Translations under genes and position numbers: made by a program
The notes under the pieces: model-generated
Told to the model about the DNA's origin: nothing
What the model saw: the letters and a program-made list of their open reading frames with translations, nothing else
Databases searched by the model: none
Source of the DNA: an uncultured Planctomycetia bacterium
Lineage (GTDB): Bacteria > Omnitrophota > Gorgyraeia > Duberdicusellales > 4484-171
Direction of reading: 5' to 3'
DNA length: 64,000 nt
Assembly (NCBI GenBank): GCA_964536865.1
Contig: CAZHYN010000002.1
Span: forward strand, 64,608 to 128,607
In this document: one piece after another, positions 1-64,000 of the stretch
Numbering within the stretch: position 1 is the stretch's first letter
Layout: every line of letters begins with the position of its first letter

Positions 1-964
1 TTCCCAAGAATTTTTCACAAACCCAAATGTTAGTTAAGGTATGCAAGGTAATTTGAGATGTAAGAAATTCTCCTCCTAAGAAAGCCATGTAAGGTATAAG
101 ATGATCGGCAAGATGTCTATCACAAGCGGCTCCACTTTCTATTTCTTCTTTAAGTTTTGCTACTGCTTGGTAAGCTACTTTCTCTGCTGATTTACCTCTT
201 TCTCCCAAACTATCACTAAAGAGGATAGTGTTACTAAAATAAGCACAGAGGTAAATTTCGGAGCCAGGAGAGAAAGTATCAGCGTAAAAGAATCTCTCCT
301 CAATCTCTAAGTTAGGGTAACTTTCTTTCAACAACTCCCTAGCTTGGTAGAGTTGTCTTTGAGCTACATTTTTCTCCTTAAGAGAAGAGGAAGCAATACT
401 TGTTATAGATACCTTAAGAAAGGGGCCTCTCTGGGTAAGATTAATGCCTCTTAAGTCACTTTTTTTTACTCTTAAAGAAACTCCCCCTCCTCCTTTAGGA
501 TAGTATCCTCTCCTCATTACCTGGAGATGAGCGTTTATCCTTAGAAGAGGAAATACCACTTTAGGATAGAAATCTACAGGAGGAGCCCACCTCCCCGCTG
601 TCCCTCCTCCTACTTTTAAGGTTACTTCTTTATTTAAGATTACAACCGGTAAAAGAATTGCTTGAATAATTAACCCAATAGAAGCAGCTGTCTCTGTTTT
701 TAAAAAGATAGAGGAAGCCTTAACTTCTGAAGAAGGAAGAAAATGAATTCTCTGAGAACCAAGAGAAGCTCCCTGACAGGAAGCAGCGAATATTTTCTGG
801 AAAGCTTGGATTACATACAGATGTTGAGTTGCTAATCCAGGGTTTTTTCTTTTTTTTCTTATATTAAATATCTCTACTTCCTCCCCTAAGATAGTAGAAA
901 GTCCTAAAGCTGTCCTTAAAATCTGACCTCCTCCCTCTAGATAAGAACCATCTATAGAAACCAT
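1..964 (-). CDS. rtcA: RNA 3'-terminal phosphate cyclase RtcA; C-terminus truncated by the window edge. The ORF is not in the supplied track because it runs off the edge.
   Basis: Reverse translation from ATG at 964-962 gives MVSIDGSYLEGGGQILRTALGLSTILGEEVEIFNIRKKRKNPGLATQHL..., matching the RtcA N-terminal signature (GGGQILRTALxLS, PGL..QHL). The start overlaps the stop of the upstream ORF. Confidence 0.8.
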   Translation of the reverse strand, partial: MVSIDGSYLEGGGQILRTALGLSTILGEEVEIFNIRKKRKNPGLATQHLYVIQAFQKIFAASCQGASLGSQRIHFLPSSEVKASSIFLKTETAASIGLIIQAILLPVVILNKEVTLKVGGGTAGRWAPPVDFYPKVVFPLLRINAHLQVMRRGYYPKGGGGVSLRVKKSDLRGINLTQRGPFLKVSITSIASSSLKEKNVAQRQLYQARELLKESYPNLEIEERFFYADTFSPGSEIYLCAYFSNTILFSDSLGERGKSAEKVAYQAVAKLKEEIESGAACDRHLADHLIPYMAFLGGEFLTSQITLHTLTNIWVCEKFLG

Positions 965-1896
965 TTTTTCTTTTCTTTGATGTACTCTCTTATTATCTTA
1001 GCGTGGTCAAACACTATTTTCTTAGGCAAACTATCCAATCTAAAAACTTGAGCATTTTTAGCATCAGAAGAAGAAAGAAGATGACCTCTTCCTTTCCCTA
1101 CGAACACTACCGAAACAGTATGAAATCGAGGATCCCGGTTAGGATTAGAATAAACTTTAAACTGCTTAAAGTTTACAAAATCTAAATTCGTCTCCTCCTT
1201 CACTTCTCTTTTTACCGCTTCTTCCACACTCTCGCCATAATCTACGAACCCTCCAGGGAGAGCCCAACCAAAAGGAGGATTACTTCTCTCTATCATCACA
1301 ATTCCTTGGGCGAATTCTACTATCCCATCTACAGTGAGAAAGGGGCCTTGGCATACCTTCTTACTGATATAATCTAAGTACCCCAAAAGATTTTTTTTGA
1401 AAACTGACAATGCTTGAAGGGAAGTGAGAGCAAAAACAATCTTTTTAAGAGACGGCTTTTCGATTTCTCTTAAGTAACGGAACACTTCCTGAGCCATTAT
1501 CTTAGCAGAGAGAGAATAGGAAAGTTTACCTGTGCCACACCCTAAAGCACAGAAAGAAAGAGAATGAATACGTTTGCTCTGAGCTAAGCGTAAAGTAGCA
1601 GCAGTGGCTTTTCTAATTACTTCTTCGTTAGTTTTAAAATCTAACCCCATAGTTACTGCATGAATCACATACTTAGCCTTCAGTGCGCCAGCCTTAGTAA
1701 TAATAGCCTCCCCCTTTTTTGCGGGAGCGTGTTTTTGAGCCTCTCTTTCAATTATTTCCCCACCCTTTCTTTTTATAGCCCTAGCTACTCCTCCTCCCAT
1801 AAGGAAATGAGTATTAGCAGAGTTAACTATCGCTTCGGTATTTGCCTCGGTGATATCCCTCTTAACTACCTTAATTTCCATCCCTTTTATAAGCAT
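952..1896 (-). CDS. Macro-domain (ADP-ribose/Appr-1''-p processing) fused to a C-terminal Nudix hydrolase
   Basis: N-terminus carries the macro motifs VNSANTHFLMGGGVARAI and AGALKAKYVIHAV. C-terminus carries the Nudix box GGFVDYGESVEEAVKREVKEETNL. Confidence 0.8.
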   Translation of the reverse strand: MLIKGMEIKVVKRDITEANTEAIVNSANTHFLMGGGVARAIKRKGGEIIEREAQKHAPAKKGEAIITKAGALKAKYVIHAVTMGLDFKTNEEVIRKATAATLRLAQSKRIHSLSFCALGCGTGKLSYSLSAKIMAQEVFRYLREIEKPSLKKIVFALTSLQALSVFKKNLLGYLDYISKKVCQGPFLTVDGIVEFAQGIVMIERSNPPFGWALPGGFVDYGESVEEAVKREVKEETNLDFVNFKQFKVYSNPNRDPRFHTVSVVFVGKGRGHLLSSSDAKNAQVFRLDSLPKKIVFDHAKIIREYIKEKKKWFL

Positions 1897-3328
1897 TCTT
1901 CCTCCCTTCCAGATAAGCCTTAGCTACTCGGTAAGCTTCCCTTTTACTCTTCACATTACCCAAGGCTTGCTCCTCCTTAATCTTAGCAAGTATCTCTCCC
2001 ACCAAGGGAGAGGGAGCCAAATTAAACCTTCTCATTATATCAAATCCATCCACTATCTTAGATAGAGGTTTCTTTTTTCTTTCATTAAAGTAAAAATCAA
2101 TAAGTTTAAACATCACTCTCTCATGGATTAATCTCTTCTTTCTGTTAGTGAGTGGCCCTCTGGTAGCCCGCCAGTCCGCTAAAGATAAAAGAATAACCGA
2201 AACTCCTTCCTCATCAGTATCTCTAAAAAATCTATAAATTGCCCTCTGGGAGGGGAAAATCTCTCCTGCTAAGTAACCTGGCCTTAAGTGCCAAAAAATC
2301 AATTTCCTAAGAACTTCTTTCTCTTTTACCGATAGTTTAATCTCTTGAGCAAACTCCTCAGCTACCTCTGCTCCTATCTTCTCATGAGTATGAAATATAG
2401 TCTTTTTACCTTTGACCCTCTTCGCAAAAGGTTTACCAATATCGTGAAGAAGACAGGCAAGTTTTAAAATGTGAATTCTCTTCCTATTTTTAGCTAACTC
2501 CTGATTAAGATAATCAACTATCTCTGAAGACTTAGTCAATCTTCGGCGGTAAAGAATTTCAAAGCGAGAAAGTGTTTGAAGAGAATGTTCCCAGACATCT
2601 AGGTGATGATATCCTCCTTGGTATACCCCGCGGGATTTCCTTATGTAAGGAATGATTTCATCGAGAATAAAGAGATCACTCATTTTTTTTATTACCGAAT
2701 AACTATAGGAGCTATCTAAAATTTTAAACAACTCTTCATTTATTCGTTCAGGAGATACTTTTTTTAATAATTCTCTGTGTTTTTTTAAAAACTTAAGGGT
2801 TTGCGTTTCTATCTGCAAGTTATACCTTGCCCATAAACTAAACGCTCTCAAGATTCTTAAAGGATCTTCTAAAATAACTTCTTCACTTACTGCTCTTATA
2901 ATTTTCTTTCTTAAATCTCTGATAGCTTCCAAGCGATCGATCACCTGAACATGAGGAAAGTGATTCACATTTAGAAGTAAGGTATTTATAGAAAAATCCC
3001 TCCTTAAAAGATCATCCTCTAAACTATCTCCCTTTAGCTGAGAAAAATCGTAGTGATAAATATTCTCTTTTTTCTTTACAATTACTCGATAAGTTCTCTC
3101 CTTTTTATCTAATACAATCCATTTGCAGTTTATCTTTCGAGAAAAAGCAACAGAAAACCTTTCAGCATCCTTTTCAACAACAAAATCAAAATCAAAATTC
3201 TCTTCTCTGTTTAAATAAAGATCTCTTAAAAAACCTCCTACTAAATACACATCTACCTTCATCTCGTTAGCTAATCTCTTTATAGATAAAAGGTAAGGAA
3301 TATTTGCTACCTTATCTTTTATTTGCAT
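1871..3328 (-). CDS. cca: CCA-adding tRNA nucleotidyltransferase / poly(A) polymerase family with HD domain
   Basis: GGFLRDLYLNRE nucleotidyltransferase motif; HD motif LLHDIGKP. Confidence 0.8.
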   Translation of the reverse strand: MQIKDKVANIPYLLSIKRLANEMKVDVYLVGGFLRDLYLNREENFDFDFVVEKDAERFSVAFSRKINCKWIVLDKKERTYRVIVKKKENIYHYDFSQLKGDSLEDDLLRRDFSINTLLLNVNHFPHVQVIDRLEAIRDLRKKIIRAVSEEVILEDPLRILRAFSLWARYNLQIETQTLKFLKKHRELLKKVSPERINEELFKILDSSYSYSVIKKMSDLFILDEIIPYIRKSRGVYQGGYHHLDVWEHSLQTLSRFEILYRRRLTKSSEIVDYLNQELAKNRKRIHILKLACLLHDIGKPFAKRVKGKKTIFHTHEKIGAEVAEEFAQEIKLSVKEKEVLRKLIFWHLRPGYLAGEIFPSQRAIYRFFRDTDEEGVSVILLSLADWRATRGPLTNRKKRLIHERVMFKLIDFYFNERKKKPLSKIVDGFDIMRRFNLAPSPLVGEILAKIKEEQALGNVKSKREAYRVAKAYLEGRKNAYKRDGN

Positions 3329-3338
3329 AAAAGGTGGG

Positions 3339-3797
3339 TTAAAAGTATACTAACTTTGGATCTAAACTCTGTAAATCTAAAATAACTAAAGAAGATTTCT
3401 CAGTAAGCCATCCACAAGCCTCTCCAGGGTTTATAAGGAGCTTATCGCCAACTTTCTCTATTTGAGGATGGTGGGTGTGACCAGATATAATTATCTGAGC
3501 CTCAACAGGGCTGAATTGATGAGTAACAGCAATCTTCTTTTCTTGAACTTCCCAAAGTAAAGGAGGCGGCTTTATCCGTCCTCCCGATTTTTTACTCAAT
3601 CCTTCTTTCTCTCCATCGTTGTTTCCAAAAACTCCTGCCCAATCACATCTTAACTCTTGGAAAGGATCTAGAGAAAAAGGAGCAATAAAATCTCCGGCAT
3701 GAAACACAAAATCAACTTCGTGTTCGTTAAATATCTTAACTGCTTCTCTAATCTTTACTAAGTTGTCATGAGTATCACTGATAATCCCTATCTTCAT
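3339..3797 (-). CDS. YfcE/MJ0936-family metallophosphoesterase
   Basis: [12 protein letters not shown]...FHAGD...GHTH calcineurin-like motifs. Confidence 0.75.
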   Translation of the reverse strand: MKIGIISDTHDNLVKIREAVKIFNEHEVDFVFHAGDFIAPFSLDPFQELRCDWAGVFGNNDGEKEGLSKKSGGRIKPPPLLWEVQEKKIAVTHQFSPVEAQIIISGHTHHPQIEKVGDKLLINPGEACGWLTEKSSLVILDLQSLDPKLVYF

Positions 3798-4192
3798 AAC
3801 CCCTGTTCTAATCTTCTAAATACTTCTTCCTCAACAAACATAGGAGAGTTAGTTCTTACTGCCAGAGCTATACTGTCTGAAGGACGAGCATCTACAATTT
3901 TGGTACCTTCTTTAGTAATTAAGAAAAGCTTAGCGTGAAAAGTACTATCCACCAACTTATCAATAACTATCTTCTCTAACCTAACTTCTAAAGCATCAAA
4001 TAAAGATTTCATCAAATCATGAGTGAGAGGTCGGGGGGGTATAAATCCACTCAATTTCATCCTTACTGCCAAAGCTTCAGTTAATCCAATTACAATAGGA
4101 AGAGTCTTTGAGCCATTCTTTTCTCTTAAAACAATTATCTGCTCTCTCTTGGCCTCATCAATAATGATTCTAGATAACTCTACCTCAATCAT
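3794..4192 (-). CDS. Bifunctional nuclease (DUF151/BFN) family protein
   Basis: Size and conserved IVIGLTEA...DARPSD block typical of the BFN domain. Confidence 0.6.
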
Positions 4193-4650
4193 TTCACTTT
4201 TTTACTTAAAATATCTCTTAATTCTCTTAAAAATTGGTTTACATCTTTAAACTGACGATACACAGAAGCAAATCTTACATAAGCTACATCATCGATCTGG
4301 GAAAGTCTTTCCATCACCAGTTCTCCTATATAGCGAGAATCTACTTCCTGATCAAATTTCTTCTGAATGTCTTTTTCTATATCGGAAACAAGTTTATCTA
4401 ATCTCTCCACACTTATAGGTCTTTTCTGACAGGCCTTGATTAATCCCTCAAGGATCTTCTGACGGTTAAAAGGTTCACGACGCCCATCTTTTTTTACTAC
4501 CATGAGAGGAATCTTCTCTACATACTCATAGGTAGTAAACCTCCTCCCACAATTTAAGCATTCTCTCCTTCTCCTTATAGAAGCTCCCTCTTGAGTCTCC
4601 CGAGAATCAACTACTTTATCCTCATTATGGTTACAGTAAGGGCACCTCAT
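4189..4650 (-). CDS. nrdR: Transcriptional repressor NrdR
   Basis: [18 protein letters not shown]...[12 protein letters not shown] zinc ribbon followed by an ATP-cone. Confidence 0.9.
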
Positions 4651-5115
4651 CTAAACTAATTTTTTCGAAAGTTTTCTCAACTTAATCTTTCCTTCCTTTA
4701 AAAACTCTTCTGCCATCTTATCAGGGTAGCTATCCCGATAGATTATCTCCTTTATCCCTGCATTTATAATCATCTTAGCACAGATACTACAGGGAGCGCA
4801 AGTAACATATAAAGTGCTTCCCTCAATTGAGACTCCATGTAAGGCTGCCTGAATGATTACATTTTGCTCAGCATGAAGACCACGACAAATCTCATGACGA
4901 ACTCCTGAGGGAACTTTTAACTTTTCTCTCAAGCATCCTACTACTTCACAGTGCTCTAACCCTTGAGGAGCTCCATTGTAACCAGTAGCTAAAATTCTTC
5001 TATCTTTAACTAAAACTGCTCCCACCTTTCTTCTTAAACAAGTAGAACGCTGAGAAACAAGCTCAGCTACACTCATAAAGTAAGTATCCCAATCAGGTCG
5101 ACTACTTTTTCCCAT
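4651..5115 (-). CDS. dCMP deaminase (ComEB-like cytidine/deoxycytidylate deaminase)
   Basis: HAEQNVI and [11 protein letters not shown] zinc-binding motifs. Confidence 0.8.
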
Positions 5116-6358
5116 TAAATTCAGGGTAAAGAGGGAAATCTTCCAGTAATCTGTGAACTTCTCTCTTTATCTGATCTAACTTTTGAGAATCATCCCGATA
5201 TCTAACAGCTCTATCTATAAAATCAGAAATTATATCCATTTCTTTTTCTTTCATTCCTCGGGTAGTTACTGCAGGAGTTCCTATTCTTATCCCACTGGTA
5301 ATTTTTGGAGGATTGGGATCAAAAGGTATAAGGTTCTTATTTACAGTAATATCCACCTCCTCTAAAATGTCAGCACATTCTTTCCCTGTTAAATCCTTGG
5401 GACGTAAGTCCACCAGGAAGAGATGAGTATCTGTACCTCCACTTACTATGCGATAACCTCTCTTTTCTAGAGATTCTGCAAAAGCTCTTGCATTATCCAG
5501 AATTTTCCTCTGATACTCTCTAAATTCCTCAGTAAACGCTAACCCAAAAGCAACCGCTTTAGCAGCGATTATATGCATAAGAGGACCGCCTTGAACACCA
5601 GGAAATACTGCACTATCAATTTTTTTGGCGAACTCTTTTCTACACAGAATAAACCCTGCTCGTGGTCCTCTTAACGTCTTATGTGTGGTAGAGGTTACAA
5701 AATCTGCCAAGGGGGTGGGGTTAGGATAAAATCCTGCTGCTACCATCCCAGCAAAGTGAGCCATATCTACTAGAAAAAGTGCTCCTACTCTATCACAAAT
5801 TTTACGAAACTTTTCAAAGTCAATTATCCTAGGATAAGCGCTAGCCCCAGCAATAATCAGCTTGGGCTTATGTTTTAAGGCTAACTCCTCTATCTCATTG
5901 TAATCCAAACTCTCAGTTTCACGGTTTAATCCATAAGCTATCACATTGTAAAATTTTCCACTAAAATTTAAAGGGTGACCATGAGAGAGATGCCCTCCAC
6001 AAGCTAAATCCATAGCTAAAATTGTTTCCCCTACTTTCAAGGTAGCTAACATTACTGCCATATTTGCCTGTGTCCCTGAATGTGGCTGAACGTTGGCATG
6101 CTCGGCACCAAATAGTTTCTTTACTCTCTCTCTAGCTAAATCTTCAACTTCATCAACAAATTGGCAACCTCCGTACCAGCGAGCACGGGGATAACCTTCG
6201 GCATACTTATTAGTAAGTGGGGAGCTAGCAGCTTCCAAAACTGCTAAAGGAGCAAAGTTTTCACTAGCAATAAGTTCAATTTGACTCTTCTGCCTTTTGA
6301 TTTCTCTTAAAATACTTTTGTATACTTGAGGATCGATCTCCTTAAGATACTCAAACAC
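5102..6358 (-). CDS. glyA: Serine hydroxymethyltransferase
   Basis: [15 protein letters not shown]-lysine motif; full-length SHMT similarity. Confidence 0.95.
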
Positions 6359-6812
6359 TCTCCTCCTCCTCTATCAACCTAATTTTTCTTACCCGACGTA
6401 AGTGTCTGCCACCCTCAAACTCTATGTTTAACCATCGCCAGACAATTTTTTTTGCCAAAAGGAAAGTTAGAAATCCTGCACCTAACACAATGATATTAGT
6501 ATCGTTATGTCTTCTACTTAAAGTTGCTGTCCTTAAGTTGTAAACTAAACCCGCTCTTACCCCCTTAACTTTATTAGCACAAATACTACTGCCTATTCCT
6601 GTGTAACAGATAACGATTCCTTTATTTACTCTCCTATCCCTTACTGCCTTAGCTAAAGGGTAAACATAATCAGGGTAATCACAAGGTTCATTAGAATAAG
6701 TACCGTAATCAACCATGGATATATTCTTTGTTTTTAAAAACTCAATTAGAACATTCTTTAATTTAAACCCGCGATGATCACTAGCTATCCCCACTCTCAT
6801 ACTTATAACCAA
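6351..6812 (-). CDS. rpiB: Ribose-5-phosphate isomerase B
   Basis: [15 protein letters not shown]...[13 protein letters not shown] RpiB/LacAB signature. Confidence 0.85.
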
Positions 6813-7864
6813 TCTCTTAATTCTAGAATTGCCTTCTTTATCAACTCATAAACTTGGAAGTAAACCTCGTAAGGTTTACCCATTGGATCAGGTATGTCTT
6901 CCTCCATATCTAAAGGTAAAAATTTCTTCAGACAAAAAACCCTTGGCTCGGAAGTAGGCTCTAACTTCACAATGTGCTCTTTCTGAGCATCACTCATAGT
7001 AAAAATCAAATCTGAAGAAAGGATGGTTCTTCTATCTAATCGTTTAGATTTATGGTTTTCTAAGACTATACCCTCCTCTTTTTTTAAAATCTCCGCTACA
7101 GTAGGAGATAAAGGAGAACCTTCCAAAGAATGAAGACCTCTAGAAATAATCTCATAACGCTGAAAGGTATGTGGGTCATACTCAGAGAGGTATTTTTTTA
7201 AAAGGTACTCTCCCATTACTGAACGGCAAGTATTCCCTGTACATACAAAAACAATTCTCTTCTTCACATAGATATCTACTATTTCTTTAACAGAAACTAC
7301 CCCTTCTCTTAGAATTTTAAAAGGGTGATAAGTCAAGTCTATCACTGTAGAAGGTTTAAAGTAAACAGGAGGGCCAGCGTCGACGATTAAATCTACATTC
7401 CCATCGAATTTTTCTTCCACTTCCTTAGCACTTACTGCTTCTTTTTCCCCACTCAGGTTAGCTGAAGGCAAATAAACAGGAGCACCTACTACTCGAAGAA
7501 TCCCTGCTAAGATTTTATGAGCAGGTACTCTCACTCCTATCTTCTCTCCTTCTTTAGAGTAATACACCACAGTAAGAGGTCCTGGCCAGTACTTCTCTAA
7601 CAAGCGATATCCATAAGGAGGAAGAATAGAAAGAAAGGAAAGAGCTTTCTCCACGTCAGGCGTATGTAAACTAAAAGGTTTGTTAGGATCTCTTTGCTTA
7701 ATCTGGTATAATCTCTCTACCGCCGATTTATTAGTGGAGAGGGCAGCTAAACCGTAAACAGTTTCAGTAGGAAGAGCGACAATCCCTCCTTTCATAAGAA
7801 TCTCTTTTACTTCCTTCCCCAAAAATGGAATATCTCCAGAAGCTAAGGCATCCAATTTTTTCAT
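6803..7864 (-). CDS. L-threonylcarbamoyladenylate synthase (TsaC/YrdC) fused to an LMW phosphatase domain (YwlE-like)
   Basis: N-terminal LPTETVYGLAA...KQRDPNKPFSLH YrdC motif. C-terminal CTGNTCRS P-loop of low-molecular-weight phosphatases. Confidence 0.8.
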   Translation of the reverse strand: MKKLDALASGDIPFLGKEVKEILMKGGIVALPTETVYGLAALSTNKSAVERLYQIKQRDPNKPFSLHTPDVEKALSFLSILPPYGYRLLEKYWPGPLTVVYYSKEGEKIGVRVPAHKILAGILRVVGAPVYLPSANLSGEKEAVSAKEVEEKFDGNVDLIVDAGPPVYFKPSTVIDLTYHPFKILREGVVSVKEIVDIYVKKRIVFVCTGNTCRSVMGEYLLKKYLSEYDPHTFQRYEIISRGLHSLEGSPLSPTVAEILKKEEGIVLENHKSKRLDRRTILSSDLIFTMSDAQKEHIVKLEPTSEPRVFCLKKFLPLDMEEDIPDPMGKPYEVYFQVYELIKKAILELRDWL

Positions 7865-8331
7865 CTCTTAAATTTCTCTTCCATTCGCCTAAGAATCTCT
7901 GCATAATCCTTATAGAAGAGAGTAAGGATTTTTAAAGAAAAAATTACTCCATTGATAAACCCCTTCTTCCCTATTCCTGTAGAAACTAAGCCAACTCCCT
8001 TAGGGACCTCAGCGATAGAAAAAAGACTCTCCACCCCCTTTAAAGGACCAGAATCTAAGGGGACCCCAATAACAGGAATATCTAAATAGGAGGCAACCAC
8101 TCCAGGTAGTGCAGCAGAGAGTCCTGCACAAGCAATAATAATCTCTATACCTTCTTTTTTAGCATGTTTACAAAAATTTTGCAGTTTATAAGGAGAGCGA
8201 TGAGCAGAAATTACCTCTAATCGGTAAGGACAATTTATATCTTTTAAAAGGTTAAATACCTCTGTTAATCTCTCTAAGTCCGATTTACTACCTAAGAGAA
8301 TAGCAATTTTAGGCTTTTCCTTCCTTCTCAT
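7861..8331 (-). CDS. purE: N5-carboxyaminoimidazole ribonucleotide mutase PurE
   Basis: KIAILLGSKSDL...ACAGLSAALPGVVAS PurE signature. Confidence 0.85.
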   Translation of the reverse strand: MRRKEKPKIAILLGSKSDLERLTEVFNLLKDINCPYRLEVISAHRSPYKLQNFCKHAKKEGIEIIIACAGLSAALPGVVASYLDIPVIGVPLDSGPLKGVESLFSIAEVPKGVGLVSTGIGKKGFINGVIFSLKILTLFYKDYAEILRRMEEKFKR

Positions 8332-8352
8332 ATTTTCCTTAATTTTATCTTC

Positions 8353-9648
8353 TTATGATAAAAATTTCAATCCTTTATTTCCTATATCTTGGCGATAATG
8401 CATCCCTTCAAAAGAGATCTTTTTTATAGCAGAGTAGACTTTTTCTTGAGCTCTGCGAAAATCAGAATCCAAACCTACAATATTAAGAACTCTTCCTCCG
8501 TTAGTGACGAAAAAATTACTTCCTGTCTGAGTATCGAGAACTTTTTTTGTTCCTGCATGAAATACAAGAATATCCTCTAACTTCTCTAAACTTTCTAAGC
8601 CATTGATTATTTTTCCTTTCTCATATTTTCCTGGATAACCTCCCGAAGCTAAAACTACACAGATACAGAAACGCTGATCCCAAACTAAATTTATTCTCCT
8701 TAGTTTCCCTTCGATGTTAGCTAATATAACCTCTACTAAATCACTCCTCAATTTAGGTAGAATTGCTTGCGTCTCCGGATCACCAAAGCGTACATTAAAC
8801 TCCAGCAAGTAAGGTTCCCCTTCAGTAATCATTAAACCTAGATAAATAATTCCCTTATAAACCTTATTCTCCTTCTTTAGTCCCTTAACTAAGGGAGAGA
8901 GAATCTTGTCTTCAATTTTTGAAAAAACCAAATCCCCCACTAAAGGAGCAGGAGCATATGCTCCCATTCCTCCTGTATTGGGTCCTTGATCATTGTCAAA
9001 TACAGGTTTATGATCCTGAGAAGTCACTAAAGGCAAAAATGTATCGCTATCTAAAAAAGCTAATAAAGATGCCTCCTCTCCTTCTAAAAAATCTTCAACT
9101 ACAACTTTCTCTCCTGCTGCTCCAAACTCTTTATTAATCATTATCCGCTGTATAGCTTCTCTAGCCTGGGAAAGGTTGTGGCAGATAATTGCCCCTTTCC
9201 CTCCTGCTAACCCGTCAGCTTTCACTACACAGGGGAAATCACATCTTTCTATATAGCTAAATGCCTTACCAGCATTATCAAAAATCTCAAAATCTGCAGT
9301 AGGTATCCCATACCTTCTCATAAATTGCTTAGCAAAAACTTTACTTCCTTCTAAAATAGCTACGTCTTTTGTAGGGCCGAAAATTTTTAATCCTCTCTTA
9401 TTAAATTCATCTACAATACCTTCTACTAAAGGAGCCTCTGGACCTACAACAGTAAGATCAACTCTCTCCCTTAAAGCGAATTTTACCATTCCTTCTATAT
9501 CTTTAGGTTGGATATCCACGTTTTCTGCAAGAAGAGCTGTGCCTCCATTACCAGGAGCGCAGAATACCTTATCTACGTAAGAAGAGTTTTTAATCTTATA
9601 AACTAAGCAGTGTTCTCGTCCTCCTCCTCCTATCACCAAGACCTTCAT
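8353..9648 (-). CDS. purD: Phosphoribosylamine-glycine ligase
   Basis: MKVLVIGGGGREH start and ATP-grasp body. Confidence 0.95.
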   Translation of the reverse strand: MKVLVIGGGGREHCLVYKIKNSSYVDKVFCAPGNGGTALLAENVDIQPKDIEGMVKFALRERVDLTVVGPEAPLVEGIVDEFNKRGLKIFGPTKDVAILEGSKVFAKQFMRRYGIPTADFEIFDNAGKAFSYIERCDFPCVVKADGLAGGKGAIICHNLSQAREAIQRIMINKEFGAAGEKVVVEDFLEGEEASLLAFLDSDTFLPLVTSQDHKPVFDNDQGPNTGGMGAYAPAPLVGDLVFSKIEDKILSPLVKGLKKENKVYKGIIYLGLMITEGEPYLLEFNVRFGDPETQAILPKLRSDLVEVILANIEGKLRRINLVWDQRFCICVVLASGGYPGKYEKGKIINGLESLEKLEDILVFHAGTKKVLDTQTGSNFFVTNGGRVLNIVGLDSDFRRAQEKVYSAIKKISFEGMHYRQDIGNKGLKFLS

Positions 9649-9660
9649 CCTTCCTCCTAT

Positions 9661-10668
9661 TTAAACAAATTTTATCTTCTCCTTTGTCTTTGCCACTTCT
9701 CCAATAAGATAAACAGGACAAAATCTTTGGAGAGTATTTACGATTTTCTTAACATCCTTCCTATTCACTACTAGAATCATCCCTATACCCATGTTAAATA
9801 CTGAATACATCTCTCTATCATCTATATTGGCTTTCTCTTGAATAACTTTAAAAATTTTAGGAACGGGCCAACTCTCTTTCTCTAATATCACGCCATAACC
9901 AGAAGGGATTATCTTAGTAAGCTTGCTGTAAAAAGCTCCTCCAGTAATATGAGCAACTCCTTTGACCTTAGAAAAGTATCTTTTATTATTTAAAAGATTA
10001 CAGATAGCTCTTACATAAATACGTGTGGGTTTAAGTAACTGTTGAGCGTAATATTTTATTTCTTTTTTAGAAAAAACTCTTCTTACCAGGGAGAAACCAT
10101 TGGAATGTAATCCATTAGAAGCCAAACCCACCAGTAGATTCCCTTCACGAATACCCCTGCCATCAATTATTTTTTCTCTGCTAACTACTCCTAAACAAAA
10201 ACCAGCTAAGTCGTACTCATCTTTTTCATACATACCTGGCATCTCTGCAGTCTCTCCCCCTATAAGAAGACAACTCGCTTCTCTTAGAGCTTTTTTTATC
10301 CCTATCAAAACTTCTCTTAAAATTAAAATGTTTAATCTTCCGCAAGCGATGTAATCAGAAAAGAAAAGAGGAGTTGCCCCCAGAGAGATGATATCGTTTA
10401 CATTCATCGCTACTAAATCTATTCCTACGCTACGATGGTAGTTAAGGTATTGAGCAATCTTTAGTTTTGTCCCTACTCCATCACAAGAGGAAACAAGAAG
10501 AGGATTTTTGTATTTCTCAATCACTCTTTTTAAAGGGAAGAAAGAACCAAAAGCAGAAACTCTTTCTATTCTTCTCTCTGGAAAGAGCTTTTTAATTACA
10601 TCCACTAAATCTTCTCCTTTTTTTATATCTACCCCACAACTTTTATAAGTCAGCTTTTCCCTATCCAT
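9661..10668 (-). CDS. purM: Phosphoribosylformylglycinamidine cyclo-ligase
   Basis: AIR synthase family similarity (SCGVDI, GGETAEMPG). Confidence 0.9.
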   Translation of the reverse strand: MDREKLTYKSCGVDIKKGEDLVDVIKKLFPERRIERVSAFGSFFPLKRVIEKYKNPLLVSSCDGVGTKLKIAQYLNYHRSVGIDLVAMNVNDIISLGATPLFFSDYIACGRLNILILREVLIGIKKALREASCLLIGGETAEMPGMYEKDEYDLAGFCLGVVSREKIIDGRGIREGNLLVGLASNGLHSNGFSLVRRVFSKKEIKYYAQQLLKPTRIYVRAICNLLNNKRYFSKVKGVAHITGGAFYSKLTKIIPSGYGVILEKESWPVPKIFKVIQEKANIDDREMYSVFNMGIGMILVVNRKDVKKIVNTLQRFCPVYLIGEVAKTKEKIKFV

Positions 10669-11428
10669 GGCTAAAATAGTTTACCGCATTCTCAAATATC
10701 TTCCTCCCAAAAGGGTAGGTTGCATCTTTCTGCCAATGAGGATGATGATGGGGGAAGAGAAACCTTTCAGGATGAGGCATAAGCCCTAACACTCTTCCTG
10801 TAGAATCACTTATCCCTGCAATCCCATTTAAGGAGCCGTTGGGATTATAAGGATAAAGAGCTAGGTTGCCACTTTTATCTACATATCTTAGAACCACCTG
10901 ATTATTGGCTTCTATCTTCTCTAAAGTATGAAAATCGGTGTAGAATTTACCTTCCCCATGAGCTACCGGTAAAGTTATCAAAGGAGGAAGGTCCTTAAAC
11001 CATATGGAAAGAGCGGAAGAAGAGACTACCCTAAGGTAAACCCATCTATCTTCAAAACGTCCCGAATCGTTAAAAGTGAGAGTAGCTTTCTGATAAAACT
11101 CTAAGTAGGGTAGAATACCACTTTTTAAAAGAATCTGAAAACCGTTACATATCCCTAAAATAAGTCCCCCTTTACTTAAGAACCTTTCTATCTCTTCTTT
11201 AAACCAGAGAAGAATCTCTATGGAGAAAATTTTACCTGCCCCTAAGTTATCTCCATAGCTGAATCCCCCAGGCAGACAGAGAATTTGGTAGCTAGTGATG
11301 TTCTTTTCCTCCTTCACTCTGTTGATATGGTAAAGGTAGGTATCTGCTCCTGCTAACCGAAAGGCAAACTCTGTCTCTCTGTCGCAATTAGTACCTGCTG
11401 TTCTTAAAATCAATACTCTGGGTTTCAT
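10661..11428 (-). CDS. purQ: FGAM synthase glutaminase subunit PurQ
   Basis: Class-I glutamine amidotransferase; GICNGFQ catalytic Cys. Confidence 0.9.
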   Translation of the reverse strand: MKPRVLILRTAGTNCDRETEFAFRLAGADTYLYHINRVKEEKNITSYQILCLPGGFSYGDNLGAGKIFSIEILLWFKEEIERFLSKGGLILGICNGFQILLKSGILPYLEFYQKATLTFNDSGRFEDRWVYLRVVSSSALSIWFKDLPPLITLPVAHGEGKFYTDFHTLEKIEANNQVVLRYVDKSGNLALYPYNPNGSLNGIAGISDSTGRVLGLMPHPERFLFPHHHPHWQKDATYPFGRKIFENAVNYFSHG

Positions 11429-14313
11429 CGAAACTCCTTAAAAGTACTAAGCCATGCTTTTTTTGCTTCAGATACGCTAAAATCCACAATTTTCTTTCCC
11501 TCATTATTATAAAAAATTATTCTCTCCTCAGAAGAAGTGCACCCTATGAGTCCTAAAGGAACCCCCTGCATTACCTTTTGGAAACTCTCTCTTTTGTCTT
11601 TTTTGACTTCTACGATAAACCTTGTAGGTGACTCAGAAAATAGAATTTCATAACTTAACATCCCTAAACTATGAGGAGTTTCCTCTAAAAAAATACTTGC
11701 CCCTAAACTGCCTCCTATGCACATCTCAGAAATTGCTACTCCTAACCCTCCTTCAGAACAATCATGACATGATTCTACTAAATCTTTCTCAATTGCTTCA
11801 CTAACTCTTAAGAAAATCTCTTTTGCATAATCTCTTACCTTGGGTATGCATCCTCCCTCTATTTTTAACTTTCTAAAGTACTCAGAAGCTCCTAACTCAG
11901 GGTAAGTAGTACCCACAATATAGATTAAATTATCAGAGTTCTTAAAATAATTCTTTAATACTCTGCGCCAATCACTGATAATAGAGACCGCAGAAATGAG
12001 AAGAGTTCCTGGAATGGAGATTCTTCTGTCTCCCACTAAATATTCATTAAAAAGACTATCTTTACCAGAGATAAAAGGCGTTGAAAACCTTACAGCAAAA
12101 TCATAACAAGCAGAACTTGCTCTTACTAACCCTGCTAAAATTCGCTCATCGTTGGGAGAGCCCCAACTAAAGTTATCTAAAAGGAAAGTCTTTCCTAACT
12201 TTCCTCCCACAGAAATTACATTCCTTATCGCCTCATCGATAGAGAGAGCTGCCATCCAGTAAGGGTCAATATCGGAATAGAAAGGATTTATCCCTATCCC
12301 TATTGCGATACATTCTTCGCTCTCCAAATCGGGCCTTATCACACTAGCATCACTTACCGCAAACTTTTCCTGATTGAGAATGGGTTTAACTACACTGGCT
12401 CCTTGAACTTCGTGGTCATACTCAGTAACAATCCAATCTTTAGGAGATACATTGAAAGAAGCTAACAGTTGCTTCAAGTCTTGAGTATAATCCAACTTCT
12501 CTTTTATCTTAATATCTTTTTCTTCTTTTTTAATCCATACTGCTTTCTTCTTAAAGCGAGGGATACGAAAAAGAAAATCCATATCCAGCTCACATACTTT
12601 TTTATCCTGATAAAAAAGAGTCAATTTTCTATCAGAAGTTACTTCTCCAATTACTGTTAACTCCACTTCCTCACGATCAAATACTTCTCTCAATTCCTTT
12701 AGCTTTTCCTTTTGTGTAAATATAACCATCCTCTCTTGAGACTCGGAAATCCAAATCTCGGTATAAGTCAAACCTTTATATTTTAAGGGAACTCTATCTA
12801 AGTAAACTTTTGCTCCCCACTCTTTAGATAACTCACTAACTGCACTACTTAATCCCCCTGCTCCGCAGTCAGTTATAGCAGAGAATAAACCTTTATCTCT
12901 TGCTCTGATGAGAGCTTCCATAAGTTTCTTTTCCTCAATAGGATTGCCAATCTGCACCGCACTTCTTAAACTCACCGTATCTTCAGCTAGCTCTGTGGAG
13001 GAAAAAGTAGCTCCGTGAATTCCATCACGACCTGTCTTTGCTCCACAGATGATAATTAAGTCTCCTGGTTTTACCTCTTTAAATGACTTTTCTTTAGGTA
13101 TCAATCCTAAACTACCACAGTAGACTAAAGGGTTACCTAAAAAACGCTCATCAAAGATTACTGCTCCCGCAACGGTAGGGATACCCATCTTATTCCCATA
13201 GTCTCTTACTCCCTTTACCACTCCTTTTATAATCCTCTTAGGATGGAGTACTCCTTTAGGTAAATCTTGATAAGAAATCTGCCAAGGAGCAAAACAAAAA
13301 ACATCTATGGAAGCTATTGGTTTAGCACATTGTCCTGTACCTAAGATATCTCTTATCACTCCTCCAATGCCTGTAGAAGAACCTCCGTAAGGTTCTAAAC
13401 TGGAGGGATGATTGTGAGTTTCTACTTTAAAACAAAGATTAAAAGTTTGATTAAATTTTACTATCCCGGCATTGTCTTCAAATACAGAAACACAATCACA
13501 GGAATCTATTTGGTAGGTAGCTTTCATTACTGTGCTCTTTAGAAGATTATCGATTGTCTCCTTCTTTAAAAGATGATAATCTTTGTCTCTTTCCTCATAT
13601 TCAATTATCCCTTTAAAAGTTTTATGAGCACAGTGTTCTGACCAAGTCTGAGCAATAGTCTCTAACTCACAGTCCGTAGGATTCCTTCCTATATTTTTAA
13701 AGTAATCCTTGATTACCTTCATCTCGTCTAAATTTAGAGAAAGAAAATTCTCCTTAGAAACTCTCTCCAGCTCTTCATCAGCCATATTTAAAACATCCAC
13801 AACTTTGAGATTAAACTCATACTCTTTTCCTAAAAAACTATCTAAAGTAACTAAATTCTTAAACCGATCATACTCTATTAAGTGCTCAATCAAAGGATTA
13901 TAAAGTAAGTGTGGGGCTAAAGATAGAATATCTTCTCTTTTTAAACCAGTAAATTTATAAAAACGTGCGGTTCTGATATTCTTTGCCTTTATATTTAGAT
14001 CCTGAAAAGCTTTATTTAAAGAGATAGCTACCTCATCACATACTCCAGGATGGTAGGTAATAATAATCTCATCATCTTGAGGTTTATCTTCAAATAAACA
14101 ACTAGCTATGGTATAAGTTTCTGTGATCATATCGATAAGGAGCAAAGAAGCAATCCTCTCTACTGTGGAACGATCAAAATCACCTTCTATCAGATAAATT
14201 TTTCTCAACTCTAGAGATGGTAATCTTTCTAAATGGAGATATTCCTTGATCTGATAAGCTAAATCTTTTAGATTTTTATCCTCCTTAGAAAAAACATCTA
14301 TTCGCCAGACCAT
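11425..14313 (-). CDS. purL: FGAM synthase PurL with an N-terminal PurS-like extension (PurSL fusion, 962 aa)
   Basis: About 200 aa N-terminal extension ahead of the IAQTWSEHCAHKTF PurL motif. PurQ is encoded separately. Confidence 0.85.
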   Translation of the reverse strand: MVWRIDVFSKEDKNLKDLAYQIKEYLHLERLPSLELRKIYLIEGDFDRSTVERIASLLLIDMITETYTIASCLFEDKPQDDEIIITYHPGVCDEVAISLNKAFQDLNIKAKNIRTARFYKFTGLKREDILSLAPHLLYNPLIEHLIEYDRFKNLVTLDSFLGKEYEFNLKVVDVLNMADEELERVSKENFLSLNLDEMKVIKDYFKNIGRNPTDCELETIAQTWSEHCAHKTFKGIIEYEERDKDYHLLKKETIDNLLKSTVMKATYQIDSCDCVSVFEDNAGIVKFNQTFNLCFKVETHNHPSSLEPYGGSSTGIGGVIRDILGTGQCAKPIASIDVFCFAPWQISYQDLPKGVLHPKRIIKGVVKGVRDYGNKMGIPTVAGAVIFDERFLGNPLVYCGSLGLIPKEKSFKEVKPGDLIIICGAKTGRDGIHGATFSSTELAEDTVSLRSAVQIGNPIEEKKLMEALIRARDKGLFSAITDCGAGGLSSAVSELSKEWGAKVYLDRVPLKYKGLTYTEIWISESQERMVIFTQKEKLKELREVFDREEVELTVIGEVTSDRKLTLFYQDKKVCELDMDFLFRIPRFKKKAVWIKKEEKDIKIKEKLDYTQDLKQLLASFNVSPKDWIVTEYDHEVQGASVVKPILNQEKFAVSDASVIRPDLESEECIAIGIGINPFYSDIDPYWMAALSIDEAIRNVISVGGKLGKTFLLDNFSWGSPNDERILAGLVRASSACYDFAVRFSTPFISGKDSLFNEYLVGDRRISIPGTLLISAVSIISDWRRVLKNYFKNSDNLIYIVGTTYPELGASEYFRKLKIEGGCIPKVRDYAKEIFLRVSEAIEKDLVESCHDCSEGGLGVAISEMCIGGSLGASIFLEETPHSLGMLSYEILFSESPTRFIVEVKKDKRESFQKVMQGVPLGLIGCTSSEERIIFYNNEGKKIVDFSVSEAKKAWLSTFKEFR

Positions 14314-14340
14314 AGATAAGATTTTTGATTTTTGAGGGAA

Positions 14341-15633
14341 TTAACCAAAAATTCGCTTGTAGATTTTATCTATCCTCTTAAGATGTTCGTAAGGGTTAAA
14401 TATTTCTTCTAACTCCTTGGTAGTCAAGTAGTTTCTAATTCGTCTATCTTTAAAAATTTGCCTTTTGAAATCTAAACCTTGATTAACTACTTTTAGAGAA
14501 ATGTCTTGTACAAGGTCATAAGCTTTAACACGTGAGAGTCCCTTTTCCATCAATTTAAGAAGGATTTTCTGAGAGTAAATTAATCCTCGATTTAGTTCAA
14601 TATTTTTGAGCATATTCTGGGGATTCACTCTAAGATTTTTTACAATCTCAACCATCTTCTGAATCATATAATCCAAAACTATAGTACTATCAGGAATGAT
14701 TATCCGTTCTCCTGAAGAGTGGGAGATATCTCTCTCATGCCATAAGTTTATATTCTCAAAGGCAGTAATCATATATCCTCTAAGAAGACGGGCTAGTCCA
14801 CATATCCTCTCACTTACGATAGGGTTCTGTTTATGAGGCATACTAGAAGAACCCTTCTGTCCCTTATAAAAAGGCTCTTTAGCCTCCTCAACCTCGGTGC
14901 GGTGGAGATGTCTTATCTCAGTAGCAAACCTCTCTAGAGTTGCTCCTATCAAAGCTAAAAGGGAAAGATAGTAAGCAAATCTTTCTCGAGAAACAATTTG
15001 AGTAGAAATAGGACTATAACTTATACCTATCTTTTTGCAAATATACTCCTCTATCTTCGGTTGTAGATAAGCGAAGGTGCCTACTGCTCCGGAAACCTTC
15101 CCCGTACAGACAAGCCTTAAACTTTCCTGAAGTAACTGAAACTCTTCTTTTAGGTCGTTGTAAAGATAAGCAAACTTTAATCCAAAGCTATAAATCTCTG
15201 CATGCACTCCATGAGTCCTTGCTACGCATAAGGTATTTTTAAATTTAAGTGCTTTCTTCTTAACTTCTCTCATAAGAAGAGTCAAATCAGTTAAGATAAT
15301 TTTAGTAGCATCTTTTATCTGCCAAACTAAAGTAGTATCTAACAAGTCACTAGAGGTAAGACCGAAATGTAAATATCGAGAGTATCTTCCCAAAGAGGAA
15401 GATACTTGATTTATAAAAGCCACAATATCGTGATGAGTTTGTTCTTCTATCTTCTTTATTTTCTTAAGGGAGAGCTTTGCCCTTTTACGAATTACCTCAC
15501 TTACTCCTTTAGGAATCTGATTAAATTTTTCCTTAGCCTCGCAGAGAAGAATCTCTATCTCTAAAAAACGTCTGAATTTCTCTTCCTCTTTCCAGATAGC
15601 TCCTATTTTCTTGGGAGTATACCTTTCTATCAT
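14341..15633 (-). CDS. purB: Adenylosuccinate lyase
   Basis: MIERYTPKKIGAIW start; fumarate lyase signature GSSSMPHKQNP. Confidence 0.9.
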   Translation of the reverse strand: MIERYTPKKIGAIWKEEEKFRRFLEIEILLCEAKEKFNQIPKGVSEVIRKRAKLSLKKIKKIEEQTHHDIVAFINQVSSSLGRYSRYLHFGLTSSDLLDTTLVWQIKDATKIILTDLTLLMREVKKKALKFKNTLCVARTHGVHAEIYSFGLKFAYLYNDLKEEFQLLQESLRLVCTGKVSGAVGTFAYLQPKIEEYICKKIGISYSPISTQIVSRERFAYYLSLLALIGATLERFATEIRHLHRTEVEEAKEPFYKGQKGSSSMPHKQNPIVSERICGLARLLRGYMITAFENINLWHERDISHSSGERIIIPDSTIVLDYMIQKMVEIVKNLRVNPQNMLKNIELNRGLIYSQKILLKLMEKGLSRVKAYDLVQDISLKVVNQGLDFKRQIFKDRRIRNYLTTKELEEIFNPYEHLKRIDKIYKRIFG

Positions 15634-15681
15634 CGGGGTATATTATCAAAATAATCTCTCTACGTCAAACTATTTTCCTTA

Positions 15682-16260
15682 TTAACTTAGAAAAGAAACT
15701 AATCCCTTCCTTATGAGCATCACCGCTACTGCTACAAGAAGCAGAGAAGTTATTTTGGAAATAGCTCTTGTGCCTCTCTTTCCCAAGAGATTAAGAAAGA
15801 ACTGAGAGAAATAAAAAATTATTCCTGCTAGGGCTAAATTTAAAACTAACGATAGAATAACCACCCCTAATCCAAAACGGGGCAAGAGTACCAAAGAGAG
15901 AGTAAGAACGCAAGGACCTGCCAAAAGAGGTGTTCCCAAAGGAACCACTCCCAAATCATCTCCCCATACTTCAGTATTATCCTTATAGATTAGAATATCT
16001 CTTATAGCTAAAATAAAGAGTACTGCTCCCCCACCTATATAAAAATCCTCCACCTTTATCCCTAGGAATTTAAAAATATATCTCCCTGCGAATACAAAAA
16101 ATACCGTTATCCCCAAAGCGGTAAAGACTGACTGTTGAATAACTCGGTACTTTTCTTTCTCATTTAAGTTCTTAGTAAAATTTATAAATATGGGAAGCAC
16201 CCCTAAGGGGTCTAGGGCGAAAAAAAGAGCTATAAAAGAAAAAACTATATTCTTAACCAC
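15682..16260 (-). CDS. MarC-family (UPF0056) integral membrane protein
   Basis: Multiple transmembrane segments; N-terminal FALDPLGVLPIF motif. Confidence 0.65.
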   Translation of the reverse strand: MVKNIVFSFIALFFALDPLGVLPIFINFTKNLNEKEKYRVIQQSVFTALGITVFFVFAGRYIFKFLGIKVEDFYIGGGAVLFILAIRDILIYKDNTEVWGDDLGVVPLGTPLLAGPCVLTLSLVLLPRFGLGVVILSLVLNLALAGIIFYFSQFFLNLLGKRGTRAISKITSLLLVAVAVMLIRKGLVSFLS

Positions 16261-16984
16261 CTTCCTCCAATCTCTTTATCTCTTCTTTTATACGCTCAAT
16301 CCTCGCCTGAGGGGGAGGGTGACTACTTAAGAAAACAAAGGGATGAATTCCACCTTTTTTTTCTAACTTCTCCAACAGAGTAATTGCTCCTTGAGGATTA
16401 AATCCTGCTTTGTAGGCATACTTTACTCCTAAAGAGTCAGCCAAAAATTCATCCTGACGAGAATACCCTAAGGATACTATATTATAAATTACCTTTAATC
16501 CCTTCTTAATATCTATATACTCAGGAGTTCTTAGGGCTAAACTTAAGATTAGCTGTACTCCTAAGGAAGCCTGCAATCTCTTTAAACCATGACGAGCGCA
16601 GATATGAGCTACCTCATGCCCTATACAAAAGGCAAGTTCATCTCTTCCTACCTCATCTATGAGGCCTCGATTTATGAACACATACCCTCCAGGAAGAGCA
16701 AAAGCATTAATCTCTTCTTCGTCAAGGATATAAAAATGATACTGTAGAGAGTTTCTATCACAAACCTTAGTTATCCTCTCCCCTATCTTTTGAAGATAGC
16801 GGTTAAGATTTTTATCTTTTACCGACCTCTTACTGCTTAATATCTGAAAAGCTAAATTTTTCCCCAATAGAATTTCTGTATTTTCATCTATGAAGTAGAA
16901 TTCTCTCCTCTGAGTAGCAGGATTATAGATAGTTACACAACCATAAAGGAAAACCATCAAAGGAAATAAAGCAATCTGTCTCAT
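16253..16984 (-). CDS. M48-family zinc metallopeptidase, probable lipoprotein
   Basis: HEVAHICARH HExxH motif; N-terminal signal with Cys. Confidence 0.7.
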   Translation of the reverse strand: MRQIALFPLMVFLYGCVTIYNPATQRREFYFIDENTEILLGKNLAFQILSSKRSVKDKNLNRYLQKIGERITKVCDRNSLQYHFYILDEEEINAFALPGGYVFINRGLIDEVGRDELAFCIGHEVAHICARHGLKRLQASLGVQLILSLALRTPEYIDIKKGLKVIYNIVSLGYSRQDEFLADSLGVKYAYKAGFNPQGAITLLEKLEKKGGIHPFVFLSSHPPPQARIERIKEEIKRLEEGG

Positions 16985-17745
16985 TAATGGATTATCCTTA
17001 TCTGGTAAGGAATACTCACAATGATTTCTGGACCGTTATATTCTCTTATTCTACCAGTAACTTCTACTATCTTTCCTTTATAAAAAGTTAAAGGGTCTAC
17101 TCCTTTCTCTTTAAAATACTTCCAACTATCTTTAAATATCACTACAGTAAAATCCTTACGCCAATCTTCGCCAAAGTTTAAAAAGATACATTTCTGTGAC
17201 TGATAAGTATTTCTAACCTTTCCCTTCACAGTGCGTATCTCTCCTATAAATTTATGAGCGTCTTCGGCACTCACTACTTCGTAGGAGCCCCAAAGTCCCT
17301 TTCTATTTTGACGTGCTTTTTTCTGAAGGCTAATAAATAAATTTACATACTTAACATTAGGAGGACGAGTATAGATAACTGCATAACCTTCTTCTAATAA
17401 TTTAGCGTTAATGAATACTCCATCTAAAAATACGTAACCTAGGAGCCTCCCGTATCTATCCTTTTTCTCTACATCAAACTCTACTCGCACTCTCTTTCCT
17501 TCTACTAAACTTCGATTAAACTCCTTTGCTTCCAAGGCAAAAGGTTGAGGATTAAATACCCACCTTCTGCCTTCATTTTGTCTAACTTCTGGGGTATCTA
17601 TACCAATGTAACGTAAAACTTCTCCATTCTCTAACCTTACTGTGTCTCCATCAATTACCTCTACAACTTTTATTTGAGAAAAATCTAAAGGAGATGCACA
17701 GGCACAAAAGAAAAAGAGAAGAAATAGGAGGAGGCGAGGTATCAC
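16984..17745 (-). CDS. Secreted thermonuclease (SNase-like)
   Basis: Signal peptide; VVEVIDGDTVRL...IGIDTPE...YGRLLGYVF SNase motifs. Confidence 0.7.
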   Translation of the reverse strand: MIPRLLLFLLFFFCACASPLDFSQIKVVEVIDGDTVRLENGEVLRYIGIDTPEVRQNEGRRWVFNPQPFALEAKEFNRSLVEGKRVRVEFDVEKKDRYGRLLGYVFLDGVFINAKLLEEGYAVIYTRPPNVKYVNLFISLQKKARQNRKGLWGSYEVVSAEDAHKFIGEIRTVKGKVRNTYQSQKCIFLNFGEDWRKDFTVVIFKDSWKYFKEKGVDPLTFYKGKIVEVTGRIREYNGPEIIVSIPYQIRIIH

Positions 17746-18134
17746 TCTAGCTCTCTGATTATCTTAAAAAATATCTTCTGAGCATACTGTGGTTTAGGAA
17801 GAAGATATTTGCGTGCAGATACTCTTAAACGCTGCTCATTCTCTCCTACAGAATCAATTCTAATAGTTAAATCTATCTCTGCAATCTTTGCCTTAATTAT
17901 TCCTTTAGACTCGTTACTCTCTAAAATTTCTGCATCTTCTATCTTATCCAAAACTTTTCGAGATATATCCCAAAGCTCTCTATAGGTAACCTTTACATTA
18001 CCCGTAGCAGAATCGTTACTTAAAGTATAACCTGTAAGTACTCCTACACCTATTAATAGAGGCGCACACCCTCCTCCTATAAAGCTTAATATAACTGCTA
18101 TTGTTAAAAGGATTCTATTTAAGTTTAGATACAT
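17742..18134 (-). CDS. Hypothetical small lipoprotein
   Basis: Signal peptide with lipobox-like GGGC; no recognisable domain. Confidence 0.4.
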   Translation of the reverse strand: MYLNLNRILLTIAVILSFIGGGCAPLLIGVGVLTGYTLSNDSATGNVKVTYRELWDISRKVLDKIEDAEILESNESKGIIKAKIAEIDLTIRIDSVGENEQRLRVSARKYLLPKPQYAQKIFFKIIRELE

Positions 18135-19221
18135 ACTTTTTAAGAGAAAAATTTCTTATAAAAAAATTACTTAATGCCTCTCTCAACCTGTCAACTTCTA
18201 TACTTAACTCTTCACTTGCCTTTAAGGTATAAGGCTTAACACCTAAAACTAGTATATCAGGTAAATTGTGTCTTTTCAAGCTTTCCATTAAAAGATTTAG
18301 AGCAAGAGTGTGAGTAAAATATAATGAGGAACTGCTCAATTGATGAAGAGAAAACAATTCAAATCTAGAGAGAGAAGAGAAATGGACACTATCCACAATC
18401 AGAACAAATTCATACTCCCTCAATTTAGTCAAGTAATTCTCCAAACTTAAACCCACATCTAAAACTTTCAACGATAATTTTTCTTCCAAATCCTTAGCGA
18501 GAATACGTCCTATGCCATCATCTCCCCTCAAAGAATTCCCCAATCCTACAACTACTGCATTTTTAGCCAGAGAAAGTTTATCCTTCAATTTCAGAAGAAT
18601 CTCCCCTTCATAGAGAGTGGGGACAAAAATTCCTCTCTCGGAAAGCTTACCTACTAATTCGCTAACAGTAGTAAATCTAATGGCAGAGAATCCTAAGAGT
18701 CGAGCTTGGTCAACTAAATCTTGACGGTCATCAATATAGACTATATCATCTTTAGTAGCACCAGCTGACTTTACTAATTCTTCATAAATTCTTTCTTCTG
18801 GTTTCACAGACTTAACTTGGAAAGAAAAAACAAATCCATCGAATAAGGAGAAAATCTCTCTAAAACTTCGATAAAGGTAGTTAAGATGTAACTCATTTAT
18901 ATTGGAAATTAAGTAAACCGGATAAATAAGTCTTAGAATTTTAACAAAAGAAACAACTTCCCAATTAGGGAAGAAGATTTTACACCATATATCTTTAAAC
19001 TCCTCATAATCTATAGAGCAATTAAATTCTTTTTTAAACTTCTGATAAAAATCATAGTCAGAAACTAAACCTTTCTCAAAATCTTGAGCAAAATTTTCAT
19101 AGAAAAGAGCATCAATCACTCTTTGAGGAGGGGAACCTAACTTTGTCTTCATTTTTCCCAGAGCAAGATGATAGTCAAAGTTGAAAACAACATTTCCCAG
19201 ATCAAAAGCCAATACTTTCAT
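18115..19221 (-). CDS. HAD-superfamily hydrolase fused to a hydrogenase-maturation-protease-like (peptidase A31) domain
   Basis: N-terminal FDLGNVVF HAD motif I. C-terminal GLGNSLRGDDGIG motif characteristic of HybD/HycI endopeptidases. Confidence 0.55.
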   Translation of the reverse strand: MKVLAFDLGNVVFNFDYHLALGKMKTKLGSPPQRVIDALFYENFAQDFEKGLVSDYDFYQKFKKEFNCSIDYEEFKDIWCKIFFPNWEVVSFVKILRLIYPVYLISNINELHLNYLYRSFREIFSLFDGFVFSFQVKSVKPEERIYEELVKSAGATKDDIVYIDDRQDLVDQARLLGFSAIRFTTVSELVGKLSERGIFVPTLYEGEILLKLKDKLSLAKNAVVVGLGNSLRGDDGIGRILAKDLEEKLSLKVLDVGLSLENYLTKLREYEFVLIVDSVHFSSLSRFELFSLHQLSSSSLYFTHTLALNLLMESLKRHNLPDILVLGVKPYTLKASEELSIEVDRLREALSNFFIRNFSLKKYVSKLK

Positions 19222-19334
19222 ATCGATAAAATATTAGAAAAAAAGACTACTTCTTTTCTACATTTAGATAAAGAAAAAAAATTACCCAATAAGGTTTTAC
19301 AATATCAGGAAGGATTAAAAATACTCTCATCTTT

Positions 19335-19976
19335 CTATATTCTTTTCTTCCCTCCTATCGCTACAAAACCTCCTCGACCGAACCCTTTTTTTGGCTCCTC
19401 TACTTTATTTATCTTGTCGGGGAAATCAAATATTGTTTGATAGAAAGTAAACTTGTAAAATCCTATACTCTTAAGAAAACTCACAAGTTCATTAACACTG
19501 AAAAACCGAGCATGCTTATAAAACACGCTCTTTTTGTTCTGATAGAACCTACCTAAGAAACTATTCTTATCTATTATTCCCACAATAAGCTTTCCACCTT
19601 TTCTTAAAACTCTCTTAGCCTCTCTTAAAACTTCCTTGGGATGATTAACAAAACATATGGTAATAATAATTGTCACATATGAAAAGCTTCTGTCTCTAAA
19701 AGGTAATCTCTCCCCTGCACTTAAAAGAACATTTATCCCTCTTCTCTTAGCAAATCTTAACATATTCTTAGAAGGATCCACCCCATAACGTGTTCCTAAG
19801 GCAGAAGCAAATCTTCCTGTACCTACACCAATCTCTAAACCTCTTCCTCCCTTGGGCAAGATTCTTTTTATAGCCGCCACCTCAGATAGATAGGCAAATT
19901 TATTCTTCTTATACCACCCATCATACCTCTTATAATAGCGATCAAAGAGGTTCATAGATTTAGGTCTCCCCACCAA
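19335..19976 (-). CDS. Class I SAM-dependent methyltransferase
   Basis: LEIGVGTGRF motif I. Confidence 0.7.
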   Translation of the reverse strand: MVGRPKSMNLFDRYYKRYDGWYKKNKFAYLSEVAAIKRILPKGGRGLEIGVGTGRFASALGTRYGVDPSKNMLRFAKRRGINVLLSAGERLPFRDRSFSYVTIIITICFVNHPKEVLREAKRVLRKGGKLIVGIIDKNSFLGRFYQNKKSVFYKHARFFSVNELVSFLKSIGFYKFTFYQTIFDFPDKINKVEEPKKGFGRGGFVAIGGKKRI

Positions 19977-20269
19977 CCATCATAAAATCTCTTTAAATGT
20001 TCATAAAGCTCTTCGTCCATAGTATTCCTTCTTACATCCTCTTCTCTAAAAGAATAGCGGTAGTTTGCGCAGTAGTTAAGAATAATATCTTTTGCATGAT
20101 TAATCTTTTTAATCATTTCTTGACAGTACTCTTTGTTTTTCTCTTTACATCTATCAGGATGGTATTTTAAACTTAATTTGCGATAGGCATTCTTTATCTC
20201 CTCCAGAGTTGCCTCTTCGTTTAAGCCTAATAACTTTCTTGCCTCCTCTATCTGCTTAAAATCTGCCAT
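19952..20269 (-). CDS. J-domain protein
   Basis: AYRKLSLKYHPDR HPD motif. Confidence 0.7.
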   Translation of the reverse strand: MADFKQIEEARKLLGLNEEATLEEIKNAYRKLSLKYHPDRCKEKNKEYCQEMIKKINHAKDIILNYCANYRYSFREEDVRRNTMDEELYEHLKRFYDGWWGDLNL

Positions 20270-20324
20270 TTACCACTCCTCTCTATAGGAGCCATCACCT
20301 CCTTCTATCTATTATATTTATCTT

Positions 20325-20534
20325 TTAGAAACAAGTGGGACAACTCCCTGTAGAGCAGCTGGGGCCAGATATATCTTTTTTATCAAAGCTACCCACACTG
20401 AAAGAAGAGAAAACTTTCTCAACGTCCTTACTTCCGCATTTTTTACATGCGATCTCTATCGGTTGAGAAGTAACTCCTACTAATAGATCGAACTTCTCCC
20501 CGCACTTTTTACAAAGATAAGAATAGATAGGCAT
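20325..20534 (-). CDS. FmdB-family zinc-ribbon protein
   Basis: MPIYSYLCKKCGEKF...CKKCGS; C-terminal Cys cluster. Confidence 0.55.
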   Translation of the reverse strand: MPIYSYLCKKCGEKFDLLVGVTSQPIEIACKKCGSKDVEKVFSSFSVGSFDKKDISGPSCSTGSCPTCF

Positions 20535-20572
20535 AGTCCCACCTCCTCATTTCTTAAATATAACTTTTAATC

Positions 20573-21157
20573 TTAATTGTGATAACCATTCAAGAACAAC
20601 CTTACAACTTTAATGTCTTTCTGTAATAAGGGTCTCATCCTTATATTATAAGTAACTACAGCAGGATGGTAAAGAGGTATAATCTTCACAGAGTCAAAAG
20701 GGGAAGTAAACACCATCCCATGGATTTTATTTATTTTTTGAACTTTATTCTCTAAACCAAACTTCTTCATTATATAAAAGGTAGCAAAATTACCCAAACA
20801 ACAGATTACCATAGGTTTAATTATCTCAATCTGTCTATCAAGGTAAGGAGTGCAAGCAATTATCTCCTCTTCCTTAGGATTACGATTCTGGGGAGGTCGA
20901 CATTTCAGAATATTAGTTATATATATCTCTTCTCTCTTGATCCCTATAGTATTTAGAAGCTCATCTAAAATCTTTCCTGCTGCTCCACAGAAAGGGGTCC
21001 CTTTCTCATCTTCCTTTGCTCCAGGAGCCTCTCCTACAAACATTATTTTAGCTTCCCAGCAGCCTCCTCCTACTACAGGGTTTTTCCTTTCTCTCCACAA
21101 ATTACATTTTCTGCAATATAAAATTTCTTCCTCTATCTTTTTAAGAACACCTTTCAT
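20573..21157 (-). CDS. Uracil-DNA glycosylase, family 4 (Fe-S type)
   Basis: CRKCNL...GEAPGAKEDEKGTPFCGAAGKIL signature. Confidence 0.85.
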   Translation of the reverse strand: MKGVLKKIEEEILYCRKCNLWRERKNPVVGGGCWEAKIMFVGEAPGAKEDEKGTPFCGAAGKILDELLNTIGIKREEIYITNILKCRPPQNRNPKEEEIIACTPYLDRQIEIIKPMVICCLGNFATFYIMKKFGLENKVQKINKIHGMVFTSPFDSVKIIPLYHPAVVTYNIRMRPLLQKDIKVVRLFLNGYHN

Positions 21158-21158
21158 T

Positions 21159-21740
21159 TTATAAGCCTAATTCTTCACTAATACCTTTCATTGCTTCTAA
21201 ACAAATGCTGATAAATTCACTAAGGGTAATTCCCAATTCTTGAGAACTCCTTATCTGTTCTCTGTTTGCCCCTCGGGCAAAACTCTTCTCTTTAAACCTA
21301 TTAAGAACAAATTTAACATCTAAAGCTCTAAGAGACTTTTCTGGATGCATTAAAGCAGAAGCTACAATCAATCCTGTTAAAGGGTCAACAGCATATAATG
21401 CCTTGGCCATCTTCGTTTTCCTTTCAATATGCCCGGGATGAGATTTTATTGCCTCAATCACCTCTTCATTAATACCTCGCTCTTTCAGAATCTCAGCAGT
21501 AACAAACCCATGTTGAGAAAAATCATCTTTTGTCTCCTCGTAATCTAAATCATGCAAAAGGCCAGCCAGGCCCCATAAATCCTGATCTTCTCCAAATTCT
21601 TTAGCTAATCTCCTCATACAAGCCTCAACAGCTAAACTATGTTTAATTAAATTCTTATTCTTTAGCCTTTCTTCTAACAACTTTAAGGCTTCTTTTCTGA
21701 ACATCTTTACTGCTCCAGAATCTGCACAATATCTACCCAC
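21159..21740 (-). CDS. HD-domain phosphohydrolase
   Basis: HSLAV...LLHDLDY HD motif. The track start is GTG; an internal ATG (MFRKEAL) may be the real start. Confidence 0.75.
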   Translation of the reverse strand: MGRYCADSGAVKMFRKEALKLLEERLKNKNLIKHSLAVEACMRRLAKEFGEDQDLWGLAGLLHDLDYEETKDDFSQHGFVTAEILKERGINEEVIEAIKSHPGHIERKTKMAKALYAVDPLTGLIVASALMHPEKSLRALDVKFVLNRFKEKSFARGANREQIRSSQELGITLSEFISICLEAMKGISEELGL

Positions 21741-22006
21741 GCCATCCCTCTTGAGCCATTTTCATAAATCTTACACGTTCCTCTTTATCCATCTCTTCTA
21801 CCTTCACTTCAACTCTTACATCTTCATCCTCTTTTTTCAAAGCTTCTTCAATGCTGGTTATTAAGTAATCTTTAAAATGAAACCTTGCTTTCTTCTATAT
21901 TTATATCTTTAATCATTCCTAACTCAAAAAGGCTATAGGCAATCTCAGGATGCTCAACACTTTTTAAAGCCTCCTCCATCCTAATTCTTTTACTTCTCTC
22001 AACCAT
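21733..22006 (-). pseudogene. Frameshifted, degenerate DUF59 (MIP18/SufT-like Fe-S assembly) remnant
   Basis: ATG 22006 with SD GGGAGGG gives MVERSKRIRMEEALKSVEHPEIAYSLFELGMIKDINIEESKVSF then a stop. A frame shifted at the TTTT run (~21874-21884) continues KDYLITSIEEALKKEDEDVRVEVKVEEMDKEERVRFMKMAQEGWRG*. The central CP/Cys motif is absent. Confidence 0.4.
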
Positions 22007-22159
22007 AAACCCTCCCCTATTTAAATTTCTCCCTCCAAAATCTTTGTAATTATTAATATCCTGGTAGGAAGGGAAAGAGCTTTAAAGAAATCAGTAACTT
22101 TCCTCAAATCCAATCTTTCTATCTATCCCCTCCTGATTGGTTTATGATATTTGAATATT

Positions 22160-22187
22160 CTTATATCATAAGAAAAAAATATGTCAA
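22160..22187 (-). promoter_or_regulatory. Sigma70-type promoter (-35 TTGACA, 16-bp spacer, extended -10 TGaTATAAG) driving the DUF59-remnant / HD / UDG gene string
   Basis: Read directly on the minus strand. -35 at 22182-22187, -10 at 22160-22165. Confidence 0.45.
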
Positions 22188-22188
22188 T

Positions 22189-22434
22189 AAATTTACGGCT
22201 GGAGTTTCCCCATTTTTCCAGCTATCTGGCAAAGATTTAAAAATATTTAAATTTTTTACCTCAAAAAGTTCTTGAAAATATTGGCTTTTCAAAATTTTGG
22301 GGAAACAGTTTCCCCATTTTTTAAGAATAAAAATTTAGCGGAAGGGTCCAGATTTTAATTTTTTTAACTCCTTATATTATAATAAGTTACATAATTTTAT
22401 AGATAAATTATGGGGAAACTCCAAATTTACGGCT
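22189..22434. repeat. Structured repeat region. A 12-bp direct repeat AAATTTACGGCT (22189-22200 and 22423-22434) flanks inverted 13-bp repeats GGAGTTTCCCCAT (22201-22213 / 22410-22422). A perfect palindrome GGGGAAAC-AG-GTTTCCCC sits in the centre (22299-22315).
   Basis: Exact matches in the sequence. The proximal copy sits 11 bp upstream of the -35. Confidence 0.6.
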
Positions 22435-22624
22435 TGTGGATGCAAACATCCTATAATCACAACTTTACCTCTATCTATATCAGAGTTGTTGTAGCTTCCA
22501 ATTTCTCATCTTCTATTTTGTCGAGCTTCTATTCAAAAGAACGCTTACTTCTTTTCGAATAAGTTCAAATACTCTTTCTTCTAAATCTCGTAGAATACCC
22601 CCACAACAGATAAAAATCAAAAGT

Positions 22625-22993
22625 TTACAGGGGCTGGGCTTCTTTTAATTTTTCCAGCTCTTCTATAGTCTTTTCCGCAACAATTTTTTCTTTATTATAA
22701 TGCTTTATCATCCGCTGCAAGCATTTCCCTTTTTCTTTAACATCACCAAGATACTTAGCGCAAAGTTCCATAAATTTCTTTGTCTGTTCCACGTTATTTT
22801 TTACGTCCTCCGGTATCTTCTCGCTATCATGCCTTACCGCCTCATTGGGGCATGCGCTATGGCAAATACCACAATGGATGCATTCTTCCATATTTATCTT
22901 TGCTTTTCCATCCTCCATTGAAATTGCCCCTACAGGACATTTCTCTACGCATATTCCGCAACCAACACATCCATCTTTGTCAACCCATGGCAT
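22625..22993 (-). CDS. 2x[4Fe-4S] ferredoxin with a C-terminal helical extension
   Basis: CVGCGICVEKCP and CIHCGICHSACP clusters. Confidence 0.8.
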   Translation of the reverse strand: MPWVDKDGCVGCGICVEKCPVGAISMEDGKAKINMEECIHCGICHSACPNEAVRHDSEKIPEDVKNNVEQTKKFMELCAKYLGDVKEKGKCLQRMIKHYNKEKIVAEKTIEELEKLKEAQPL

Positions 22994-23116
22994 TTTAGTA
23001 CCTCCTATTTAGATTCCTGGTTTAGTCCTCTATAGCAAACCATTTATATAGAGGCCTCTATTAATTTTATTATCCTCTGACAGGAATTCGGAAGACTCTA
23101 TACTGCTCCCTGTTGA

Positions 23117-23794
23117 CTATCGATACTCTCTCCTGCCAAATATAACTGTCCCTAATCTTATCATATTAGCTCCCTCTTCAATTGCTACTTTATAAGAATT
23201 AGACATACCCATAGAAAGATATTTTAACTCTACATTGGGGATATTGGCTTCCTTTAATCTATTGAAAAATTCCTTTGTCTTTCTAAAATAAACTCTTACA
23301 TCTTCAGGGTTACCTGTTCTTGGCCCCATAGTCATCAAACCTTCCAATTTTAAATAATTTAACTTAGAAATATACTCTGCTAACTCTTTTATAATCTCAT
23401 ACTCTGGTTTTACTCCTGCTTTAGTTATCTCACTGCCTATGTTTATCTCTATAAAAACAGATATTTTTTTATTCAAATTATGAGCCCTTTTATTTATTGC
23501 CTCAGCAAGCTCAGAAGAATCAACTGTCTGAATACAATCAAATACTTTTAGTGCTTTGTTAATTTTATTTTTCTGCAAAGCACCAATCAAATGCCATTTT
23601 ACTTTTCCTGCCTTTTCTCCTAATTCCTGATACATCTTTTCTGCTTCCTGAACATAATTCTCTCCGATGATTTCCGCACCTGCAGAAATTGCTTCTTCTA
23701 TCTCCTCTTTCGTTCTCGTCTTAGCTGCTAAAACTATCTGCACATAATCAGGTATTTCCTCTCTAACTTTTAAAAAATTATCTCTTATATTCAT
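23117..23794 (-). CDS. YggS-family PLP-binding protein (PLP homeostasis)
   Basis: VLAAKTRT...HLIGALQKNK YggS signature. Confidence 0.85.
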   Translation of the reverse strand: MNIRDNFLKVREEIPDYVQIVLAAKTRTKEEIEEAISAGAEIIGENYVQEAEKMYQELGEKAGKVKWHLIGALQKNKINKALKVFDCIQTVDSSELAEAINKRAHNLNKKISVFIEINIGSEITKAGVKPEYEIIKELAEYISKLNYLKLEGLMTMGPRTGNPEDVRVYFRKTKEFFNRLKEANIPNVELKYLSMGMSNSYKVAIEEGANMIRLGTVIFGRREYR

Positions 23795-24321
23795 TAACTC
23801 TCCTTAAGAGCCTTAATCAATTCTCTACAATAATAAGGGATGTCTTTTACAACTCTTCCCCATACTAAATTCCCATCACGAAATGCAGCCCTGTCTTCCC
23901 AGATAGCACCAGCATTCTCCAAATCATCTTTTATTCCTCTTGAACCTGTTGCTTTTTTCCCTTTAACAATACCTGCTGATATCCCTACTAAACCTGCGTG
24001 ACAAATCATTCCTATAATTTTATTACGTTTATAAATTTCCTTTACTAAATCAAGAATATCCTTATCTCTTCTTAATTTATCTGGAGCCCAACCTCCGGGA
24101 ATCAAAATTGCATCTACTTCATCTGGATTAATTTCAGAAGCTCTATACTCACTTTTTACTTTTAACCCTCCAGATTTGCTTATATACTCCTCATCTTTTT
24201 TCAATCCTACTATTTTGATATCTGCTCCTTCCTCCAACATTCTCATATAAACCACCCAGAACTCCAAATCTTCGTAACCGGGTCCTACCAACATAACTAT
24301 TTTCTTCCCCTTTAATTTCAT
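23794..24321 (-). CDS. DJ-1/PfpI-family protein
   Basis: ILIPGG...ICHAG catalytic Cys-His region. Confidence 0.8.
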   Translation of the reverse strand: MKLKGKKIVMLVGPGYEDLEFWVVYMRMLEEGADIKIVGLKKDEEYISKSGGLKVKSEYRASEINPDEVDAILIPGGWAPDKLRRDKDILDLVKEIYKRNKIIGMICHAGLVGISAGIVKGKKATGSRGIKDDLENAGAIWEDRAAFRDGNLVWGRVVKDIPYYCRELIKALKES

Positions 24322-24333
24322 AATTTACCTGTT

Positions 24334-24882
24334 CTAATGTTCTCTATAATCCTTTTCCCCTGCATATATGGGAACTTTTAACCAATTCTCTGGCGGAGTA
24401 AACGGACAGGCATAATCTTTACTATAAGCACACCAAGGATTATAGGCTTTGTTAAAATCTAAAATCCATTTACCTTCCGAAGTTAAATCTCTATCTGCTT
24501 CTAAATCCAGATACCTGCCTGCTCCGTAAGTCTCTTTACCAGAAGTTAAATCTCTAAAAGGGACAAATAATCTCTCATCCTGCTCGTCTGACTTATATGC
24601 CTGCAATTTACAATCAACTCCATCTACCCTGAATCTGAATTCTCCCCATCTTATAAACTTCCTTATATTCCCTTTGGTATCCTCTATTTCTAAAACGTTC
24701 TTCTGAGAATGTTCAAACAGTTCTAACTCAAATCTATATTTAATATCAGGTGGATAGTAATTTAATCCTTTAAAATGCTCTTTTTCTTCCCAGGGAATAG
24801 GAGACTGAAAACTCCACTTAAAGAAATTATCTTTTTGCTTTCTTTCTTCCTCAATATCATTCTTCCATTTCTCAACATCCAT
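24334..24882 (-). CDS. DUF1684-domain protein
   Basis: YNPWCAY and C-terminal motifs typical of DUF1684. Confidence 0.6.
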   Translation of the reverse strand: MDVEKWKNDIEEERKQKDNFFKWSFQSPIPWEEKEHFKGLNYYPPDIKYRFELELFEHSQKNVLEIEDTKGNIRKFIRWGEFRFRVDGVDCKLQAYKSDEQDERLFVPFRDLTSGKETYGAGRYLDLEADRDLTSEGKWILDFNKAYNPWCAYSKDYACPFTPPENWLKVPIYAGEKDYREH

Positions 24883-25446
24883 TTATTTCCCTCCTTTTCT
24901 AAAATTTAATATCTGGCACTCATTGTAATAATCATTATGTAAACATCTTTTAACTAACTTTTTCTCAAAAATAAACCCTATCTCCTCAACTTCTTTTATA
25001 ATATCTTCCAGACTCAGAGAAGCCAGTTCCCTCAGAGGAAAGTCGTCTTTATAATGCTTGGGATAAACAGAAAAAAGTCCATCTTTTTTTAATACCCTGT
25101 AAACTTCTTTATAAATTTTCTCTCTATTTTTTTCATAATGAATAACATCGTAACATAAAACTGCATCTAAAAAGTCATCCCCCAGAGGAATTTTCGTCTC
25201 TGTTTGAATTATCTCTATATTTTCCAACTTTTCTTCAGTGAGTATCTGTCTCAACTTATTCAATACTCCTCTATCCTTATCCAAAGCATAAACTCTACCA
25301 TTCTTTCCTACAACTTTTGCCGCTGGAATTGTATAATGACCCTCTCCACAACCAAAGTCCAACACAATTTGTCCCTTCTTTAAACCAATACTCCTCAAAA
25401 ATCTTCCTCCATCTTCATTTATCCACTTCCTTACATCCCCATCCAT
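24883..25446 (-). CDS. Class I SAM-dependent methyltransferase
   Basis: VLDFGCGEGHYT motif I. Confidence 0.7.
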   Translation of the reverse strand: MDGDVRKWINEDGGRFLRSIGLKKGQIVLDFGCGEGHYTIPAAKVVGKNGRVYALDKDRGVLNKLRQILTEEKLENIEIIQTETKIPLGDDFLDAVLCYDVIHYEKNREKIYKEVYRVLKKDGLFSVYPKHYKDDFPLRELASLSLEDIIKEVEEIGFIFEKKLVKRCLHNDYYNECQILNFRKGGK

Positions 25447-25560
25447 TATCCTTCTATAGTTTAATCACTTATAAGTAATCCTTCTCATTACCCTATTCTC
25501 TCCTTCTAATCATTAAAACAACACTTTCTAAACTAACTCCTAAGAGAAAAACCTTAAATT

Positions 25561-26073
25561 CTAAAATTCAAGAGACTTTAATCTCTCTACATCTTTAAGT
25601 ATTCTCCTGTGGGAAGAAAAAGGTATGTAAGGAATTTCTTTCTTTCTAAAAAATCTTGCCTCTTTTAATTCATTATTTACGAAAATCCTATCCTTAGAAA
25701 CCCTTACCAAATAAGCTATTGCCAGAATAGTCCCGTATTTCTTAGTCTTCTGAATATAAACTCCTATTAGATTAGCAATTTCTCCTTCTATCTTAGTTTC
25801 TTCTCTTAACTCCCTTAAACAAGCCTCTCGAGGGTCTTCTTCCCACTCAACAAAACCTCCGGGAAGTGCCCATTTATTCTTTCCAGGCTCCACATTCCTC
25901 TTAGCTAAAAGAATTTTTCCTTCCTTGTCAATCGCTACACCCACTGCTACCGGTAGAGGATTTTTGTAATGTATCCACCCACACCTAAAGCAAATTTGCC
26001 GAAGACAGCCGTCTATCTTTCGCCATCTTAAAGAGTGACTACAAAAAGGACAAAATTTAAAGTTGGTGTTCAT
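25561..26073 (-). CDS. Nudix hydrolase with N-terminal zinc ribbon (NudC-like architecture)
   Basis: CPFCSH...CFRCG ribbon; Nudix box GGFVEWEEDPREACLRELREETKIE. Confidence 0.75.
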   Translation of the reverse strand: MNTNFKFCPFCSHSLRWRKIDGCLRQICFRCGWIHYKNPLPVAVGVAIDKEGKILLAKRNVEPGKNKWALPGGFVEWEEDPREACLRELREETKIEGEIANLIGVYIQKTKKYGTILAIAYLVRVSKDRIFVNNELKEARFFRKKEIPYIPFSSHRRILKDVERLKSLEF

Positions 26074-26336
26074 CTCTTACACACTCCATCATCCGAGCAA
26101 GGCGGCCTATCGCAACGCTCACTTCTTCCACAACAGGTTCTTCCAGGAGAATTACTATTTTTATAATCAGTAGCGTAGAAGCCTGAGCCTTTAAAAATGA
26201 AACCTGCCCCTCCTTCAATAAGACGCCTAACTTTCTGACCACACCGGGGACAAACTTTTACCGGCTCCTCACTCATACTTTGAAATTTCTCAAACCTATA
26301 ACCGCACTCTTCACATAAATACTCATAAGTAGGCAT
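26070..26336 (-). CDS. FmdB-family zinc-ribbon protein with Cys-rich C-terminal extension
   Basis: MPTYEYLCEECGYRF...CPRCG. Confidence 0.55.
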   Translation of the reverse strand: MPTYEYLCEECGYRFEKFQSMSEEPVKVCPRCGQKVRRLIEGGAGFIFKGSGFYATDYKNSNSPGRTCCGRSERCDRPPCSDDGVCKR

Positions 26337-26346
26337 TCTATCCTCC

Positions 26347-27168
26347 TTATCTTTCTAAGTATGCTATTATCTTCTCTATTATTTCATCTGTAACTTTAGA
26401 AGCAGCTAAATCTTTATTAAAATATACAAATGGTTTGCCTGAATCAGAAAGCTTAACAATTTCAGGCTCAACCGGTATTCTCCCTAAGAAAGGAACATTC
26501 AACTTTCTCGCTGAAGCTTCTGCCCCTCCCCTACCAAACAAATCTATCTCTTTTCCACAATAAGGACAAATGAAACCACTCATATTCTCTATTATCCCAA
26601 TTACAGGAACGTTTAACTCTTTAGCAAACAATACGCTCTTGCGGGAATCTAAAGTAGCTACATCCTGAGGAGTAGTAACAACTACTGCTCCATTCAGGTT
26701 TGGTATAAGCTGACACACGCTTAAAGGTTCGTCTCCCGTACCTGGAGGAGAATCTATTACTAAATAATCAAGTCTTCCCCAATTTACATCAGATAAGAAT
26801 TGCTTAATTACGCCCATCTTAAGAGGGCCCCTCCATATAACAGGCTTCTCCTGGTCTTTGCCGACAAAAGCAAGGCTAATTGCCTTAAGATTAGGAAGCA
26901 CTTTTATAGGCTCAATACCCTTATCTGAACCTGTAACCCTTGCTCCCTCTACTCCCAGCATTTTAGCAATATTAGGGCCATGAATATCCACATCTAATAT
27001 ACCAATTTGCTTACCCCTAAGAGCTAAACTGTAGGCTAAATTTACAGCTATGGTAGTCTTTCCTACTCCACCTTTCCCACTTATAACAATAATCTTATAG
27101 TTTATGCCGCACATTTTCTCCTTAAGACGTTCGTCTTGGGCTATCTTCTCTTCATTTATATTCTGCAT
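26347..27168 (-). CDS. Mrp/NBP35 (ApbC) family Fe-S cluster carrier ATPase
   Basis: GKGGVGKTT P-loop; CPYCG cluster-bridging motif. Confidence 0.85.
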   Translation of the reverse strand: MQNINEEKIAQDERLKEKMCGINYKIIVISGKGGVGKTTIAVNLAYSLALRGKQIGILDVDIHGPNIAKMLGVEGARVTGSDKGIEPIKVLPNLKAISLAFVGKDQEKPVIWRGPLKMGVIKQFLSDVNWGRLDYLVIDSPPGTGDEPLSVCQLIPNLNGAVVVTTPQDVATLDSRKSVLFAKELNVPVIGIIENMSGFICPYCGKEIDLFGRGGAEASARKLNVPFLGRIPVEPEIVKLSDSGKPFVYFNKDLAASKVTDEIIEKIIAYLER

Positions 27169-27192
27169 TACTTCCCTCCTGAAAACAGAAAG

Positions 27193-28053
27193 TTATGTAA
27201 TCTCTTCCTCTAATCTATACCAGATTTTAGTAACCTCTCTCTTAGCTTCTGTATCCTGGTATTCTATAATTGTTTTTCCTTCTACCATAGCCTTTACTAC
27301 AGACTCGTCAAATTTTATTTTGCCAATTATTGGAATATTATTAATCTGGCAGTAATTTTCTATTCTTTCAGTAACTTCAGTATTTAAATTAAATTTATTT
27401 ATTATCAGTTTAACAGAAACTCCAAAATGCTTAGCTACCTTAATAACTCTATCTGCATCATGCAAGCCTGATAAAGTAGGCTCAACCACCACTATTGCAT
27501 AATCTAAGCCTGATAAAGAAGCAATTACCGGACATCCTATCCCTGGTGAACCATCTATAATTATCAAACTACAATTTTCTTTCTCGGCTATTTGCTTTGC
27601 CTTTTCCCTGACCAAGCTAACGAGTTTGCCTGAGTTTTCTTCAGCTACTCCCAATCTGGCATGGATTAATTTACCAAATCTTGTATTAGATATAAACCAC
27701 TCTCCACAAATCTTTTCCTCCATTCTAATAGCCCCAGCAGGACAAACGTAGCTACAAAAACAGCAACCTTCACAGGAAATAGGGTCAACCACAAAATCCT
27801 CAGTTATAGCAGAAAAACGGCATACAGAGAGGCATTTTCCACAGCGTTGGCAAAACTTCTTATCAATCTCTGCGACTTTACCACTTTTAAACTTATGTCT
27901 TTCTATAATTTCAGGTTTAAGCAAAAGATGTAAATCTGCTGCGTCTACATCACAATCAGCAAAAACAGCATCCTTAGCCAAAGAAGCAAAACCAGCAGTA
28001 ATCACAGTCTTACCTGTCCCGCCTTTTCCACTAATAATTCCAATCTGCTTCAT
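27193..28053 (-). CDS. MinD/ParA-superfamily ATPase with inserted 2x[4Fe-4S] ferredoxin domain (COG1149 type)
   Basis: GKGGTGKT P-loop; CQRCGKCLSVC and CEGCCFCSYVCP clusters. Confidence 0.8.
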   Translation of the reverse strand: MKQIGIISGKGGTGKTVITAGFASLAKDAVFADCDVDAADLHLLLKPEIIERHKFKSGKVAEIDKKFCQRCGKCLSVCRFSAITEDFVVDPISCEGCCFCSYVCPAGAIRMEEKICGEWFISNTRFGKLIHARLGVAEENSGKLVSLVREKAKQIAEKENCSLIIIDGSPGIGCPVIASLSGLDYAIVVVEPTLSGLHDADRVIKVAKHFGVSVKLIINKFNLNTEVTERIENYCQINNIPIIGKIKFDESVVKAMVEGKTIIEYQDTEAKREVTKIWYRLEEEIT

Positions 28054-28886
28054 TTTACCAATTCTTTAATCTTATAATAGAGAATTTTAAACTTTTCTCT
28101 ATATTCAGGAAATCCTTCTATAAGAGGGATGCCTTTTGAATAAGCAACTGCTATTTCTTTTTTAAAAGGAATCTGCATAAGAATAGGGAGCTTCTTTTGT
28201 CTACAAAACTCATCTACTTTGTTATCACCCAATTCAGACCGATTAATAATTACACCAAAAGGAATCTTAAGTTTTCTCAACATCTCCACCGCTAAAGCCA
28301 AATCATTAAGGCCAAAAGGGGTAGGCTCAGTAACTAAGATACAAAAATCACTCCCCTTTACTGCTTCAATAACAGGGCAGGAAGTACCGGGAGGAACATC
28401 AATAATAACATTTTTACCAGAATTTATATGGGCTTTGACCTGGCTAATAAGGGGAGGAGAAATCGCTTCACCAATATTAAGCCTTCCTCCCACAAATTCT
28501 AAATCGTTTTTTCTACCTATTTCAATAACACCTATTTCCCTCTCAACCTCTTTAATAGCTCCTTGAGGACAAAAGAAGCTGCAAGCTCCACAACTATGGC
28601 AAAGTTCTTTAAAGACTAAAACATCCTTATTCTTTATTACCGCAATAGCTTTATAAGCACAGACTTCTGCACACTTTCCGCAGAAATTGCACTTCTCCTT
28701 ATCTATCTGAGGAACCAGGACAAAAGCTTTTACTTTCTCTGTTATCTGAGGCTTTATAAATATATGAGAGTTAGGCTCCTCTACATCACAATCTAAAAGC
28801 TGGGCAGAAGGTAGAGAAAGAGCTAAATTTACAGCAATAGTAGTCTTTCCTGTTCCACCTTTACCTGAAGCAACTGAAATAACCAT
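28050..28886 (-). CDS. MinD/ParA-superfamily ATPase with inserted 2x[4Fe-4S] ferredoxin domain (COG1149 type); paralog of the gene at 27193-28053
   Basis: GKGGTGKTT; CNFCGKCAEVC and CHSCGACSFFCP. Confidence 0.8.
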   Translation of the reverse strand: MVISVASGKGGTGKTTIAVNLALSLPSAQLLDCDVEEPNSHIFIKPQITEKVKAFVLVPQIDKEKCNFCGKCAEVCAYKAIAVIKNKDVLVFKELCHSCGACSFFCPQGAIKEVEREIGVIEIGRKNDLEFVGGRLNIGEAISPPLISQVKAHINSGKNVIIDVPPGTSCPVIEAVKGSDFCILVTEPTPFGLNDLALAVEMLRKLKIPFGVIINRSELGDNKVDEFCRQKKLPILMQIPFKKEIAVAYSKGIPLIEGFPEYREKFKILYYKIKELVK

Positions 28887-28985
28887 AGTTTATATAATTT
28901 GATGATAAGCCATCATTATCTGCTAAAACTTATAAGATATCCCCAAAGAGGTGGGTCTTCTGGAGGATAAAACCTCTTCTATCTA

Positions 28986-29198
28986 TTACCCACGAACCAT
29001 CCTGGTTCCACACTTAGGACAATTCAAGCTATAACAAGGAACACCTACCTGATGAGGCACTCTCATCCCACAACTAGGACAAACACAATTTCCTCCTGGA
29101 CCTGCACCGGGACGATTTCCACCCATTCTACCTCTACCTCTACCACCACCGCTGCCTCTACCTCCTCCAATTGGGCCTCTTCCATCTCCAAAAGGCAT
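28986..29198 (-). CDS. Small Gly/Arg-rich protein with C-terminal CxxC..CxxC zinc ribbon
   Basis: GGGRGSGGGRGRGRMGG low-complexity N-terminus; CPSCG...CPKCG. Confidence 0.5.
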   Translation of the reverse strand: MPFGDGRGPIGGGRGSGGGRGRGRMGGNRPGAGPGGNCVCPSCGMRVPHQVGVPCYSLNCPKCGTRMVRG

Positions 29199-29212
29199 CT
29201 TTTACCTCCTTT

Positions 29213-29530
29213 TTAGGCTCTACGAGAATCATTGGAAAGTTTATCTATTCGAGCTAAAACAGAAAAAAGGGTTTCTCTTAACTTCCCAAGTTCATCTTTA
29301 ATTTCTTTTACTTCTCTATCTTTATTTGCTTTTTCAGAAGAAACCATCCTTATTGCCTGAAATGGACAAAATCTTGTGCATACTCCGCAACCTACACATT
29401 TATCCTCATCAATCCAGGGCCTCCCTCTCACCACTCTTATAGCACCTTGGGGACAACTCGAAATACACTGAAGACAACCCCTGCATATACTTAAATTAAC
29501 TACAGCTTTTTTAGATTCTCTAATGCTCAC
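29213..29530 (-). CDS. 2x[4Fe-4S] ferredoxin-like protein with coiled-coil C-terminal tail
   Basis: CRGCLQCISSCP and CVGCGVCTRFCP, then EVKEIKDELGKLRETL heptads. Confidence 0.7.
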   Translation of the reverse strand: MSIRESKKAVVNLSICRGCLQCISSCPQGAIRVVRGRPWIDEDKCVGCGVCTRFCPFQAIRMVSSEKANKDREVKEIKDELGKLRETLFSVLARIDKLSNDSRRA

Positions 29531-29846
29531 ACTTATCTGCGCTTTCTTTAAGAACCCCTTTTATAAAATCGTCTATTACCTTATTGATTTCTCCCTCAGC
29601 AAAAATAACCTGGATATTTTTTTCTCTGAATAACTCCTGAGCTCTTGGACCCATACCTCCGCAGATTATCACATTTACCTCCATCTTTGAAAGATATTCA
29701 GGCAAAAAACCTGGAGTATGACCAGGATTAGAAATAGTCTTTCTTTGCTTTACGCTTTGGCCCTCAGCATCAACAATCTCATACTCAAGACATCTTCCAA
29801 AATGAGAACTTACTAAATCTCCCTCTTTAGCTATGGCTATCCTCAT
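29520..29846 (-). CDS. NifX/NifB-like dinitrogenase FeMo-cofactor-binding family protein (COG1433, MTH1175-like)
   Basis: MRIAIAKEGDLVSSHFGRC...IICGGMGPRAQELF. Confidence 0.75.
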   Translation of the reverse strand: MRIAIAKEGDLVSSHFGRCLEYEIVDAEGQSVKQRKTISNPGHTPGFLPEYLSKMEVNVIICGGMGPRAQELFREKNIQVIFAEGEINKVIDDFIKGVLKESADKCEH

Positions 29847-30472
29847 TCTTCTGCTCCTTTCTCTAATTCCTGAATTCTTTTGTTTATTAGGCTCATCTGT
29901 TGTTTTAAAAAATCTAACTGCTGTTTTAAAAATTGAAGCTCCTGCTCTTTAGAAACTTGAGGTTGATTAACCTGAGGATAAAATCCTGGTTGAAAAAACC
30001 TTCCTCTTCCCATACCCATACCTCTTCCCATCCCAAAGCCAGGCATAAACCCTGGAGTTGAATAAGGTATATTTTGTTGAGGATTATTAGCTAATGCAGA
30101 AGGTCCCATCATTCCAAAGTGGCCGAGAACATTAGGGTTAGGAGTGGGGTTGAGCTGGTTTTTTTTAAATTTATCTATGGCCTCTCTTACAGTTAAACCA
30201 GCTAAACCGGTAATAACCTGTATACCTGAAGCCTGAAATACTCCAAAAGAATTAGGTCCCACATTACCAGTCAATACTGCATTTACCCCTTTATTGGCTA
30301 TAAACTGGGCACTGGATATTCCTGCTCCTGAAGGAGAACTAATATTAGGATTAGAGAGACTTTCAAAACTATCCTTTTCTGTATCATAAATTATAAAATA
30401 AGCACATCTTCCAAAACGAGGATCAACCAGAGAATCTAAATTTCCCCCCTGAGAAGTCACACATATCTTCAT
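29843..30472 (-). CDS. NifX-like (Nitro_FeMo-Co) domain fused to a Gly/Met/aromatic low-complexity linker and a C-terminal coiled coil
   Basis: MKICVTSQGGNLDSLVDPRFGRCAYFII, then GFMPGFGMGRGMGMGRGRFFQPGFYP, then KEQELQFLKQQLDFLKQQMSLINKRIQELEK. Confidence 0.7.
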   Translation of the reverse strand: MKICVTSQGGNLDSLVDPRFGRCAYFIIYDTEKDSFESLSNPNISSPSGAGISSAQFIANKGVNAVLTGNVGPNSFGVFQASGIQVITGLAGLTVREAIDKFKKNQLNPTPNPNVLGHFGMMGPSALANNPQQNIPYSTPGFMPGFGMGRGMGMGRGRFFQPGFYPQVNQPQVSKEQELQFLKQQLDFLKQQMSLINKRIQELEKGAEE

Positions 30473-30538
30473 AAAACACCCCTCCTTCTAAAAATTGGAA
30501 ATCCTAAATTCCAATAATTTGGAACAAAGTTATTAAAA

Positions 30539-30859
30539 TTAAGATTCTAACTCCTGGACTCTTTTCTCAATCTGCTCAAGTTGGGCCTTCAACGCCTCTG
30601 CTTGCTGTTTTAATAGCTGTAACTCCTGTTCTTTAGTAAGTTGAGATACTCCGTAAGGGTCAAAAGGCAAAAATTGGCCTCTTTGAGCCTGGGGCATATT
30701 CTGCCAAGCCCAATTCGCCTGCCAGGTAGGCCAACTCCCGGTCATTAGATACTGAGCCCCTGGAGGCAAAGTCCCCCAACCCGGAGAAAAACCAAACCTC
30801 ATCCAGCCAGGTAAACCGGTAAGATAATACATATACCTGTTGCCTCTTCCTCCAACCAT
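30539..30859 (-). CDS. Small Trp/Gly/Pro-rich protein with C-terminal coiled coil (DUF5320-like architecture, tentative)
   Basis: GWMRFGFSPGWGTLPPGAQYLMTGSWPTWQANWAWQNMPQ, then KEQELQLLKQQAEALKAQLEQIEKRVQELES. Confidence 0.5.
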   Translation of the reverse strand: MVGGRGNRYMYYLTGLPGWMRFGFSPGWGTLPPGAQYLMTGSWPTWQANWAWQNMPQAQRGQFLPFDPYGVSQLTKEQELQLLKQQAEALKAQLEQIEKRVQELES

Positions 30860-30919
30860 ACTAACACCTCCCTCTCTTAGTTTGCAGCTCAGAATCAGTA
30901 GCCTTGATTTATAAATTAA

Positions 30920-31147
30920 TTATTGGCCTCTCTCTAATTCCTGAATTCGGGCATCTATATCCTTAAGTTGAGCTTCTAAGTTTTGTCTTAATTGCCTCAA
31001 ATAACTTAATTCATCCTGCCCAAAAAAGAAAGGAGAAACCCCCCCGAGATAAGGTAATCCATATCCGTAAGAAGCAGGCCAATAAGGATAAAAATAAGGC
31101 ATCATAAACCAACCTGCTGGACCCATCCCAAAAGGCATAACCATCAC
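30920..31147 (-). CDS. Small Met/Tyr/Phe/Gly-rich protein with C-terminal coiled coil (paralogous tail)
   Basis: MMVMPFGMGPAGWFMMPYFYPYWPASYGYGLPY, then LRQLRQNLEAQLKDIDARIQELERGQ. Confidence 0.5.
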   Translation of the reverse strand: MMVMPFGMGPAGWFMMPYFYPYWPASYGYGLPYLGGVSPFFFGQDELSYLRQLRQNLEAQLKDIDARIQELERGQ

Positions 31148-31176
31148 CCCCCTTTTAAAAATTAAAAGCTGAAAAA

Positions 31177-31410
31177 TTACCTCGTCTGCCCCAAAGATTG
31201 ATTACTTCCGTAACCAAAAGGTGTATAACTAAAAGGATTTATTGGCCCATATATACCTGTCCACCACCATCTGGGAAGCCAGGGAAACCACCTGCAGAAA
31301 GGATAAGGATTGCCTCTTCCCCAGCCAAAGTAAGGAAAGTAAGGATAGCCGTAGCCAAAATAACCCCACTTCCAAAAACCAGGACCCCAAAAATTTCTTC
31401 CTCTAGGCAT
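31177..31410 (-). CDS. Small extremely aromatic/Gly-rich protein (W/Y/F/G/P ~60%), no coiled coil
   Basis: FWGPGFWKWGYFGYGYPYFPYFGWGRGNPYPFCRWFPWLPRWWW. Strong SD GGAGGTGA 7 nt before the ATG. Confidence 0.4.
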   Translation of the reverse strand: MPRGRNFWGPGFWKWGYFGYGYPYFPYFGWGRGNPYPFCRWFPWLPRWWWTGIYGPINPFSYTPFGYGSNQSLGQTR

Positions 31411-31444
31411 TTTTAATCACCTCCTCTTTTAAATATCATTACCA

Positions 31445-31461
31445 TTGAAAATCATTTTCAA
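31445..31461. promoter_or_regulatory. Predicted Fur-family operator: perfect 7-1-7 palindrome TTGAAAATCATTTTCAA, 35 bp upstream of the aromatic-rich ORF
   Basis: Perfect inverted repeat, identical (bar the centre base) to the box at 31945-31961. Confidence 0.55.
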
Positions 31462-31479
31462 CAATATATTAAAAAAAAA

Positions 31480-31929
31480 TTAGCTACAATTTGAACATAA
31501 ACCGTAAAAATGAATTTGATGAGTCTCTATTTTAAAATTATGTTTTTTAGATAATCTTTCTTCTAAACCCTTTATTAATTTTTGTTCATCCTCTACAAAA
31601 TCTTTATAATCAATTATCTTCCCACACTTTCTGCAAATTAAATGGTGATGATGTTCTATACCTGGTCCCTGGCTTAATTCAAATCTGGCCCTTCCGTCTC
31701 CAAACTCATATTTCCTTACCAGGCCCATATTAAAAAGAAGTTCTAAAGTTCTGTAAACTGTAGTAAGCCCTATCCCCGGATACCGCTTATGAACTTTCAG
31801 GAAAATATCCTCAGCACTAAGGTGCTTTTTTTCTTTAGTCAAAACATCCAAGATAACCTGCCTGGGAAAAGTCCACCTAAAACCACAACCTCTAAATCTT
31901 GCTTCTAACCATCTCGGGCCAAAAGGCAT
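31480..31929 (-). CDS. Fur-family metalloregulator (Fur/Zur/PerR)
   Basis: Winged-helix ...GLTTVYRTLELL...; HHHHLICRKCG and C-terminal CSNC metal sites. Confidence 0.85.
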   Translation of the reverse strand: MPFGPRWLEARFRGCGFRWTFPRQVILDVLTKEKKHLSAEDIFLKVHKRYPGIGLTTVYRTLELLFNMGLVRKYEFGDGRARFELSQGPGIEHHHHLICRKCGKIIDYKDFVEDEQKLIKGLEERLSKKHNFKIETHQIHFYGLCSNCS

Positions 31930-31944
31930 AAAACTCCTTCCTTA

Positions 31945-31961
31945 TTGAAAATGATTTTCAA
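31945..31961. promoter_or_regulatory. Predicted autoregulatory Fur-family operator: TTGAAAATGATTTTCAA (plus-strand sequence), overlapping the predicted +1 region of the regulator's own promoter
   Basis: Perfect palindrome between the -10 and the RBS AAGGAAGGAG. Confidence 0.6.
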
Positions 31962-31971
31962 TTTCAATAAA

Positions 31972-32000
31972 ATAATACCATAATAAGCTTCTCCTGTCAA
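31972..32000 (-). promoter_or_regulatory. Sigma70-type promoter of the Fur-family gene (-35 TTGACA at 32000-31995, 17-bp spacer, extended -10 TGgTATTAT)
   Basis: Read on the minus strand. Confidence 0.45.
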
Positions 32001-32011
32001 GAGTAAAAGAC

Positions 32012-32024
32012 CTGGAGTTTCCCC
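32012..32024 (-). promoter_or_regulatory. GGGGAAACTCCAG motif 11 bp upstream of the -35, identical in sequence and spacing to the copy at 22199-22211
   Basis: Exact 13-mer shared, with the same 11-bp gap to TTGACA in both promoters. Confidence 0.5.
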
Positions 32025-32236
32025 AAAATTTTTAAGCCAGTAAAGAGAAGAGGAAGAGCTGTTTTTCGGTACTTTGCAATTTTCTTTCCTTCCACGGCCA
32101 CTCCATCTTATATTAAATAGAATTCTAAATATCCCCAAGGCTAAGCAATAGTGTTTGAAGGGTGATATCTGAAAGAATCTTTTTGCCTTTTCATAAATCT
32201 TCTTAAGAAGAATATTTAATCCCAAATTTTTCATTA

Positions 32237-32297
32237 CCTGCCTGACGGCAGGCCTGCCCGCTGATGTTTACCCCGCCCTTTCCTTGAAAGGGCGGGG
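32237..32297. repeat. GC-rich tandem hairpins (CCTGCC-TGAC-GGCAGG and CCCCGCCCTTTC-ctt-GAAAGGGCGGGG) downstream of the LPS gene block; copy A of a repeat family
   Basis: Strong stems in an AT-rich background; homologous to the element at 46944-47022. Confidence 0.55.
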
Positions 32298-32305
32298 TTC
32301 GGGGG

Positions 32306-33349
32306 TTACTCTAAGTGATCCCCCTTTAGAATCTTTCTAACTAAGTCAAAAACCTCCTCAGGTTTTATTTCTCTAAGACATAAAAATCCCTTATTACAGT
32401 TATGAGCTAAGCACTTTTTGCACCCTACATCTTTATGTAAGTAGAAAGACTTCTCTCCTAACGGCCTCCATCTTTGAGGAGAAAGACCTTGGTTGTTTCT
32501 TCCAAATATGGAGATAACAGGAGTATTTAAGCTAGCGGCAATGTGCACAGGACCACTATCATTGGAAATAAAAATATTGGCTCGCTTCAAAAGAGAAGCT
32601 AAAGAAGAAATATCTAATCTTCCTCTTAAGTCGATTAAATCAGGATGTTCCTCGATAAGAAGCTGGCCATAAACTATCTCTGATTTAGAAGTAATTACTG
32701 CAATTTTAGGATAAAATTCTTCTTTTAGTAATCTTATCAAAGATGAAAAGTGTCTTTGAGGCCATCTCTTGGATGGGCAAGAAGCAGAAGGATGAATTAC
32801 AAAGAGTAAATCATCTTCTTCTACTCCTCTACTTTTAAGTAACTGCTCTATATAGCGTTCCTTTTCTTCTTTTATGGGAAAATATAGAGACTTATCAATT
32901 ATCTTAATATCTATCTCTCTGAGAATATCTAAAGTATACTCCAACTCATGCTTCTGGCCTTTATCTTTAGTATGGGGAATTCTTTTAGTAAGAAGAAAAC
33001 CACATTTTTTATCCCAGCCAACTCTAAAGGGAATTCCTGCAAAGTAGGTAATTAGGTGTACTCTATTTGTAGGATGCAAAATTATTGCCCAATCAAATTT
33101 TTTTCTTCTCAACCATAAAGAAAATTTTGCAGAAGAAAACCAGCCTTTATGTCTTCCGTATTTATCATAAATGATTACCTCATCAAGATAAGGATTTCCC
33201 TCTAATATATCCTTAGTGTAAGGCCGGCACATAAAAGCAATCCAACTATTAGGAAAGGCTATTCTTAAGTTCTTAATCACTGGCGTAGAAAGGACTACAT
33301 CTCCAATTCTGTCTGTACGAACAATCAATATTTTTTTAACTCCTCTCAT
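32306..33349 (-). CDS. Glycosyltransferase family 9 (heptosyltransferase-like)
   Basis: ILIVRTDRIGDVVLSTPV N-terminus typical of GT9. Confidence 0.8.
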   Translation of the reverse strand: MRGVKKILIVRTDRIGDVVLSTPVIKNLRIAFPNSWIAFMCRPYTKDILEGNPYLDEVIIYDKYGRHKGWFSSAKFSLWLRRKKFDWAIILHPTNRVHLITYFAGIPFRVGWDKKCGFLLTKRIPHTKDKGQKHELEYTLDILREIDIKIIDKSLYFPIKEEKERYIEQLLKSRGVEEDDLLFVIHPSASCPSKRWPQRHFSSLIRLLKEEFYPKIAVITSKSEIVYGQLLIEEHPDLIDLRGRLDISSLASLLKRANIFISNDSGPVHIAASLNTPVISIFGRNNQGLSPQRWRPLGEKSFYLHKDVGCKKCLAHNCNKGFLCLREIKPEEVFDLVRKILKGDHLE

Positions 33350-34265
33350 AGGATAATAACTTTCTTACTGCCTCTATTACTCTATGAGGGGAAATCTTCA
33401 TGCAATCGGAATTATAGGGACAAATTGATCTTCCACAGGGAGAACACAATAGATTTTCATTACGTAGAACTATAGATTTAGTAGACCAAGGACCGTAACG
33501 AAGAGAAGATGTGGGGCCAAAGATAGCAACGATAGGTAGATCAATATAACTGGCTAAATGAAGAAGAGCGGAATCCACTCCTAAAAAAAGTATAGCATAG
33601 TTTTCTAAAAGAAAGAATACTTCACTCATTGTAGTTTTACCTACCAAATCTATAACTCCTCTTATTTTAAGAATGTCTTTATAAAACTCTCTATCTTCAT
33701 TTCTCCCTACTATCACTGAAGGATAATCTTTAACTAAATCCATAATTACTTCCTTAAGGTATGGGTAACGTTTAACAGCAGAGCGAGAGGAACAGCCCAC
33801 GAATATCGAAGGAGGTATATTTTCTCGATGCCATTTTTCCTCCTCTTGGGGGGTTAATAAGAAACTACTCTTTTTAATAACTGTATTTTGGGAGGTAATT
33901 TTTCTCACTAAACTGAGATACTCATCTTTCATATGCATATCTTTGCAGGACTTCCTCCAAAACGGTGTTCTCCTCCTAATCCCCAAAAGAAAAGGCAGGA
34001 GAGAGTTTTTAAAATCAATTATTAAATCATACTTGCCCTTTAGATCATAACAGAATCTCATCTTCTCTCTTATTCTCCACCTTTTATCAAACACAGCAAC
34101 ATCATCGATAAAATTATTTCTCAGTAGAAACTCCTTAGTCTTAGGAGAAACTATGGCAGTAATCTTAGCTTGAGGATAGGAGGATTTAACTTTATCTAAC
34201 ACAGGGAGAGCTAAGATTGTATCTCCTAAATTAGTAGGAAAATTGAAAATTATTCTTTCAGGCAT
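33336..34265 (-). CDS. Glycosyltransferase family 9
   Basis: NLGDTILALPVL motif. Confidence 0.7.
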   Translation of the reverse strand: MPERIIFNFPTNLGDTILALPVLDKVKSSYPQAKITAIVSPKTKEFLLRNNFIDDVAVFDKRWRIREKMRFCYDLKGKYDLIIDFKNSLLPFLLGIRRRTPFWRKSCKDMHMKDEYLSLVRKITSQNTVIKKSSFLLTPQEEEKWHRENIPPSIFVGCSSRSAVKRYPYLKEVIMDLVKDYPSVIVGRNEDREFYKDILKIRGVIDLVGKTTMSEVFFLLENYAILFLGVDSALLHLASYIDLPIVAIFGPTSSLRYGPWSTKSIVLRNENLLCSPCGRSICPYNSDCMKISPHRVIEAVRKLLSYERS

Positions 34266-35257
34266 TGGAGAATCTCTTTTGCCTCTCGGAAAACCTCCTC
34301 AGCAGATACATTCTTCATGCAAATATTATTCCTACAATTCAATTTAAAACAGGGGACTTTGCATTCCTTATTCTTATAAATTAATCTAATCAATCCTTTA
34401 CCTCGTGGTCCACTGATAGAAGGATGAGTAGGACCGAATATAGCTATGAGAGGAGTCCCCACACTTGCAGCTAAGTGCATTATTCCAGTATCTGCAGAAA
34501 TAAACAAATTAACTCTCTTTAAAACTGCTCCTAACTCTCTTAAGCTTGTTCTACCTACCAAAAGATAAGGCTTGTTCTTCATTAGCTTCTTTATCTGGAA
34601 AGCTAAATCTAAATCATCTCTTGTGCCAGTAATTATAACCGAAGCATCTAACTCCTCTATTAACTTATCCCCTAACTGAGCGAAATACTCTTTTGGCCAC
34701 ATCTTAAGGGCCCAGTTAGCCTTAGGATGGAGAACTACTTTTAATCTACTATTTAAAATAGACGAAGGAAGAATTGAACCTACTTGTTCGATTTCTTGAG
34801 GCAAGAGAAAAAATTCTGGTTCTTTCTTACTTACTTTGAGACCTATACTCTCTATCAAATTTAAATAGTAATCCATCTTATGAGTACCTTTGGGGGGAAG
34901 GGAAATCTTCCTATTTATAAAAGTAATTTTTTTTGATTCGTATCCGTAAATATCTTTGATGTGTGCTAACTTACACATCAACGATTTAGTAAAGGAAGGT
35001 TTAAGTAGAAAGGCAGTATCAAACTCTTTCTTTGATATCCTCTTGGTAATTTTTAAATTAGAGAGCAAATCTCGGTGAGAAGAAAAAGTTATAATCTCGT
35101 CCACAAAAGGACTGTGGATAAAAATCTGCTCCACTCTTTTATGAATTAAAATACCTATCCAACAATGAGGTTTATTTTCTTTTAAACTACGTAAGAGAGG
35201 GGTAGCCATAAGAGAATCTCCTATCCAGTTAGGTAGAAATACCAAAATCTTTTTCAT
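34250..35257 (-). CDS. Glycosyltransferase family 9 (heptosyltransferase-like)
   Basis: ILVFLPNWIGDSLMATPLL motif. Confidence 0.8.
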   Translation of the reverse strand: MKKILVFLPNWIGDSLMATPLLRSLKENKPHCWIGILIHKRVEQIFIHSPFVDEIITFSSHRDLLSNLKITKRISKKEFDTAFLLKPSFTKSLMCKLAHIKDIYGYESKKITFINRKISLPPKGTHKMDYYLNLIESIGLKVSKKEPEFFLLPQEIEQVGSILPSSILNSRLKVVLHPKANWALKMWPKEYFAQLGDKLIEELDASVIITGTRDDLDLAFQIKKLMKNKPYLLVGRTSLRELGAVLKRVNLFISADTGIMHLAASVGTPLIAIFGPTHPSISGPRGKGLIRLIYKNKECKVPCFKLNCRNNICMKNVSAEEVFREAKEILQCLKE

Positions 35258-35259
35258 AC

Positions 35260-36357
35260 TTAATTACTGTGGATTAAAACCTCCTCATATACCTGATAAG
35301 TAGACTCCCCCATCCTCTCTAAACTAAATCTCTCCTCCACCCTCTTTTTAGCGTTAGCTACCATCCGCCTCCTTAAATCGTTATCCTCTAAAAGAAGTTC
35401 GATAGCCTCTAAGATTTCTTTAGAATCACTCCTCTTTAAAACGACACCTGTTACTCTATTTTCTACTATCTCCTTTAAAGCGCCAGAATTTGTTACTATT
35501 ACAGGGATACCCACATACTGAGCTTCAACAACTGAAAATCCAAAAGGCTCTCCCTCACTTAAGGAGAGGAAAATATCTAAATTTCTCAATACTACTAAAG
35601 ACGACAGTTTCTTTAAAAAGACAACTCTATTATCTACACCTAAATTCTTACTCATTTCCTTTAATTTTGCCTCTTCTTTCCCCTCTCCTAAAATTAAAGT
35701 AACTGCCTTAGGATACTTCTTCAGAATAAGAGGCATAGTTTGGATAAGCAAAGAAATATTCTTTTCTGGAGCCAAGCGAGATATCATCCCTATAACAGGA
35801 TAACCATTAAAGCCTACAGGTAAGACCTCTTCCTTAATAGAATTATCTATTTGAGAAAAAGAATTGATATCAATACCGTTATAAATTACTCGTACTTTCT
35901 TAGGATCAATCTTAAGATTTCTGATTAAGTGGTCTTTTACATAATTACTCACTGCTATGGTTCTTAACCCTGCGAAGGGAAATAGTCTTCTAAATAGATG
36001 GGGTCGATAACATCCATGGAAAGTGGATACATAAGGAATTTTTCTAGTTGCCCATAAACGATGAGCTAAAGATTGAGTTACTCTAGTGTTAGCATGAATA
36101 ATGTCTACTTTCCTCTTTTTAAGAAATCTACTTAATATGTGAAACGATTTAGCTATCTTAGGAGAAAGAATAGACTTTGTAGCTATAGGAAGGTTTAAGA
36201 CTACCGTATTACTTACTCCTACCAACTTTTTCTCCCATTCTCCTCCACTGGTTGCTACAATAACAAAATTCTTCCTTGCTAAAAATTTCGCTAAATTTAT
36301 TACATAGCGGGGGATACCTCCCACATTAAGATGAGTAGTAAGAAGGAGAATCCTCAT
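35260..36357 (-). CDS. Glycosyltransferase family 4 (GT-B)
   Basis: EGEPFGFSVVEAQYVGIPVI motif. Confidence 0.8.
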   Translation of the reverse strand: MRILLLTTHLNVGGIPRYVINLAKFLARKNFVIVATSGGEWEKKLVGVSNTVVLNLPIATKSILSPKIAKSFHILSRFLKKRKVDIIHANTRVTQSLAHRLWATRKIPYVSTFHGCYRPHLFRRLFPFAGLRTIAVSNYVKDHLIRNLKIDPKKVRVIYNGIDINSFSQIDNSIKEEVLPVGFNGYPVIGMISRLAPEKNISLLIQTMPLILKKYPKAVTLILGEGKEEAKLKEMSKNLGVDNRVVFLKKLSSLVVLRNLDIFLSLSEGEPFGFSVVEAQYVGIPVIVTNSGALKEIVENRVTGVVLKRSDSKEILEAIELLLEDNDLRRRMVANAKKRVEERFSLERMGESTYQVYEEVLIHSN

Positions 36358-38405
36358 CTTTCTATAATCTCTTTGATCTTCCTAAAAACTTCTTGGGGGC
36401 TAATACTTTTCATACAAGTATTTAACCGGCACCTTGGCTTATAACAGAAGGAGCAAGGAAGTTGTTTATATAATACATAAAGATTTCTGCTCTCTACTAT
36501 ATGACGTTTAGGATCGGTAGGACCAAATAGAGCGACAGTCTCTACTCCTAATGCTGCAGAAATATGCAGAGTAGCAGTATCTTGACATACAAACACTTTA
36601 AGGATACTTAAGAGTACTATTAGTTCTTTTAGATTGGTCTTGCCACAGAGATTGATAACTCCATCTTTAAAGTTTTTTCTTATATGATTTGCTGCTTCCC
36701 TGCTATGAGAATCTCCTACTAAAACTATCTTATAAGAAGGGAATTCTTTCCTTATAAATTCTATAAGTTTAATAATATTCACTATAGGCCAGTTCTTTGT
36801 CTTCCATCTCACCGAAGCAGAAACACTTATCCCAATCAAATTTTTCTCTCCGGATAACCCTAACTTCTCTATAGAGGTAAGGGATGGCTTCTTCATAATC
36901 AATTTTCTTTCCTTTATCTCGATCCCCAATAACCGTAAGATTCTATTTTGTGACTGAAGAGGGTTGATTCTTTCTTTGGGAAACTTTACCGAGGATGTAA
37001 GAAGAAAACCAAGCTTACGGGAGAAACCGAAAGACTTCTGAGGAAAACTTAAAAAAGCAATAAGATGTGTAGCTAGATTATTCTGCAAATCTATTATATA
37101 ATCAAAACTCTCTCTCCGTAAACTATTAGAAATTTTAATAATCCTCTTCATCTTCTTATAATCTCTATCTATCCCTATTACCTTATCCACAAAGGGAAAC
37201 TCATAAAACAGAGAAGCATATTTTTTTAAAGTCAAAACTACCAGTTTACTTTTAGGAAAACTCTCCTTTATCGCCTTAAGTGAAGGAATAGCTAACACTA
37301 CATCACCCAAGGAAGAAACTTTTATAACTAAAATTCTTTTAAACTCTATAGCTTCTCGGTAAGTCTGAAGAATTTTACTATAACAGTTTTGGAGGGTATA
37401 AAGCGTTTCTACTTTCTTGCGCCCATTATAAGCCAGCTTCCTTGCTAAAGATGGATTATCTATCAGAGTTAAAATAGCTTCCTTTATCTGGTTGGAATCA
37501 CCAGGTAAAACTAAAATGCCGTTTTTTTTATCTTCTACAATTTCCTCCAGAGCACCTACCTTGGTAGCAATTACTGGAACTCCACTAGCAAATGCTTCTA
37601 CCACCACCCTCCCAAAAGACTCCTTAGCAACGGAAGGAACTACCATAAGAGAGGCTTTTTCTAATATTCTCTCTACGTTAGACTGATACCCCAAAAATTC
37701 CACATGATAATCTAAAGATAAGCGTCTCACTAAATTCTTTAAATACTCAAAGTAATTCCATTTAGACTTCTCCGCCTCTCCTACGATAAGAAGATTCAGA
37801 TAAGGTTTCACTCTTATAACCTTATGAAATGCCTGAATAAGATACTCAAAGCCCTTAGAGGGAGATATTCTTCCTATACTTACTATTATATTGGAAGCTA
37901 ACCTCTGAGAAGGATCTTTAAAAGTAAATCGAGATAGATCTACCCAACGACTGATTATTCTAATTTTTTCTTCACTGACACCGAAATTTTTCATCATATG
38001 ACGAGCAATCACCTTGGAAGGACATATAACAAATTTACCCCACCCCATTACCTTACTAAATGTATGTTTAGAATAGGCTCCATGAGCAGTAGTGATAAAG
38101 GGAATATCTCTCCCTCGAGTAGCAAAAAAAGTAACCCATGCAGGAACACGAGAGCGAGCATGAACTATCTCTGCCTTCTCTTGCTGAATAATTTTTCTCA
38201 CTTTTCTTATCAGCCGAAGAGTAAGAGGGGATTTTTTATGTATGGGAAGATTATAGCAAGTTACTCCTTCTTCTTTTAATTTTGCGATTAGCCTTCCTCC
38301 CCCAGAAATAACTACCATCTCCTCCTTAAAATACTTAGCTAAATCTAAAACTCCTCGTTCCACTCCTCCTAAATCCATTTTGGGAAGAACTTGAATAACC
38401 TTCAT
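36354..38405 (-). CDS. Bifunctional GT4 (N-terminal) + GT9 heptosyltransferase-like (C-terminal) fusion
   Basis: ESFGRVVVEAFASGVPVIAT GT4 motif, then ILVIKVSSLGDVVLAIPSL GT9 start near residue 350. Confidence 0.75.
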   Translation of the reverse strand: MKVIQVLPKMDLGGVERGVLDLAKYFKEEMVVISGGGRLIAKLKEEGVTCYNLPIHKKSPLTLRLIRKVRKIIQQEKAEIVHARSRVPAWVTFFATRGRDIPFITTAHGAYSKHTFSKVMGWGKFVICPSKVIARHMMKNFGVSEEKIRIISRWVDLSRFTFKDPSQRLASNIIVSIGRISPSKGFEYLIQAFHKVIRVKPYLNLLIVGEAEKSKWNYFEYLKNLVRRLSLDYHVEFLGYQSNVERILEKASLMVVPSVAKESFGRVVVEAFASGVPVIATKVGALEEIVEDKKNGILVLPGDSNQIKEAILTLIDNPSLARKLAYNGRKKVETLYTLQNCYSKILQTYREAIEFKRILVIKVSSLGDVVLAIPSLKAIKESFPKSKLVVLTLKKYASLFYEFPFVDKVIGIDRDYKKMKRIIKISNSLRRESFDYIIDLQNNLATHLIAFLSFPQKSFGFSRKLGFLLTSSVKFPKERINPLQSQNRILRLLGIEIKERKLIMKKPSLTSIEKLGLSGEKNLIGISVSASVRWKTKNWPIVNIIKLIEFIRKEFPSYKIVLVGDSHSREAANHIRKNFKDGVINLCGKTNLKELIVLLSILKVFVCQDTATLHISAALGVETVALFGPTDPKRHIVESRNLYVLYKQLPCSFCYKPRCRLNTCMKSISPQEVFRKIKEIIER

Positions 38406-38406
38406 C

Positions 38407-40215
38407 TTAAAGAAGCACCTCTTTTGCTTTCTGTAGTTGAGAGTAATTATACTCCCATAAACTTTTCTGAGGAGCTTGAAAAGTAAAATTATTGTAAGGA
38501 AAAACTAAAAAGTTTAGAAAATCATCCTTTAAAGAATTCAAAAAATTTAGATGACGGGATCTCATCTTCTCCAGAAGAACACTCACTGTAAGTTTACCTA
38601 TACTAAGGCTCTCAGAAATCATGGAAACACTATCGCTAGAGACAAAAACAATCTCACTTAAAGAAACAAACGTTTCCATTATAAAAGGATAATTTTTTTC
38701 TCTAACTACTATTAAAGACTCTAAATTAGGAAAGTTAGCTAAACTCTCTCTAATTATCTTCTCTACAGAAAGAGAAGTACGTCTTGAAGTAGAAACAAGT
38801 AGTTTATAGCCTTCAGTAAAGGAGAACTCTTTTAACCTACTCAGAAAAATTTTCAAATTCTCACAGAACTCCTCCTCTCTATGAAGAAAATTTCCTAAGA
38901 ACAAAGAAATTTTCTTACACTCTCCTAAATTAAGAAATCTTTTGCCTTCCTCCACTTTTTTTTGAAGATCCTTAAAATGCGTTAATGCTCCTTTTATCTG
39001 CACTACATTCTTTCCTCTAACTCCATCATGATGAGGGACTATAACTAAATCGAATTTAGAAAGAGCTACATTGGGTTTTAAAATGCAACATGACTTTGCT
39101 CCTAAACTTTTAGAATAAATAGCACATACCGGAGCACACAAAGAACCAGCACTCACTACTAAATCAAAAAAATTCTTCGACATAAACTCAGCAGTGTAGG
39201 AATCAAGAAAAAGTTTTAGACATCTACCACATCCTAAGCAATTCTTTGTTGAGAAAAAAGCAAAAATTTCTGCTAATAATCTGGCAAATCTATTTTTGTA
39301 ATTTATCTCCAATATATCTTTTTCTATAGAATAAGGAAGCTCCTCAAGCACATCTACCAAACTTAAAGACTGCTTAAGGTGACCGACCTTCCCATCGGTA
39401 AGAATGAGAATTCTCCTCTTCTTTTTTCTCTTAAACCTTTTATACCACCAAAGATAGGACCAAGGGTAAGAAGTTAAGAAATCTTCAAAAACTTCGTTTA
39501 TTTCTCTTAATATTTCTCTACTCTCCCTTCCTTCACAATCTATAGGCTTCTCTATAATTCCTATATGATAGTTACCTTCTCTATATCCAAAAGCAGGATA
39601 AATTTTTCTTCCAAATTTCTTAGCTAAATACACTGCCCCCCCAGGAGTAGGAACAGGGATATTAAAAAAATCTACAATCTCAGAATTTTTCTCTGCTCCA
39701 TGATCCGCTACCATCCCTACCCACCAGTTTTTTTTAAGTAGTTTTACAACTTCTTTTAAAGAAGTGCATATCTTTAAACTACTCTTCTCTCTAAGTTCAT
39801 TTAAAAATTTATTCATAGCAGGGTTTCTCTGCTCTCTAACAAAGATAGCGTATTTAAACCTGTCTGCTAAACAACTATTATAAAGCTCCCAACTCCCCTC
39901 ATGGATGCCTACTAAAATATTTCCCCAAGGAGGCAAAGCTTCTCGGAATTGAATGCGAACTCTATTTTTTAATCTATCTACGATAAGTGTTTCTATAAAA
40001 CTTATCCCAAAAGAGATAAAACTCTTTCTGATGATGGAAAATATAGACTTATTAGTTTTTTTAGGAAATACTTGCTTTAAGTTTATAAAGGCAATTCTCT
40101 TTTTTTTCTTATCAAAGTAGTAAAATCCTAACCCTACTACTTTCCCTAAGGCCAAAGAAAGAGATAGAGGTAATAATCTAACCAACCTATAGACTAACCT
40201 TATCAGTAAGTACAT
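38407..40215 (-). CDS. Lipid A biosynthesis (LpxL/HtrB-like) acyltransferase fused to an ELM1-family domain
   Basis: N-terminal LpxL-like region with HEGSWE. C-terminal ILILTDGKVGHLKQSLSLVDVL matches the ELM1-family N-terminus. Confidence 0.6.
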   Translation of the reverse strand: MYLLIRLVYRLVRLLPLSLSLALGKVVGLGFYYFDKKKKRIAFINLKQVFPKKTNKSIFSIIRKSFISFGISFIETLIVDRLKNRVRIQFREALPPWGNILVGIHEGSWELYNSCLADRFKYAIFVREQRNPAMNKFLNELREKSSLKICTSLKEVVKLLKKNWWVGMVADHGAEKNSEIVDFFNIPVPTPGGAVYLAKKFGRKIYPAFGYREGNYHIGIIEKPIDCEGRESREILREINEVFEDFLTSYPWSYLWWYKRFKRKKKRRILILTDGKVGHLKQSLSLVDVLEELPYSIEKDILEINYKNRFARLLAEIFAFFSTKNCLGCGRCLKLFLDSYTAEFMSKNFFDLVVSAGSLCAPVCAIYSKSLGAKSCCILKPNVALSKFDLVIVPHHDGVRGKNVVQIKGALTHFKDLQKKVEEGKRFLNLGECKKISLFLGNFLHREEEFCENLKIFLSRLKEFSFTEGYKLLVSTSRRTSLSVEKIIRESLANFPNLESLIVVREKNYPFIMETFVSLSEIVFVSSDSVSMISESLSIGKLTVSVLLEKMRSRHLNFLNSLKDDFLNFLVFPYNNFTFQAPQKSLWEYNYSQLQKAKEVLL

Positions 40216-41218
40216 CTTCTATATACCTTAAGAATTTGCCCTCCTCCAAGATTTTTAACTCTACCCAGAAGATAAAGTAGTTAAGATTTGCTCTTGTGAA
40301 ATCTAAATGGTAGTAATCTTTATAAGTAATTATTATATCTTCTATCCCTTCTTTTATGAAGGATTCTTCAAGAAGAGCAATCTCCTCAGGGCTAAAACAG
40401 TAGTGGTCAGGAAAAATTTCTACCTTCCCTATCCAGAGCTTCCTATTTGTAAGCTTCTCCAAAAATCCTTGAGGATATCCGGTAGCAGTCAAGACACCCA
40501 GCTTTCTACCTCTAAAGTAATCTAAACTAATCAATTTTTTATCTTTATCTAAAAATCCCTTAAATACATAATCAGCAAAAAAAACTTTTAGTTTGCTATT
40601 TACCCTTAACACCTTCTCCCTATAAGAATCACAAAGTTTAGCTCCACTATAGGTAATAACCACTATATCTGCCCTCCTTAAAGAAGTTAGAGATTCACGA
40701 AAATAGGAAGCCGGCAAAAGGTATTTACTTCTTGCCAGCTCATCTTTTCTTATAACAACGATATCCAAATCCCGGTCTAACCTTCTGTATTGAAAAGCGT
40801 CATCAAGAATAAAGAGATCGAAATTATTAGCAAGTCTCCTAATAAGACTGATTCTGTTTTTACCATCAAAAACCTTTTTTAAGTTATCTTTAAGAAGACG
40901 ATATTCATCCTCAGCATATCCTTTAGTAATTACAGCTACCCTAAATTTAGAGGCTAGCTTGCGGAAAAGATAAATTGCCAAAGAGGTCTTGCCTGACCCT
41001 CCCCAACAGATGTTCCCTATGCTAATTACTTTTTTATTTAAGCGATAAACCTTAAGAATACGTTTATCGTAAAGAAAGTTCCTCAAACTCACTATCATAC
41101 CAAAAAGATAAGAACTAATTAACAGAAAGAAAAAAAGAATATTTTCTAACCAATTCTTTTTCTCTTTCTCCAGAAAAGTTAAGTACCACCTTTTTATACC
41201 TAAAGAATAAGAGTTCAT
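40187..41218 (-). CDS. lpxK: Tetraacyldisaccharide 4'-kinase
   Basis: GNICWGGSGKTSL P-loop; FPDHY motif. Confidence 0.8.
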   Translation of the reverse strand: MNSYSLGIKRWYLTFLEKEKKNWLENILFFFLLISSYLFGMIVSLRNFLYDKRILKVYRLNKKVISIGNICWGGSGKTSLAIYLFRKLASKFRVAVITKGYAEDEYRLLKDNLKKVFDGKNRISLIRRLANNFDLFILDDAFQYRRLDRDLDIVVIRKDELARSKYLLPASYFRESLTSLRRADIVVITYSGAKLCDSYREKVLRVNSKLKVFFADYVFKGFLDKDKKLISLDYFRGRKLGVLTATGYPQGFLEKLTNRKLWIGKVEIFPDHYCFSPEEIALLEESFIKEGIEDIIITYKDYYHLDFTRANLNYFIFWVELKILEEGKFLRYIEDVLTDKVSL

Positions 41219-42495
41219 AAGTAGGTGCTGATAATATCTATATTCCTTTTTAATATAGCTTCCCCTTCTTCAAATACTCGAGAAGCTCTCAAAGAAAGTT
41301 CCTCTCTTGCTCCAGAATCACTAATTAACTTCTCTAAAATTTCCCTTAATTCCTTTTTGTCTTTAACTTTTATTCCTGCTTTCTTCTCTAATACTACTTC
41401 TTCAATTTCTTTAAAGTTTTCCATATAGGGACCAAAGAGGGTGGGTCTCAAAAAATACAGAGGCTCTAAAATATTATGTCCCCCAAATTTTACCCAACTG
41501 CCTCCCACCAGACATATATCGGCTAAGCTATAGAAGTAGAATAGTTCTCCTATAGTATCTAAAATATAAATACTTGGTGGCTGAAGATTTCCCCATCCCC
41601 CTCTGGTTACTCTCTGAGGCAGAAATCCCTTTGACTCTATCGTCTTCTCCAGCAAAGGTATTCTCTGTAAGTGCCTAGGTCCAATGAGCAACTTTAGATT
41701 GGGAAATTTTTCTAGCAGCTGTTGGTAAACTTCTATAATCATTTCTTCCTCCCCCGGATGGGTGCTACCCGCTACTAAAAGCATCTCCCCTTTCTTCTTT
41801 AGCTTGCTATACTTTAGATAGAAGTCATCTAAATCTTTTTTCTCAGCATATAAACTGGCTAATTTTAAATTTCCTACAACAGAAACTTTCTCTTCTTCCA
41901 TCCCTAAAGACAAAAACCTCTCTCGAGAAATATTATCCTTAACTCCTACATAATCTATCAATGAAAAAATCTTCTTCATAAAAAACTTAACTTTCTTATA
42001 GTAAGAGAAAGCTTTCTCAGAAATTCTTCCATTAATAATTAATATCTTAGTTCCCCTTCTTTTTAAATGATAGTAAAGATTAGGCCAAATCTCTGTCTCC
42101 ACAGCAATAAAGATTTTGGGCTTAAATAAGTTGAGTGCTCTTAAGAGCGAGAAGGTAAAATCAAAGGGGAAATAAACTACAGCAAGATTAGGGTAAAATT
42201 TTTTAGCTACTCTCTTCCCTGTCAAAGTAGTTGTGGTAATAAGAATTGTGTAGTTTTTTAACCCTAATTCTTTAATTAATCTCCGCACAAGTAAAACCTC
42301 TCCTACACTTACAGCTTGAATCCAGATGGAAGCACCAGTTTGAGCAAATAGGCTCCTTATCTGGCTTGAGTAAAAGGTAAATTTCTCCAACAAACCTTCC
42401 CAGTCAACTTTCTTTTTATAAATATAGGGAAAGAGATTGACAACTAATCCTACCAGAAGAAGAATCTCGTAAACTGCAACTAAAAATACCATCAT
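41215..42495 (-). CDS. waaA: 3-deoxy-D-manno-octulosonic acid (Kdo) transferase
   Basis: WIQAVSVGEVLLV signature; N-terminal TM anchor. Confidence 0.85.
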   Translation of the reverse strand: MMVFLVAVYEILLLVGLVVNLFPYIYKKKVDWEGLLEKFTFYSSQIRSLFAQTGASIWIQAVSVGEVLLVRRLIKELGLKNYTILITTTTLTGKRVAKKFYPNLAVVYFPFDFTFSLLRALNLFKPKIFIAVETEIWPNLYYHLKRRGTKILIINGRISEKAFSYYKKVKFFMKKIFSLIDYVGVKDNISRERFLSLGMEEEKVSVVGNLKLASLYAEKKDLDDFYLKYSKLKKKGEMLLVAGSTHPGEEEMIIEVYQQLLEKFPNLKLLIGPRHLQRIPLLEKTIESKGFLPQRVTRGGWGNLQPPSIYILDTIGELFYFYSLADICLVGGSWVKFGGHNILEPLYFLRPTLFGPYMENFKEIEEVVLEKKAGIKVKDKKELREILEKLISDSGAREELSLRASRVFEEGEAILKRNIDIISTYL

Positions 42496-43373
42496 GCTCT
42501 GGGATGTGCTCTTTGATAAACTTTTTTCAAACTTTCAATAGAAAGGTGGGTATATACCTGAGTGGTAGAGATACTCGCGTGCCCTAAGAGTTCCTGAACA
42601 CTTCGTAAGTCCGCTCCTCGATTCAAAAGATGAGTAGCAAATGAGTGTCTAAAGGTATGGGGAGAAACTTTTAAACTTAAAGCGGCTTTTCTTATATACC
42701 TATCTACTATCAATCTAAATGCTCTCTCACTAAGCTTAGTCCCTCTTCTATTTATAAAAAGGTAAGGATTGCTGTCTTTGCGCGACTTAAGGTAGTTTCT
42801 TATTGCTAAGATAGCTGGTTCTCCCAAAGGAAGAAGACGTTCTTTTCTCCCTTTTCCTTTTACCTTGACAATCCCTCCTAATAAGTCTACATCCTCTATT
42901 TTAAGAGAAGCTGCTTCAGAAACTCTTGCTCCGGTGGAGTAAAGAAATTCCAGAATTGCTTTATCCCTCAAACTGATGAAGGTATCTCCTCCTGGCATAT
43001 TTAAGATTTTTGCTACTTCCTCCTCAGTAAGAAACTTTGGGAGTGGCTTTTCTAACTTAGGATAAATTAGGGCAGTTGCAGGATTACTTTTTATAATTCC
43101 TTCTCTATAGAGAAATTTGAAGAAACTCTTCAAAGTAGAGATTTTCCTCGAGATACTTCTCCTACTAAGGTCTCTGGTAGCTAAATTGCCTAAAAATTTT
43201 CTTAGAGTAAAGTAATCTATCTCTTTTATATCTCTATTCTGGCAATGTTTCTGTAAGAAATCTCCAAACTCCTGGAGATCACGGAGATAATTAGAAATAG
43301 TATGATGAGAATAATTCCTCTCCATTTTCAAGTAAGAGATAAACTTATTAAGGTAATAAGAAAATAGATTCAT
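42492..43373 (-). CDS. xerC: Tyrosine recombinase XerC/XerD
   Basis: HTFRHSFATHLL...LGHASISTTQVYTHL catalytic box. Confidence 0.85.
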   Translation of the reverse strand: MNLFSYYLNKFISYLKMERNYSHHTISNYLRDLQEFGDFLQKHCQNRDIKEIDYFTLRKFLGNLATRDLSRRSISRKISTLKSFFKFLYREGIIKSNPATALIYPKLEKPLPKFLTEEEVAKILNMPGGDTFISLRDKAILEFLYSTGARVSEAASLKIEDVDLLGGIVKVKGKGRKERLLPLGEPAILAIRNYLKSRKDSNPYLFINRRGTKLSERAFRLIVDRYIRKAALSLKVSPHTFRHSFATHLLNRGADLRSVQELLGHASISTTQVYTHLSIESLKKVYQRAHPRA

Positions 43374-43374
43374 A

Positions 43375-45315
43375 TTAACTTTGAGGCAACCTTTTTGTAG
43401 TATACCTACATTTGGGAAATCGTGAGCATCCGTAAAAGAAATAACCTTTTTTATTCCTTCTCTCTATAAGAACTCCCTCTTTACATTCTGGACAACTTAC
43501 TCCTGTATCTATACTTTTAGCATACTTGCATTGGGGAAATCGAGAGCAACTTAAGAATTTACCCCTTCTTGACCATTTTACCACAAGAAAGCTTCCACAT
43601 TTAGGACATCTTTCTTTAGTAACCTCCTGATGCTTTTTTATTGCCTGAGTAGCCTTTACTACCCTATCTCTAAATGAAGGATAAAATTCTTCTAAGATTC
43701 TTATCCCTTCTAACTTTCCTTCTTCCACTGCATCAAGCTTCTCCTCCATCTTAGCAGTAAAACTCTCATCCATAATTTCAGGGAAATACTCCATAAGTAA
43801 ATCACATACTTTAATCCCCAACTCCCGAGGAACAAAATACCCTCTCTCTCTCCTGATATAATTCCTTTTAATTAAAGTAGAAATTGTAGGAGCGTAGGTA
43901 GAAGGTCTACCAATACCTTTTTCTTCCAGGAGCTTTACTAAAGAAGCATCGGTAAATCTAGCAGGAGGTTTGGTCTTATGTTCCACTACTCTACAATCGG
44001 ACAAAATAAGCTGCTCTTCCTCTCTTAAAGGAGGAAGAATGGCCTCTTCATCTCTTCCTGTAACTTTTTGATAGCCATCGAATATTATCTTTTTCCCTTC
44101 CAATAAAAACTCTGCTTTACCATCTTGAGAAGTTATCTCTACCTTAGTAGTTCTAAGTATTGCTTCCTTCATAAAGGAAGCTAGGAACCTCTGCCATATA
44201 AGTTCATATAGTTTCCCTAAATCAAGAGAAACGTACTTCTTTAACTCCTCAGGAGTTAAAGAAACATCTGTAGGCCTTATTGCTTCGTGAGCGCCTTGGG
44301 TTTGTTTTCTCTCCTTATACTTCCGCTCCTTAAGAAATAGATAATCTGAACCATAAACTTTTCTAATGTAATCTCTTACCTCTCTCTTTGCCTTCTCTGA
44401 AACAGTGTAAGAATCAGTTCTCATATAGGTAATGACTCCTACCATCTTATCAGCAATTTCCACTCCTTCGTATAACTTCTGAGCTAAAATCATAGTCTTT
44501 TGGGAAGAAAACCTAAATTTGTTAAATGCCTCCTGCTGCAGAGAAGAAGTAATAAAAGGAGGAGGGGGTCTCTTTCTATAATCTCTTTCTTTAATACTTC
44601 TTACAAAAAAATTCTTACCTTTTATCTCTTCTATTACTTCTTTGGCTTCCTCTTTTTTAGAGAAAGGAGCCTTCTTAGTCCCAAATCTCATAAGCTTTGA
44701 TTTAAAACTCTTGCCCTCTATAGTAAAATTACCTTCTACTCCGTAACTAAACTGAGGAGTAAAACTTTCAATTTCCCTTTCTCTCTCTACAATAAACTTT
44801 AAAGCTACCGATTGAACTCTCCCTGCAGAAAGTCCTCTTACAATCTTCTTCCAAAGAAGAGGAGAAAGAAAGTAACCTACGATTCTATCTAAAATTCTTC
44901 TTGCCTTCTGAGCATTAACTTTATTCATATCTATATCTTGAGGAGAGGTGAAAGCCTCCTTTATCGCATCCTCAGTTATCTCATGAAATATTACTCTAAG
45001 AAAGGCCTTACCGTATCTAGCTAATTTATTCTTTATATGCCATCCAATAGCTTCTCCTTCTCTATCCGGGTCTGTAGCTAAGTAGATAGCTTCTTTGCCC
45101 TTAGCTTTTTCCCTTAAAAGTTTAATGATTTTCTCTTTCCCCGGAATAGTTCTATAATAAGGAAGAAAACCTTTTTTTATACTCACCCCTAAACTGTTAG
45201 GAGGTAAATCTACTACATGCCCCATAGAGGAAGTTACCTCAAAATCTTTTCCCAAAATTTTAGAAATAGTTTTAGCCTTAGTAGGAGATTCTACAACAAC
45301 CAAATACCTACCCAT
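43375..45315 (-). CDS. topA: DNA topoisomerase I with C-terminal zinc ribbons
   Basis: TOPRIM start MGRYLVVVESPTKAK; multiple CxxC ribbons at the C-terminus. Confidence 0.9.
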   Translation of the reverse strand: MGRYLVVVESPTKAKTISKILGKDFEVTSSMGHVVDLPPNSLGVSIKKGFLPYYRTIPGKEKIIKLLREKAKGKEAIYLATDPDREGEAIGWHIKNKLARYGKAFLRVIFHEITEDAIKEAFTSPQDIDMNKVNAQKARRILDRIVGYFLSPLLWKKIVRGLSAGRVQSVALKFIVEREREIESFTPQFSYGVEGNFTIEGKSFKSKLMRFGTKKAPFSKKEEAKEVIEEIKGKNFFVRSIKERDYRKRPPPPFITSSLQQEAFNKFRFSSQKTMILAQKLYEGVEIADKMVGVITYMRTDSYTVSEKAKREVRDYIRKVYGSDYLFLKERKYKERKQTQGAHEAIRPTDVSLTPEELKKYVSLDLGKLYELIWQRFLASFMKEAILRTTKVEITSQDGKAEFLLEGKKIIFDGYQKVTGRDEEAILPPLREEEQLILSDCRVVEHKTKPPARFTDASLVKLLEEKGIGRPSTYAPTISTLIKRNYIRRERGYFVPRELGIKVCDLLMEYFPEIMDESFTAKMEEKLDAVEEGKLEGIRILEEFYPSFRDRVVKATQAIKKHQEVTKERCPKCGSFLVVKWSRRGKFLSCSRFPQCKYAKSIDTGVSCPECKEGVLIERRNKKGYFFYGCSRFPKCRYTTKRLPQS

Positions 45316-45316
45316 A

Positions 45317-46399
45317 CTAAAGATTTACGGTTCTTACAAAATGTAAAGGAGTTCTTTCCTTTATTAATCCCTTTAGGCGCAAACTGACCACAGTCTTGTT
45401 TACCATATCAAAACTTAAGCCAGTCTTTAAAATAAGTTCCTCTAAGTGAGTTCCTTTTTCTGAAATAGCTTCTAACGTCCTTCTCTCCTGAGGAGAAAGA
45501 GATAATCCCCTTTTGCCTTTGTGAGCTTCTATCTCTATATCTAAGTTTAGTTCTTCTAAGATATCTTCTATACCCTCCACTAACTTTGCTCCTTCTCTTA
45601 TAAGAAAATTAGTCCCTTTACTCAAAGGAGAATTAGCCTGCCCGGGAAGAGCAAAGACCTCACGATTCTGTTCACAGGCGTAGCGAGCAGTAATTAAAGC
45701 CCCGCTCTTAGCAGAGGCTTCAACTACCAGTACCCCCTTAGAAAGTCCACTTATTATCCTATTACGCCGGGGAAAATTCTCTCTTAACGGTGGCTCAAAG
45801 AGAGAGAATTCACTAACTAAAGCTCCTTCTTCTGAAATCTTGTAAGCTAACTTCCTGTTCTCTTTAGGATAGAGATTAAGAAGACCACTTCCTAATACAG
45901 CAACCGTTTTCCCTCCTCTTAAGGCAGATCTGTGAACCTGAGTATCTATTCCTCGAGCTAAACCAGAAACAACTACTATCCCTAAAGAGGCGAGACCAAA
46001 AGAAAACCTTTCTGCCATACTCAAACCGTAAACAGTAGGTATCCTACTTCCTACAATAGCAAAACATATTTGACTTAATACCTCTCTTTCTCCTTTAACG
46101 TAGAGGACAGGGGGAGCAAAAACTATCTCTTTAAGAAGAGGGGGATAATCTTGAGAAAAAATATCTATAATCTCTATCCCTTCTTTTTCTGCAATCTCTA
46201 ATTCCTTCTCTATCTGGAATGAGTTCTTTACTGAGAAAAACTTTTCTATCTCATAATCTTTAAAGTGTAGCTTCTCTCTTAGAGATCCGCTACCCATTTT
46301 TAGAATTTCATCAGGGTCAGCAAAAATAGAAACTGCTCTTTGAATCTTTTGAGGCGATATCTTTATGTGATTAAGCAGAAGGAGTGATTTTTTTATCAT
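45317..46399 (-). CDS. dprA: DNA processing protein DprA (Smf)
   Basis: VVSGLARGIDTQVH Rossmann core. Confidence 0.85.
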   Translation of the reverse strand: MIKKSLLLLNHIKISPQKIQRAVSIFADPDEILKMGSGSLREKLHFKDYEIEKFFSVKNSFQIEKELEIAEKEGIEIIDIFSQDYPPLLKEIVFAPPVLYVKGEREVLSQICFAIVGSRIPTVYGLSMAERFSFGLASLGIVVVSGLARGIDTQVHRSALRGGKTVAVLGSGLLNLYPKENRKLAYKISEEGALVSEFSLFEPPLRENFPRRNRIISGLSKGVLVVEASAKSGALITARYACEQNREVFALPGQANSPLSKGTNFLIREGAKLVEGIEDILEELNLDIEIEAHKGKRGLSLSPQERRTLEAISEKGTHLEELILKTGLSFDMVNKTVVSLRLKGLIKERTPLHFVRTVNL

Positions 46400-46901
46400 C
46401 TTTTAGAATCTCCATAATCTTATCCACCACTTGAGAGGGATTTAAACCAGAAGTATCTACTCTTAAGGGAACCTGGTGATAAAAAGGAGAACGATAAGCA
46501 AGAAGCTCCTCTATCTTTTTCTTAGGGTCAGCTACATTGAGAAGAGGACGATGCGTGTAACTTTTCGTCCTTTCATAGATTACCTCAACACTGGCTTCAA
46601 GACATACAGGTATTCCTGTAGCTTTAAGAATTTGTAAATTCTCTCTATCGATTACTATCCCTCCTCCACAGCTTACCACTAAATTTTTTCTCTCAGCAAT
46701 TTCTTTTAAAACTTCTTTTTCAACTTTTCTAAAATAACTCTCTCCATATAAGGAAAATATGTCTACAATTTTTTTGTTCTCTTTCTTTTCTATCTCTTCA
46801 TCCATCTCTATAAATTCTCTATTTAGCCTTTTAGCTAAAAGCTTACCCACAGTGGTTTTGCCTGTTCCCATAAATCCTACGATATATATGTTCTTATCCA
46901 T
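46371..46901 (-). CDS. aroK: Shikimate kinase
   Basis: IYIVGFMGTGKTTVGKLLA P-loop. Confidence 0.85.
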   Translation of the reverse strand: MDKNIYIVGFMGTGKTTVGKLLAKRLNREFIEMDEEIEKKENKKIVDIFSLYGESYFRKVEKEVLKEIAERKNLVVSCGGGIVIDRENLQILKATGIPVCLEASVEVIYERTKSYTHRPLLNVADPKKKIEELLAYRSPFYHQVPLRVDTSGLNPSQVVDKIMEILKDDKKITPSA

Positions 46902-46943
46902 TTTCTCAAAATTTATACTACAAATGGCGATTTGTCAACTCTT

Positions 46944-47022
46944 AAGTAAAACCCGAACCACGGGCTTACCCTCGCCCTTTCAAGGAAAGGGCGAGGTGGC
47001 TTTCTGTGGTTCGGGGTAAATA
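46944..47022. repeat. GC-rich nested palindrome: outer stem CCCGAACCAC/GTGGTTCGGG around inner CCTCGCCCTTTC-aag-GAAAGGGCGAGG; copy B of the family also seen at 32237-32297
   Basis: Shares the CGCCCTTTC...GAAAGGGCG core and TTTACCCCG / GTTCGGG flanks with copy A. Confidence 0.6.
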
Positions 47023-47091
47023 CTTCAATATATATTTTACTTGAAGAGAGAGTAAAGAGATGATAAGATTGAGAAGAAAGGGAGGAGGATT

Positions 47092-47715
47092 ATGAAAGAC
47101 GAAATGGATATCTTAAAAGAAGTAGGAAACACCGCTGCTGCTCATGGTAGTATTGCTCTCTCAGAAATCTTAGGGAAAAAAATCAAACTTCATCTTCCTG
47201 TTGTAGACATAATTCCTTGCAAGAATATAGGAAAAGCAATGCCTCAGGAAGGAATGAGTATAACTCTACAAACTCAACTCTTAAGTGGTTTAGATGGGAA
47301 AGTTGTTTTTATTTTGGAGGAAAAGCAAGCCTACAAACTTATCGATATATGCTATACAGGGGGAGAGATCAAAAAAACTGGAATATTTACGGAAATGGGA
47401 ATGAGTCTAATAAAAGAAGTAGGAAATGTAGTTATTGCTAGTTACATAAGTGCTTTAGGGTTCTTTCTAAGAAAATTAATTGTTCCCTCTCTACCTATAC
47501 TTATAAATGCTCCACTCCAAGAGATTATAAAACTTGTAGTTGCCGGTTACGGGGAACATGACTACGTATTGGTAGTAGAGAGTATCTTTGAAGAGTCAGA
47601 AACTAAAATAAAAGGGACTTTCTGGCTCCTTCTTGCTCCTGATTCTGTAAAGCAGATAAAGGAAGCTTGTAAGAAGCTGTTAGAAGAAGTAGGTAAAAAT
47701 GATGGAGGAAACTAG
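47092..47715 (+). CDS. CheC-like chemotaxis phosphatase (two CheC repeats)
   Basis: DILKEVGNTAAAHGSIALSEILG and a second LIKEVGNVVIASYISALG repeat. Confidence 0.65.
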   Translation: MKDEMDILKEVGNTAAAHGSIALSEILGKKIKLHLPVVDIIPCKNIGKAMPQEGMSITLQTQLLSGLDGKVVFILEEKQAYKLIDICYTGGEIKKTGIFTEMGMSLIKEVGNVVIASYISALGFFLRKLIVPSLPILINAPLQEIIKLVVAGYGEHDYVLVVESIFEESETKIKGTFWLLLAPDSVKQIKEACKKLLEEVGKNDGGN

Positions 47716-48631
47716 TAACATCTTAATCTTTACTCCGGATTCCGAACTAAAGGAGTATATCCAAAAACTTATCAAAGGAGAAGGTTATGAGGTGGATGAA
47801 GTCAATCAATTAGAGATGCTTCAGGAGAAGCTATCTCAAGAGAAAGTGGGACTTCTTCTCATTGATTCCATGGGAAGCAGTACCATAGATATATGTAAAA
47901 AAGTAAGATCTGATTTTACGTTACGCCATATTCCTATAATTGTAATAGTGGAAAAGGAAAGTACTATAGAAAAGATAAAAGTTATTTATGCGGGAGCTGA
48001 CGACTATGTAGAAAAACCTATTAATGCAGGAGAGTTGCTTATACGGATAAAAGCAAACCTTTGGCGAGCTAACCGTGACTTAGATGCCAATCCTTTAACC
48101 AAACTTCCTGGTAATGTTTCTATATTTAGGGAGTTAGAAAAGAGACTAAGAAACAAAGAATTTTTCTGTGTAGGATATGCGGATTTAGATAAGTTTAAAG
48201 AATACAACGACTACTATGGATTTGAGTGGGGAGACAAAGTAATAAAACATACAGCTAAAATTTTAACTAATGCTCTAAAAGAAGCAGGTTCACCCAACGA
48301 TTTTCTTGGACATATAGGAGGTGACGATTTCATCTTTATTACCGGCTGGGAAAGTATTAATAATGTATGCGAAAATATCATAGAGAACTTCGATAAAACT
48401 ATTCCTTCCTTCTATAAAGAGGAAGATTTAAAAAAGAGATATATTATTGTAAAAAACCGTTTAGGGAAAGTAACTTCTGTCCCTATACTCACAATCTCCA
48501 TTGGAGTAGCTACTAATGAAAAGAGATCTTTAGCTCACGTGGGTCAAATAATTCAAATAGCTACGGAATTAAAAACCTACGCTAAAACTTTTTCTAAGAG
48601 CTTGTATATAATCGATCGTCGAAGAGGTTAA
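47699..48631 (+). CDS. Response regulator with receiver + GGDEF diguanylate cyclase domain (GGDDF variant, no RxxD I-site)
   Basis: Receiver LLLIDSMGS...; GGDEF body ...[13 protein letters not shown]...[10 protein letters not shown]...TISIGVA. Confidence 0.75.
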
Positions 48632-50250
48632 CTACCTTCAAACTTAAATTTCTTCATTAACTCTTCCACTGACTTCGCTAGTTCACTTAGCTGCTGTGCT
48701 GAACTGACCATCTCTTCCATAGAGGTAGTCTGCTCCTGGATAGAAGCACTAGCTTCTTCTACTCCTGCAGATGTCCCTTCAATGATAGAGGCTACCTCCT
48801 CTACTGCCTTTACTCCTTCTTCAGTTCGAGCAAGCTGCTCAGATATGACTTTTACTATCTGCTGAGCCATAGTATTGGCTTCATTTACCGAAGAAATCAC
48901 TTCCTTTAAAGTATTTCTTACCTCTATTACTACGTTTCTTCCTTCAGTTACTTCTTTGGAACCAATCTCTATAGAAGAAATCGCTTTACCTATATCTTCC
49001 TGAATACTCTTTATCAAACCACCAATACGGCTAGCAGCTTGAGCAGAATTTTCTGCTAACTTTCTTATCTCATCAGCAACTACACCAAAACCTCTTCCTG
49101 CTTCTCCAGCACGTGCTGCTTCAATGGCAGCATTCAAGGATAAAAGATTAGTTTGGTCAGCAATATTAGTAATGGTAACAGTGATCTCTCCAATCTGTTG
49201 AGACCTTTCCTCTAAGATACGCATAACCTCCACGTTTTTATTTACCGTATCAAATACTCTATCCATTTTTTCTGATAAAGTGGGAATTTTCTCTCCACTT
49301 AAATTTACTTGAGAAGCTGCAGAAGCAGAAACATCAGCGGTGTTTTTTGCCTTATCACCAACTTCTCTTAAGGATACATTAACCTCTCCCATAATCCTAG
49401 ATACATTTTCCACCTTAACTGTCTGGTCAGTAACGCCCTTGGAGAGTTGAGCCATGGCAGCACTTATCTGCTGTATAACTTCACTCATCTGATGAGTTAT
49501 ATCTACAAACTGATGAGACGTCTCACTAATCTTTCTCCCCACTCTGCTGATTTCTAAAAGCGTGCCTTTCCAGAAAGAAACTATCTTATTTAGAATGTTA
49601 TTCAGTTTCCCTACTTTCTCTATACTTTTCTCTATTTCCTTAGGAAATCTTCCCTCTGCTATCTCTTCAAAGATAGAAACGAAACGATCAATAGGATGAA
49701 AAAGACGAGCAGAGAGGAATTTTACTAAAAAGAAAACTAACACCACTCCTGCCAAGAGAGGAATCACAATAGTAGTTGCTACCTTAGAAACTGCTTTTGT
49801 TACTATCTTAGAATTTTTGACTAAGGAGAGGAATCCCAATAGCTTACCTTCTTCGTCCTTTATAGGATGAAGAACACCAATCACTCTGTAGCCTAAGAGT
49901 TTCTCTATCCTCTCCTTATCTAGTTTGTTAATATCTATACTCTTATCTAACAATTTTGGGCTGCTACTAATTTCCACTCTTCCTTTCCTATCAGTAACAG
50001 CAACTACAAAATTCTGTAAAGTTTTGCTAAAAACTTTCAGGCTATCCTCTATTCCAGACTTACCCTCCTTAACCCACCTATTACTTACCGCAGCCTCTAA
50101 AACTTTTGCTAAATTCTTTAAAGCTTCTCCTTCTCGACTATAAATAACACTCTTTTGGTAGAAAAAACTAACTACACCCATAATAAAGAAAAATATGCAC
50201 AGAACAGTGGTAATCCAAATAGTAATTTTATCCTTCAAAAATTTTGGCAC
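48628..50250 (-). CDS. Methyl-accepting chemotaxis protein (membrane-anchored)
   Basis: TM helix; conserved signalling hairpin [33 protein letters not shown]. Confidence 0.85.
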
Positions 50251-50385
50251 CCCGCCCTCCTTGTTAACAACTTTTCTCGTTCATCAAAATTATATTTAAA
50301 AAAAGACGCACTCCCCCCTTTAAGGCAAAGTTTCAGGATAACACTTCCTTATCCAGAAAATTAGGCTTCTAAATTAACTAGGAAA

Positions 50386-50679
50386 TTAAGCTTCTAAAGG
50401 TAGTGTACTTACTTTCTCAAATTCAACTGCTACTTCCCACATCCCTTCCTTTTCCATCACTCTACTAACTTTACCTCTAACAAAGAAAGAACCTATAGTG
50501 GGAAGAATTTTGAACTCTCCGTAGATAATCGAACCTATCTCCACAGGGCGAGAAAGGTTAATCTTCATTCCTCCTGCGCTAATATCAACGACCTTCCCTT
50601 CTTCTCTTACCCCCGCACAGGAAATAACTGCCTTCTCCTCCTCTACGTACCAACGATTAAATTTGCGTCTCTCTTCCAT
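50386..50679 (-). CDS. PilZ-domain c-di-GMP receptor
   Basis: RRKFNR (RxxxR) and DISAGGMKI (DxSxxG) motifs. Confidence 0.75.
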   Translation of the reverse strand: MEERRKFNRWYVEEEKAVISCAGVREEGKVVDISAGGMKINLSRPVEIGSIIYGEFKILPTIGSFFVRGKVSRVMEKEGMWEVAVEFEKVSTLPLEA

Positions 50680-50695
50680 CTTTTATCCCTCCTTT

Positions 50696-51319
50696 CTATT
50701 CACCTTCTTTAACTCCTAAAGCCTTAAATAATTTCCTTAAAGATTCTAAATCAGGAAAAAATAAAAGGCAACCCCCAAAATCCATATCTCTTACTTTTAA
50801 TTCTGTTCTTATAAAAATGGCTTCATCGCTATGCTGAGCTATATGGATGAAAAAAAAGTCCATTATTGCTCCCACCATATCCATAGCTAATGAGGGGGTA
50901 GTATACATTATAGTAAAACCAGTCATATCAGAAAGAACATTCATATAAGCTCCTACTAAAATGTTAACCATTTCTCTCAAAGAGGAAAGGAACATGCCAT
51001 CGTTAAGGTCTACTTCCTCAGGAGGTTTCCCTAACAGAGTGCTCCCTAGGATCTTACCCTCTTGAGGTGCTAAAAGAAAGAATACCCTACCAGAGATTTC
51101 TCCCTCTACCCCAATATCTAAAACAAAATATAAATCTTCCGGATTACCCAAAACTTTATGGAGAGACTCTAAAGGTACTAATTTTGTCTCAGGGAGAGTA
51201 ATCTCTACTTTGCAATTAAGAAGCTCAGCTAAAGCAGTAGCGGATCTACCTGCTCCGATAGTCCCTACTTCTTTAAGAACATCTAACTGGTTCGAAGAAA
51301 TTTTTTTAGTTTCATCCAT
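50696..51319 (-). CDS. cheC: CheC-family phosphatase
   Basis: LDVLKEVGTIGAGRSATALAELL CheC consensus. Confidence 0.75.
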   Translation of the reverse strand: MDETKKISSNQLDVLKEVGTIGAGRSATALAELLNCKVEITLPETKLVPLESLHKVLGNPEDLYFVLDIGVEGEISGRVFFLLAPQEGKILGSTLLGKPPEEVDLNDGMFLSSLREMVNILVGAYMNVLSDMTGFTIMYTTPSLAMDMVGAIMDFFFIHIAQHSDEAIFIRTELKVRDMDFGGCLLFFPDLESLRKLFKALGVKEGE

Positions 51320-52346
51320 CTTTCAAATATTCTAAAATTTTGTCAGGTATTTTACTTACAGGTAAAATTTCATCAGCCAATTTTGCCTCTATTACTGCCC
51401 TAGGCATCCCATAAACCACACAACTTGCCTCATCCTGAGCAATTATCCTACCTCCTTTTTCTTTCACCTTCCTTGCTCCTTCTAACCCATCTTTACCCAT
51501 TCCAGTAAGAATTACCACTACTATCTCACCATCAAATACTTCCGCCAAAGAAGTTAAAGTCACGTCTATCGCTGGTCTTACATAGTTTACCAATGCTGTC
51601 TCATCTAATCTTATGCAATAACCCTCTAGGGCCTTTTCTATCATCATATGATATCCTGAGGGAGCTACAAATCCTGCTCCTTTTATAAGAAAATCCCCAT
51701 CTTCGGCTTCCTTTATCTTGATATTTGAATACCACGAAAGTCTCTCAGCAAAACTTCTGGTAAATCCTGGGGGCATATGTTGAATAATCAGAAAAGTATA
51801 ATCACAGTAGGAAGGAAATGTTTGCATTAAATCTAGTATGGCTTTAGGGCCACCAGTAGAAGCGCCTATTGCCACTATCTTTTTTACTGCTAGTTTCTCT
51901 TTATCAACGACTTTCTCTACCGTTAGAGAAAGAAACTTATTTAAATCTACCCTAGCAGTTAACTTAATCTTGGAGATTATTTCCTCTCTAAAATTATATA
52001 AATCTAAGGATACTTCCCCGCTAGGTTTAGGAATGAAGTCCAATGCTCCAAGTTCTAACGCTTTCATAGTAACTTTTGCCCCTCTCTGGGTATAGGCGGA
52101 GAGCATAACTACTCGTGTAGGGAAATTATGCATAAGTTCTTCTAGTACTTTCAACCCACTTATATCAGGAAGATTTACATCCAAGGTCACTACATCGGGC
52201 TTCAGCTCTGGAATCCTTTGGAGAGCCTCTCTTCCCAACTTAGTAGATCCTACCACTTCTATTTGAGGCTCACTGGATAAAATATCTCCTATTACTTTCT
52301 GCATTAAAATTGAATCTTCTACAATAAAGACTCTTACTTTTCTCAT
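51312..52346 (-). CDS. cheB: Chemotaxis methylesterase CheB (receiver + methylesterase)
   Basis: N-terminal receiver; GASTGGPKAI methylesterase motif. Confidence 0.9.
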   Translation of the reverse strand: MRKVRVFIVEDSILMQKVIGDILSSEPQIEVVGSTKLGREALQRIPELKPDVVTLDVNLPDISGLKVLEELMHNFPTRVVMLSAYTQRGAKVTMKALELGALDFIPKPSGEVSLDLYNFREEIISKIKLTARVDLNKFLSLTVEKVVDKEKLAVKKIVAIGASTGGPKAILDLMQTFPSYCDYTFLIIQHMPPGFTRSFAERLSWYSNIKIKEAEDGDFLIKGAGFVAPSGYHMMIEKALEGYCIRLDETALVNYVRPAIDVTLTSLAEVFDGEIVVVILTGMGKDGLEGARKVKEKGGRIIAQDEASCVVYGMPRAVIEAKLADEILPVSKIPDKILEYLKDG

Positions 52347-52840
52347 ACTTCTTTTTCTCCCTGAAACATCGTCTTTATTCTAACTTTGCCTGTATCTAAA
52401 TCAAAGAAAATAGTTCTTCCGTAGCTACCCCCAGTATCCTCTCCTACAATTTTGATCCCATGAGAAGCCAAAATCTCTCTTGCCTTATCGATATTTTTAC
52501 CTCCTACATTAAAAGGGCTATCTAAAGGAATAGAACTAAACATATGAGCTCCACCGAAAAGTTTTGCTACCAGTTGATGAGGTTGAACCCCCCGCTTCTT
52601 TAACTCATCAATCATAATGCCCACGGCAGAATCTACATACTTAGCAGGGTTAAACTTAGCTTTCGCATCAGCGATAGAAGGCAACATAGCATGAGCTAAA
52701 GCTCCTATCTTTTTTCTAGGTTCATAGACAGCGATACCAATACAAGATCCTAACCCCCGAGTGACGAGTACATCTGGAAAGCTTCCTACTCTTACCTCTG
52801 CCATACCTACTTCTATAAGATTACCTTTCCTTGCCTCCAT
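52343..52840 (-). CDS. cheD: Chemoreceptor glutamine deamidase CheD
   Basis: LGSCIGIAVYEP active-site Cys region. Confidence 0.85.
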   Translation of the reverse strand: MEARKGNLIEVGMAEVRVGSFPDVLVTRGLGSCIGIAVYEPRKKIGALAHAMLPSIADAKAKFNPAKYVDSAVGIMIDELKKRGVQPHQLVAKLFGGAHMFSSIPLDSPFNVGGKNIDKAREILASHGIKIVGEDTGGSYGRTIFFDLDTGKVRIKTMFQGEKEV

Positions 52841-52855
52841 GTTGAGAGATTTCTC

Positions 52856-53230
52856 CTATTCTCCTAACACTCTCCTTATAGCTTCTACAACACGAGATGG
52901 CTGAAATGGTTTTACGATAAAGTCCTTAGCTCCTGCCTGAATTGCTTCTACTACTAAAGCGTGCTGGCCCATAGCAGAAACCATTACAATTTTAGCATTA
53001 GGATCAATCCGCATAATCTCCTTTACCGCTCCAATCCCATCGATCTCTTCCATCTTAGGCATAACAATATCCATTGTAACTAAATCTGGCTTTAACTCCT
53101 TATACTTCTCAATCGCCTCTTTACCATTCTCTGCTTCGCCACAAATTTCAAAACCTTCTTTCTTTAAGATGTCTCCTAGCATCCTACGCATGAAGAGAGC
53201 ATCATCAACTATTAAGATTTTTGTCGGCAT
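52856..53230 (-). CDS. cheY: Chemotaxis response regulator CheY
   Basis: ILIVDDALFMRR...DIVMP...KPF single receiver. Confidence 0.85.
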   Translation of the reverse strand: MPTKILIVDDALFMRRMLGDILKKEGFEICGEAENGKEAIEKYKELKPDLVTMDIVMPKMEEIDGIGAVKEIMRIDPNAKIVMVSAMGQHALVVEAIQAGAKDFIVKPFQPSRVVEAIRRVLGE

Positions 53231-53259
53231 ACTAACCTCCTTTTTAACCTCGCCCTTTT

Positions 53260-54105
53260 CTATATCTTAACAAATATTTTATCAAGTAGACTTACAGGTT
53301 TAAAATAATTCCTTAGAGAAACACCTACACTCTCTACTTTCCCGAGAACTAAGTATCCTCCCTCCTTTAAGGACTTATGTACCTCTAAGAGAATTCTCTC
53401 GCTTTCCTCTAAACTAAAATATATTCTTACATTTCTAAAAAAGACCACATCTATAAACTTTAAGGGTGGGTCAAATAGTAAGTTGTGTTTTCTAAAAGTA
53501 ACCACTTCCTTTAAAGTATCTTTAACTTGATAAAGCCCTTTGCCTAAGGGAGTAAAATACTTATTTAAAATTAGAGGATCTACATTCCTCAAAGATCTCT
53601 CTGAGTAAATACCTTCCCTGGCTTTCTTTAAAGCTTGCTCATCAATATCGGTACCGTATATTTTTAAAACAAACTTATCGTTTATATTTATATTTTTTAA
53701 CTTCTCCAAAAAAATAATTGCTAAAGAATAGGGCTCCTCCCCACAAGAACACCCAGATGACCAACACCGTATCGTTTTCTCTCTTTGCTCTCTTTTCCTC
53801 TCTATTAGAGAGGGGATACAGATATCTCTAAACGTAGCAAAGACTTCGGGATCACGGAAAAGTTCAGAAACATTTATACTGAGGTTATCAAAAAAAATAT
53901 CCCATTCTTGAGGTTGTTTTTTTAATATCTGAATATAACCCAATAAATTATCCAAACCTAAATGGCTAAGTCTTAGCTTCAGTCTGCGGGTAAGAAAGCT
54001 TTTTCTATAGGAGGTTAAGTCTATTCCTCGATGTTTCCTTACAAAATTAAAGAAAAGGTCAATCTCATGGGAAGAAAAAAAATCTTTCTTTTCCACTTCC
54101 ACCAT
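53260..54105 (-). CDS. cheR: Chemotaxis methyltransferase CheR
   Basis: CheR all-alpha N-domain plus SAM-MTase domain (IRCWSSGCSCGEEPYSLAI). Confidence 0.85.
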   Translation of the reverse strand: MVEVEKKDFFSSHEIDLFFNFVRKHRGIDLTSYRKSFLTRRLKLRLSHLGLDNLLGYIQILKKQPQEWDIFFDNLSINVSELFRDPEVFATFRDICIPSLIERKREQREKTIRCWSSGCSCGEEPYSLAIIFLEKLKNININDKFVLKIYGTDIDEQALKKAREGIYSERSLRNVDPLILNKYFTPLGKGLYQVKDTLKEVVTFRKHNLLFDPPLKFIDVVFFRNVRIYFSLEESERILLEVHKSLKEGGYLVLGKVESVGVSLRNYFKPVSLLDKIFVKI

Positions 54106-54109
54106 GCTT

Positions 54110-54373
54110 TTAATGTTGGGGAGCCTTTTTAACCTTCTCTATTGCCTTGGTGAGCTCTTTAACTACATCAGCTCTAAGCTGAAGTTCAAGTTCAGCTATT
54201 TTAGTGTATACTCTCCCTTTATCGGTAACCACATATTTAGAGGGGAGATTATTTAAAGCTAAAGCCATTATATCCAATGTACACTTTTCACATTTGCATA
54301 CATCGTTTCTTCTGGAAAGTAAATTTTCCAAAGTATTTTTCACTATATCCTCCATGTAATTATGGCATTCCAT
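54110..54373 (-). CDS. ComFB-family small protein (4-Cys)
   Basis: NYMEDIVKNTLENLL...VCKCEKCTLDIMALALNNLPSKYVV matches the ComFB family signature. Confidence 0.7.
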   Translation of the reverse strand: MECHNYMEDIVKNTLENLLSRRNDVCKCEKCTLDIMALALNNLPSKYVVTDKGRVYTKIAELELQLRADVVKELTKAIEKVKKAPQH

Positions 54374-54450
54374 TATCCACCTCCTTAGAAAATAGTAGTA
54401 TAAAATTAATTATTTTATACGTCAATAGAAAAATCATTTTTAACTATAAA

Positions 54451-56370
54451 TTACTTTATATTAACTACATCCAAGATTAAAGCTATCCGACCGTCACCTA
54501 AGATAGTTCCTCCTGCAATCCCTCTTATTCTTTTAACGAAGGAACCCAAAGGTTTTACTACAATATCCTGCTCACCTATCACTTTATCTACAACCAGACC
54601 CATACTTTTTGTTCTACCTTCTACTATCACTACCGAGATTTCTTCCTTCTCGTAAGTAGCTAATGTCTTCATCCCTAACTCCTTATCTAACCTAAGAATA
54701 GGAACAATCTCTTCTCTTACACGCATCACTTCTATATCTTTTATTCTTTTTAGCTCCGCTTCTTTTACCTTTACTGTCTCTCGGATGTTCATAAGAGGAA
54801 TAGCATAAATCTGTTCTCCAATAACGACTAACATAGCTTTTATAATAGCTAAAGTTAAAGGTAAAGTAAGAATAAATTTTGTTCCCTTCCCTCGCTGCGT
54901 CTCCAAATCCAATCTTCCTCCCAGAGCATCTAACTTGTTACGTACTACATCTAATCCCACTCCTCGGCCTGATACATCAGTCACTTTCTCACTGGTAGAG
55001 AAACCAGGCATAGTAAGGATATCTAAAATTTGACGATAGTCATTTTTGGAAACCTCTTGAGGAGAAATTAGTCCTTTTTCTGCTGCAGCAGCTACCACCT
55101 TATCTATATCTATCCCCCTCCCATCGTCACTAATCTCTATTATAATATGACCCTTCTCTCGGGATACTTTGATAAGTATCTTACCACGGGGGGGTTTACC
55201 TATTTTCCTTCTCTCTTGAGGAGTCTCTATTCCATGGTCTATAGCATTTCTAATAAGGTGTACTAAAGGATCACCTATCTCATCTAAAACTACCCTGTCT
55301 AACTCTATCTCACTGCCCACTATGTCTAAATCTACCTCCTTACCTTCTTTCCGAGATAGATCTCTTACAATCCGAGGGAAATTATCCAGGATATAAGAAA
55401 CAGGTAAGAGCCTCATCTTCAATGCCTCATCCTGAAGAGAAGAGACCAATCTTTCGATAAGATAAGTGGTCTCTTCTAAAGCTGTATAATCCTTGCTTAT
55501 TACAGTCTGAGTAAGTCTACTTTTAGTAATAGCTAACTCCCCCATCAGATTCATAATCTTATCTAATCGCTCTACCGGTATCCGCATACTCTGAATCTTC
55601 TTAATATAAGGGGTAGTTTTTCCTTTTTTTCTTTCTACTTTCTCAGCAGAAGAAGTGAATTTAGAAACTCTAATCTCCTTAACTTCTAAAATCTTAGAAA
55701 CTTCTTCTTTGATTTTTTCTGGCGGTTCCTTAGTAGCCAAAAAGAAATGAAATGAATTTCCAAATGTACCGGCTTTCAACTTATCCTCAGAAGGGATAAC
55801 CTGGATTATTTGACCTAACATTCTCACTCTCTTAAGAATAAGAAAGGCCCTTGCCCCTTTAAGAAGACAGTCATCTTGCAGGGTTACTTCCACTTTTAAG
55901 AGTTCCTTATTCTCCTTCCTTAACTTTTTAATATACTCCTCATCTATGTGTGTTGGATATTCCTGAAGAACTTGAGGATATTCTTTTCTCTCTTCTTTAG
56001 AGACTAAACTACTTAACCTTACTAAATAGGAAGGAATATCTACAGATATAGGTTTCTCTTCTCTTAACTCCTCTACAACAGTAGTAAAGGCATCGATACT
56101 CTCAAAAACAACATCCATTATCTCAGGCGTCAGTGTTGATTTACCAGACCGGAAATTATCAAAAGTGTCCTCTAAATGATGAGCAAACTCTGCCAACTCT
56201 TTATATCCCATAGTTGCTGCCATCCCTTTAAGGGTATGCATATGTCGGAATATCTCATTTATGGATTGTTCATCATGAGGATTCTTTTCTAAATTAACTA
56301 AAGCTTTATTTATCTCCTTCAGATACTCTTGGGACTCACTGAAGAATAGCTCACGATAATTCTTTTCCAT
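54451..56370 (-). CDS. cheA: Chemotaxis histidine kinase CheA (Hpt, dimerisation, kinase, C-terminal CheW-like P5)
   Basis: HTLKGMAATMG Hpt His; HATPase G-boxes; C-terminal CheW-like domain. Confidence 0.9.
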   Translation of the reverse strand: MEKNYRELFFSESQEYLKEINKALVNLEKNPHDEQSINEIFRHMHTLKGMAATMGYKELAEFAHHLEDTFDNFRSGKSTLTPEIMDVVFESIDAFTTVVEELREEKPISVDIPSYLVRLSSLVSKEERKEYPQVLQEYPTHIDEEYIKKLRKENKELLKVEVTLQDDCLLKGARAFLILKRVRMLGQIIQVIPSEDKLKAGTFGNSFHFFLATKEPPEKIKEEVSKILEVKEIRVSKFTSSAEKVERKKGKTTPYIKKIQSMRIPVERLDKIMNLMGELAITKSRLTQTVISKDYTALEETTYLIERLVSSLQDEALKMRLLPVSYILDNFPRIVRDLSRKEGKEVDLDIVGSEIELDRVVLDEIGDPLVHLIRNAIDHGIETPQERRKIGKPPRGKILIKVSREKGHIIIEISDDGRGIDIDKVVAAAAEKGLISPQEVSKNDYRQILDILTMPGFSTSEKVTDVSGRGVGLDVVRNKLDALGGRLDLETQRGKGTKFILTLPLTLAIIKAMLVVIGEQIYAIPLMNIRETVKVKEAELKRIKDIEVMRVREEIVPILRLDKELGMKTLATYEKEEISVVIVEGRTKSMGLVVDKVIGEQDIVVKPLGSFVKRIRGIAGGTILGDGRIALILDVVNIK

Positions 56371-56376
56371 AATGAT

Positions 56377-56982
56377 TTAAATTTCGGTAGCTTTAAGAAG
56401 AATCTCCAAGCCCTTAGGATTGGGTAGGAGAAAAAAATGTCCGGTAACTTTTGTTGTGGCTTCACTAAACTCTGATTTTATAAGTAAAGCGTAAGGAGAA
56501 ATATTACTCAATTCTATAAGAATGTAATCTACCATTGCTCCTGCCATATCCTCAATAACTTCAGGGACGGTGGGAACAAGTCCCCACTTTACAAACACGG
56601 AGAGTGCTCCCAGATAAGCGTTGGCTAGAATCACTCCTATTTCTTTAAGAGCTGAACGTTCCATATCAGTTATTACTCCTCCGTTAGATGACTTTCTATT
56701 AGTTAACAGAGAAGCTAATCCTAACGCATCTTTATGGGAAAAGATAAGAAGAATCACACTGGGAAAGTCACCTAGAATTCTTACAATTAACCCTACAACT
56801 AATTTCTCTTCTCCTACAATTTGAGGAACTTTCTCCACAGGAAGAAAATAAATTTCGGGGACATTTATTTCTATTTTCTTATTGGTAAGTTGAGATAGAG
56901 CAGTAGCAGCGTTACCTGCACAGATATTCCCAATTTCTCTTAGAGCATCTTTTTGAAACTCATCGAACTTTATCTCTTCCAT
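56377..56982 (-). CDS. CheC/CheX-like phosphatase
   Basis: ALREIGNICAGNAATALSQL CheC consensus. Confidence 0.7.
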   Translation of the reverse strand: MEEIKFDEFQKDALREIGNICAGNAATALSQLTNKKIEINVPEIYFLPVEKVPQIVGEEKLVVGLIVRILGDFPSVILLIFSHKDALGLASLLTNRKSSNGGVITDMERSALKEIGVILANAYLGALSVFVKWGLVPTVPEVIEDMAGAMVDYILIELSNISPYALLIKSEFSEATTKVTGHFFLLPNPKGLEILLKATEI

Positions 56983-57372
56983 CTACTTATTTTCCGAAGA
57001 GATGGCTTTCTTTATTACCTCCAAGAGCTTCTCTGCAGTAAAGGGTTTAATCACGAAGTCCTTAGCCCCATAAGCTAAAGCCTCCTGAACCAATCTCCTA
57101 TCCCCCAAAGCGGAAATAACCACAATTTTTGCCTCAGGATCAAAGGATATAATTTCCCTTACTGCACTAATCCCATCCATTTCTTCCATCATAGGCATTA
57201 CAATATCCAAAGTAACTAAATCTGGATTGAGCTCCTTATACTTCTGCACTCCCTCTAAGGCGTTGGATGCTTCTCCACAGATCTCAAAACCTGCCTTTAC
57301 TAGAATATCCCTTATAAGATTTCTCATGAATAAAGCATCATCAACTATTAATACACGTTTCCTCTCCATCAT
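56983..57372 (-). CDS. CheY-like response regulator (second copy)
   Basis: VLIVDDALFMRN...DIVMP...KPF. Confidence 0.8.
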   Translation of the reverse strand: MMERKRVLIVDDALFMRNLIRDILVKAGFEICGEASNALEGVQKYKELNPDLVTLDIVMPMMEEMDGISAVREIISFDPEAKIVVISALGDRRLVQEALAYGAKDFVIKPFTAEKLLEVIKKAISSENK

Positions 57373-57414
57373 TACTTATTATACCTTCTTCTTAAAAATC
57401 CACAATAAAAAACT

Positions 57415-58575
57415 TTACTTAGTATACTTTTTTATAAGACTCAGAGCAATTATATTCTTCTGAATCTGATTGGTCCCTTCATATATCTGAGTAATCTTAG
57501 CATCGCGCATGAATTTCTCTATTCCATACTCACGCATATACCCGTAACCTCCAAAAATCTGCACAGCTTCAGTAGTAACTTCCATAGCAACATCGGAAGC
57601 AAAAAGCTTTGCACAAGCAGAGGCTGCTCCAATATCCTTCTTACCTCTATCTACCATAGAGGCAACAGCGTAAACTAAGCTTCTTGCTGCTTCTATTTTC
57701 GTAGCCATATCTGCTAGCATCCATTGAATTCCCTGAAAAGAAGTGATAACCTTACCAAACTGGACTCTTTTGTGGGCGTACTCTACGGCTAACTCTAACG
57801 ACCCTTGAGCAATACCTACCGCTTGAGCAGCTACCCCTGGTCGAGATTGCTCAAATGTCTTCATAGTAACAATGAATCCTGTGCCCTCTTTCCCTCCTAA
57901 AAGGTTCTCTGCAGGAACTTTTGCTTCGTTAAAGATAAGCTCCCTGGTAGAAGAAGCTCTTATTCCCATCTTTTCTTCTTTCTTACCAAATTCAAAACCC
58001 CCAGCTCCTTTCTCTATAATAAAAGCAGACATTCCTCTCGGTCCTCTCTTTTTGTCAGTAACAGCAATCACGGTATAGATATCTGCTTCTCCTCCATTAG
58101 TAATAAAATGTTTAGTGCCATTAAGAATATAAGAATCACCTTCTTTCCTTGCAGTAGTCTTTACTGCTGCAGCGTCAGAGCCTGCTTCTGGCTCAGTAAG
58201 ACAAAAAGCAGCTAATTTTTCTCCCGAAGCAATACTAGGCAGATACCTTTTTTTCTGCTCTTCGGTACCAAACAAAAGGATAGGAAACATACCTAAGAAA
58301 GAGGCAGCATAAGAAGCAGCAATTCCTCCGTCTATACGAGAAATTTCTTCAGTAGCGATACACAACTCAAGTAATCCTCCCCCCATTCCTCCATACTCTT
58401 GGGGAATACATATCCTAAAAAGATCAGACTGAGCTAAAACTTCCATAATAAAACGAGGGAATTCTTCCTTCTCATCAAACTCTCTCGATACTGGCTTAAT
58501 CTTCGTTTCAGCAACTTGCCGACACAAATCTTTAAGCATTAACTGTTCTTCAGTTAACTGATACTCCACAAACAT
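57415..58575 (-). CDS. Acyl-CoA dehydrogenase
   Basis: ACAD three-domain similarity; C-terminal QIFGGYGYMREYGIEKFMRDAKITQIYEGTNQIQ. Confidence 0.85.
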   Translation of the reverse strand: MFVEYQLTEEQLMLKDLCRQVAETKIKPVSREFDEKEEFPRFIMEVLAQSDLFRICIPQEYGGMGGGLLELCIATEEISRIDGGIAASYAASFLGMFPILLFGTEEQKKRYLPSIASGEKLAAFCLTEPEAGSDAAAVKTTARKEGDSYILNGTKHFITNGGEADIYTVIAVTDKKRGPRGMSAFIIEKGAGGFEFGKKEEKMGIRASSTRELIFNEAKVPAENLLGGKEGTGFIVTMKTFEQSRPGVAAQAVGIAQGSLELAVEYAHKRVQFGKVITSFQGIQWMLADMATKIEAARSLVYAVASMVDRGKKDIGAASACAKLFASDVAMEVTTEAVQIFGGYGYMREYGIEKFMRDAKITQIYEGTNQIQKNIIALSLIKKYTK

Positions 58576-58589
58576 CTCCCGCCTCCTTC

Positions 58590-59048
58590 TTAGGAATTAA
58601 TCTTTAAAATAAACGCTTTCTCTTTACAATGAGGAAAATAAGGACAAGTTACACATTCACTCCAAATCTTATGAGGCAGTTTCTCTTTAGGTATCTTTTT
58701 AAAACCTAATCTTCTAAAAAACGCTCCTACAAAAGTTAAAGCAAAAACTCTCTTAACCCCTAAAGATTTAGCTTCTTCTATACATACGGAGACTAACTTC
58801 TTCCCTATACCTTTTCTTTGATATTCTTTAACCACTACCAAAGATTTAATCTCTGCTAAATCATCCCATCCCACAATATGAAGAGCACAGGCACCCACAA
58901 TTTTTCTTCTTTCTTGATAAACCCAAAAGTCTCTAATATGCTCATAGATATAGTTGAGAGAACGAGAAAGAACTTTTCCCTCTTTTGCCCAAAAGGCTAT
59001 AAGACGGTAAATTTTTTCTGCATCGGTAATTTTTGCTCTTCGAAGCAT
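58590..59048 (-). CDS. GNAT-family N-acetyltransferase
   Basis: QRKGIGKKLV acetyl-CoA binding motif. Confidence 0.7.
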   Translation of the reverse strand: MLRRAKITDAEKIYRLIAFWAKEGKVLSRSLNYIYEHIRDFWVYQERRKIVGACALHIVGWDDLAEIKSLVVVKEYQRKGIGKKLVSVCIEEAKSLGVKRVFALTFVGAFFRRLGFKKIPKEKLPHKIWSECVTCPYFPHCKEKAFILKINS

Positions 59049-59052
59049 ACCT

Positions 59053-59604
59053 TTAAAAGAAAAAAGAAAAACCTATCAAAGCTAATTTAGCATCTATCCC
59101 TTTATTGGGCTTTTTGATTCCAGCGTTAGAAAGATGCCGGTAGCGATATTCTAAACTTATCGCTGAATTCTTACTAATAAAGTAGTGAAAACCTGCTCCT
59201 ATCTGAGGCAAGAAATTATATTGGCTACCCTGCTCACGAGTGTGCTGACTCATATAAACAACACCTACACCTCCCTTAAGATAAGGCTGTATATTCTTGG
59301 TAAAATTGAATCTGTATTTGGCAAGAAAATTTACCCCTCCTTCTAAATTTGGATCGGGCTGCACTATCAAAGTAGTAAACATCTCTACAATAAAGCTTAA
59401 GTGAGAGTTCCCTTTTAGGTCTATTCTCCTTAAAACTTCTTGGGAGGAGAAGTCAAACGAAAAGAAAAAAGGTATTCCTATGTAATCTTGCTTTTCATCC
59501 AAGGAAGCAGAAAGATATCCTGTAAAAACCTCTATCCCTTCCAAACAGAACCCTGCCCGAGGAATAAAAACAAAAAGAAGGAGAAGTAACGTTTTCTTCA
59601 CCAA
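59053..59604 (-). CDS. Outer-membrane beta-barrel, PagL-like lipid A deacylase candidate
   Basis: Signal peptide; alternating beta-strand pattern; C-terminal aromatic residue; RYRHLSNAG (HxSN) motif. Confidence 0.5.
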   Translation of the reverse strand: MVKKTLLLLLFVFIPRAGFCLEGIEVFTGYLSASLDEKQDYIGIPFFFSFDFSSQEVLRRIDLKGNSHLSFIVEMFTTLIVQPDPNLEGGVNFLAKYRFNFTKNIQPYLKGGVGVVYMSQHTREQGSQYNFLPQIGAGFHYFISKNSAISLEYRYRHLSNAGIKKPNKGIDAKLALIGFSFFF

Positions 59605-59691
59605 TCTCTCTCTTTCTTTAAGAATTAATTTTAAACTTTAAGCCAAACTGTGTCAAACGCTTTTTCTTTATCAAACGAGGTAAGACAAAAG

Positions 59692-60084
59692 TTACTTTCC
59701 CACCAAAATCTTATCTACCACCTCTATTAATTGCTCAGGGGTAAAGGGTTTAGCTAAGAGTTGATACTTTCCACCCGAAGGATAAAGTCTTCTTATCTCT
59801 TCTTCTCGAATTAAACAGGTGAGAAAGATAACAGGTATCTTTTTGGTCAAAAAATCTTCTTGAAGACTTTGAGCCATGGTAGTTCCATCCATTATTGGCA
59901 TAAGAATATCTAGGATGATTAAATCAGGAAGGATCTCTTTTGCTTTCTTTAACCCATCCTCTCCATTACGGGCACCTATTACTTGATAACCTTTTTGTGT
60001 AAGGATGCGCTCTACTGCCTCTACAATATAGGGTTCATCATCTACCACTAAAACTTTTTTTTCCACATTCACCTCCTTATCCAA
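59692..60084 (-). CDS. Stand-alone response regulator receiver
   Basis: VLVVDDEPYI...DLIILDILMP...KPF. Confidence 0.75.
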   Translation of the reverse strand: MDKEVNVEKKVLVVDDEPYIVEAVERILTQKGYQVIGARNGEDGLKKAKEILPDLIILDILMPIMDGTTMAQSLQEDFLTKKIPVIFLTCLIREEEIRRLYPSGGKYQLLAKPFTPEQLIEVVDKILVGK

Positions 60085-60105
60085 ATTAAATCTCTCATTT
60101 TATTG

Positions 60106-61164
60106 TCACTCTCCGATTTTAGTAAAATAGATAGTTTGGGTAGGATAGGCAAACTCTATACCACGTTTTTCGAATTCTTCTTTTATAGCAAAGTTAATTT
60201 CCTGTTGAATATCCATATATTTGTTATAATCACTTCCTATAACGTAATAAACTATCTCAAAAATTAGACTAAAATCACCATAAGAGAAAAAATGTGCCCT
60301 ATCAAAAACTGCATCCTTCACATTTTTAATAATACTCTCAATTATCTTAGGTATCTCTTTCAATTTTTCTAAGGGAGTACTATAAACTACCCCAATGCGA
60401 AAAAGAACCCTCCTTTTTTCCATACGTTTGTAGTTTCTTACCCGAGAATCGGTAAGGTCAGTATTGGAAAAAACTAACTGCTCCCCACTTAAGCTCCTTA
60501 TCCTGGTAGTCTTAGCCCCAATGTACTCTACCGTACCTAAGTAGTCATCAATGATAATAAAGTCTCCTACCTCAAAGGGACGATCAAAAATTATAGAGAA
60601 ATAGCTGAACAAATCTTTTAGGATTGCCTGAGCTGCTAAACCTACAGCTATGCCTCCAATTCCTAAACCAGCAATTACCGTAGAGATTTTAAACCCTAAG
60701 TTATCTAAGAAAAAGACGATAGCTAATCCCCAGATAACTACCCTGATCACCCTTAAAATCCCTTTAAGGCTCCGCTGTAACGCCACATCTTTACCTCGCT
60801 TTATCCAGTAAATCTCGAAAATATAACTTATAACTTCTCCCAGAAGACGAGCCCCTGCTAACGTTAAAATAGCTATTCCTAAAATATTAATTACTTTTCT
60901 TAAGTAGGGATGTAACTTCAGGATATTCACACTGATATAGAATGCCCCCCAATAAAGCAAAGGCAGACCAATTTTTTCTATGAGAGCTATGATGAAATCG
61001 TCAATAGTGGTTTTACTTTTCTGAGCCCATTCCTTAAGCCGCCTAAGAGCTATTCTCTTAAAGACTCTAATAATAAAAATTGCAACAGAAAGGGTAAGAA
61101 GAAAAATAAAATAACTTAATAAGTGATTACCAAAAAATGTAATGTCTAAAAAACTATCCCCCAT
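60106..61164 (-). CDS. MscS-family mechanosensitive channel
   Basis: TM helices, then the FEVGDFIIIDDYLGTVEYIGAKTTRIRSLSGEQL beta-domain. Confidence 0.8.
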   Translation of the reverse strand: MGDSFLDITFFGNHLLSYFIFLLTLSVAIFIIRVFKRIALRRLKEWAQKSKTTIDDFIIALIEKIGLPLLYWGAFYISVNILKLHPYLRKVINILGIAILTLAGARLLGEVISYIFEIYWIKRGKDVALQRSLKGILRVIRVVIWGLAIVFFLDNLGFKISTVIAGLGIGGIAVGLAAQAILKDLFSYFSIIFDRPFEVGDFIIIDDYLGTVEYIGAKTTRIRSLSGEQLVFSNTDLTDSRVRNYKRMEKRRVLFRIGVVYSTPLEKLKEIPKIIESIIKNVKDAVFDRAHFFSYGDFSLIFEIVYYVIGSDYNKYMDIQQEINFAIKEEFEKRGIEFAYPTQTIYFTKIGE

Positions 61165-61255
61165 CTTTTCCTCCTCCTTTTATCTTCAATCATTCCACTT
61201 AGAATTATCTTAATCGATGAAGGGAAAAATGTAAAGGTTATTAAAATGTTCCAGG

Positions 61256-62362
61256 CTACTTACTCATACTTCGCCAATAATTCTTAAGGAGCTTCTTAAG
61301 AGAAAAAACCATCTCTTTTGTCTCTTCTAACTTAAAATCAGGGCTAGGTAAGCTTCTCTCTTTAAAATCATCCAAATCAACTTCCTGATTCAATACGCCG
61401 GCAATTAGGGCGGTCCAGCAAAATGGTAAGAGCTCTTCATTGTATCCTGAGGTAACTAAATCTACGCTCTTACCTTGACAAACTTCTTCGGCTATCTCCC
61501 TGGTGTAGCTACCAATCATCTTAAAGCCATCAAGAGTTAATCCCAAATTAGTTAAATTATCTAAATAGTGGGGATCACTTCCTCCATACCTAATTATTAA
61601 TTGAGGAGAAAACTCTTTTGCTAAAGGAAAAATTATCTTCTCAAATAGATACTGATAAGACTTATTAGAAGCACCTATAGGAAGAGGTAAGTTAATAGTG
61701 AATCCTTTTCCCCTTCCCTCTCCTATTTGATGTATAAATCCTGTACCAGGATAAATTGTTGCGGGATTTTGATGTAAATCTATAAATAAAACGCAAGGGT
61801 CGTTATAGAAAAATTGAGCCACTCCATTCCCTGCGTGAGCATCGGTATCTAAAACTAAAATTCTTTCTAACTTATACTTTCGCTTAAGATTCTCTACACC
61901 TATAGCTATATCGTTATAAATGCAAAATCCTTCTCCAAAATCAGGCTGAGCGTGATGTAGCCCCCCTCCTATAACTATTGCCTTCTTTAAACTTCCCCTA
62001 ACCACCATCTCTAATGCTTCTACCGATGAGCCTACAATAACTCTGGCTGCCTCATCTATTCCTTGAGGAAATCTGCCTGTTAAGGGATTAATGTTATCAC
62101 TACTTAGGTAGCGAAAAAGGTAAGGAACTTCTATACCAGAAGAGGCACTTTTTACTACATCGATATAATCCTGAGTATGAACTAAACAAAGAAGTTGGTC
62201 ACTAGCGGGAGAAGCCAGTATGTGTTGAAAGTAATTTTTAAAATCTGGAAACCTTCCCTTAAAGAAATTTAAAAAAATCTCAAATCTTTTCCCCCTAAAG
62301 GGGTGACCTTCTCCAAAATCATATTTCTCTATCTCGGGATGGTAAAAGAAACCTGCTTCCAT
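61256..62362 (-). CDS. Histone deacetylase-family (arginase/deacetylase fold) protein, AcuC-like
   Basis: GGLHHAQPDFGEGFCIYNDIAIG catalytic region. Confidence 0.8.
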   Translation of the reverse strand: MEAGFFYHPEIEKYDFGEGHPFRGKRFEIFLNFFKGRFPDFKNYFQHILASPASDQLLCLVHTQDYIDVVKSASSGIEVPYLFRYLSSDNINPLTGRFPQGIDEAARVIVGSSVEALEMVVRGSLKKAIVIGGGLHHAQPDFGEGFCIYNDIAIGVENLKRKYKLERILVLDTDAHAGNGVAQFFYNDPCVLFIDLHQNPATIYPGTGFIHQIGEGRGKGFTINLPLPIGASNKSYQYLFEKIIFPLAKEFSPQLIIRYGGSDPHYLDNLTNLGLTLDGFKMIGSYTREIAEEVCQGKSVDLVTSGYNEELLPFCWTALIAGVLNQEVDLDDFKERSLPSPDFKLEETKEMVFSLKKLLKNYWRSMSK

Positions 62363-62443
62363 CTAATAAGACTATTCTTATAAAGCAACCTAACTCCTAT
62401 ACATTAAAAATTTTCCTCCCTGTGCTATTTTGCAGAAAAAAAA

Positions 62444-62974
62444 TTACTTAGATGGCATTTTCTCTTCTACTTTATAAACTCTATCGTTAGGATGTACTTT
62501 TTGGATAACTTTAATCCCTATCTCCCTACCTTTAGGGGCATAGGAAATATCTTTGTGGTTAAGCTGCATGGAGTTAACAGTCTGAATGAAATCGTCGTGG
62601 GCTCCCTTTATATGGATTCTCTCACCGATTCTTAATGGCTTTTTAAGTTTAATCACCCCTACAGATATTTTTCCAAAATAGTGAGTGATTATGCCTATTT
62701 CTTCTTCTCTCTTTTTTTTAGATTTCTTTAAGACTTTTTTAACTTTGAAAGAAGGTTTCTTATAAATTCTTTTTGTTTTCTTGTAGGGTCTTCTTACTTT
62801 CCCCTTAGTTCTTTTTACTTTGCGGAGAGGTTTTTTGTATTTTACCTTTCTTGTTTTAAATTTAGTCCTTTTAGAACTCTTCTTTTTAGATTTTCTAGAT
62901 TTTCGGATAACTTTTCTTTCTTTGGCTGGATTAAACAACCTTCTCCAGAAATCAAGAAATCCCATATTCTCCAA
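62444..62974 (-). CDS. Protein with highly basic Lys/Arg-rich N-terminal half (~100 aa) and a C-terminal beta-barrel-like domain (possibly EF-Tu domain-2-like)
   Basis: KKKSSKRTKFKTRKVKYKKPLRKVKRTKGKVRRPYKK...; C-terminal G.ISVGVIKLKKPLRIGERIHIKG pattern. Confidence 0.4.
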   Translation of the reverse strand: MENMGFLDFWRRLFNPAKERKVIRKSRKSKKKSSKRTKFKTRKVKYKKPLRKVKRTKGKVRRPYKKTKRIYKKPSFKVKKVLKKSKKKREEEIGIITHYFGKISVGVIKLKKPLRIGERIHIKGAHDDFIQTVNSMQLNHKDISYAPKGREIGIKVIQKVHPNDRVYKVEEKMPSK

Positions 62975-63590
62975 AAGTTTGCCTTATAGAAATTATATCC
63001 CCCTAAGTCATTTTTTTAAAGATAATTTTAACAGAAAATACTACCAAAATAATCAGGAGGGGTTTAGCGGATATCCTATACTCGAAGGCTCTCTATAAAT
63101 AAATATAATGTAAATCCTTTGGGAAAAACAAACGAGCTTTATTTTCTGTTTTTGTAATAAATTCAAAAGTTTTCGTAATCCTGTGGCACAATTATATAAC
63201 AAATATTTTGGTGCCAAAACGTTTATAATTACCTAATTTTTTATATCCAAAACCTTACAGAGCGGAATAAGTGTTTCTAAAGTTAAATTTACTTTCCCTT
63301 TTTCTATTCAAGTTAACTTTATATTATAAGCAAGGCTTTTATTGTAAACTTAGGCTCTTTTAAGACAAACCTCTTAAATTAAATAACCACACCTCCTCCT
63401 TTTCCTTTTTCTTTCTGCTCGCCCCTCAAGTGACCCTGTGCTGAAAGCTTCACAGCCAAATAAAGCGGGGACACAGGTTACGATACAGAGATGAGGCTAC
63501 TATTTATAAGATAAACCTCACAATACATTGATAGTGCTTACCAATATTAAGAGTGAGGTGGTTTTTGGGGTGCTTGACAAAGTTTAATCT

Positions 63591-63875
63591 CTAACACATA
63601 AATACTATGGATGTTTTGGGAACCTTGAAAAGAGTAGGTATTTCTATCCCTTTCTCTTTTGCTTTTCTGTAAACTGCCTTGGCATTGTAATCGCTTAAGA
63701 TTACTTTATTTAAGATTACTTTATTATCAGAAGAAAGAGCAACCCACTTTCCTCTGTATTTAGTCAACAATATCTTATCGAAATCATTATTTCTCTTCAA
63801 AAAATTTACCTTTTTAAACATCTTAGATAGAGATTTTATTAAAGTATTTTTTGATATAGTTGCAGAGAATCTCAA
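63591..63875 (-). CDS. Hypothetical small protein (DUF5678-like, tentative)
   Basis: YRGKWVALSSDNKVI...AKEKGIEIPTLFKVP pattern. Confidence 0.35.
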   Translation of the reverse strand: MRFSATISKNTLIKSLSKMFKKVNFLKRNNDFDKILLTKYRGKWVALSSDNKVILNKVILSDYNAKAVYRKAKEKGIEIPTLFKVPKTSIVFMC

Positions 63876-64000
63876 TAGAAATTATCTTTTTAGCCTATTT
63901 TCAAAATAATAAACTAATATCAAAGCAGGTGCTATAAGTAAAAAAATTATATAAATAAAAAAATGGTTCTTCTTCATTTTTGTCTCTTGATTAACTTATA

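Follow-up and report, generated by a model that had tools for sequence, protein, structure and literature searches.

A che operon with embedded comFB and pilZ genes and a convergent receiver-GGDDF gene: a candidate link between chemosensory signalling and a cyclic dinucleotide in Omnitrophota

The region 47,092–57,372 of the window, which is the whole 64,000-nucleotide (64 kb) stretch of DNA analysed, raises the question of whether a chemosensory (Che) pathway, a receiver-cyclase and two proteins of c-di-GMP-receptor type encoded at one locus form a single system, and what this system controls. The best explanation, given a probability of about 0.55 as a whole, is that the locus belongs to a phylum-wide Omnitrophota module in which a Che pathway of F1-like make-up is coupled, via ComFB, PilZ and the receiver-GGDDF protein (REC-GGDDF), to a cyclic dinucleotide; the dinucleotide is most likely c-di-GMP, and the pathway probably acts on type IV pili. 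The same gene order is seen again in 13 genome loci and many metagenome loci, and the arrangement is thus not a product of chance. Homologues of the encoded proteins are named as Candidatus Omnitrophota. The linkage of the Che pathway, the receiver-cyclase and the two receptor-type proteins, which the first-pass annotation had proposed for this locus, is conserved in relatives.

Gene content and order

ORF calling together with Pfam and NCBIfam searches confirms the minus-strand order cheY-cheC-cheA-comFB-cheR-cheY-cheD-cheB-cheC-pilZ-mcp, and a pair of a cheC-like gene and the REC-GGDDF gene on the plus strand, convergent with the che operon. The gene set claimed earlier, including the convergent receiver-GGDEF gene, is present in full, each gene at its annotated position. 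Coordinates below refer to the minus strand unless stated otherwise.

CheY1 (56,983–57,372) is a single-domain receiver (Pfam Response_reg, E 5.5e-26) containing the canonical DD, D, S and K residues, with CheY_Halo as its best NCBIfam match, and CheY2 (52,856–53,230) is likewise a single-domain receiver matching Response_reg (E 4.4e-31) and CheY_Halo (E 4.3e-37). The histidine kinase CheA (54,451–56,370) contains the Pfam domains Hpt, P2, H-kinase_dim, HATPase_c and CheW, corresponding to P1 to P5, where P5 occupies residues 512–637 of 639; it has a single Hpt and no receiver, thus not being a hybrid kinase, and scores 486.7 bits against CheA_Halo versus 369 bits against the E. coli-type NCBIfam model. 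The receptor methyltransferase CheR (53,260–54,105; Pfam CheR_N and CheR, E 5.5e-52), CheD (52,343–52,840; Pfam CheD, E 5.8e-33) and CheB (51,312–52,346), a receiver joined to a methylesterase (Response_reg; CheB_methylest, E 4.7e-62), are all encoded in the operon. CheC1 (56,377–56,982; Pfam CheC, E 1.6e-18; NCBIfam CheC_Thtogales, E 4.6e-43) and CheC2 (50,696–51,319; E 2.1e-15 and 8.7e-50, respectively) belong to the CheY-P phosphatase family. As aligned, the first active-site motif of CheC1 is intact and the second has N replaced by V, while in CheC2 the first has N replaced by T and the second is intact. The transmembrane MCP (48,628–50,250; Pfam MCPsignal, E 2.3e-40) has two TM segments and a periplasmic domain of ~125 aa, as predicted by hydropathy, and its cytoplasmic part comprises ~308 aa from a weak HAMP match, below the curated cut-off, to the C-terminus, which is about the 44-heptad size.

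No flagellar or pilus gene was found in the 64 kb window, the remainder of which consists of housekeeping genes, and the earlier statement that flagellar genes are lacking holds at this scale. The window also contains no EAL or HD-GYP gene, the HD protein at 21,159–21,740 having no GYP motif.

The gene content resembles that of the F1 class (Bacillus subtilis, Thermotoga maritima and archaea), which shares with the window CheA, CheY, CheB, CheR, CheC, CheD and a ~44-heptad MCP; of the F1 core (CheA, CheW, CheY, CheB, CheR and MCP) plus CheC and CheD, all but a stand-alone CheW are encoded. The locus differs from this class in having no cheW or cheV and in carrying an extra comFB, pilZ, third cheC and receiver-cyclase; among relatives, moreover, the genes found with the cluster are those of pili and not of flagella or archaella.

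Stand-alone cheW

Seven CheW probes (phmmer and tblastn) match only the P5 domain of CheA in the 64 kb, and neither a stand-alone cheW nor a remnant of one was detected there. Nine related clusters have sequence extending past cheC2, and eight of these contain a cheW encoding 155–171 aa; in the syntenic relative L169/L170, mcp-cheW-pilZ occupies the corresponding position, and orphan cheW genes occur in the Omnitrophota phylum. The claim that this pathway has no stand-alone cheW is thus true of the window, but is not supported for the system as such, the gap being a local one.

ComFB and CheR

The ComFB-family protein (54,110–54,373; 87 aa), a putative c-di-NMP receptor, matches PF10719 with 95.9 bits (cut-off 25; E 1.5e-27) and B. 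subtilis ComFB (4WAI) with an E value of 8.9e-6. It keeps D33, A36, L37, N40, Y46, V47 and Y55 (B. subtilis numbering) together with four Cys, so that seven of the eight conserved ligand or dimer residues are present; the exception, R/K41, is Asn, at a position occupied by N, R, K, D or E among close homologues. In B. subtilis, ComFB exerts a c-di-GMP-dependent inhibition of flagellar motility (PMC12448109, PMC12265714), and the ligand of some ComFB proteins is c-di-AMP rather than c-di-GMP (PMC12448109).

The comFB stop codon lies 4 nt ahead of the cheR start. All 13 che-linked genome loci have comFB immediately upstream of cheR, and the same adjacency is found in loci L089, L096, L100, L101, L120 and L121. 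The two genes align colinearly with naturally fused ComFB-CheR proteins (e.g. UniProt A0A1G1PT98), which are abundant in Omnitrophota and carry the two domains in the same order in one chain, whereas in the window the genes are separate, the comFB stop codon, a gap of 4 nt and the next ATG falling where the linker would be. A search with a fusion as the query found both PF10719 and PF01739 in 119 of the best 120 clusters, and the named fusion-bearing clusters among these 120 are Omnitrophota, except for one MAG labelled Deltaproteobacteria. The fused ComFB domains are diverged paralogues, often without D33 or N40, and the stand-alone ComFB of the window retains more of the ligand-binding residues than they do. 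Fusions and adjacency together suggest that ComFB may interact with CheR.

ComFB-CheR fusions in Candidatus Omnitrophota have been noted before (Samir et al. 2025, PMC12448109, section 9), and the earlier remark that no described placement of ComFB inside a che operon was known is not supported in that form; that account deals with domain architecture only, and the operon-level picture, with the che operon, PilZ, the GGDDF cyclase and the pilus-gene context, is absent from it. The arrangement has a parallel in MapZ-CheR1 of P. aeruginosa, where pairing of a small c-di-GMP receptor with a chemoreceptor methyltransferase makes adaptation depend on the second-messenger level (PMC6370697). MapZ, however, is a PilZ protein of a flagellar system and is not encoded beside cheR1, whereas the candidate receptor in the window is a ComFB protein.

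PilZ

The PilZ protein (50,386–50,679; 97 aa, single domain) matches PF07238 with 46 bits (cut-off 22.5; E 7e-12) and contains the motifs RKFNR (RxxxR) and DISAGG (DxSxxG), of which all five orthologues keep DxSxxG and four keep RxxxR. Its description as a canonical PilZ among che genes is thus borne out, both motifs being intact and largely conserved. The gene directly follows cheC2 in the window, while in relatives its neighbour may be CheC2, CheW or MCP, and its partner is therefore not defined by synteny. The position beside cheC2 recalls PlzC of V. cholerae, a PilZ protein modulating the CheC/CheX-family CheY-P phosphatase CheX, although control of CheX by PlzC is reported to be separable from c-di-GMP binding (PMC12799141) and the neighbour of PilZ is variable here. 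With a layout found repeatedly in the phylum, often close to type IV pilus genes, the locus represents a real but only partly new form of the cross-talk already known between c-di-GMP and chemotaxis.

REC-GGDDF and CheC3

REC-GGDDF (47,699–48,631, plus strand) consists of a receiver (Response_reg, E 4.4e-12) and a GGDEF domain (PF00990, 57.4 bits, E 2e-15; TIGR00254 spans residues 144–297), and its best solved relative is chain 6ZXM (E 6.5e-18), deposited under the title 'putative GGDEF/response regulator receiver domain protein'. The receiver-GGDEF of the first-pass annotation is not a canonical GGDEF protein, since the motif reads GGDDF and no I-site is present, SPND standing where RxxD is expected. 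The fourth motif residue is Asp, replacing the Glu that is usually the catalytic base, and His takes the place of the usual Arg before the motif. GH[IV]GGDD[FY] is invariant in ~60 relatives, down to ~33% identity, and these proteins thus form a conserved subfamily; in alignment A2 a stretch of 12 residues and a WGD after it are also invariant. Of the active-site residues (DxD...FKxxND...GD), the protein retains the N and D that contact guanine and the D of the metal site. The receiver contains D56 and K106 with V at the T87 position; it has neither the conserved Thr/Ser switch residue nor one of the acidic-pocket Asp residues, and is too diverged to match the CheYs of the window at E 1e-4. 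A Cas10 palm domain match stays below threshold (26.1 bits versus a cut-off of 27). REC-GGDDF is provisionally identified from these residues as a putative diguanylate cyclase of the GH[IV]GGDDF subfamily.

GSU1937 of Geobacter sulfurreducens, a Hypr GGDEF enzyme, is active with a GGDDF motif, and GGDDF enzymes can therefore be active, while PA3258, another GGDDF protein, is inactive as a cyclase (PMC8835794). GSU1937 resembles the window's protein in this variant and in having no partner EAL or HD-GYP domain (PMC8835794), but it carries the Hypr Ser and its product is cGAMP, whereas in the window's protein the guanine-specifying Asp is retained and a receiver is present; the latter protein also represents a lineage of its own, GH[IV]GGDDF.

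REC-GGDDF overlaps mcp by 4 nt at their 3' ends and the CheC3 gene (47,092–47,715, plus strand; Pfam CheC, E 1.5e-6; CheC_Thtogales, E 2.4e-25) by 17 nt. Both D/S-x3-E-x2-N-x22-P active sites of CheC3 are intact by alignment, a detail that the first reading had missed. In 25 of the 32 informative loci CheC3 immediately precedes the REC-GGDDF orthologue, and of 38 orthologous loci, 21 have the pair beside che, PilZ, CheW, MCP, ComFB or Pil genes. The pair follows the che operon immediately and in the same direction in L005, L096 and L121, and an operon of ComFB-CheR fusion, REC-GGDDF and PilZ is found in L103, L105 and L107. REC-GGDDF is absent from L056, the closest representative cluster, from L032 and from what has been sequenced of several further clusters, and for several CheC3/REC-GGDDF pairs the nearest 10 kb contain no che gene.

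Pilus genes in related loci

In L003, L007, L008, L029, L041, L045, L100 and L101 the che operon itself contains a PilM/FtsA-like gene, and PilM and PilO adjoin the ComFB-CheR fusion in L009, L089 and L120. Operons encoding pseudopilin, PilM, PilO, secretin and an MshEN-ATPase diverge from the fusions in L103, L105, L107, L182 and L183, where the pilus ATPase has the c-di-GMP-binding MshEN domain. A Pfam scan of ~30 proteins from the flanks of related loci showed no flagellar family, nor did the Pfam annotation already available for the fetched loci; for the remaining flanks the screen used Che, PilZ, ComFB and Pil probes, by which flagellar genes would not be seen. The output is thus probably a type IV pilus function rather than flagellar rotation.

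Control of type IV pili by a Che-like pathway has likewise been proposed for Pil-Chp (Tfp class). That system differs in its multi-Hpt hybrid kinase ChpA, in having the receivers PilG and PilH, and in having no CheC or CheD, while the architecture in the window is F1-like; with a single Hpt and no receiver, its CheA is not of the ChpA type.

Proposed mechanism and alternative readings

What is directly observed comprises the genes with their motifs, a gene order conserved among relatives, the ComFB-CheR fusions and the recurrent pilus-gene neighbourhood; from this the following course of signalling can be proposed. The MCP would signal to CheA and CheA to CheY1, CheY2 and CheB, with CheW presumably encoded elsewhere in the genome, and the receiver of REC-GGDDF would also be phosphorylated, by CheA~P or by another kinase. 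REC-GGDDF would then make c-di-GMP and be reset by the co-transcribed phosphatase CheC3. ComFB would bind the dinucleotide and act on CheR, so that receptor methylation and adaptation would follow the second-messenger level, and PilZ would pass this signal on to another Che component, which may be a CheC-type phosphatase or the CheW/MCP array. The behavioural output would more probably be type IV pilus function than flagellar rotation.

Three other readings share part of this evidence. The locus had earlier been given a Wsp-like logic, in which the Che proteins serve only the receiver-cyclase, c-di-GMP is the sole output, and ComFB and PilZ are downstream readers. The REC-GGDEF-type gene beside the operon, co-directional in L005, L096 and L121, fits this, as does the lack of flagellar and pilus genes in the window, and the Pseudomonas Wsp system (WspA-F, WspR) also combines a Che-type pathway with a receiver-GGDEF protein. 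But WspE is a hybrid of CheA and receiver, WspR has GGEEF and an RxxD I-site, and free CheY, CheC and CheD proteins are absent from Wsp, none of which is true of the window: its CheA has no C-terminal receiver, its two canonical single-domain CheYs, CheD and three CheCs are typical of motility-type pathways, and its cyclase, GGDDF without RxxD, is missing from L056, from L032 and, as far as sequenced, from several other clusters, and also occurs apart from che genes. The cyclase as only output is thus improbable. An ordinary flagellar F1-type operon, where ComFB and PilZ act as c-di-GMP brakes on swimming, cheW and flagellar genes lie elsewhere, and CheC3/REC-GGDDF is a separate two-gene unit nearby by chance, is unlikely, though it would account for the F1-like gene content, the archaeal or Thermotoga NCBIfam models that best match CheA, CheY and CheC, the role of ComFB in B. 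subtilis (PMC12448109, PMC12265714), the cheW of relatives and the isolated CheC3/REC-GGDDF pairs. The ~30 Pfam-scanned flanking proteins include no flagellar family, however, while pilus and secretin genes recur, and more than half of the orthologous loci show a linkage of the cyclase pair with che, ComFB-CheR or PilZ, for which several different arrangements exist.

It is also improbable that the nucleotide link is vestigial or of another kind, with REC-GGDDF a non-catalytic receptor or adaptor or the source of another product, and ComFB a Zn-binding adaptor localising CheR without sensing c-di-GMP. The non-canonical GGDDF with its preceding His, the sub-threshold Cas10 palm match, the Asn at R/K41 of ComFB, the ligand residues often missing from fused ComFB domains and the lack of an EAL or HD-GYP gene in the window are consistent with such a link. 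GGDD[FY] and the N, D and K substrate or metal residues are nevertheless strictly conserved over wide divergence, which argues for catalysis as the probable function of REC-GGDDF, and the GGDDF activity of GSU1937 (PMC8835794) makes this possible in principle. The coupling of the Che pathway to a cyclic dinucleotide, as preferred here, also accords with the co-conservation of a canonical PilZ with the cyclase and with the c-di-GMP-binding MshEN domain carried by the pilus ATPase adjoining the fusions.

Gene content of the che locus

A che operon occupies the minus strand from 57372 to 48628 in the order cheY-cheC-cheA-comFB-cheR-cheY-cheD-cheB-cheC-pilZ-mcp, and the identity of the locus as such is close to certain. 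Every gene named by the first-pass annotation was confirmed at its position by an ORF listing and profile searches. These genes, all on the minus strand, are cheY1 (56983–57372), cheC1 (56377–56982), cheA (54451–56370), comFB (54110–54373), cheR (53260–54105), cheY2 (52856–53230), cheD (52343–52840), cheB (51312–52346), cheC2 (50696–51319), pilZ (50386–50679) and mcp (48628–50250), which are contiguous or overlapping except for gaps of 77 nt ahead of comFB and about 135 nt ahead of mcp. CheA contains Hpt, P2, dimerisation, ATPase and CheW-like P5 domains and no receiver, while the PilZ protein possesses the motifs RKFNR and DISAGG. Two transmembrane segments are predicted in the MCP, the periplasmic domain of which is small, and the span of about 308 residues from a weak, sub-threshold HAMP match to its C-terminus would fit a 44-heptad receptor, as estimated from that length.

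On the plus strand, a cheC-like gene (cheC3, 47092–47715) overlaps by 17 nt a receiver-GGDEF gene (47699–48631, hereafter REC-GGDDF), the 3' end of which shares 4 nt with that of mcp. This pair (47092–48631) represents the sole convincing plus-strand genes in 64 kb that are otherwise minus-strand, and the one 2-kb bin in which GC skew is positive (+0.018, compared with −0.08 to −0.46 elsewhere) lies at the same place. This suggests an inverted or inserted two-gene unit.

A promoter and terminator scan of 46300–60200 returned fewer sites than shuffled sequence and was uninformative on operon structure. A sigma-70-like match (10/12; TTGACG, 17-nt spacer, TATACT) at 54397–54425 (minus strand), within the 77 nt that separate cheA from comFB, could be an internal comFB-cheR promoter, such matches being no commoner than in shuffled sequence.

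ComFB, CheR and their fusions

ComFB is the third widespread c-di-GMP receptor family, recognised only recently, and to our knowledge its protein targets are largely unknown. The window ComFB aligns without gaps with that of B. subtilis (4WAI) and keeps D33, A36, L37, N40, Y46, V47, Y55 and the four cysteines; the basic R/K41 is replaced by Asn at a position that is variable among close homologues. A scan with a ComFB alignment as query, taking one genome per species, gave 80 loci, which were annotated by phmmer with the window proteins. The same che cluster was found at 13 of them, mostly labelled Omnitrophota but including three Planctomycetes-type MAGs and one Deltaproteobacteria, and comFB is located directly upstream of cheR in all 13, whereas no che gene lies within 10 kb of any of the approximately 65 other close ComFB homologues (Actinomycetota/Solincola, FCPU426, Clostridia and others).

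The window ComFB and CheR are colinear with seven single-chain ComFB-CheR fusions, the stop codon, 4 nt and ATG falling at the linker, and three related loci (L009, L089 and L120) contain a fusion together with a split pair of separate genes. Searching with one fusion identified 424 proteins at E <= 1e-20; PF10719 and PF01739 are both present in 119 of the best 120 clusters from this query, among which the named ones are all Omnitrophota/Omnitrophica, bar one 'Deltaproteobacteria' MAG. The fused ComFB domains are diverged paralogues in which D33 or N40 is often missing, and the Rosetta-stone argument thus supports a putative ComFB-CheR partnership but not, taken alone, ligand binding by every copy. 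Functional coupling of ComFB and CheR is given a probability of about 75%. Another fusion (L105:7996–9627, 543 aa) is extended at its N-terminus by about 175 aa, for which the Pfam scan gave no match at E <= 0.001.

Samir et al. 2025 (PMC12448109, section 9) already mention the ComFB-CheR architecture of Omnitrophota, in one sentence, and for other phyla they also note comFB beside pilus, flagellar and GGDEF genes. The claim that a ComFB placement with che genes had not been described holds, accordingly, only for the split pair: the literature searched contained no description of split comFB-cheR in a che operon, nor of the co-conserved PilZ, the CheC3/GH-GGDDF pair or their joint association with pilus genes. 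The locus is a variant of known cross-talk between c-di-GMP and chemotaxis, and it supplies the ComFB family with a specific candidate target: the split and fused pairs point to the chemoreceptor methyltransferase, which can be tested with recombinant proteins although the phylum is uncultured.

The receiver-cyclase and CheC3

The GGDDF motif is usually annotated as degenerate. REC-GGDDF is not the canonical GGDEF protein that had been proposed, as its active-site motif is GHIGGDDF and the I-site RxxD is replaced by SPND. When metagenomes were scanned with four aligned REC-GGDDF orthologues as query, 80 loci were returned, 38 of which qualified as orthologous at an identity of at least 46%. 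Across about 60 family members, with identities as low as about 33%, GH[IV]GGDD[FY] does not vary, while unrelated GGDEF matches of the same scan contain R[YW]GG[DE]EF; judged by this conservation, the motif marks a conserved GGDEF subfamily, not a decayed domain, with an activity worth measuring. Precedents point both ways, since GSU1937 is an active GGDDF enzyme and the GGDDF-EAL protein PA3258 is inactive as a cyclase, the fourth residue of the GGDEF motif being normally the cross-dimer catalytic base (PMC8835794). The residues of the metal site and those that contact guanine (a ten-residue stretch and a following WGD) are present, and the odds slightly favour a putatively active cyclase. 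Hypr-type (cGAMP) specificity is ruled out by the guanine-specifying aspartate in WGD. A Cas10-like cyclase was considered on account of a match to PF22335, which is sub-threshold (26.1 bits, cut-off 27), and a GGDEF domain is preferred because of full-length alignments with GGDEF and REC-GGDEF (6ZXM) proteins. The receiver keeps the phospho-acceptor Asp56 and Lys106, with Val at the Thr/Ser switch and a single acidic-pocket Asp. Distant GH[IV]GGDDF members at three metagenome loci (L135, L137 and L139) are tandem pairs of about 310 aa with no che genes nearby, and their N-terminal domains have no receiver match.

CheC3, a 'weak' CheC-like protein, contains both D/S-x3-E-x2-N-x22-P catalytic motifs, while CheC1 and CheC2 contain one each. 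It is encoded directly upstream of REC-GGDDF on the same strand in 25 of the 32 orthologous loci with sufficient upstream sequence, and PilZ, CheW, MCP, ComFB, CheR, other Che or Pil genes flank the cyclase in 21/38. The arrangement varies: the pair converges on pilZ, cheW or mcp in some relatives, as in the window; it follows the che operon co-directionally in L096 and L121 (metagenome) and L005 (genome scan); it lies downstream of a ComFB-CheR fusion in L097; and fusion, REC-GGDDF and PilZ form an operon in L103, L105 and L107. Such frequent linkage, recurring in differing gene orders, argues for a functional che/cyclase link, and the pair is rather likely to be part of the Che pathway. The linkage is not obligatory, as the pair is solitary, with no che gene within 10 kb, in L086, L104, L106, L111 and L141, and the closest representative cluster (L056) has CheC3 and no cyclase.

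The absence of cheW

No stand-alone cheW or remnant occurs in the 64 kb, where phmmer and tblastn with seven CheW probes matched only the P5 domain of CheA, in agreement with the first-pass annotation. As a defining feature, however, this absence fails. A stand-alone cheW (155–171 aa) is present in 8/9 relatives' clusters of the genome scan that reach beyond cheC2, L005 lacking it as the window does. A relative syntenic with the window (L169/L170, with the same aroK-dprA-topA-xer-kdtA-lpxK flank) contains mcp-cheW-pilZ converging on REC-GGDEF/cheC3, at which site the window has pilZ-mcp with cheW lost, and another Omnitrophota MAG has an orphan cheW amid housekeeping genes. The absence of cheW is thus, on this comparison, best read as a local rearrangement and not as a trait of the pathway. 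The closest relative's CheW was used as query to look for a cheW of this genome, and of three candidates followed up none derived from the window's samples, SRR7517633/4. Other Omnitrophota MAGs have further small PilZ genes (119–135 aa) close to an orphan cheW or a cheW-pilZ unit (L165:16175–16534; L173:11036–11407), so that the phylum may commonly carry PilZ paralogues.

Pilus genes around the module

Profile searches identified no flagellar or pilus gene in the 64-kb window, which bears out the earlier statement that the locus has no flagellar gene. In related loci, a 712-aa PilM/FtsA/MreB-like protein is encoded between cheC and comFB (L003, L007, L008, L029, L041, L045, L100 and L101), and in L009, L089 and L120 the genes ahead of the fusion encode PilM(N) and PilO. 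The fusions of L103, L105, L107, L182 and L183 are transcribed divergently from an operon that encodes pseudopilins, PilM(N), PilO and a secretin, joined in L182 and L183 by a TPR protein and an MshEN-T2SSE ATPase; some of these fusions are tandem, and some have REC-GGDDF and PilZ downstream of them. The other scanned flanks consist of unrelated housekeeping genes. No flagellar family was detected by a Pfam scan of about 30 flanking proteins or among precomputed Pfam calls of the fetched loci; other flanks were covered by Che, PilZ, ComFB and Pil probes only, which are blind to flagellar genes. A pilus output is evenly balanced.

The approximately 712-aa protein (L003:7852–9990 and relatives), encoded directly upstream of comFB, is soluble with no predicted transmembrane segment; its N-terminal half is actin-like (FtsA/MreB/PilM), while its C-terminal half has no Pfam match and contains, by eye, about five short ThiS-type beta-grasp-like repeats (NG...G..I.F). 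Tandem duplicated fusion genes are located at L182:10001–12206 and L183:10001–12209, and the ATPase of the pilus operon there has an MshEN domain, which binds c-di-GMP.

Relation to known systems and proposed pathway

The Wsp-like logic proposed earlier could not be sustained: Wsp/ACF identity is rejected on the non-hybrid CheA, the free CheY, CheC and CheD and a cyclase unlike WspR. Pil-Chp identity is also rejected. The locus resembles F1 systems in gene content, with best-matching models that are archaeal or from Thermotoga. What stands of the earlier proposal, with its Wsp logic and canonical GGDEF set aside, is that the pathway may both make and read c-di-GMP, the gene linkage being conserved.

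From the genes, motifs, synteny and fusions we infer a pathway in which signals from the MCP would reach CheY1, CheY2 and CheB by way of CheA and of a CheW with its gene at another site, with the lifetime of CheY-P set by CheC1 and CheC2 together with CheD, as in F1-type systems. REC-GGDDF would be a phospho-activated cyclase reset by a dedicated CheC3 with both motifs, and CheA would be its likeliest phosphate donor because the linkage recurs. The product, probably c-di-GMP, would be sensed by ComFB and PilZ. ComFB would act on CheR, by analogy with MapZ-CheR1 (PMC6370697), while PilZ may act on a CheC-type phosphatase, by analogy with PlzC-CheX (PMC12799141), or on the CheW/MCP array; type IV pilus function would be a likelier output than flagellar rotation. 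Doubtful, but conceivable, is a phylum-specific closed loop in which CheA drives the non-canonical GH-GGDDF receiver-cyclase with its own CheC, the nucleotide is sensed by a ComFB partner of CheR (split or fused) and by the small PilZ and thereby feeds back on receptor methylation and CheY-P lifetime, and an MshE-type type IV pilus is steered instead of a flagellum; in a bolder variant, the GH-GGDDF subfamily would not make c-di-GMP but another product. Taken with the pilus genes, the co-conserved PilZ and the GGDDF cyclase paired with CheC suggest a possible coupling of surface or host sensing to pilus behaviour in very small, possibly host-attached bacteria.

Neighbouring genes

The window comes from a MAG contig of 146 kb, and homologues of its proteins carry the name Candidatus Omnitrophota. 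Its remaining genes encode purine biosynthesis, lipid A and LPS-core enzymes, XerC/D, TopA, DprA, AroK and similar proteins. An HD-domain protein (21159–21740) is ruled out as an HD-GYP phosphodiesterase, as the GYP motif is missing. Two genes ahead of cheY1 lies a GNAT acetyltransferase gene (58590–59048, minus strand), the product of which shares 71% identity with a GNAT (L056:6951–7403) encoded inside the che cluster of L056, between cheW and cheC1 in the expected place of cheY1; this GNAT may accompany the che module as a conserved neighbour. An orphan single-domain receiver (59692–60084, minus strand; 130 aa, 27% identity to CheY2) adjoins an MscS-type mechanosensitive channel (60106–61164, minus strand) about 2.3 kb upstream of the che operon.

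Follow-up and report, generated by a model that had tools for sequence, protein, structure and literature searches.

The window, that is, the whole stretch of DNA that was analysed, is 64,000 nucleotides long, comes from an Omnitrophota genome, and contains a cluster of chemosensory (che) genes on its minus strand. The gene order was cheY, cheC/X, cheA, comFB, cheR, cheY, cheD, cheB, cheC, and pilZ, followed by a gene for a methyl-accepting chemotaxis protein (MCP), which is the likely substrate of CheR (Table 1). The part of this order from the second cheY to pilZ (cheY-cheD-cheB-cheC-pilZ) recurred at related loci. The gap between cheA and comFB was 77 nt. The TAA stop codon of comFB lay at 54110-54112, and after a spacer of 4 nt the ATG of cheR followed at 54105. 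The two genes were separate ORFs and not fused, and their 4-nt spacing suggests translational coupling. The initial annotation of this DNA had placed a ComFB-family gene between cheR and cheA; the ORF, its Pfam score, and the flanking genes all agreed with that placement.

A CheC-like gene and a gene for a REC-GGDEF-like response regulator were convergent to the che operon, and the same pair recurred at the end of related clusters. The GGDDF motif of the regulator, which is non-canonical (in place of GGDEF or GGEEF), was kept in orthologues at L003 and L008. The single GGDDF enzyme with demonstrated activity, Geobacter GSU1937, makes both cGAMP and c-di-GMP (PMC8835794). We regard the REC-GGDDF response regulator as a candidate source of a cyclic dinucleotide. 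No pilus or flagellar genes were found in the 64-kb window, which held housekeeping, LPS, and purine genes instead. A fused ComFB–CheR copy, a second ComFB, and a second CheR were also looked for in the window, and none was found.

Table 1. Features of the che cluster and its surroundings in the window, from high to low coordinates.
Feature	Coordinates	Strand	Basis and remarks
cheY, head of cluster	56983-57372	-	Pfam
cheC/cheX-like phosphatase gene, head of cluster	56377-56982	-	Pfam
cheA, histidine kinase with Hpt, P2, dimerisation, HATPase, and CheW-like domains	54451..56370	-	Pfam
Sigma-70-like element TTGACG-17 nt-TATACT (putative internal promoter)	54397..54425	-	Consensus match at 10 of 12 positions; in the cheA–comFB gap
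Shine-Dalgarno AAGGAGGT	54379..54386	-	Read from the sequence; strong; 5 nt 5' of the comFB ATG
comFB, 87-aa stand-alone ComFB-family protein	54110..54373	-	ORF from ATG to TAA; Pfam PF10719; AF2; conservation; dN/dS
cheR, receptor glutamate methyltransferase, 281 aa	53260..54105	-	Pfam CheR_N and CheR, 176.5 bits
cheY, 3' of cheR	52856-53230	-	Pfam
cheD	52343-52840	-	Pfam
cheB	51312-52346	-	Pfam
cheC	50696-51319	-	Pfam
PilZ-domain protein, RxxxR (R5-R9) and DxSxxG (D32-G37)	50386-50679	-	Pfam; motifs from the translation
Methyl-accepting chemotaxis protein	48628..50250	-	Pfam MCPsignal, 138.7 bits
REC-GGDEF-like response regulator, GGDDF motif	47699-48631	+	Pfam
CheC-like gene	47092-47715	+	Pfam

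The sigma-70-like element between cheA and comFB was the best consensus match of its kind in positions 53000-57800. Its TTGACG box and a TATnnT box, spaced by 17 nt, were retained at four related loci (L085, L086, L087, and L047) despite saturated synonymous sites, and the Shine-Dalgarno sequence of comFB was kept at the same four loci. The element may be an internal promoter for comFB, cheR, and the genes downstream. Given this conservation, comFB may therefore head its own unit, comFB-cheR-cheY-cheD-cheB-cheC-pilZ. A scan of the cheA–comFB interval for intrinsic terminators gave nothing meaningful.

The product of comFB was analyzed with Pfam. The profile search, set beforehand as the check that could overturn the family assignment, gave a strong PF10719 (ComFB) match of 95.9 bits (E 1.5e-27; cutoff, 25 bits), which spanned residues 4-85 of the protein and positions 1-83 of the 83 in the profile. 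ComFB was the only domain, with no PilZ match. The protein carried the CxCxxC motif (C26-K-C28-E-K-C31), and the LNNLP..YVV motif pointed out at first reading was seen as LNNLPSKYVV at residues 40-49. An AF2 model built with 27 homologues was helical, with a pLDDT of 83.6 and a pTM of 0.74. Foldseek matched the model to PDB entries 4WAI (probability 1.0, TM 0.70) and 8HJA (probability 0.98, TM 0.61) and to no other PDB entry above noise; a phmmer search of PDB with the protein returned the same two entries. Entry 4WAI is B. subtilis ComFB, and 8HJA is the complex of Synechocystis CdgR (Slr1970) with c-di-GMP. The dN/dS values of comFB were 0.055 and 0.10 against relatives with protein identities of 91% and 77%, respectively, which marks it as a genuine gene subject to purifying selection. 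Its nearest homologues, at identities of 97% or less, came from metagenome-assembled genomes of Candidatus Omnitrophota.

The zinc ligands of B. subtilis ComFB are Cys25, Cys27, Cys30, and Cys88 (PMC12448109). Residue numbers in the window protein are those of B. subtilis plus 1. The initial annotation had described a 4-Cys CxCxxC signature. The CxCxxC part held, with C26, C28, and C31 invariant in all 73 stand-alone homologues. The 4-Cys part did not: the cysteine at position 3 was present in only two of the 73, namely the window protein and the homologue closest to it, and a 4-Cys zinc site was ruled out for this reason. The C-terminal His87 was invariant in 73/73. The predicted zinc site is likely of the Cys3-His type, made of C26, C28, C31, and His87, with His87 replacing Cys88 of B. 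subtilis. The same four positions were retained in 114-118 of 118 ComFB–CheR fusion proteins (His87 in 114).

ComFB proteins are an established family of c-di-GMP/c-di-AMP receptors (PMC12448109). Four members have been tested, and all of them bound c-di-GMP, some also c-di-AMP (PMC12448109, Samir et al. 2025). In B. subtilis numbering, the dimer residues are N4, E7, D33, N40, and Y46, and the c-di-GMP contacts are D33, N40, R/K41, A36, L37, V47, and Y55 (PMC12448109). The window equivalents N5, E8, D34, A37, L38, N41, Y47, V48, and Y56 were all present, so that six of the seven contact residues were kept (D34, N41, A37, L38, V48, and Y56). D34 and N41 double as listed dimer residues. Among the 73 stand-alone homologues, N5, E8, D34, N41, and Y47 were invariant or nearly so, A37 and V48 were each found in 70, L38 was the most variable, and position 56 was always aromatic. 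Position 56 is that of the guanine-stacking residue. In the che-linked stand-alone clade described below, D34 and N41 were kept in 61/61 sequences, and position 56 was Tyr in 52 and Phe or Trp in nine.

The seventh contact was Asn42 in the window protein, where 58 of the 61 che-linked relatives have Arg or Lys. The corresponding Lys41 of B. subtilis ComFB, at window position 42, makes an electrostatic contact with c-di-GMP. Because Asn42 replaces this basic contact, the affinity of the window protein for a cyclic dinucleotide may be lower. As a canonical PilZ protein is encoded in the same operon, c-di-GMP is our best guess for the ligand. Altogether, the window protein is probably a stand-alone, zinc-stabilised, dimeric ComFB-family receptor of cyclic dinucleotides. 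A c-di-NMP-dependent modulator had been suggested for this locus, and that suggestion gains support, by inference, from the receptor family and the six published contact residues.

To see how comFB is placed elsewhere, 80 genome loci encoding ComFB relatives were surveyed, 13 of which were che clusters. comFB was directly upstream of cheR in 13/13, and after cheR came cheY, cheD, cheB, cheC, and sometimes pilZ. All 13 were Omnitrophota-like, a few of them under other bin labels. The remaining 67 loci belonged to Actinomycetota, Bacillota, FCPU426, and other groups; no che genes were found within 6 kb of comFB in any of them, and the neighbours there included endonuclease V, aroK-aroQ-pepP, pilM, and giant proteins of about 2000 aa. 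A metagenome survey covered another 80 loci, with 58 che clusters that had enough sequence to judge. cheR was immediately 3' of comFB in 54 of the 58, at a distance of -4 to +37 nt; the called ORFs of comFB and cheR overlapped at one locus (L152). In the other four (L091, L132, L136, and L138), comFB was followed by cheY without cheR. Over the genome and metagenome loci together, the comFB–cheR gap ranged from -4 to about +160 nt. This che placement was conserved across sequences with saturated synonymous sites.

Since these loci had been found through ComFB, a reverse survey took CheR as its starting point. On long contigs, the best three CheR homologues (identities of 52, 50, and 47%) each had comFB directly upstream, in a cluster of the same type. 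Three CheR-side clusters at 45-47% identity had no comFB and another architecture, cheA-cheW-cheC-cheD-cheR. The second check set for the initial annotation, whether orthologous che clusters have comFB, came out in its favour from ComFB and, independently, from CheR.

The gene upstream of comFB varied. It was cheA in five of the 13 genome clusters and in about 16 of the 58 metagenome clusters, and cheC in a few. CheA and CheR had both been named as possible partners of ComFB. CheA was rejected, as cheA stands upstream in a minority of related clusters only. The conserved partner is more likely CheR, since comFB does not keep its place next to cheA and ComFB–CheR fusions occur in nature.

When 81 ComFB sequences were placed in a neighbour-joining tree, the che-linked ComFBs grouped in a single clade (14/14), with no others inside. 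An arginine at position 54, between the invariant Gly53 and Tyr56, marked this clade. Arg54 was present in 13 of 14 che-linked ComFBs from genomes and 53 of 61 from metagenomes, vs 0/66 and 0/17 for the non-che ComFBs, respectively. From its position between Gly53 and Tyr56, Arg54 could therefore serve ligand binding or partner docking. We read the window ComFB as a dedicated part of a chemosensory operon of Omnitrophota.

The ComFB–CheR architecture is mentioned in one sentence of a published study (PMC12448109), with UniProt A0A1G1PT98 as an example; no other paper on a ComFB–CheR link was found in the literature searched. A database search with a fusion gave ComFB–CheR fusion proteins of 357-396 aa with full-length coverage, which formed at least 118 clusters when grouped at 90% identity. 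Most of them carried PF10719, PF03705, and PF01739, and those named by taxon were all Omnitrophota. At L008, a 363-aa fusion was encoded upstream of cheY-cheA, together with split comFB and cheR genes in the same cluster; L105 and L121 likewise held a fusion and a split pair in one che cluster. The AF2 model of one fusion was confident over its whole length, with a pLDDT of 89.2, a pTM of 0.74, and no disordered linker. Against PDB it matched CheR structures only, and its CheR part superposed on known structures of CheR, among them the CheR1 of the MapZ:c-di-GMP complex (5XLY).

The fusions share with the window pair the phylum, the two domains, and their order, ComFB being N-terminal to CheR. 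The window pair differs from them (P0074-P0193) in being split by a stop codon and the 4-nt spacer, and some fusions stand outside che operons, beside pilus genes. Their CheR is about 40% identical to that of the window pair and their ComFB domain about 27%, so the fusions are paralogues and not orthologues of this pair. The ligand residues differ as well: N41 was kept in 0/118 fused domains, Y56 in 8/118, and D34 in 52/118, whereas the window protein keeps all three. As the fusions largely replace these residues, the ComFB–CheR partnership does not seem to need a canonical ligand site.

Reading the locus from sequence and by analogy, with gene order and fusions as indirect evidence, we consider it about an even call that ComFB binds a cyclic dinucleotide and, so loaded, binds CheR and changes receptor methylation. 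The nucleotide, most likely c-di-GMP, would possibly be made by the REC-GGDDF regulator encoded at the cluster's end. The loaded ComFB would then bind CheR, the methyltransferase whose gene starts 4 nt further on. Binding would change, and most likely inhibit, chemoreceptor methylation; the inhibitory direction is borrowed from MapZ. In this way, the level of the second messenger would set the adaptation state of the chemotaxis pathway.

MapZ is a PilZ adaptor of Pseudomonas aeruginosa that inhibits CheR1 only with c-di-GMP (PMC6370697; PDB 5XLY, 5Y4R/5Y4S). The proposed logic is the same, in that a small, c-di-GMP-loaded single-domain receptor would bind the methyltransferase and alter receptor methylation. 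The receptors differ in fold, ComFB being helical and PilZ a beta-barrel, and the window comFB is part of the che operon, at a spacing from cheR that suggests translational coupling. Because the two folds are unrelated, ComFB would work like MapZ and is not a member of its family.

We think it unlikely that ComFB, while being a cyclic-dinucleotide receptor, acts on another target, such as a PilM-like ATPase, the type IV pilus machinery, CheA, or CheY, with its proximity to cheR reflecting operon packing. A 712-aa FtsA/MreB/PilM-like actin-fold protein was encoded immediately upstream of comFB in seven of the 13 genome and about 36 of the 58 metagenome che clusters, comFB stood directly upstream of pilM-like genes at four non-che loci (L146, L158, L064, and L068), and in the pilus operons of Bacillota pilM directly followed comFB. 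A place of comFB within type IV pilus operons has also been reported (PMC12448109). In the same direction point the four che clusters with comFB but no adjacent cheR, and one tandem pair of fusion genes that adjoins a pilus/secretin cluster and has no cheA in its vicinity. However, the window had no homologue of the 712-aa PilM-like protein, and its 64 kb lack pilus and flagellar genes. The neighbour on the cheR side was far more constant than that on the other side, and the partner in the large-scale fusions was CheR, not PilM, CheA, or CheY.

A rather improbable alternative is that ComFB is a ligand-independent, zinc-stabilised dimerisation or docking module that pairs CheR or localises it, for example at the receptor array, with nucleotide binding vestigial or irrelevant. 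It would fit the predicted zinc ligands and most dimer residues (N5, E8, and Y47), which were kept in stand-alone and fused forms alike, the degenerate ligand residues of the 118 fused proteins, and Asn42 in the window protein. The complete conservation of D34 and N41 and the constant aromatic residue at position 56 in the che-linked clade are difficult to account for if there is no ligand site, however, even though D34 and N41 are also listed as dimer residues. Against it also stand the binding of c-di-GMP by four of four tested ComFBs (PMC12448109) and the PilZ and GGDEF-like genes in the same cluster.

It is still less probable that ComFB controls expression, by a c-di-GMP-responsive sequestering and release of a transcription factor as proposed for CdgR, and so sets the comFB–cheR sub-operon. 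The conserved promoter-like element directly 5' of comFB could be read in this sense, and cell size in cyanobacteria is described as being under the control of the c-di-GMP effector CdgR (PMC10068817). Yet no transcription-factor gene was conserved beside comFB in the che clusters, and the fusions join ComFB to an enzyme, CheR.

Finally, although source databases label homologues "competence protein ComFB" and dprA lies about 8 kb away (45317-46399), the reading that the protein serves late competence, as ComFB of B. subtilis would, and is in the che operon by chance is effectively ruled out by the conserved che synteny. Its score against the NCBIfam Bacillus ComFB equivalog NF052654 was 42.4 bits (cutoff, 120); the neighbours are cheA and cheR, no comFA or comFC was found among the window ORFs scanned, and B. 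subtilis ComFB is itself dispensable for transformation (PMC12448109). The initial annotation had rightly argued against a competence factor. Its premise that ComFB genes are normally linked to competence is out of date, because only the B. subtilis group has comFA-comFB-comFC operons (PMC12448109).

The window protein shares with the ComFB/CdgR family the full-length domain, the predicted helical fold, the CxCxxC motif, the dimer residues, and six of the seven contact residues given above, and it resembles most members in being a single-domain protein that stands alone. It differs from them in that its gene is outside comF, pilus, hfq, and flagellar neighbourhoods and is fixed in a che operon 5' of cheR, in having His87 and not Cys as the putative fourth zinc ligand, in Asn42, and in belonging to the separate Arg54 clade. 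To our knowledge, ComFB has been recognised as a widespread family of cyclic-dinucleotide receptors only in 2023-2025, and direct targets are known for very few members. ComFB is an inhibitor of motility in B. subtilis and has an effect on motility in Shewanella, and the assays used left an effect on chemotaxis possible (PMC12448109). A monophyletic ComFB clade that sits beside cheR in one paralogue and is fused to CheR in another names a concrete target, the adaptation methyltransferase. If the binding of loaded ComFB to CheR is confirmed, cyclic-dinucleotide control of receptor methylation would have arisen at least two times, on the unrelated folds of PilZ/MapZ and ComFB. Signalling in uncultured Omnitrophota would then also gain a first functional entry point.

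The ComFB family, its receptor function, and the ComFB–CheR fusion are already known. In the literature searched, we found no description of a stand-alone comFB as a fixed, monophyletic, putatively ligand-competent che component 5' of cheR, nor of the Cys3-His site, the Arg54 signature, or the contrast with the degenerate fused domains.

The cluster also resembles Wsp-type systems (WspR), in which a che-like cluster is linked to a GGDEF-type response regulator, and its pathway may likewise produce a cyclic dinucleotide. The cluster differs from them in the GGDDF motif, in the additional CheY, CheC, and CheD, and in encoding two candidate readers, ComFB and PilZ, within the operon. Two readers inside the operon suggest feedback onto adaptation and not output only. 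A speculative extension, which we hold to be doubtful, is that the cluster forms a self-contained feedback circuit. The REC-GGDDF regulator, with its own CheC-like phosphatase, would be phosphorylated by CheA and make the nucleotide, ComFB (via CheR) and PilZ would reset methylation, and Arg54 would be the determinant of CheR docking or specificity. If so, the pathway would drive adaptation through the nucleotide that it makes itself, and among receptors outside the PilZ class ComFB would be the first with a demonstrated control of chemoreceptor methylation. The nucleotide of such a circuit is possibly not plain c-di-GMP.

The che operon of the window ended with a gene for a single-domain PilZ protein, and a PilZ gene was found at the equivalent position in several related clusters (loci L003, L007, L008, L047, L086, L087, and L166). 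The operon thus has genes for two different candidate cyclic-dinucleotide readers, ComFB and PilZ. Coordinates of the features are listed in the table.

A CheC-like gene and a REC-GGDEF-like response regulator gene overlapped at the end of the che cluster. The regulator had a GGDDF active-site motif, conserved in its L003 and L008 orthologues, and gave a near-threshold match to the Cas10/Cmr2 palm2 domain (26.1 bits vs the cutoff of 27). GSU1937 is the only GGDDF enzyme with reported activity, and its products are cGAMP and c-di-GMP (PMC8835794).

The promoter-like element in the gap between cheA and comFB was kept in the window and four other loci, among which synonymous sites are saturated. 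This conservation suggests a putative internal promoter within the che cluster. No separate cheW gene was found in window positions 46900-57400 or in any of the fetched che clusters of the ComFB type; the C-terminal domain of CheA was their sole CheW-like domain. The nearest CheR relatives without comFB (L167, L168, and L170) were in cheA–cheW–cheC–cheD–cheR clusters followed by a KaiC-like ATPase gene.

In most related che clusters, the gene directly upstream of comFB encoded a protein of ~712 aa, the N-terminal half of which was FtsA/MreB/PilM-like (actin fold), while no family was assigned to the C-terminal half. This PilM-like protein had no counterpart within the window. At four non-che loci (L146, L158, L064, and L068), a pilM-like gene (~320 aa) was immediately downstream of comFB.

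ComFB and CheR were also found fused in a single polypeptide. In some Omnitrophota che clusters, the fusion gene was upstream of cheY–cheA, and split comFB and cheR were downstream of cheA. The fused and split forms in the clusters of L008, L105, and L121 thus give two ComFB/CheR units per operon. At L082, two tandem fusion genes and a type IV pilus/T2SS-like cluster (with pseudopilins, PilM, and secretin) were divergently transcribed, and no cheA was present within 8 kb. They are orphan CheR fusions adjoining pilus genes.

As in the window, an acyl-CoA dehydrogenase gene was directly upstream of the first cheY at locus L169, a relative with a CheR of just 47% identity, indicating that synteny reaches past the che cluster. 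Planctomycetia or Deltaproteobacteria labels were attached to several MAGs whose ComFB che clusters are of the Omnitrophota type (L002-L005), and some CheR relatives were labeled Desulfurococcales or Thaumarchaeota archaeon (homologues P0255 and P0283). These discordant labels are probably binning or labeling artefacts; alternatively, the gene cluster may range more widely than Omnitrophota.

In many Bacillota, aroK–aroQ–pepP was immediately downstream of comFB (e.g., L044:6261-8416). The recurrence of aroK near comFB across distant phyla may be a coincidence. FCPU426 and some further lineages had a giant ORF (~1500-2000 aa) next after comFB, which gave weak repeat-type Pfam matches only. One Omnitrophota MAG (L043:4927-7260) had a non-che comFB with genes after it for an FMN-binding protein and for a response regulator of the REC-HD-GYP type (HD_5), a further tie of comFB to cyclic-dinucleotide turnover.

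Features of the window and of related loci (L-numbers)
Feature	Location	Strand	Remarks
aroK (shikimate kinase) and dprA	window 45317-46901	-	just past che cluster
CheC-like and REC-GGDEF-like genes	window 47092-48631	+	
PilZ gene (97 aa)	window 50386-50679	-	RxxxR and DxSxxG motifs intact
Promoter-like element, TTGACG-17 nt-TATnnT	window 54397-54425	-	also in L085, L086, L087, L047
Acyl-CoA dehydrogenase gene	window 57415-58575	-	directly upstream of first cheY; also at L169:1-54
~712-aa protein gene	L001:3861-5999		equivalents in L002, L005, L006, L027, L038, L042 and about 36 metagenome loci
Tandem ComFB-CheR fusion genes (362 aa)	L082:8001-10209		also L083, L084
ComFB-CheR fusion in che cluster with split comFB and cheR	L008:2269-3360; L105:528-1613; L121:528-1613		
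comFB, then giant ORF	L011, L019, L021, L022, L034, L035, L039, L071
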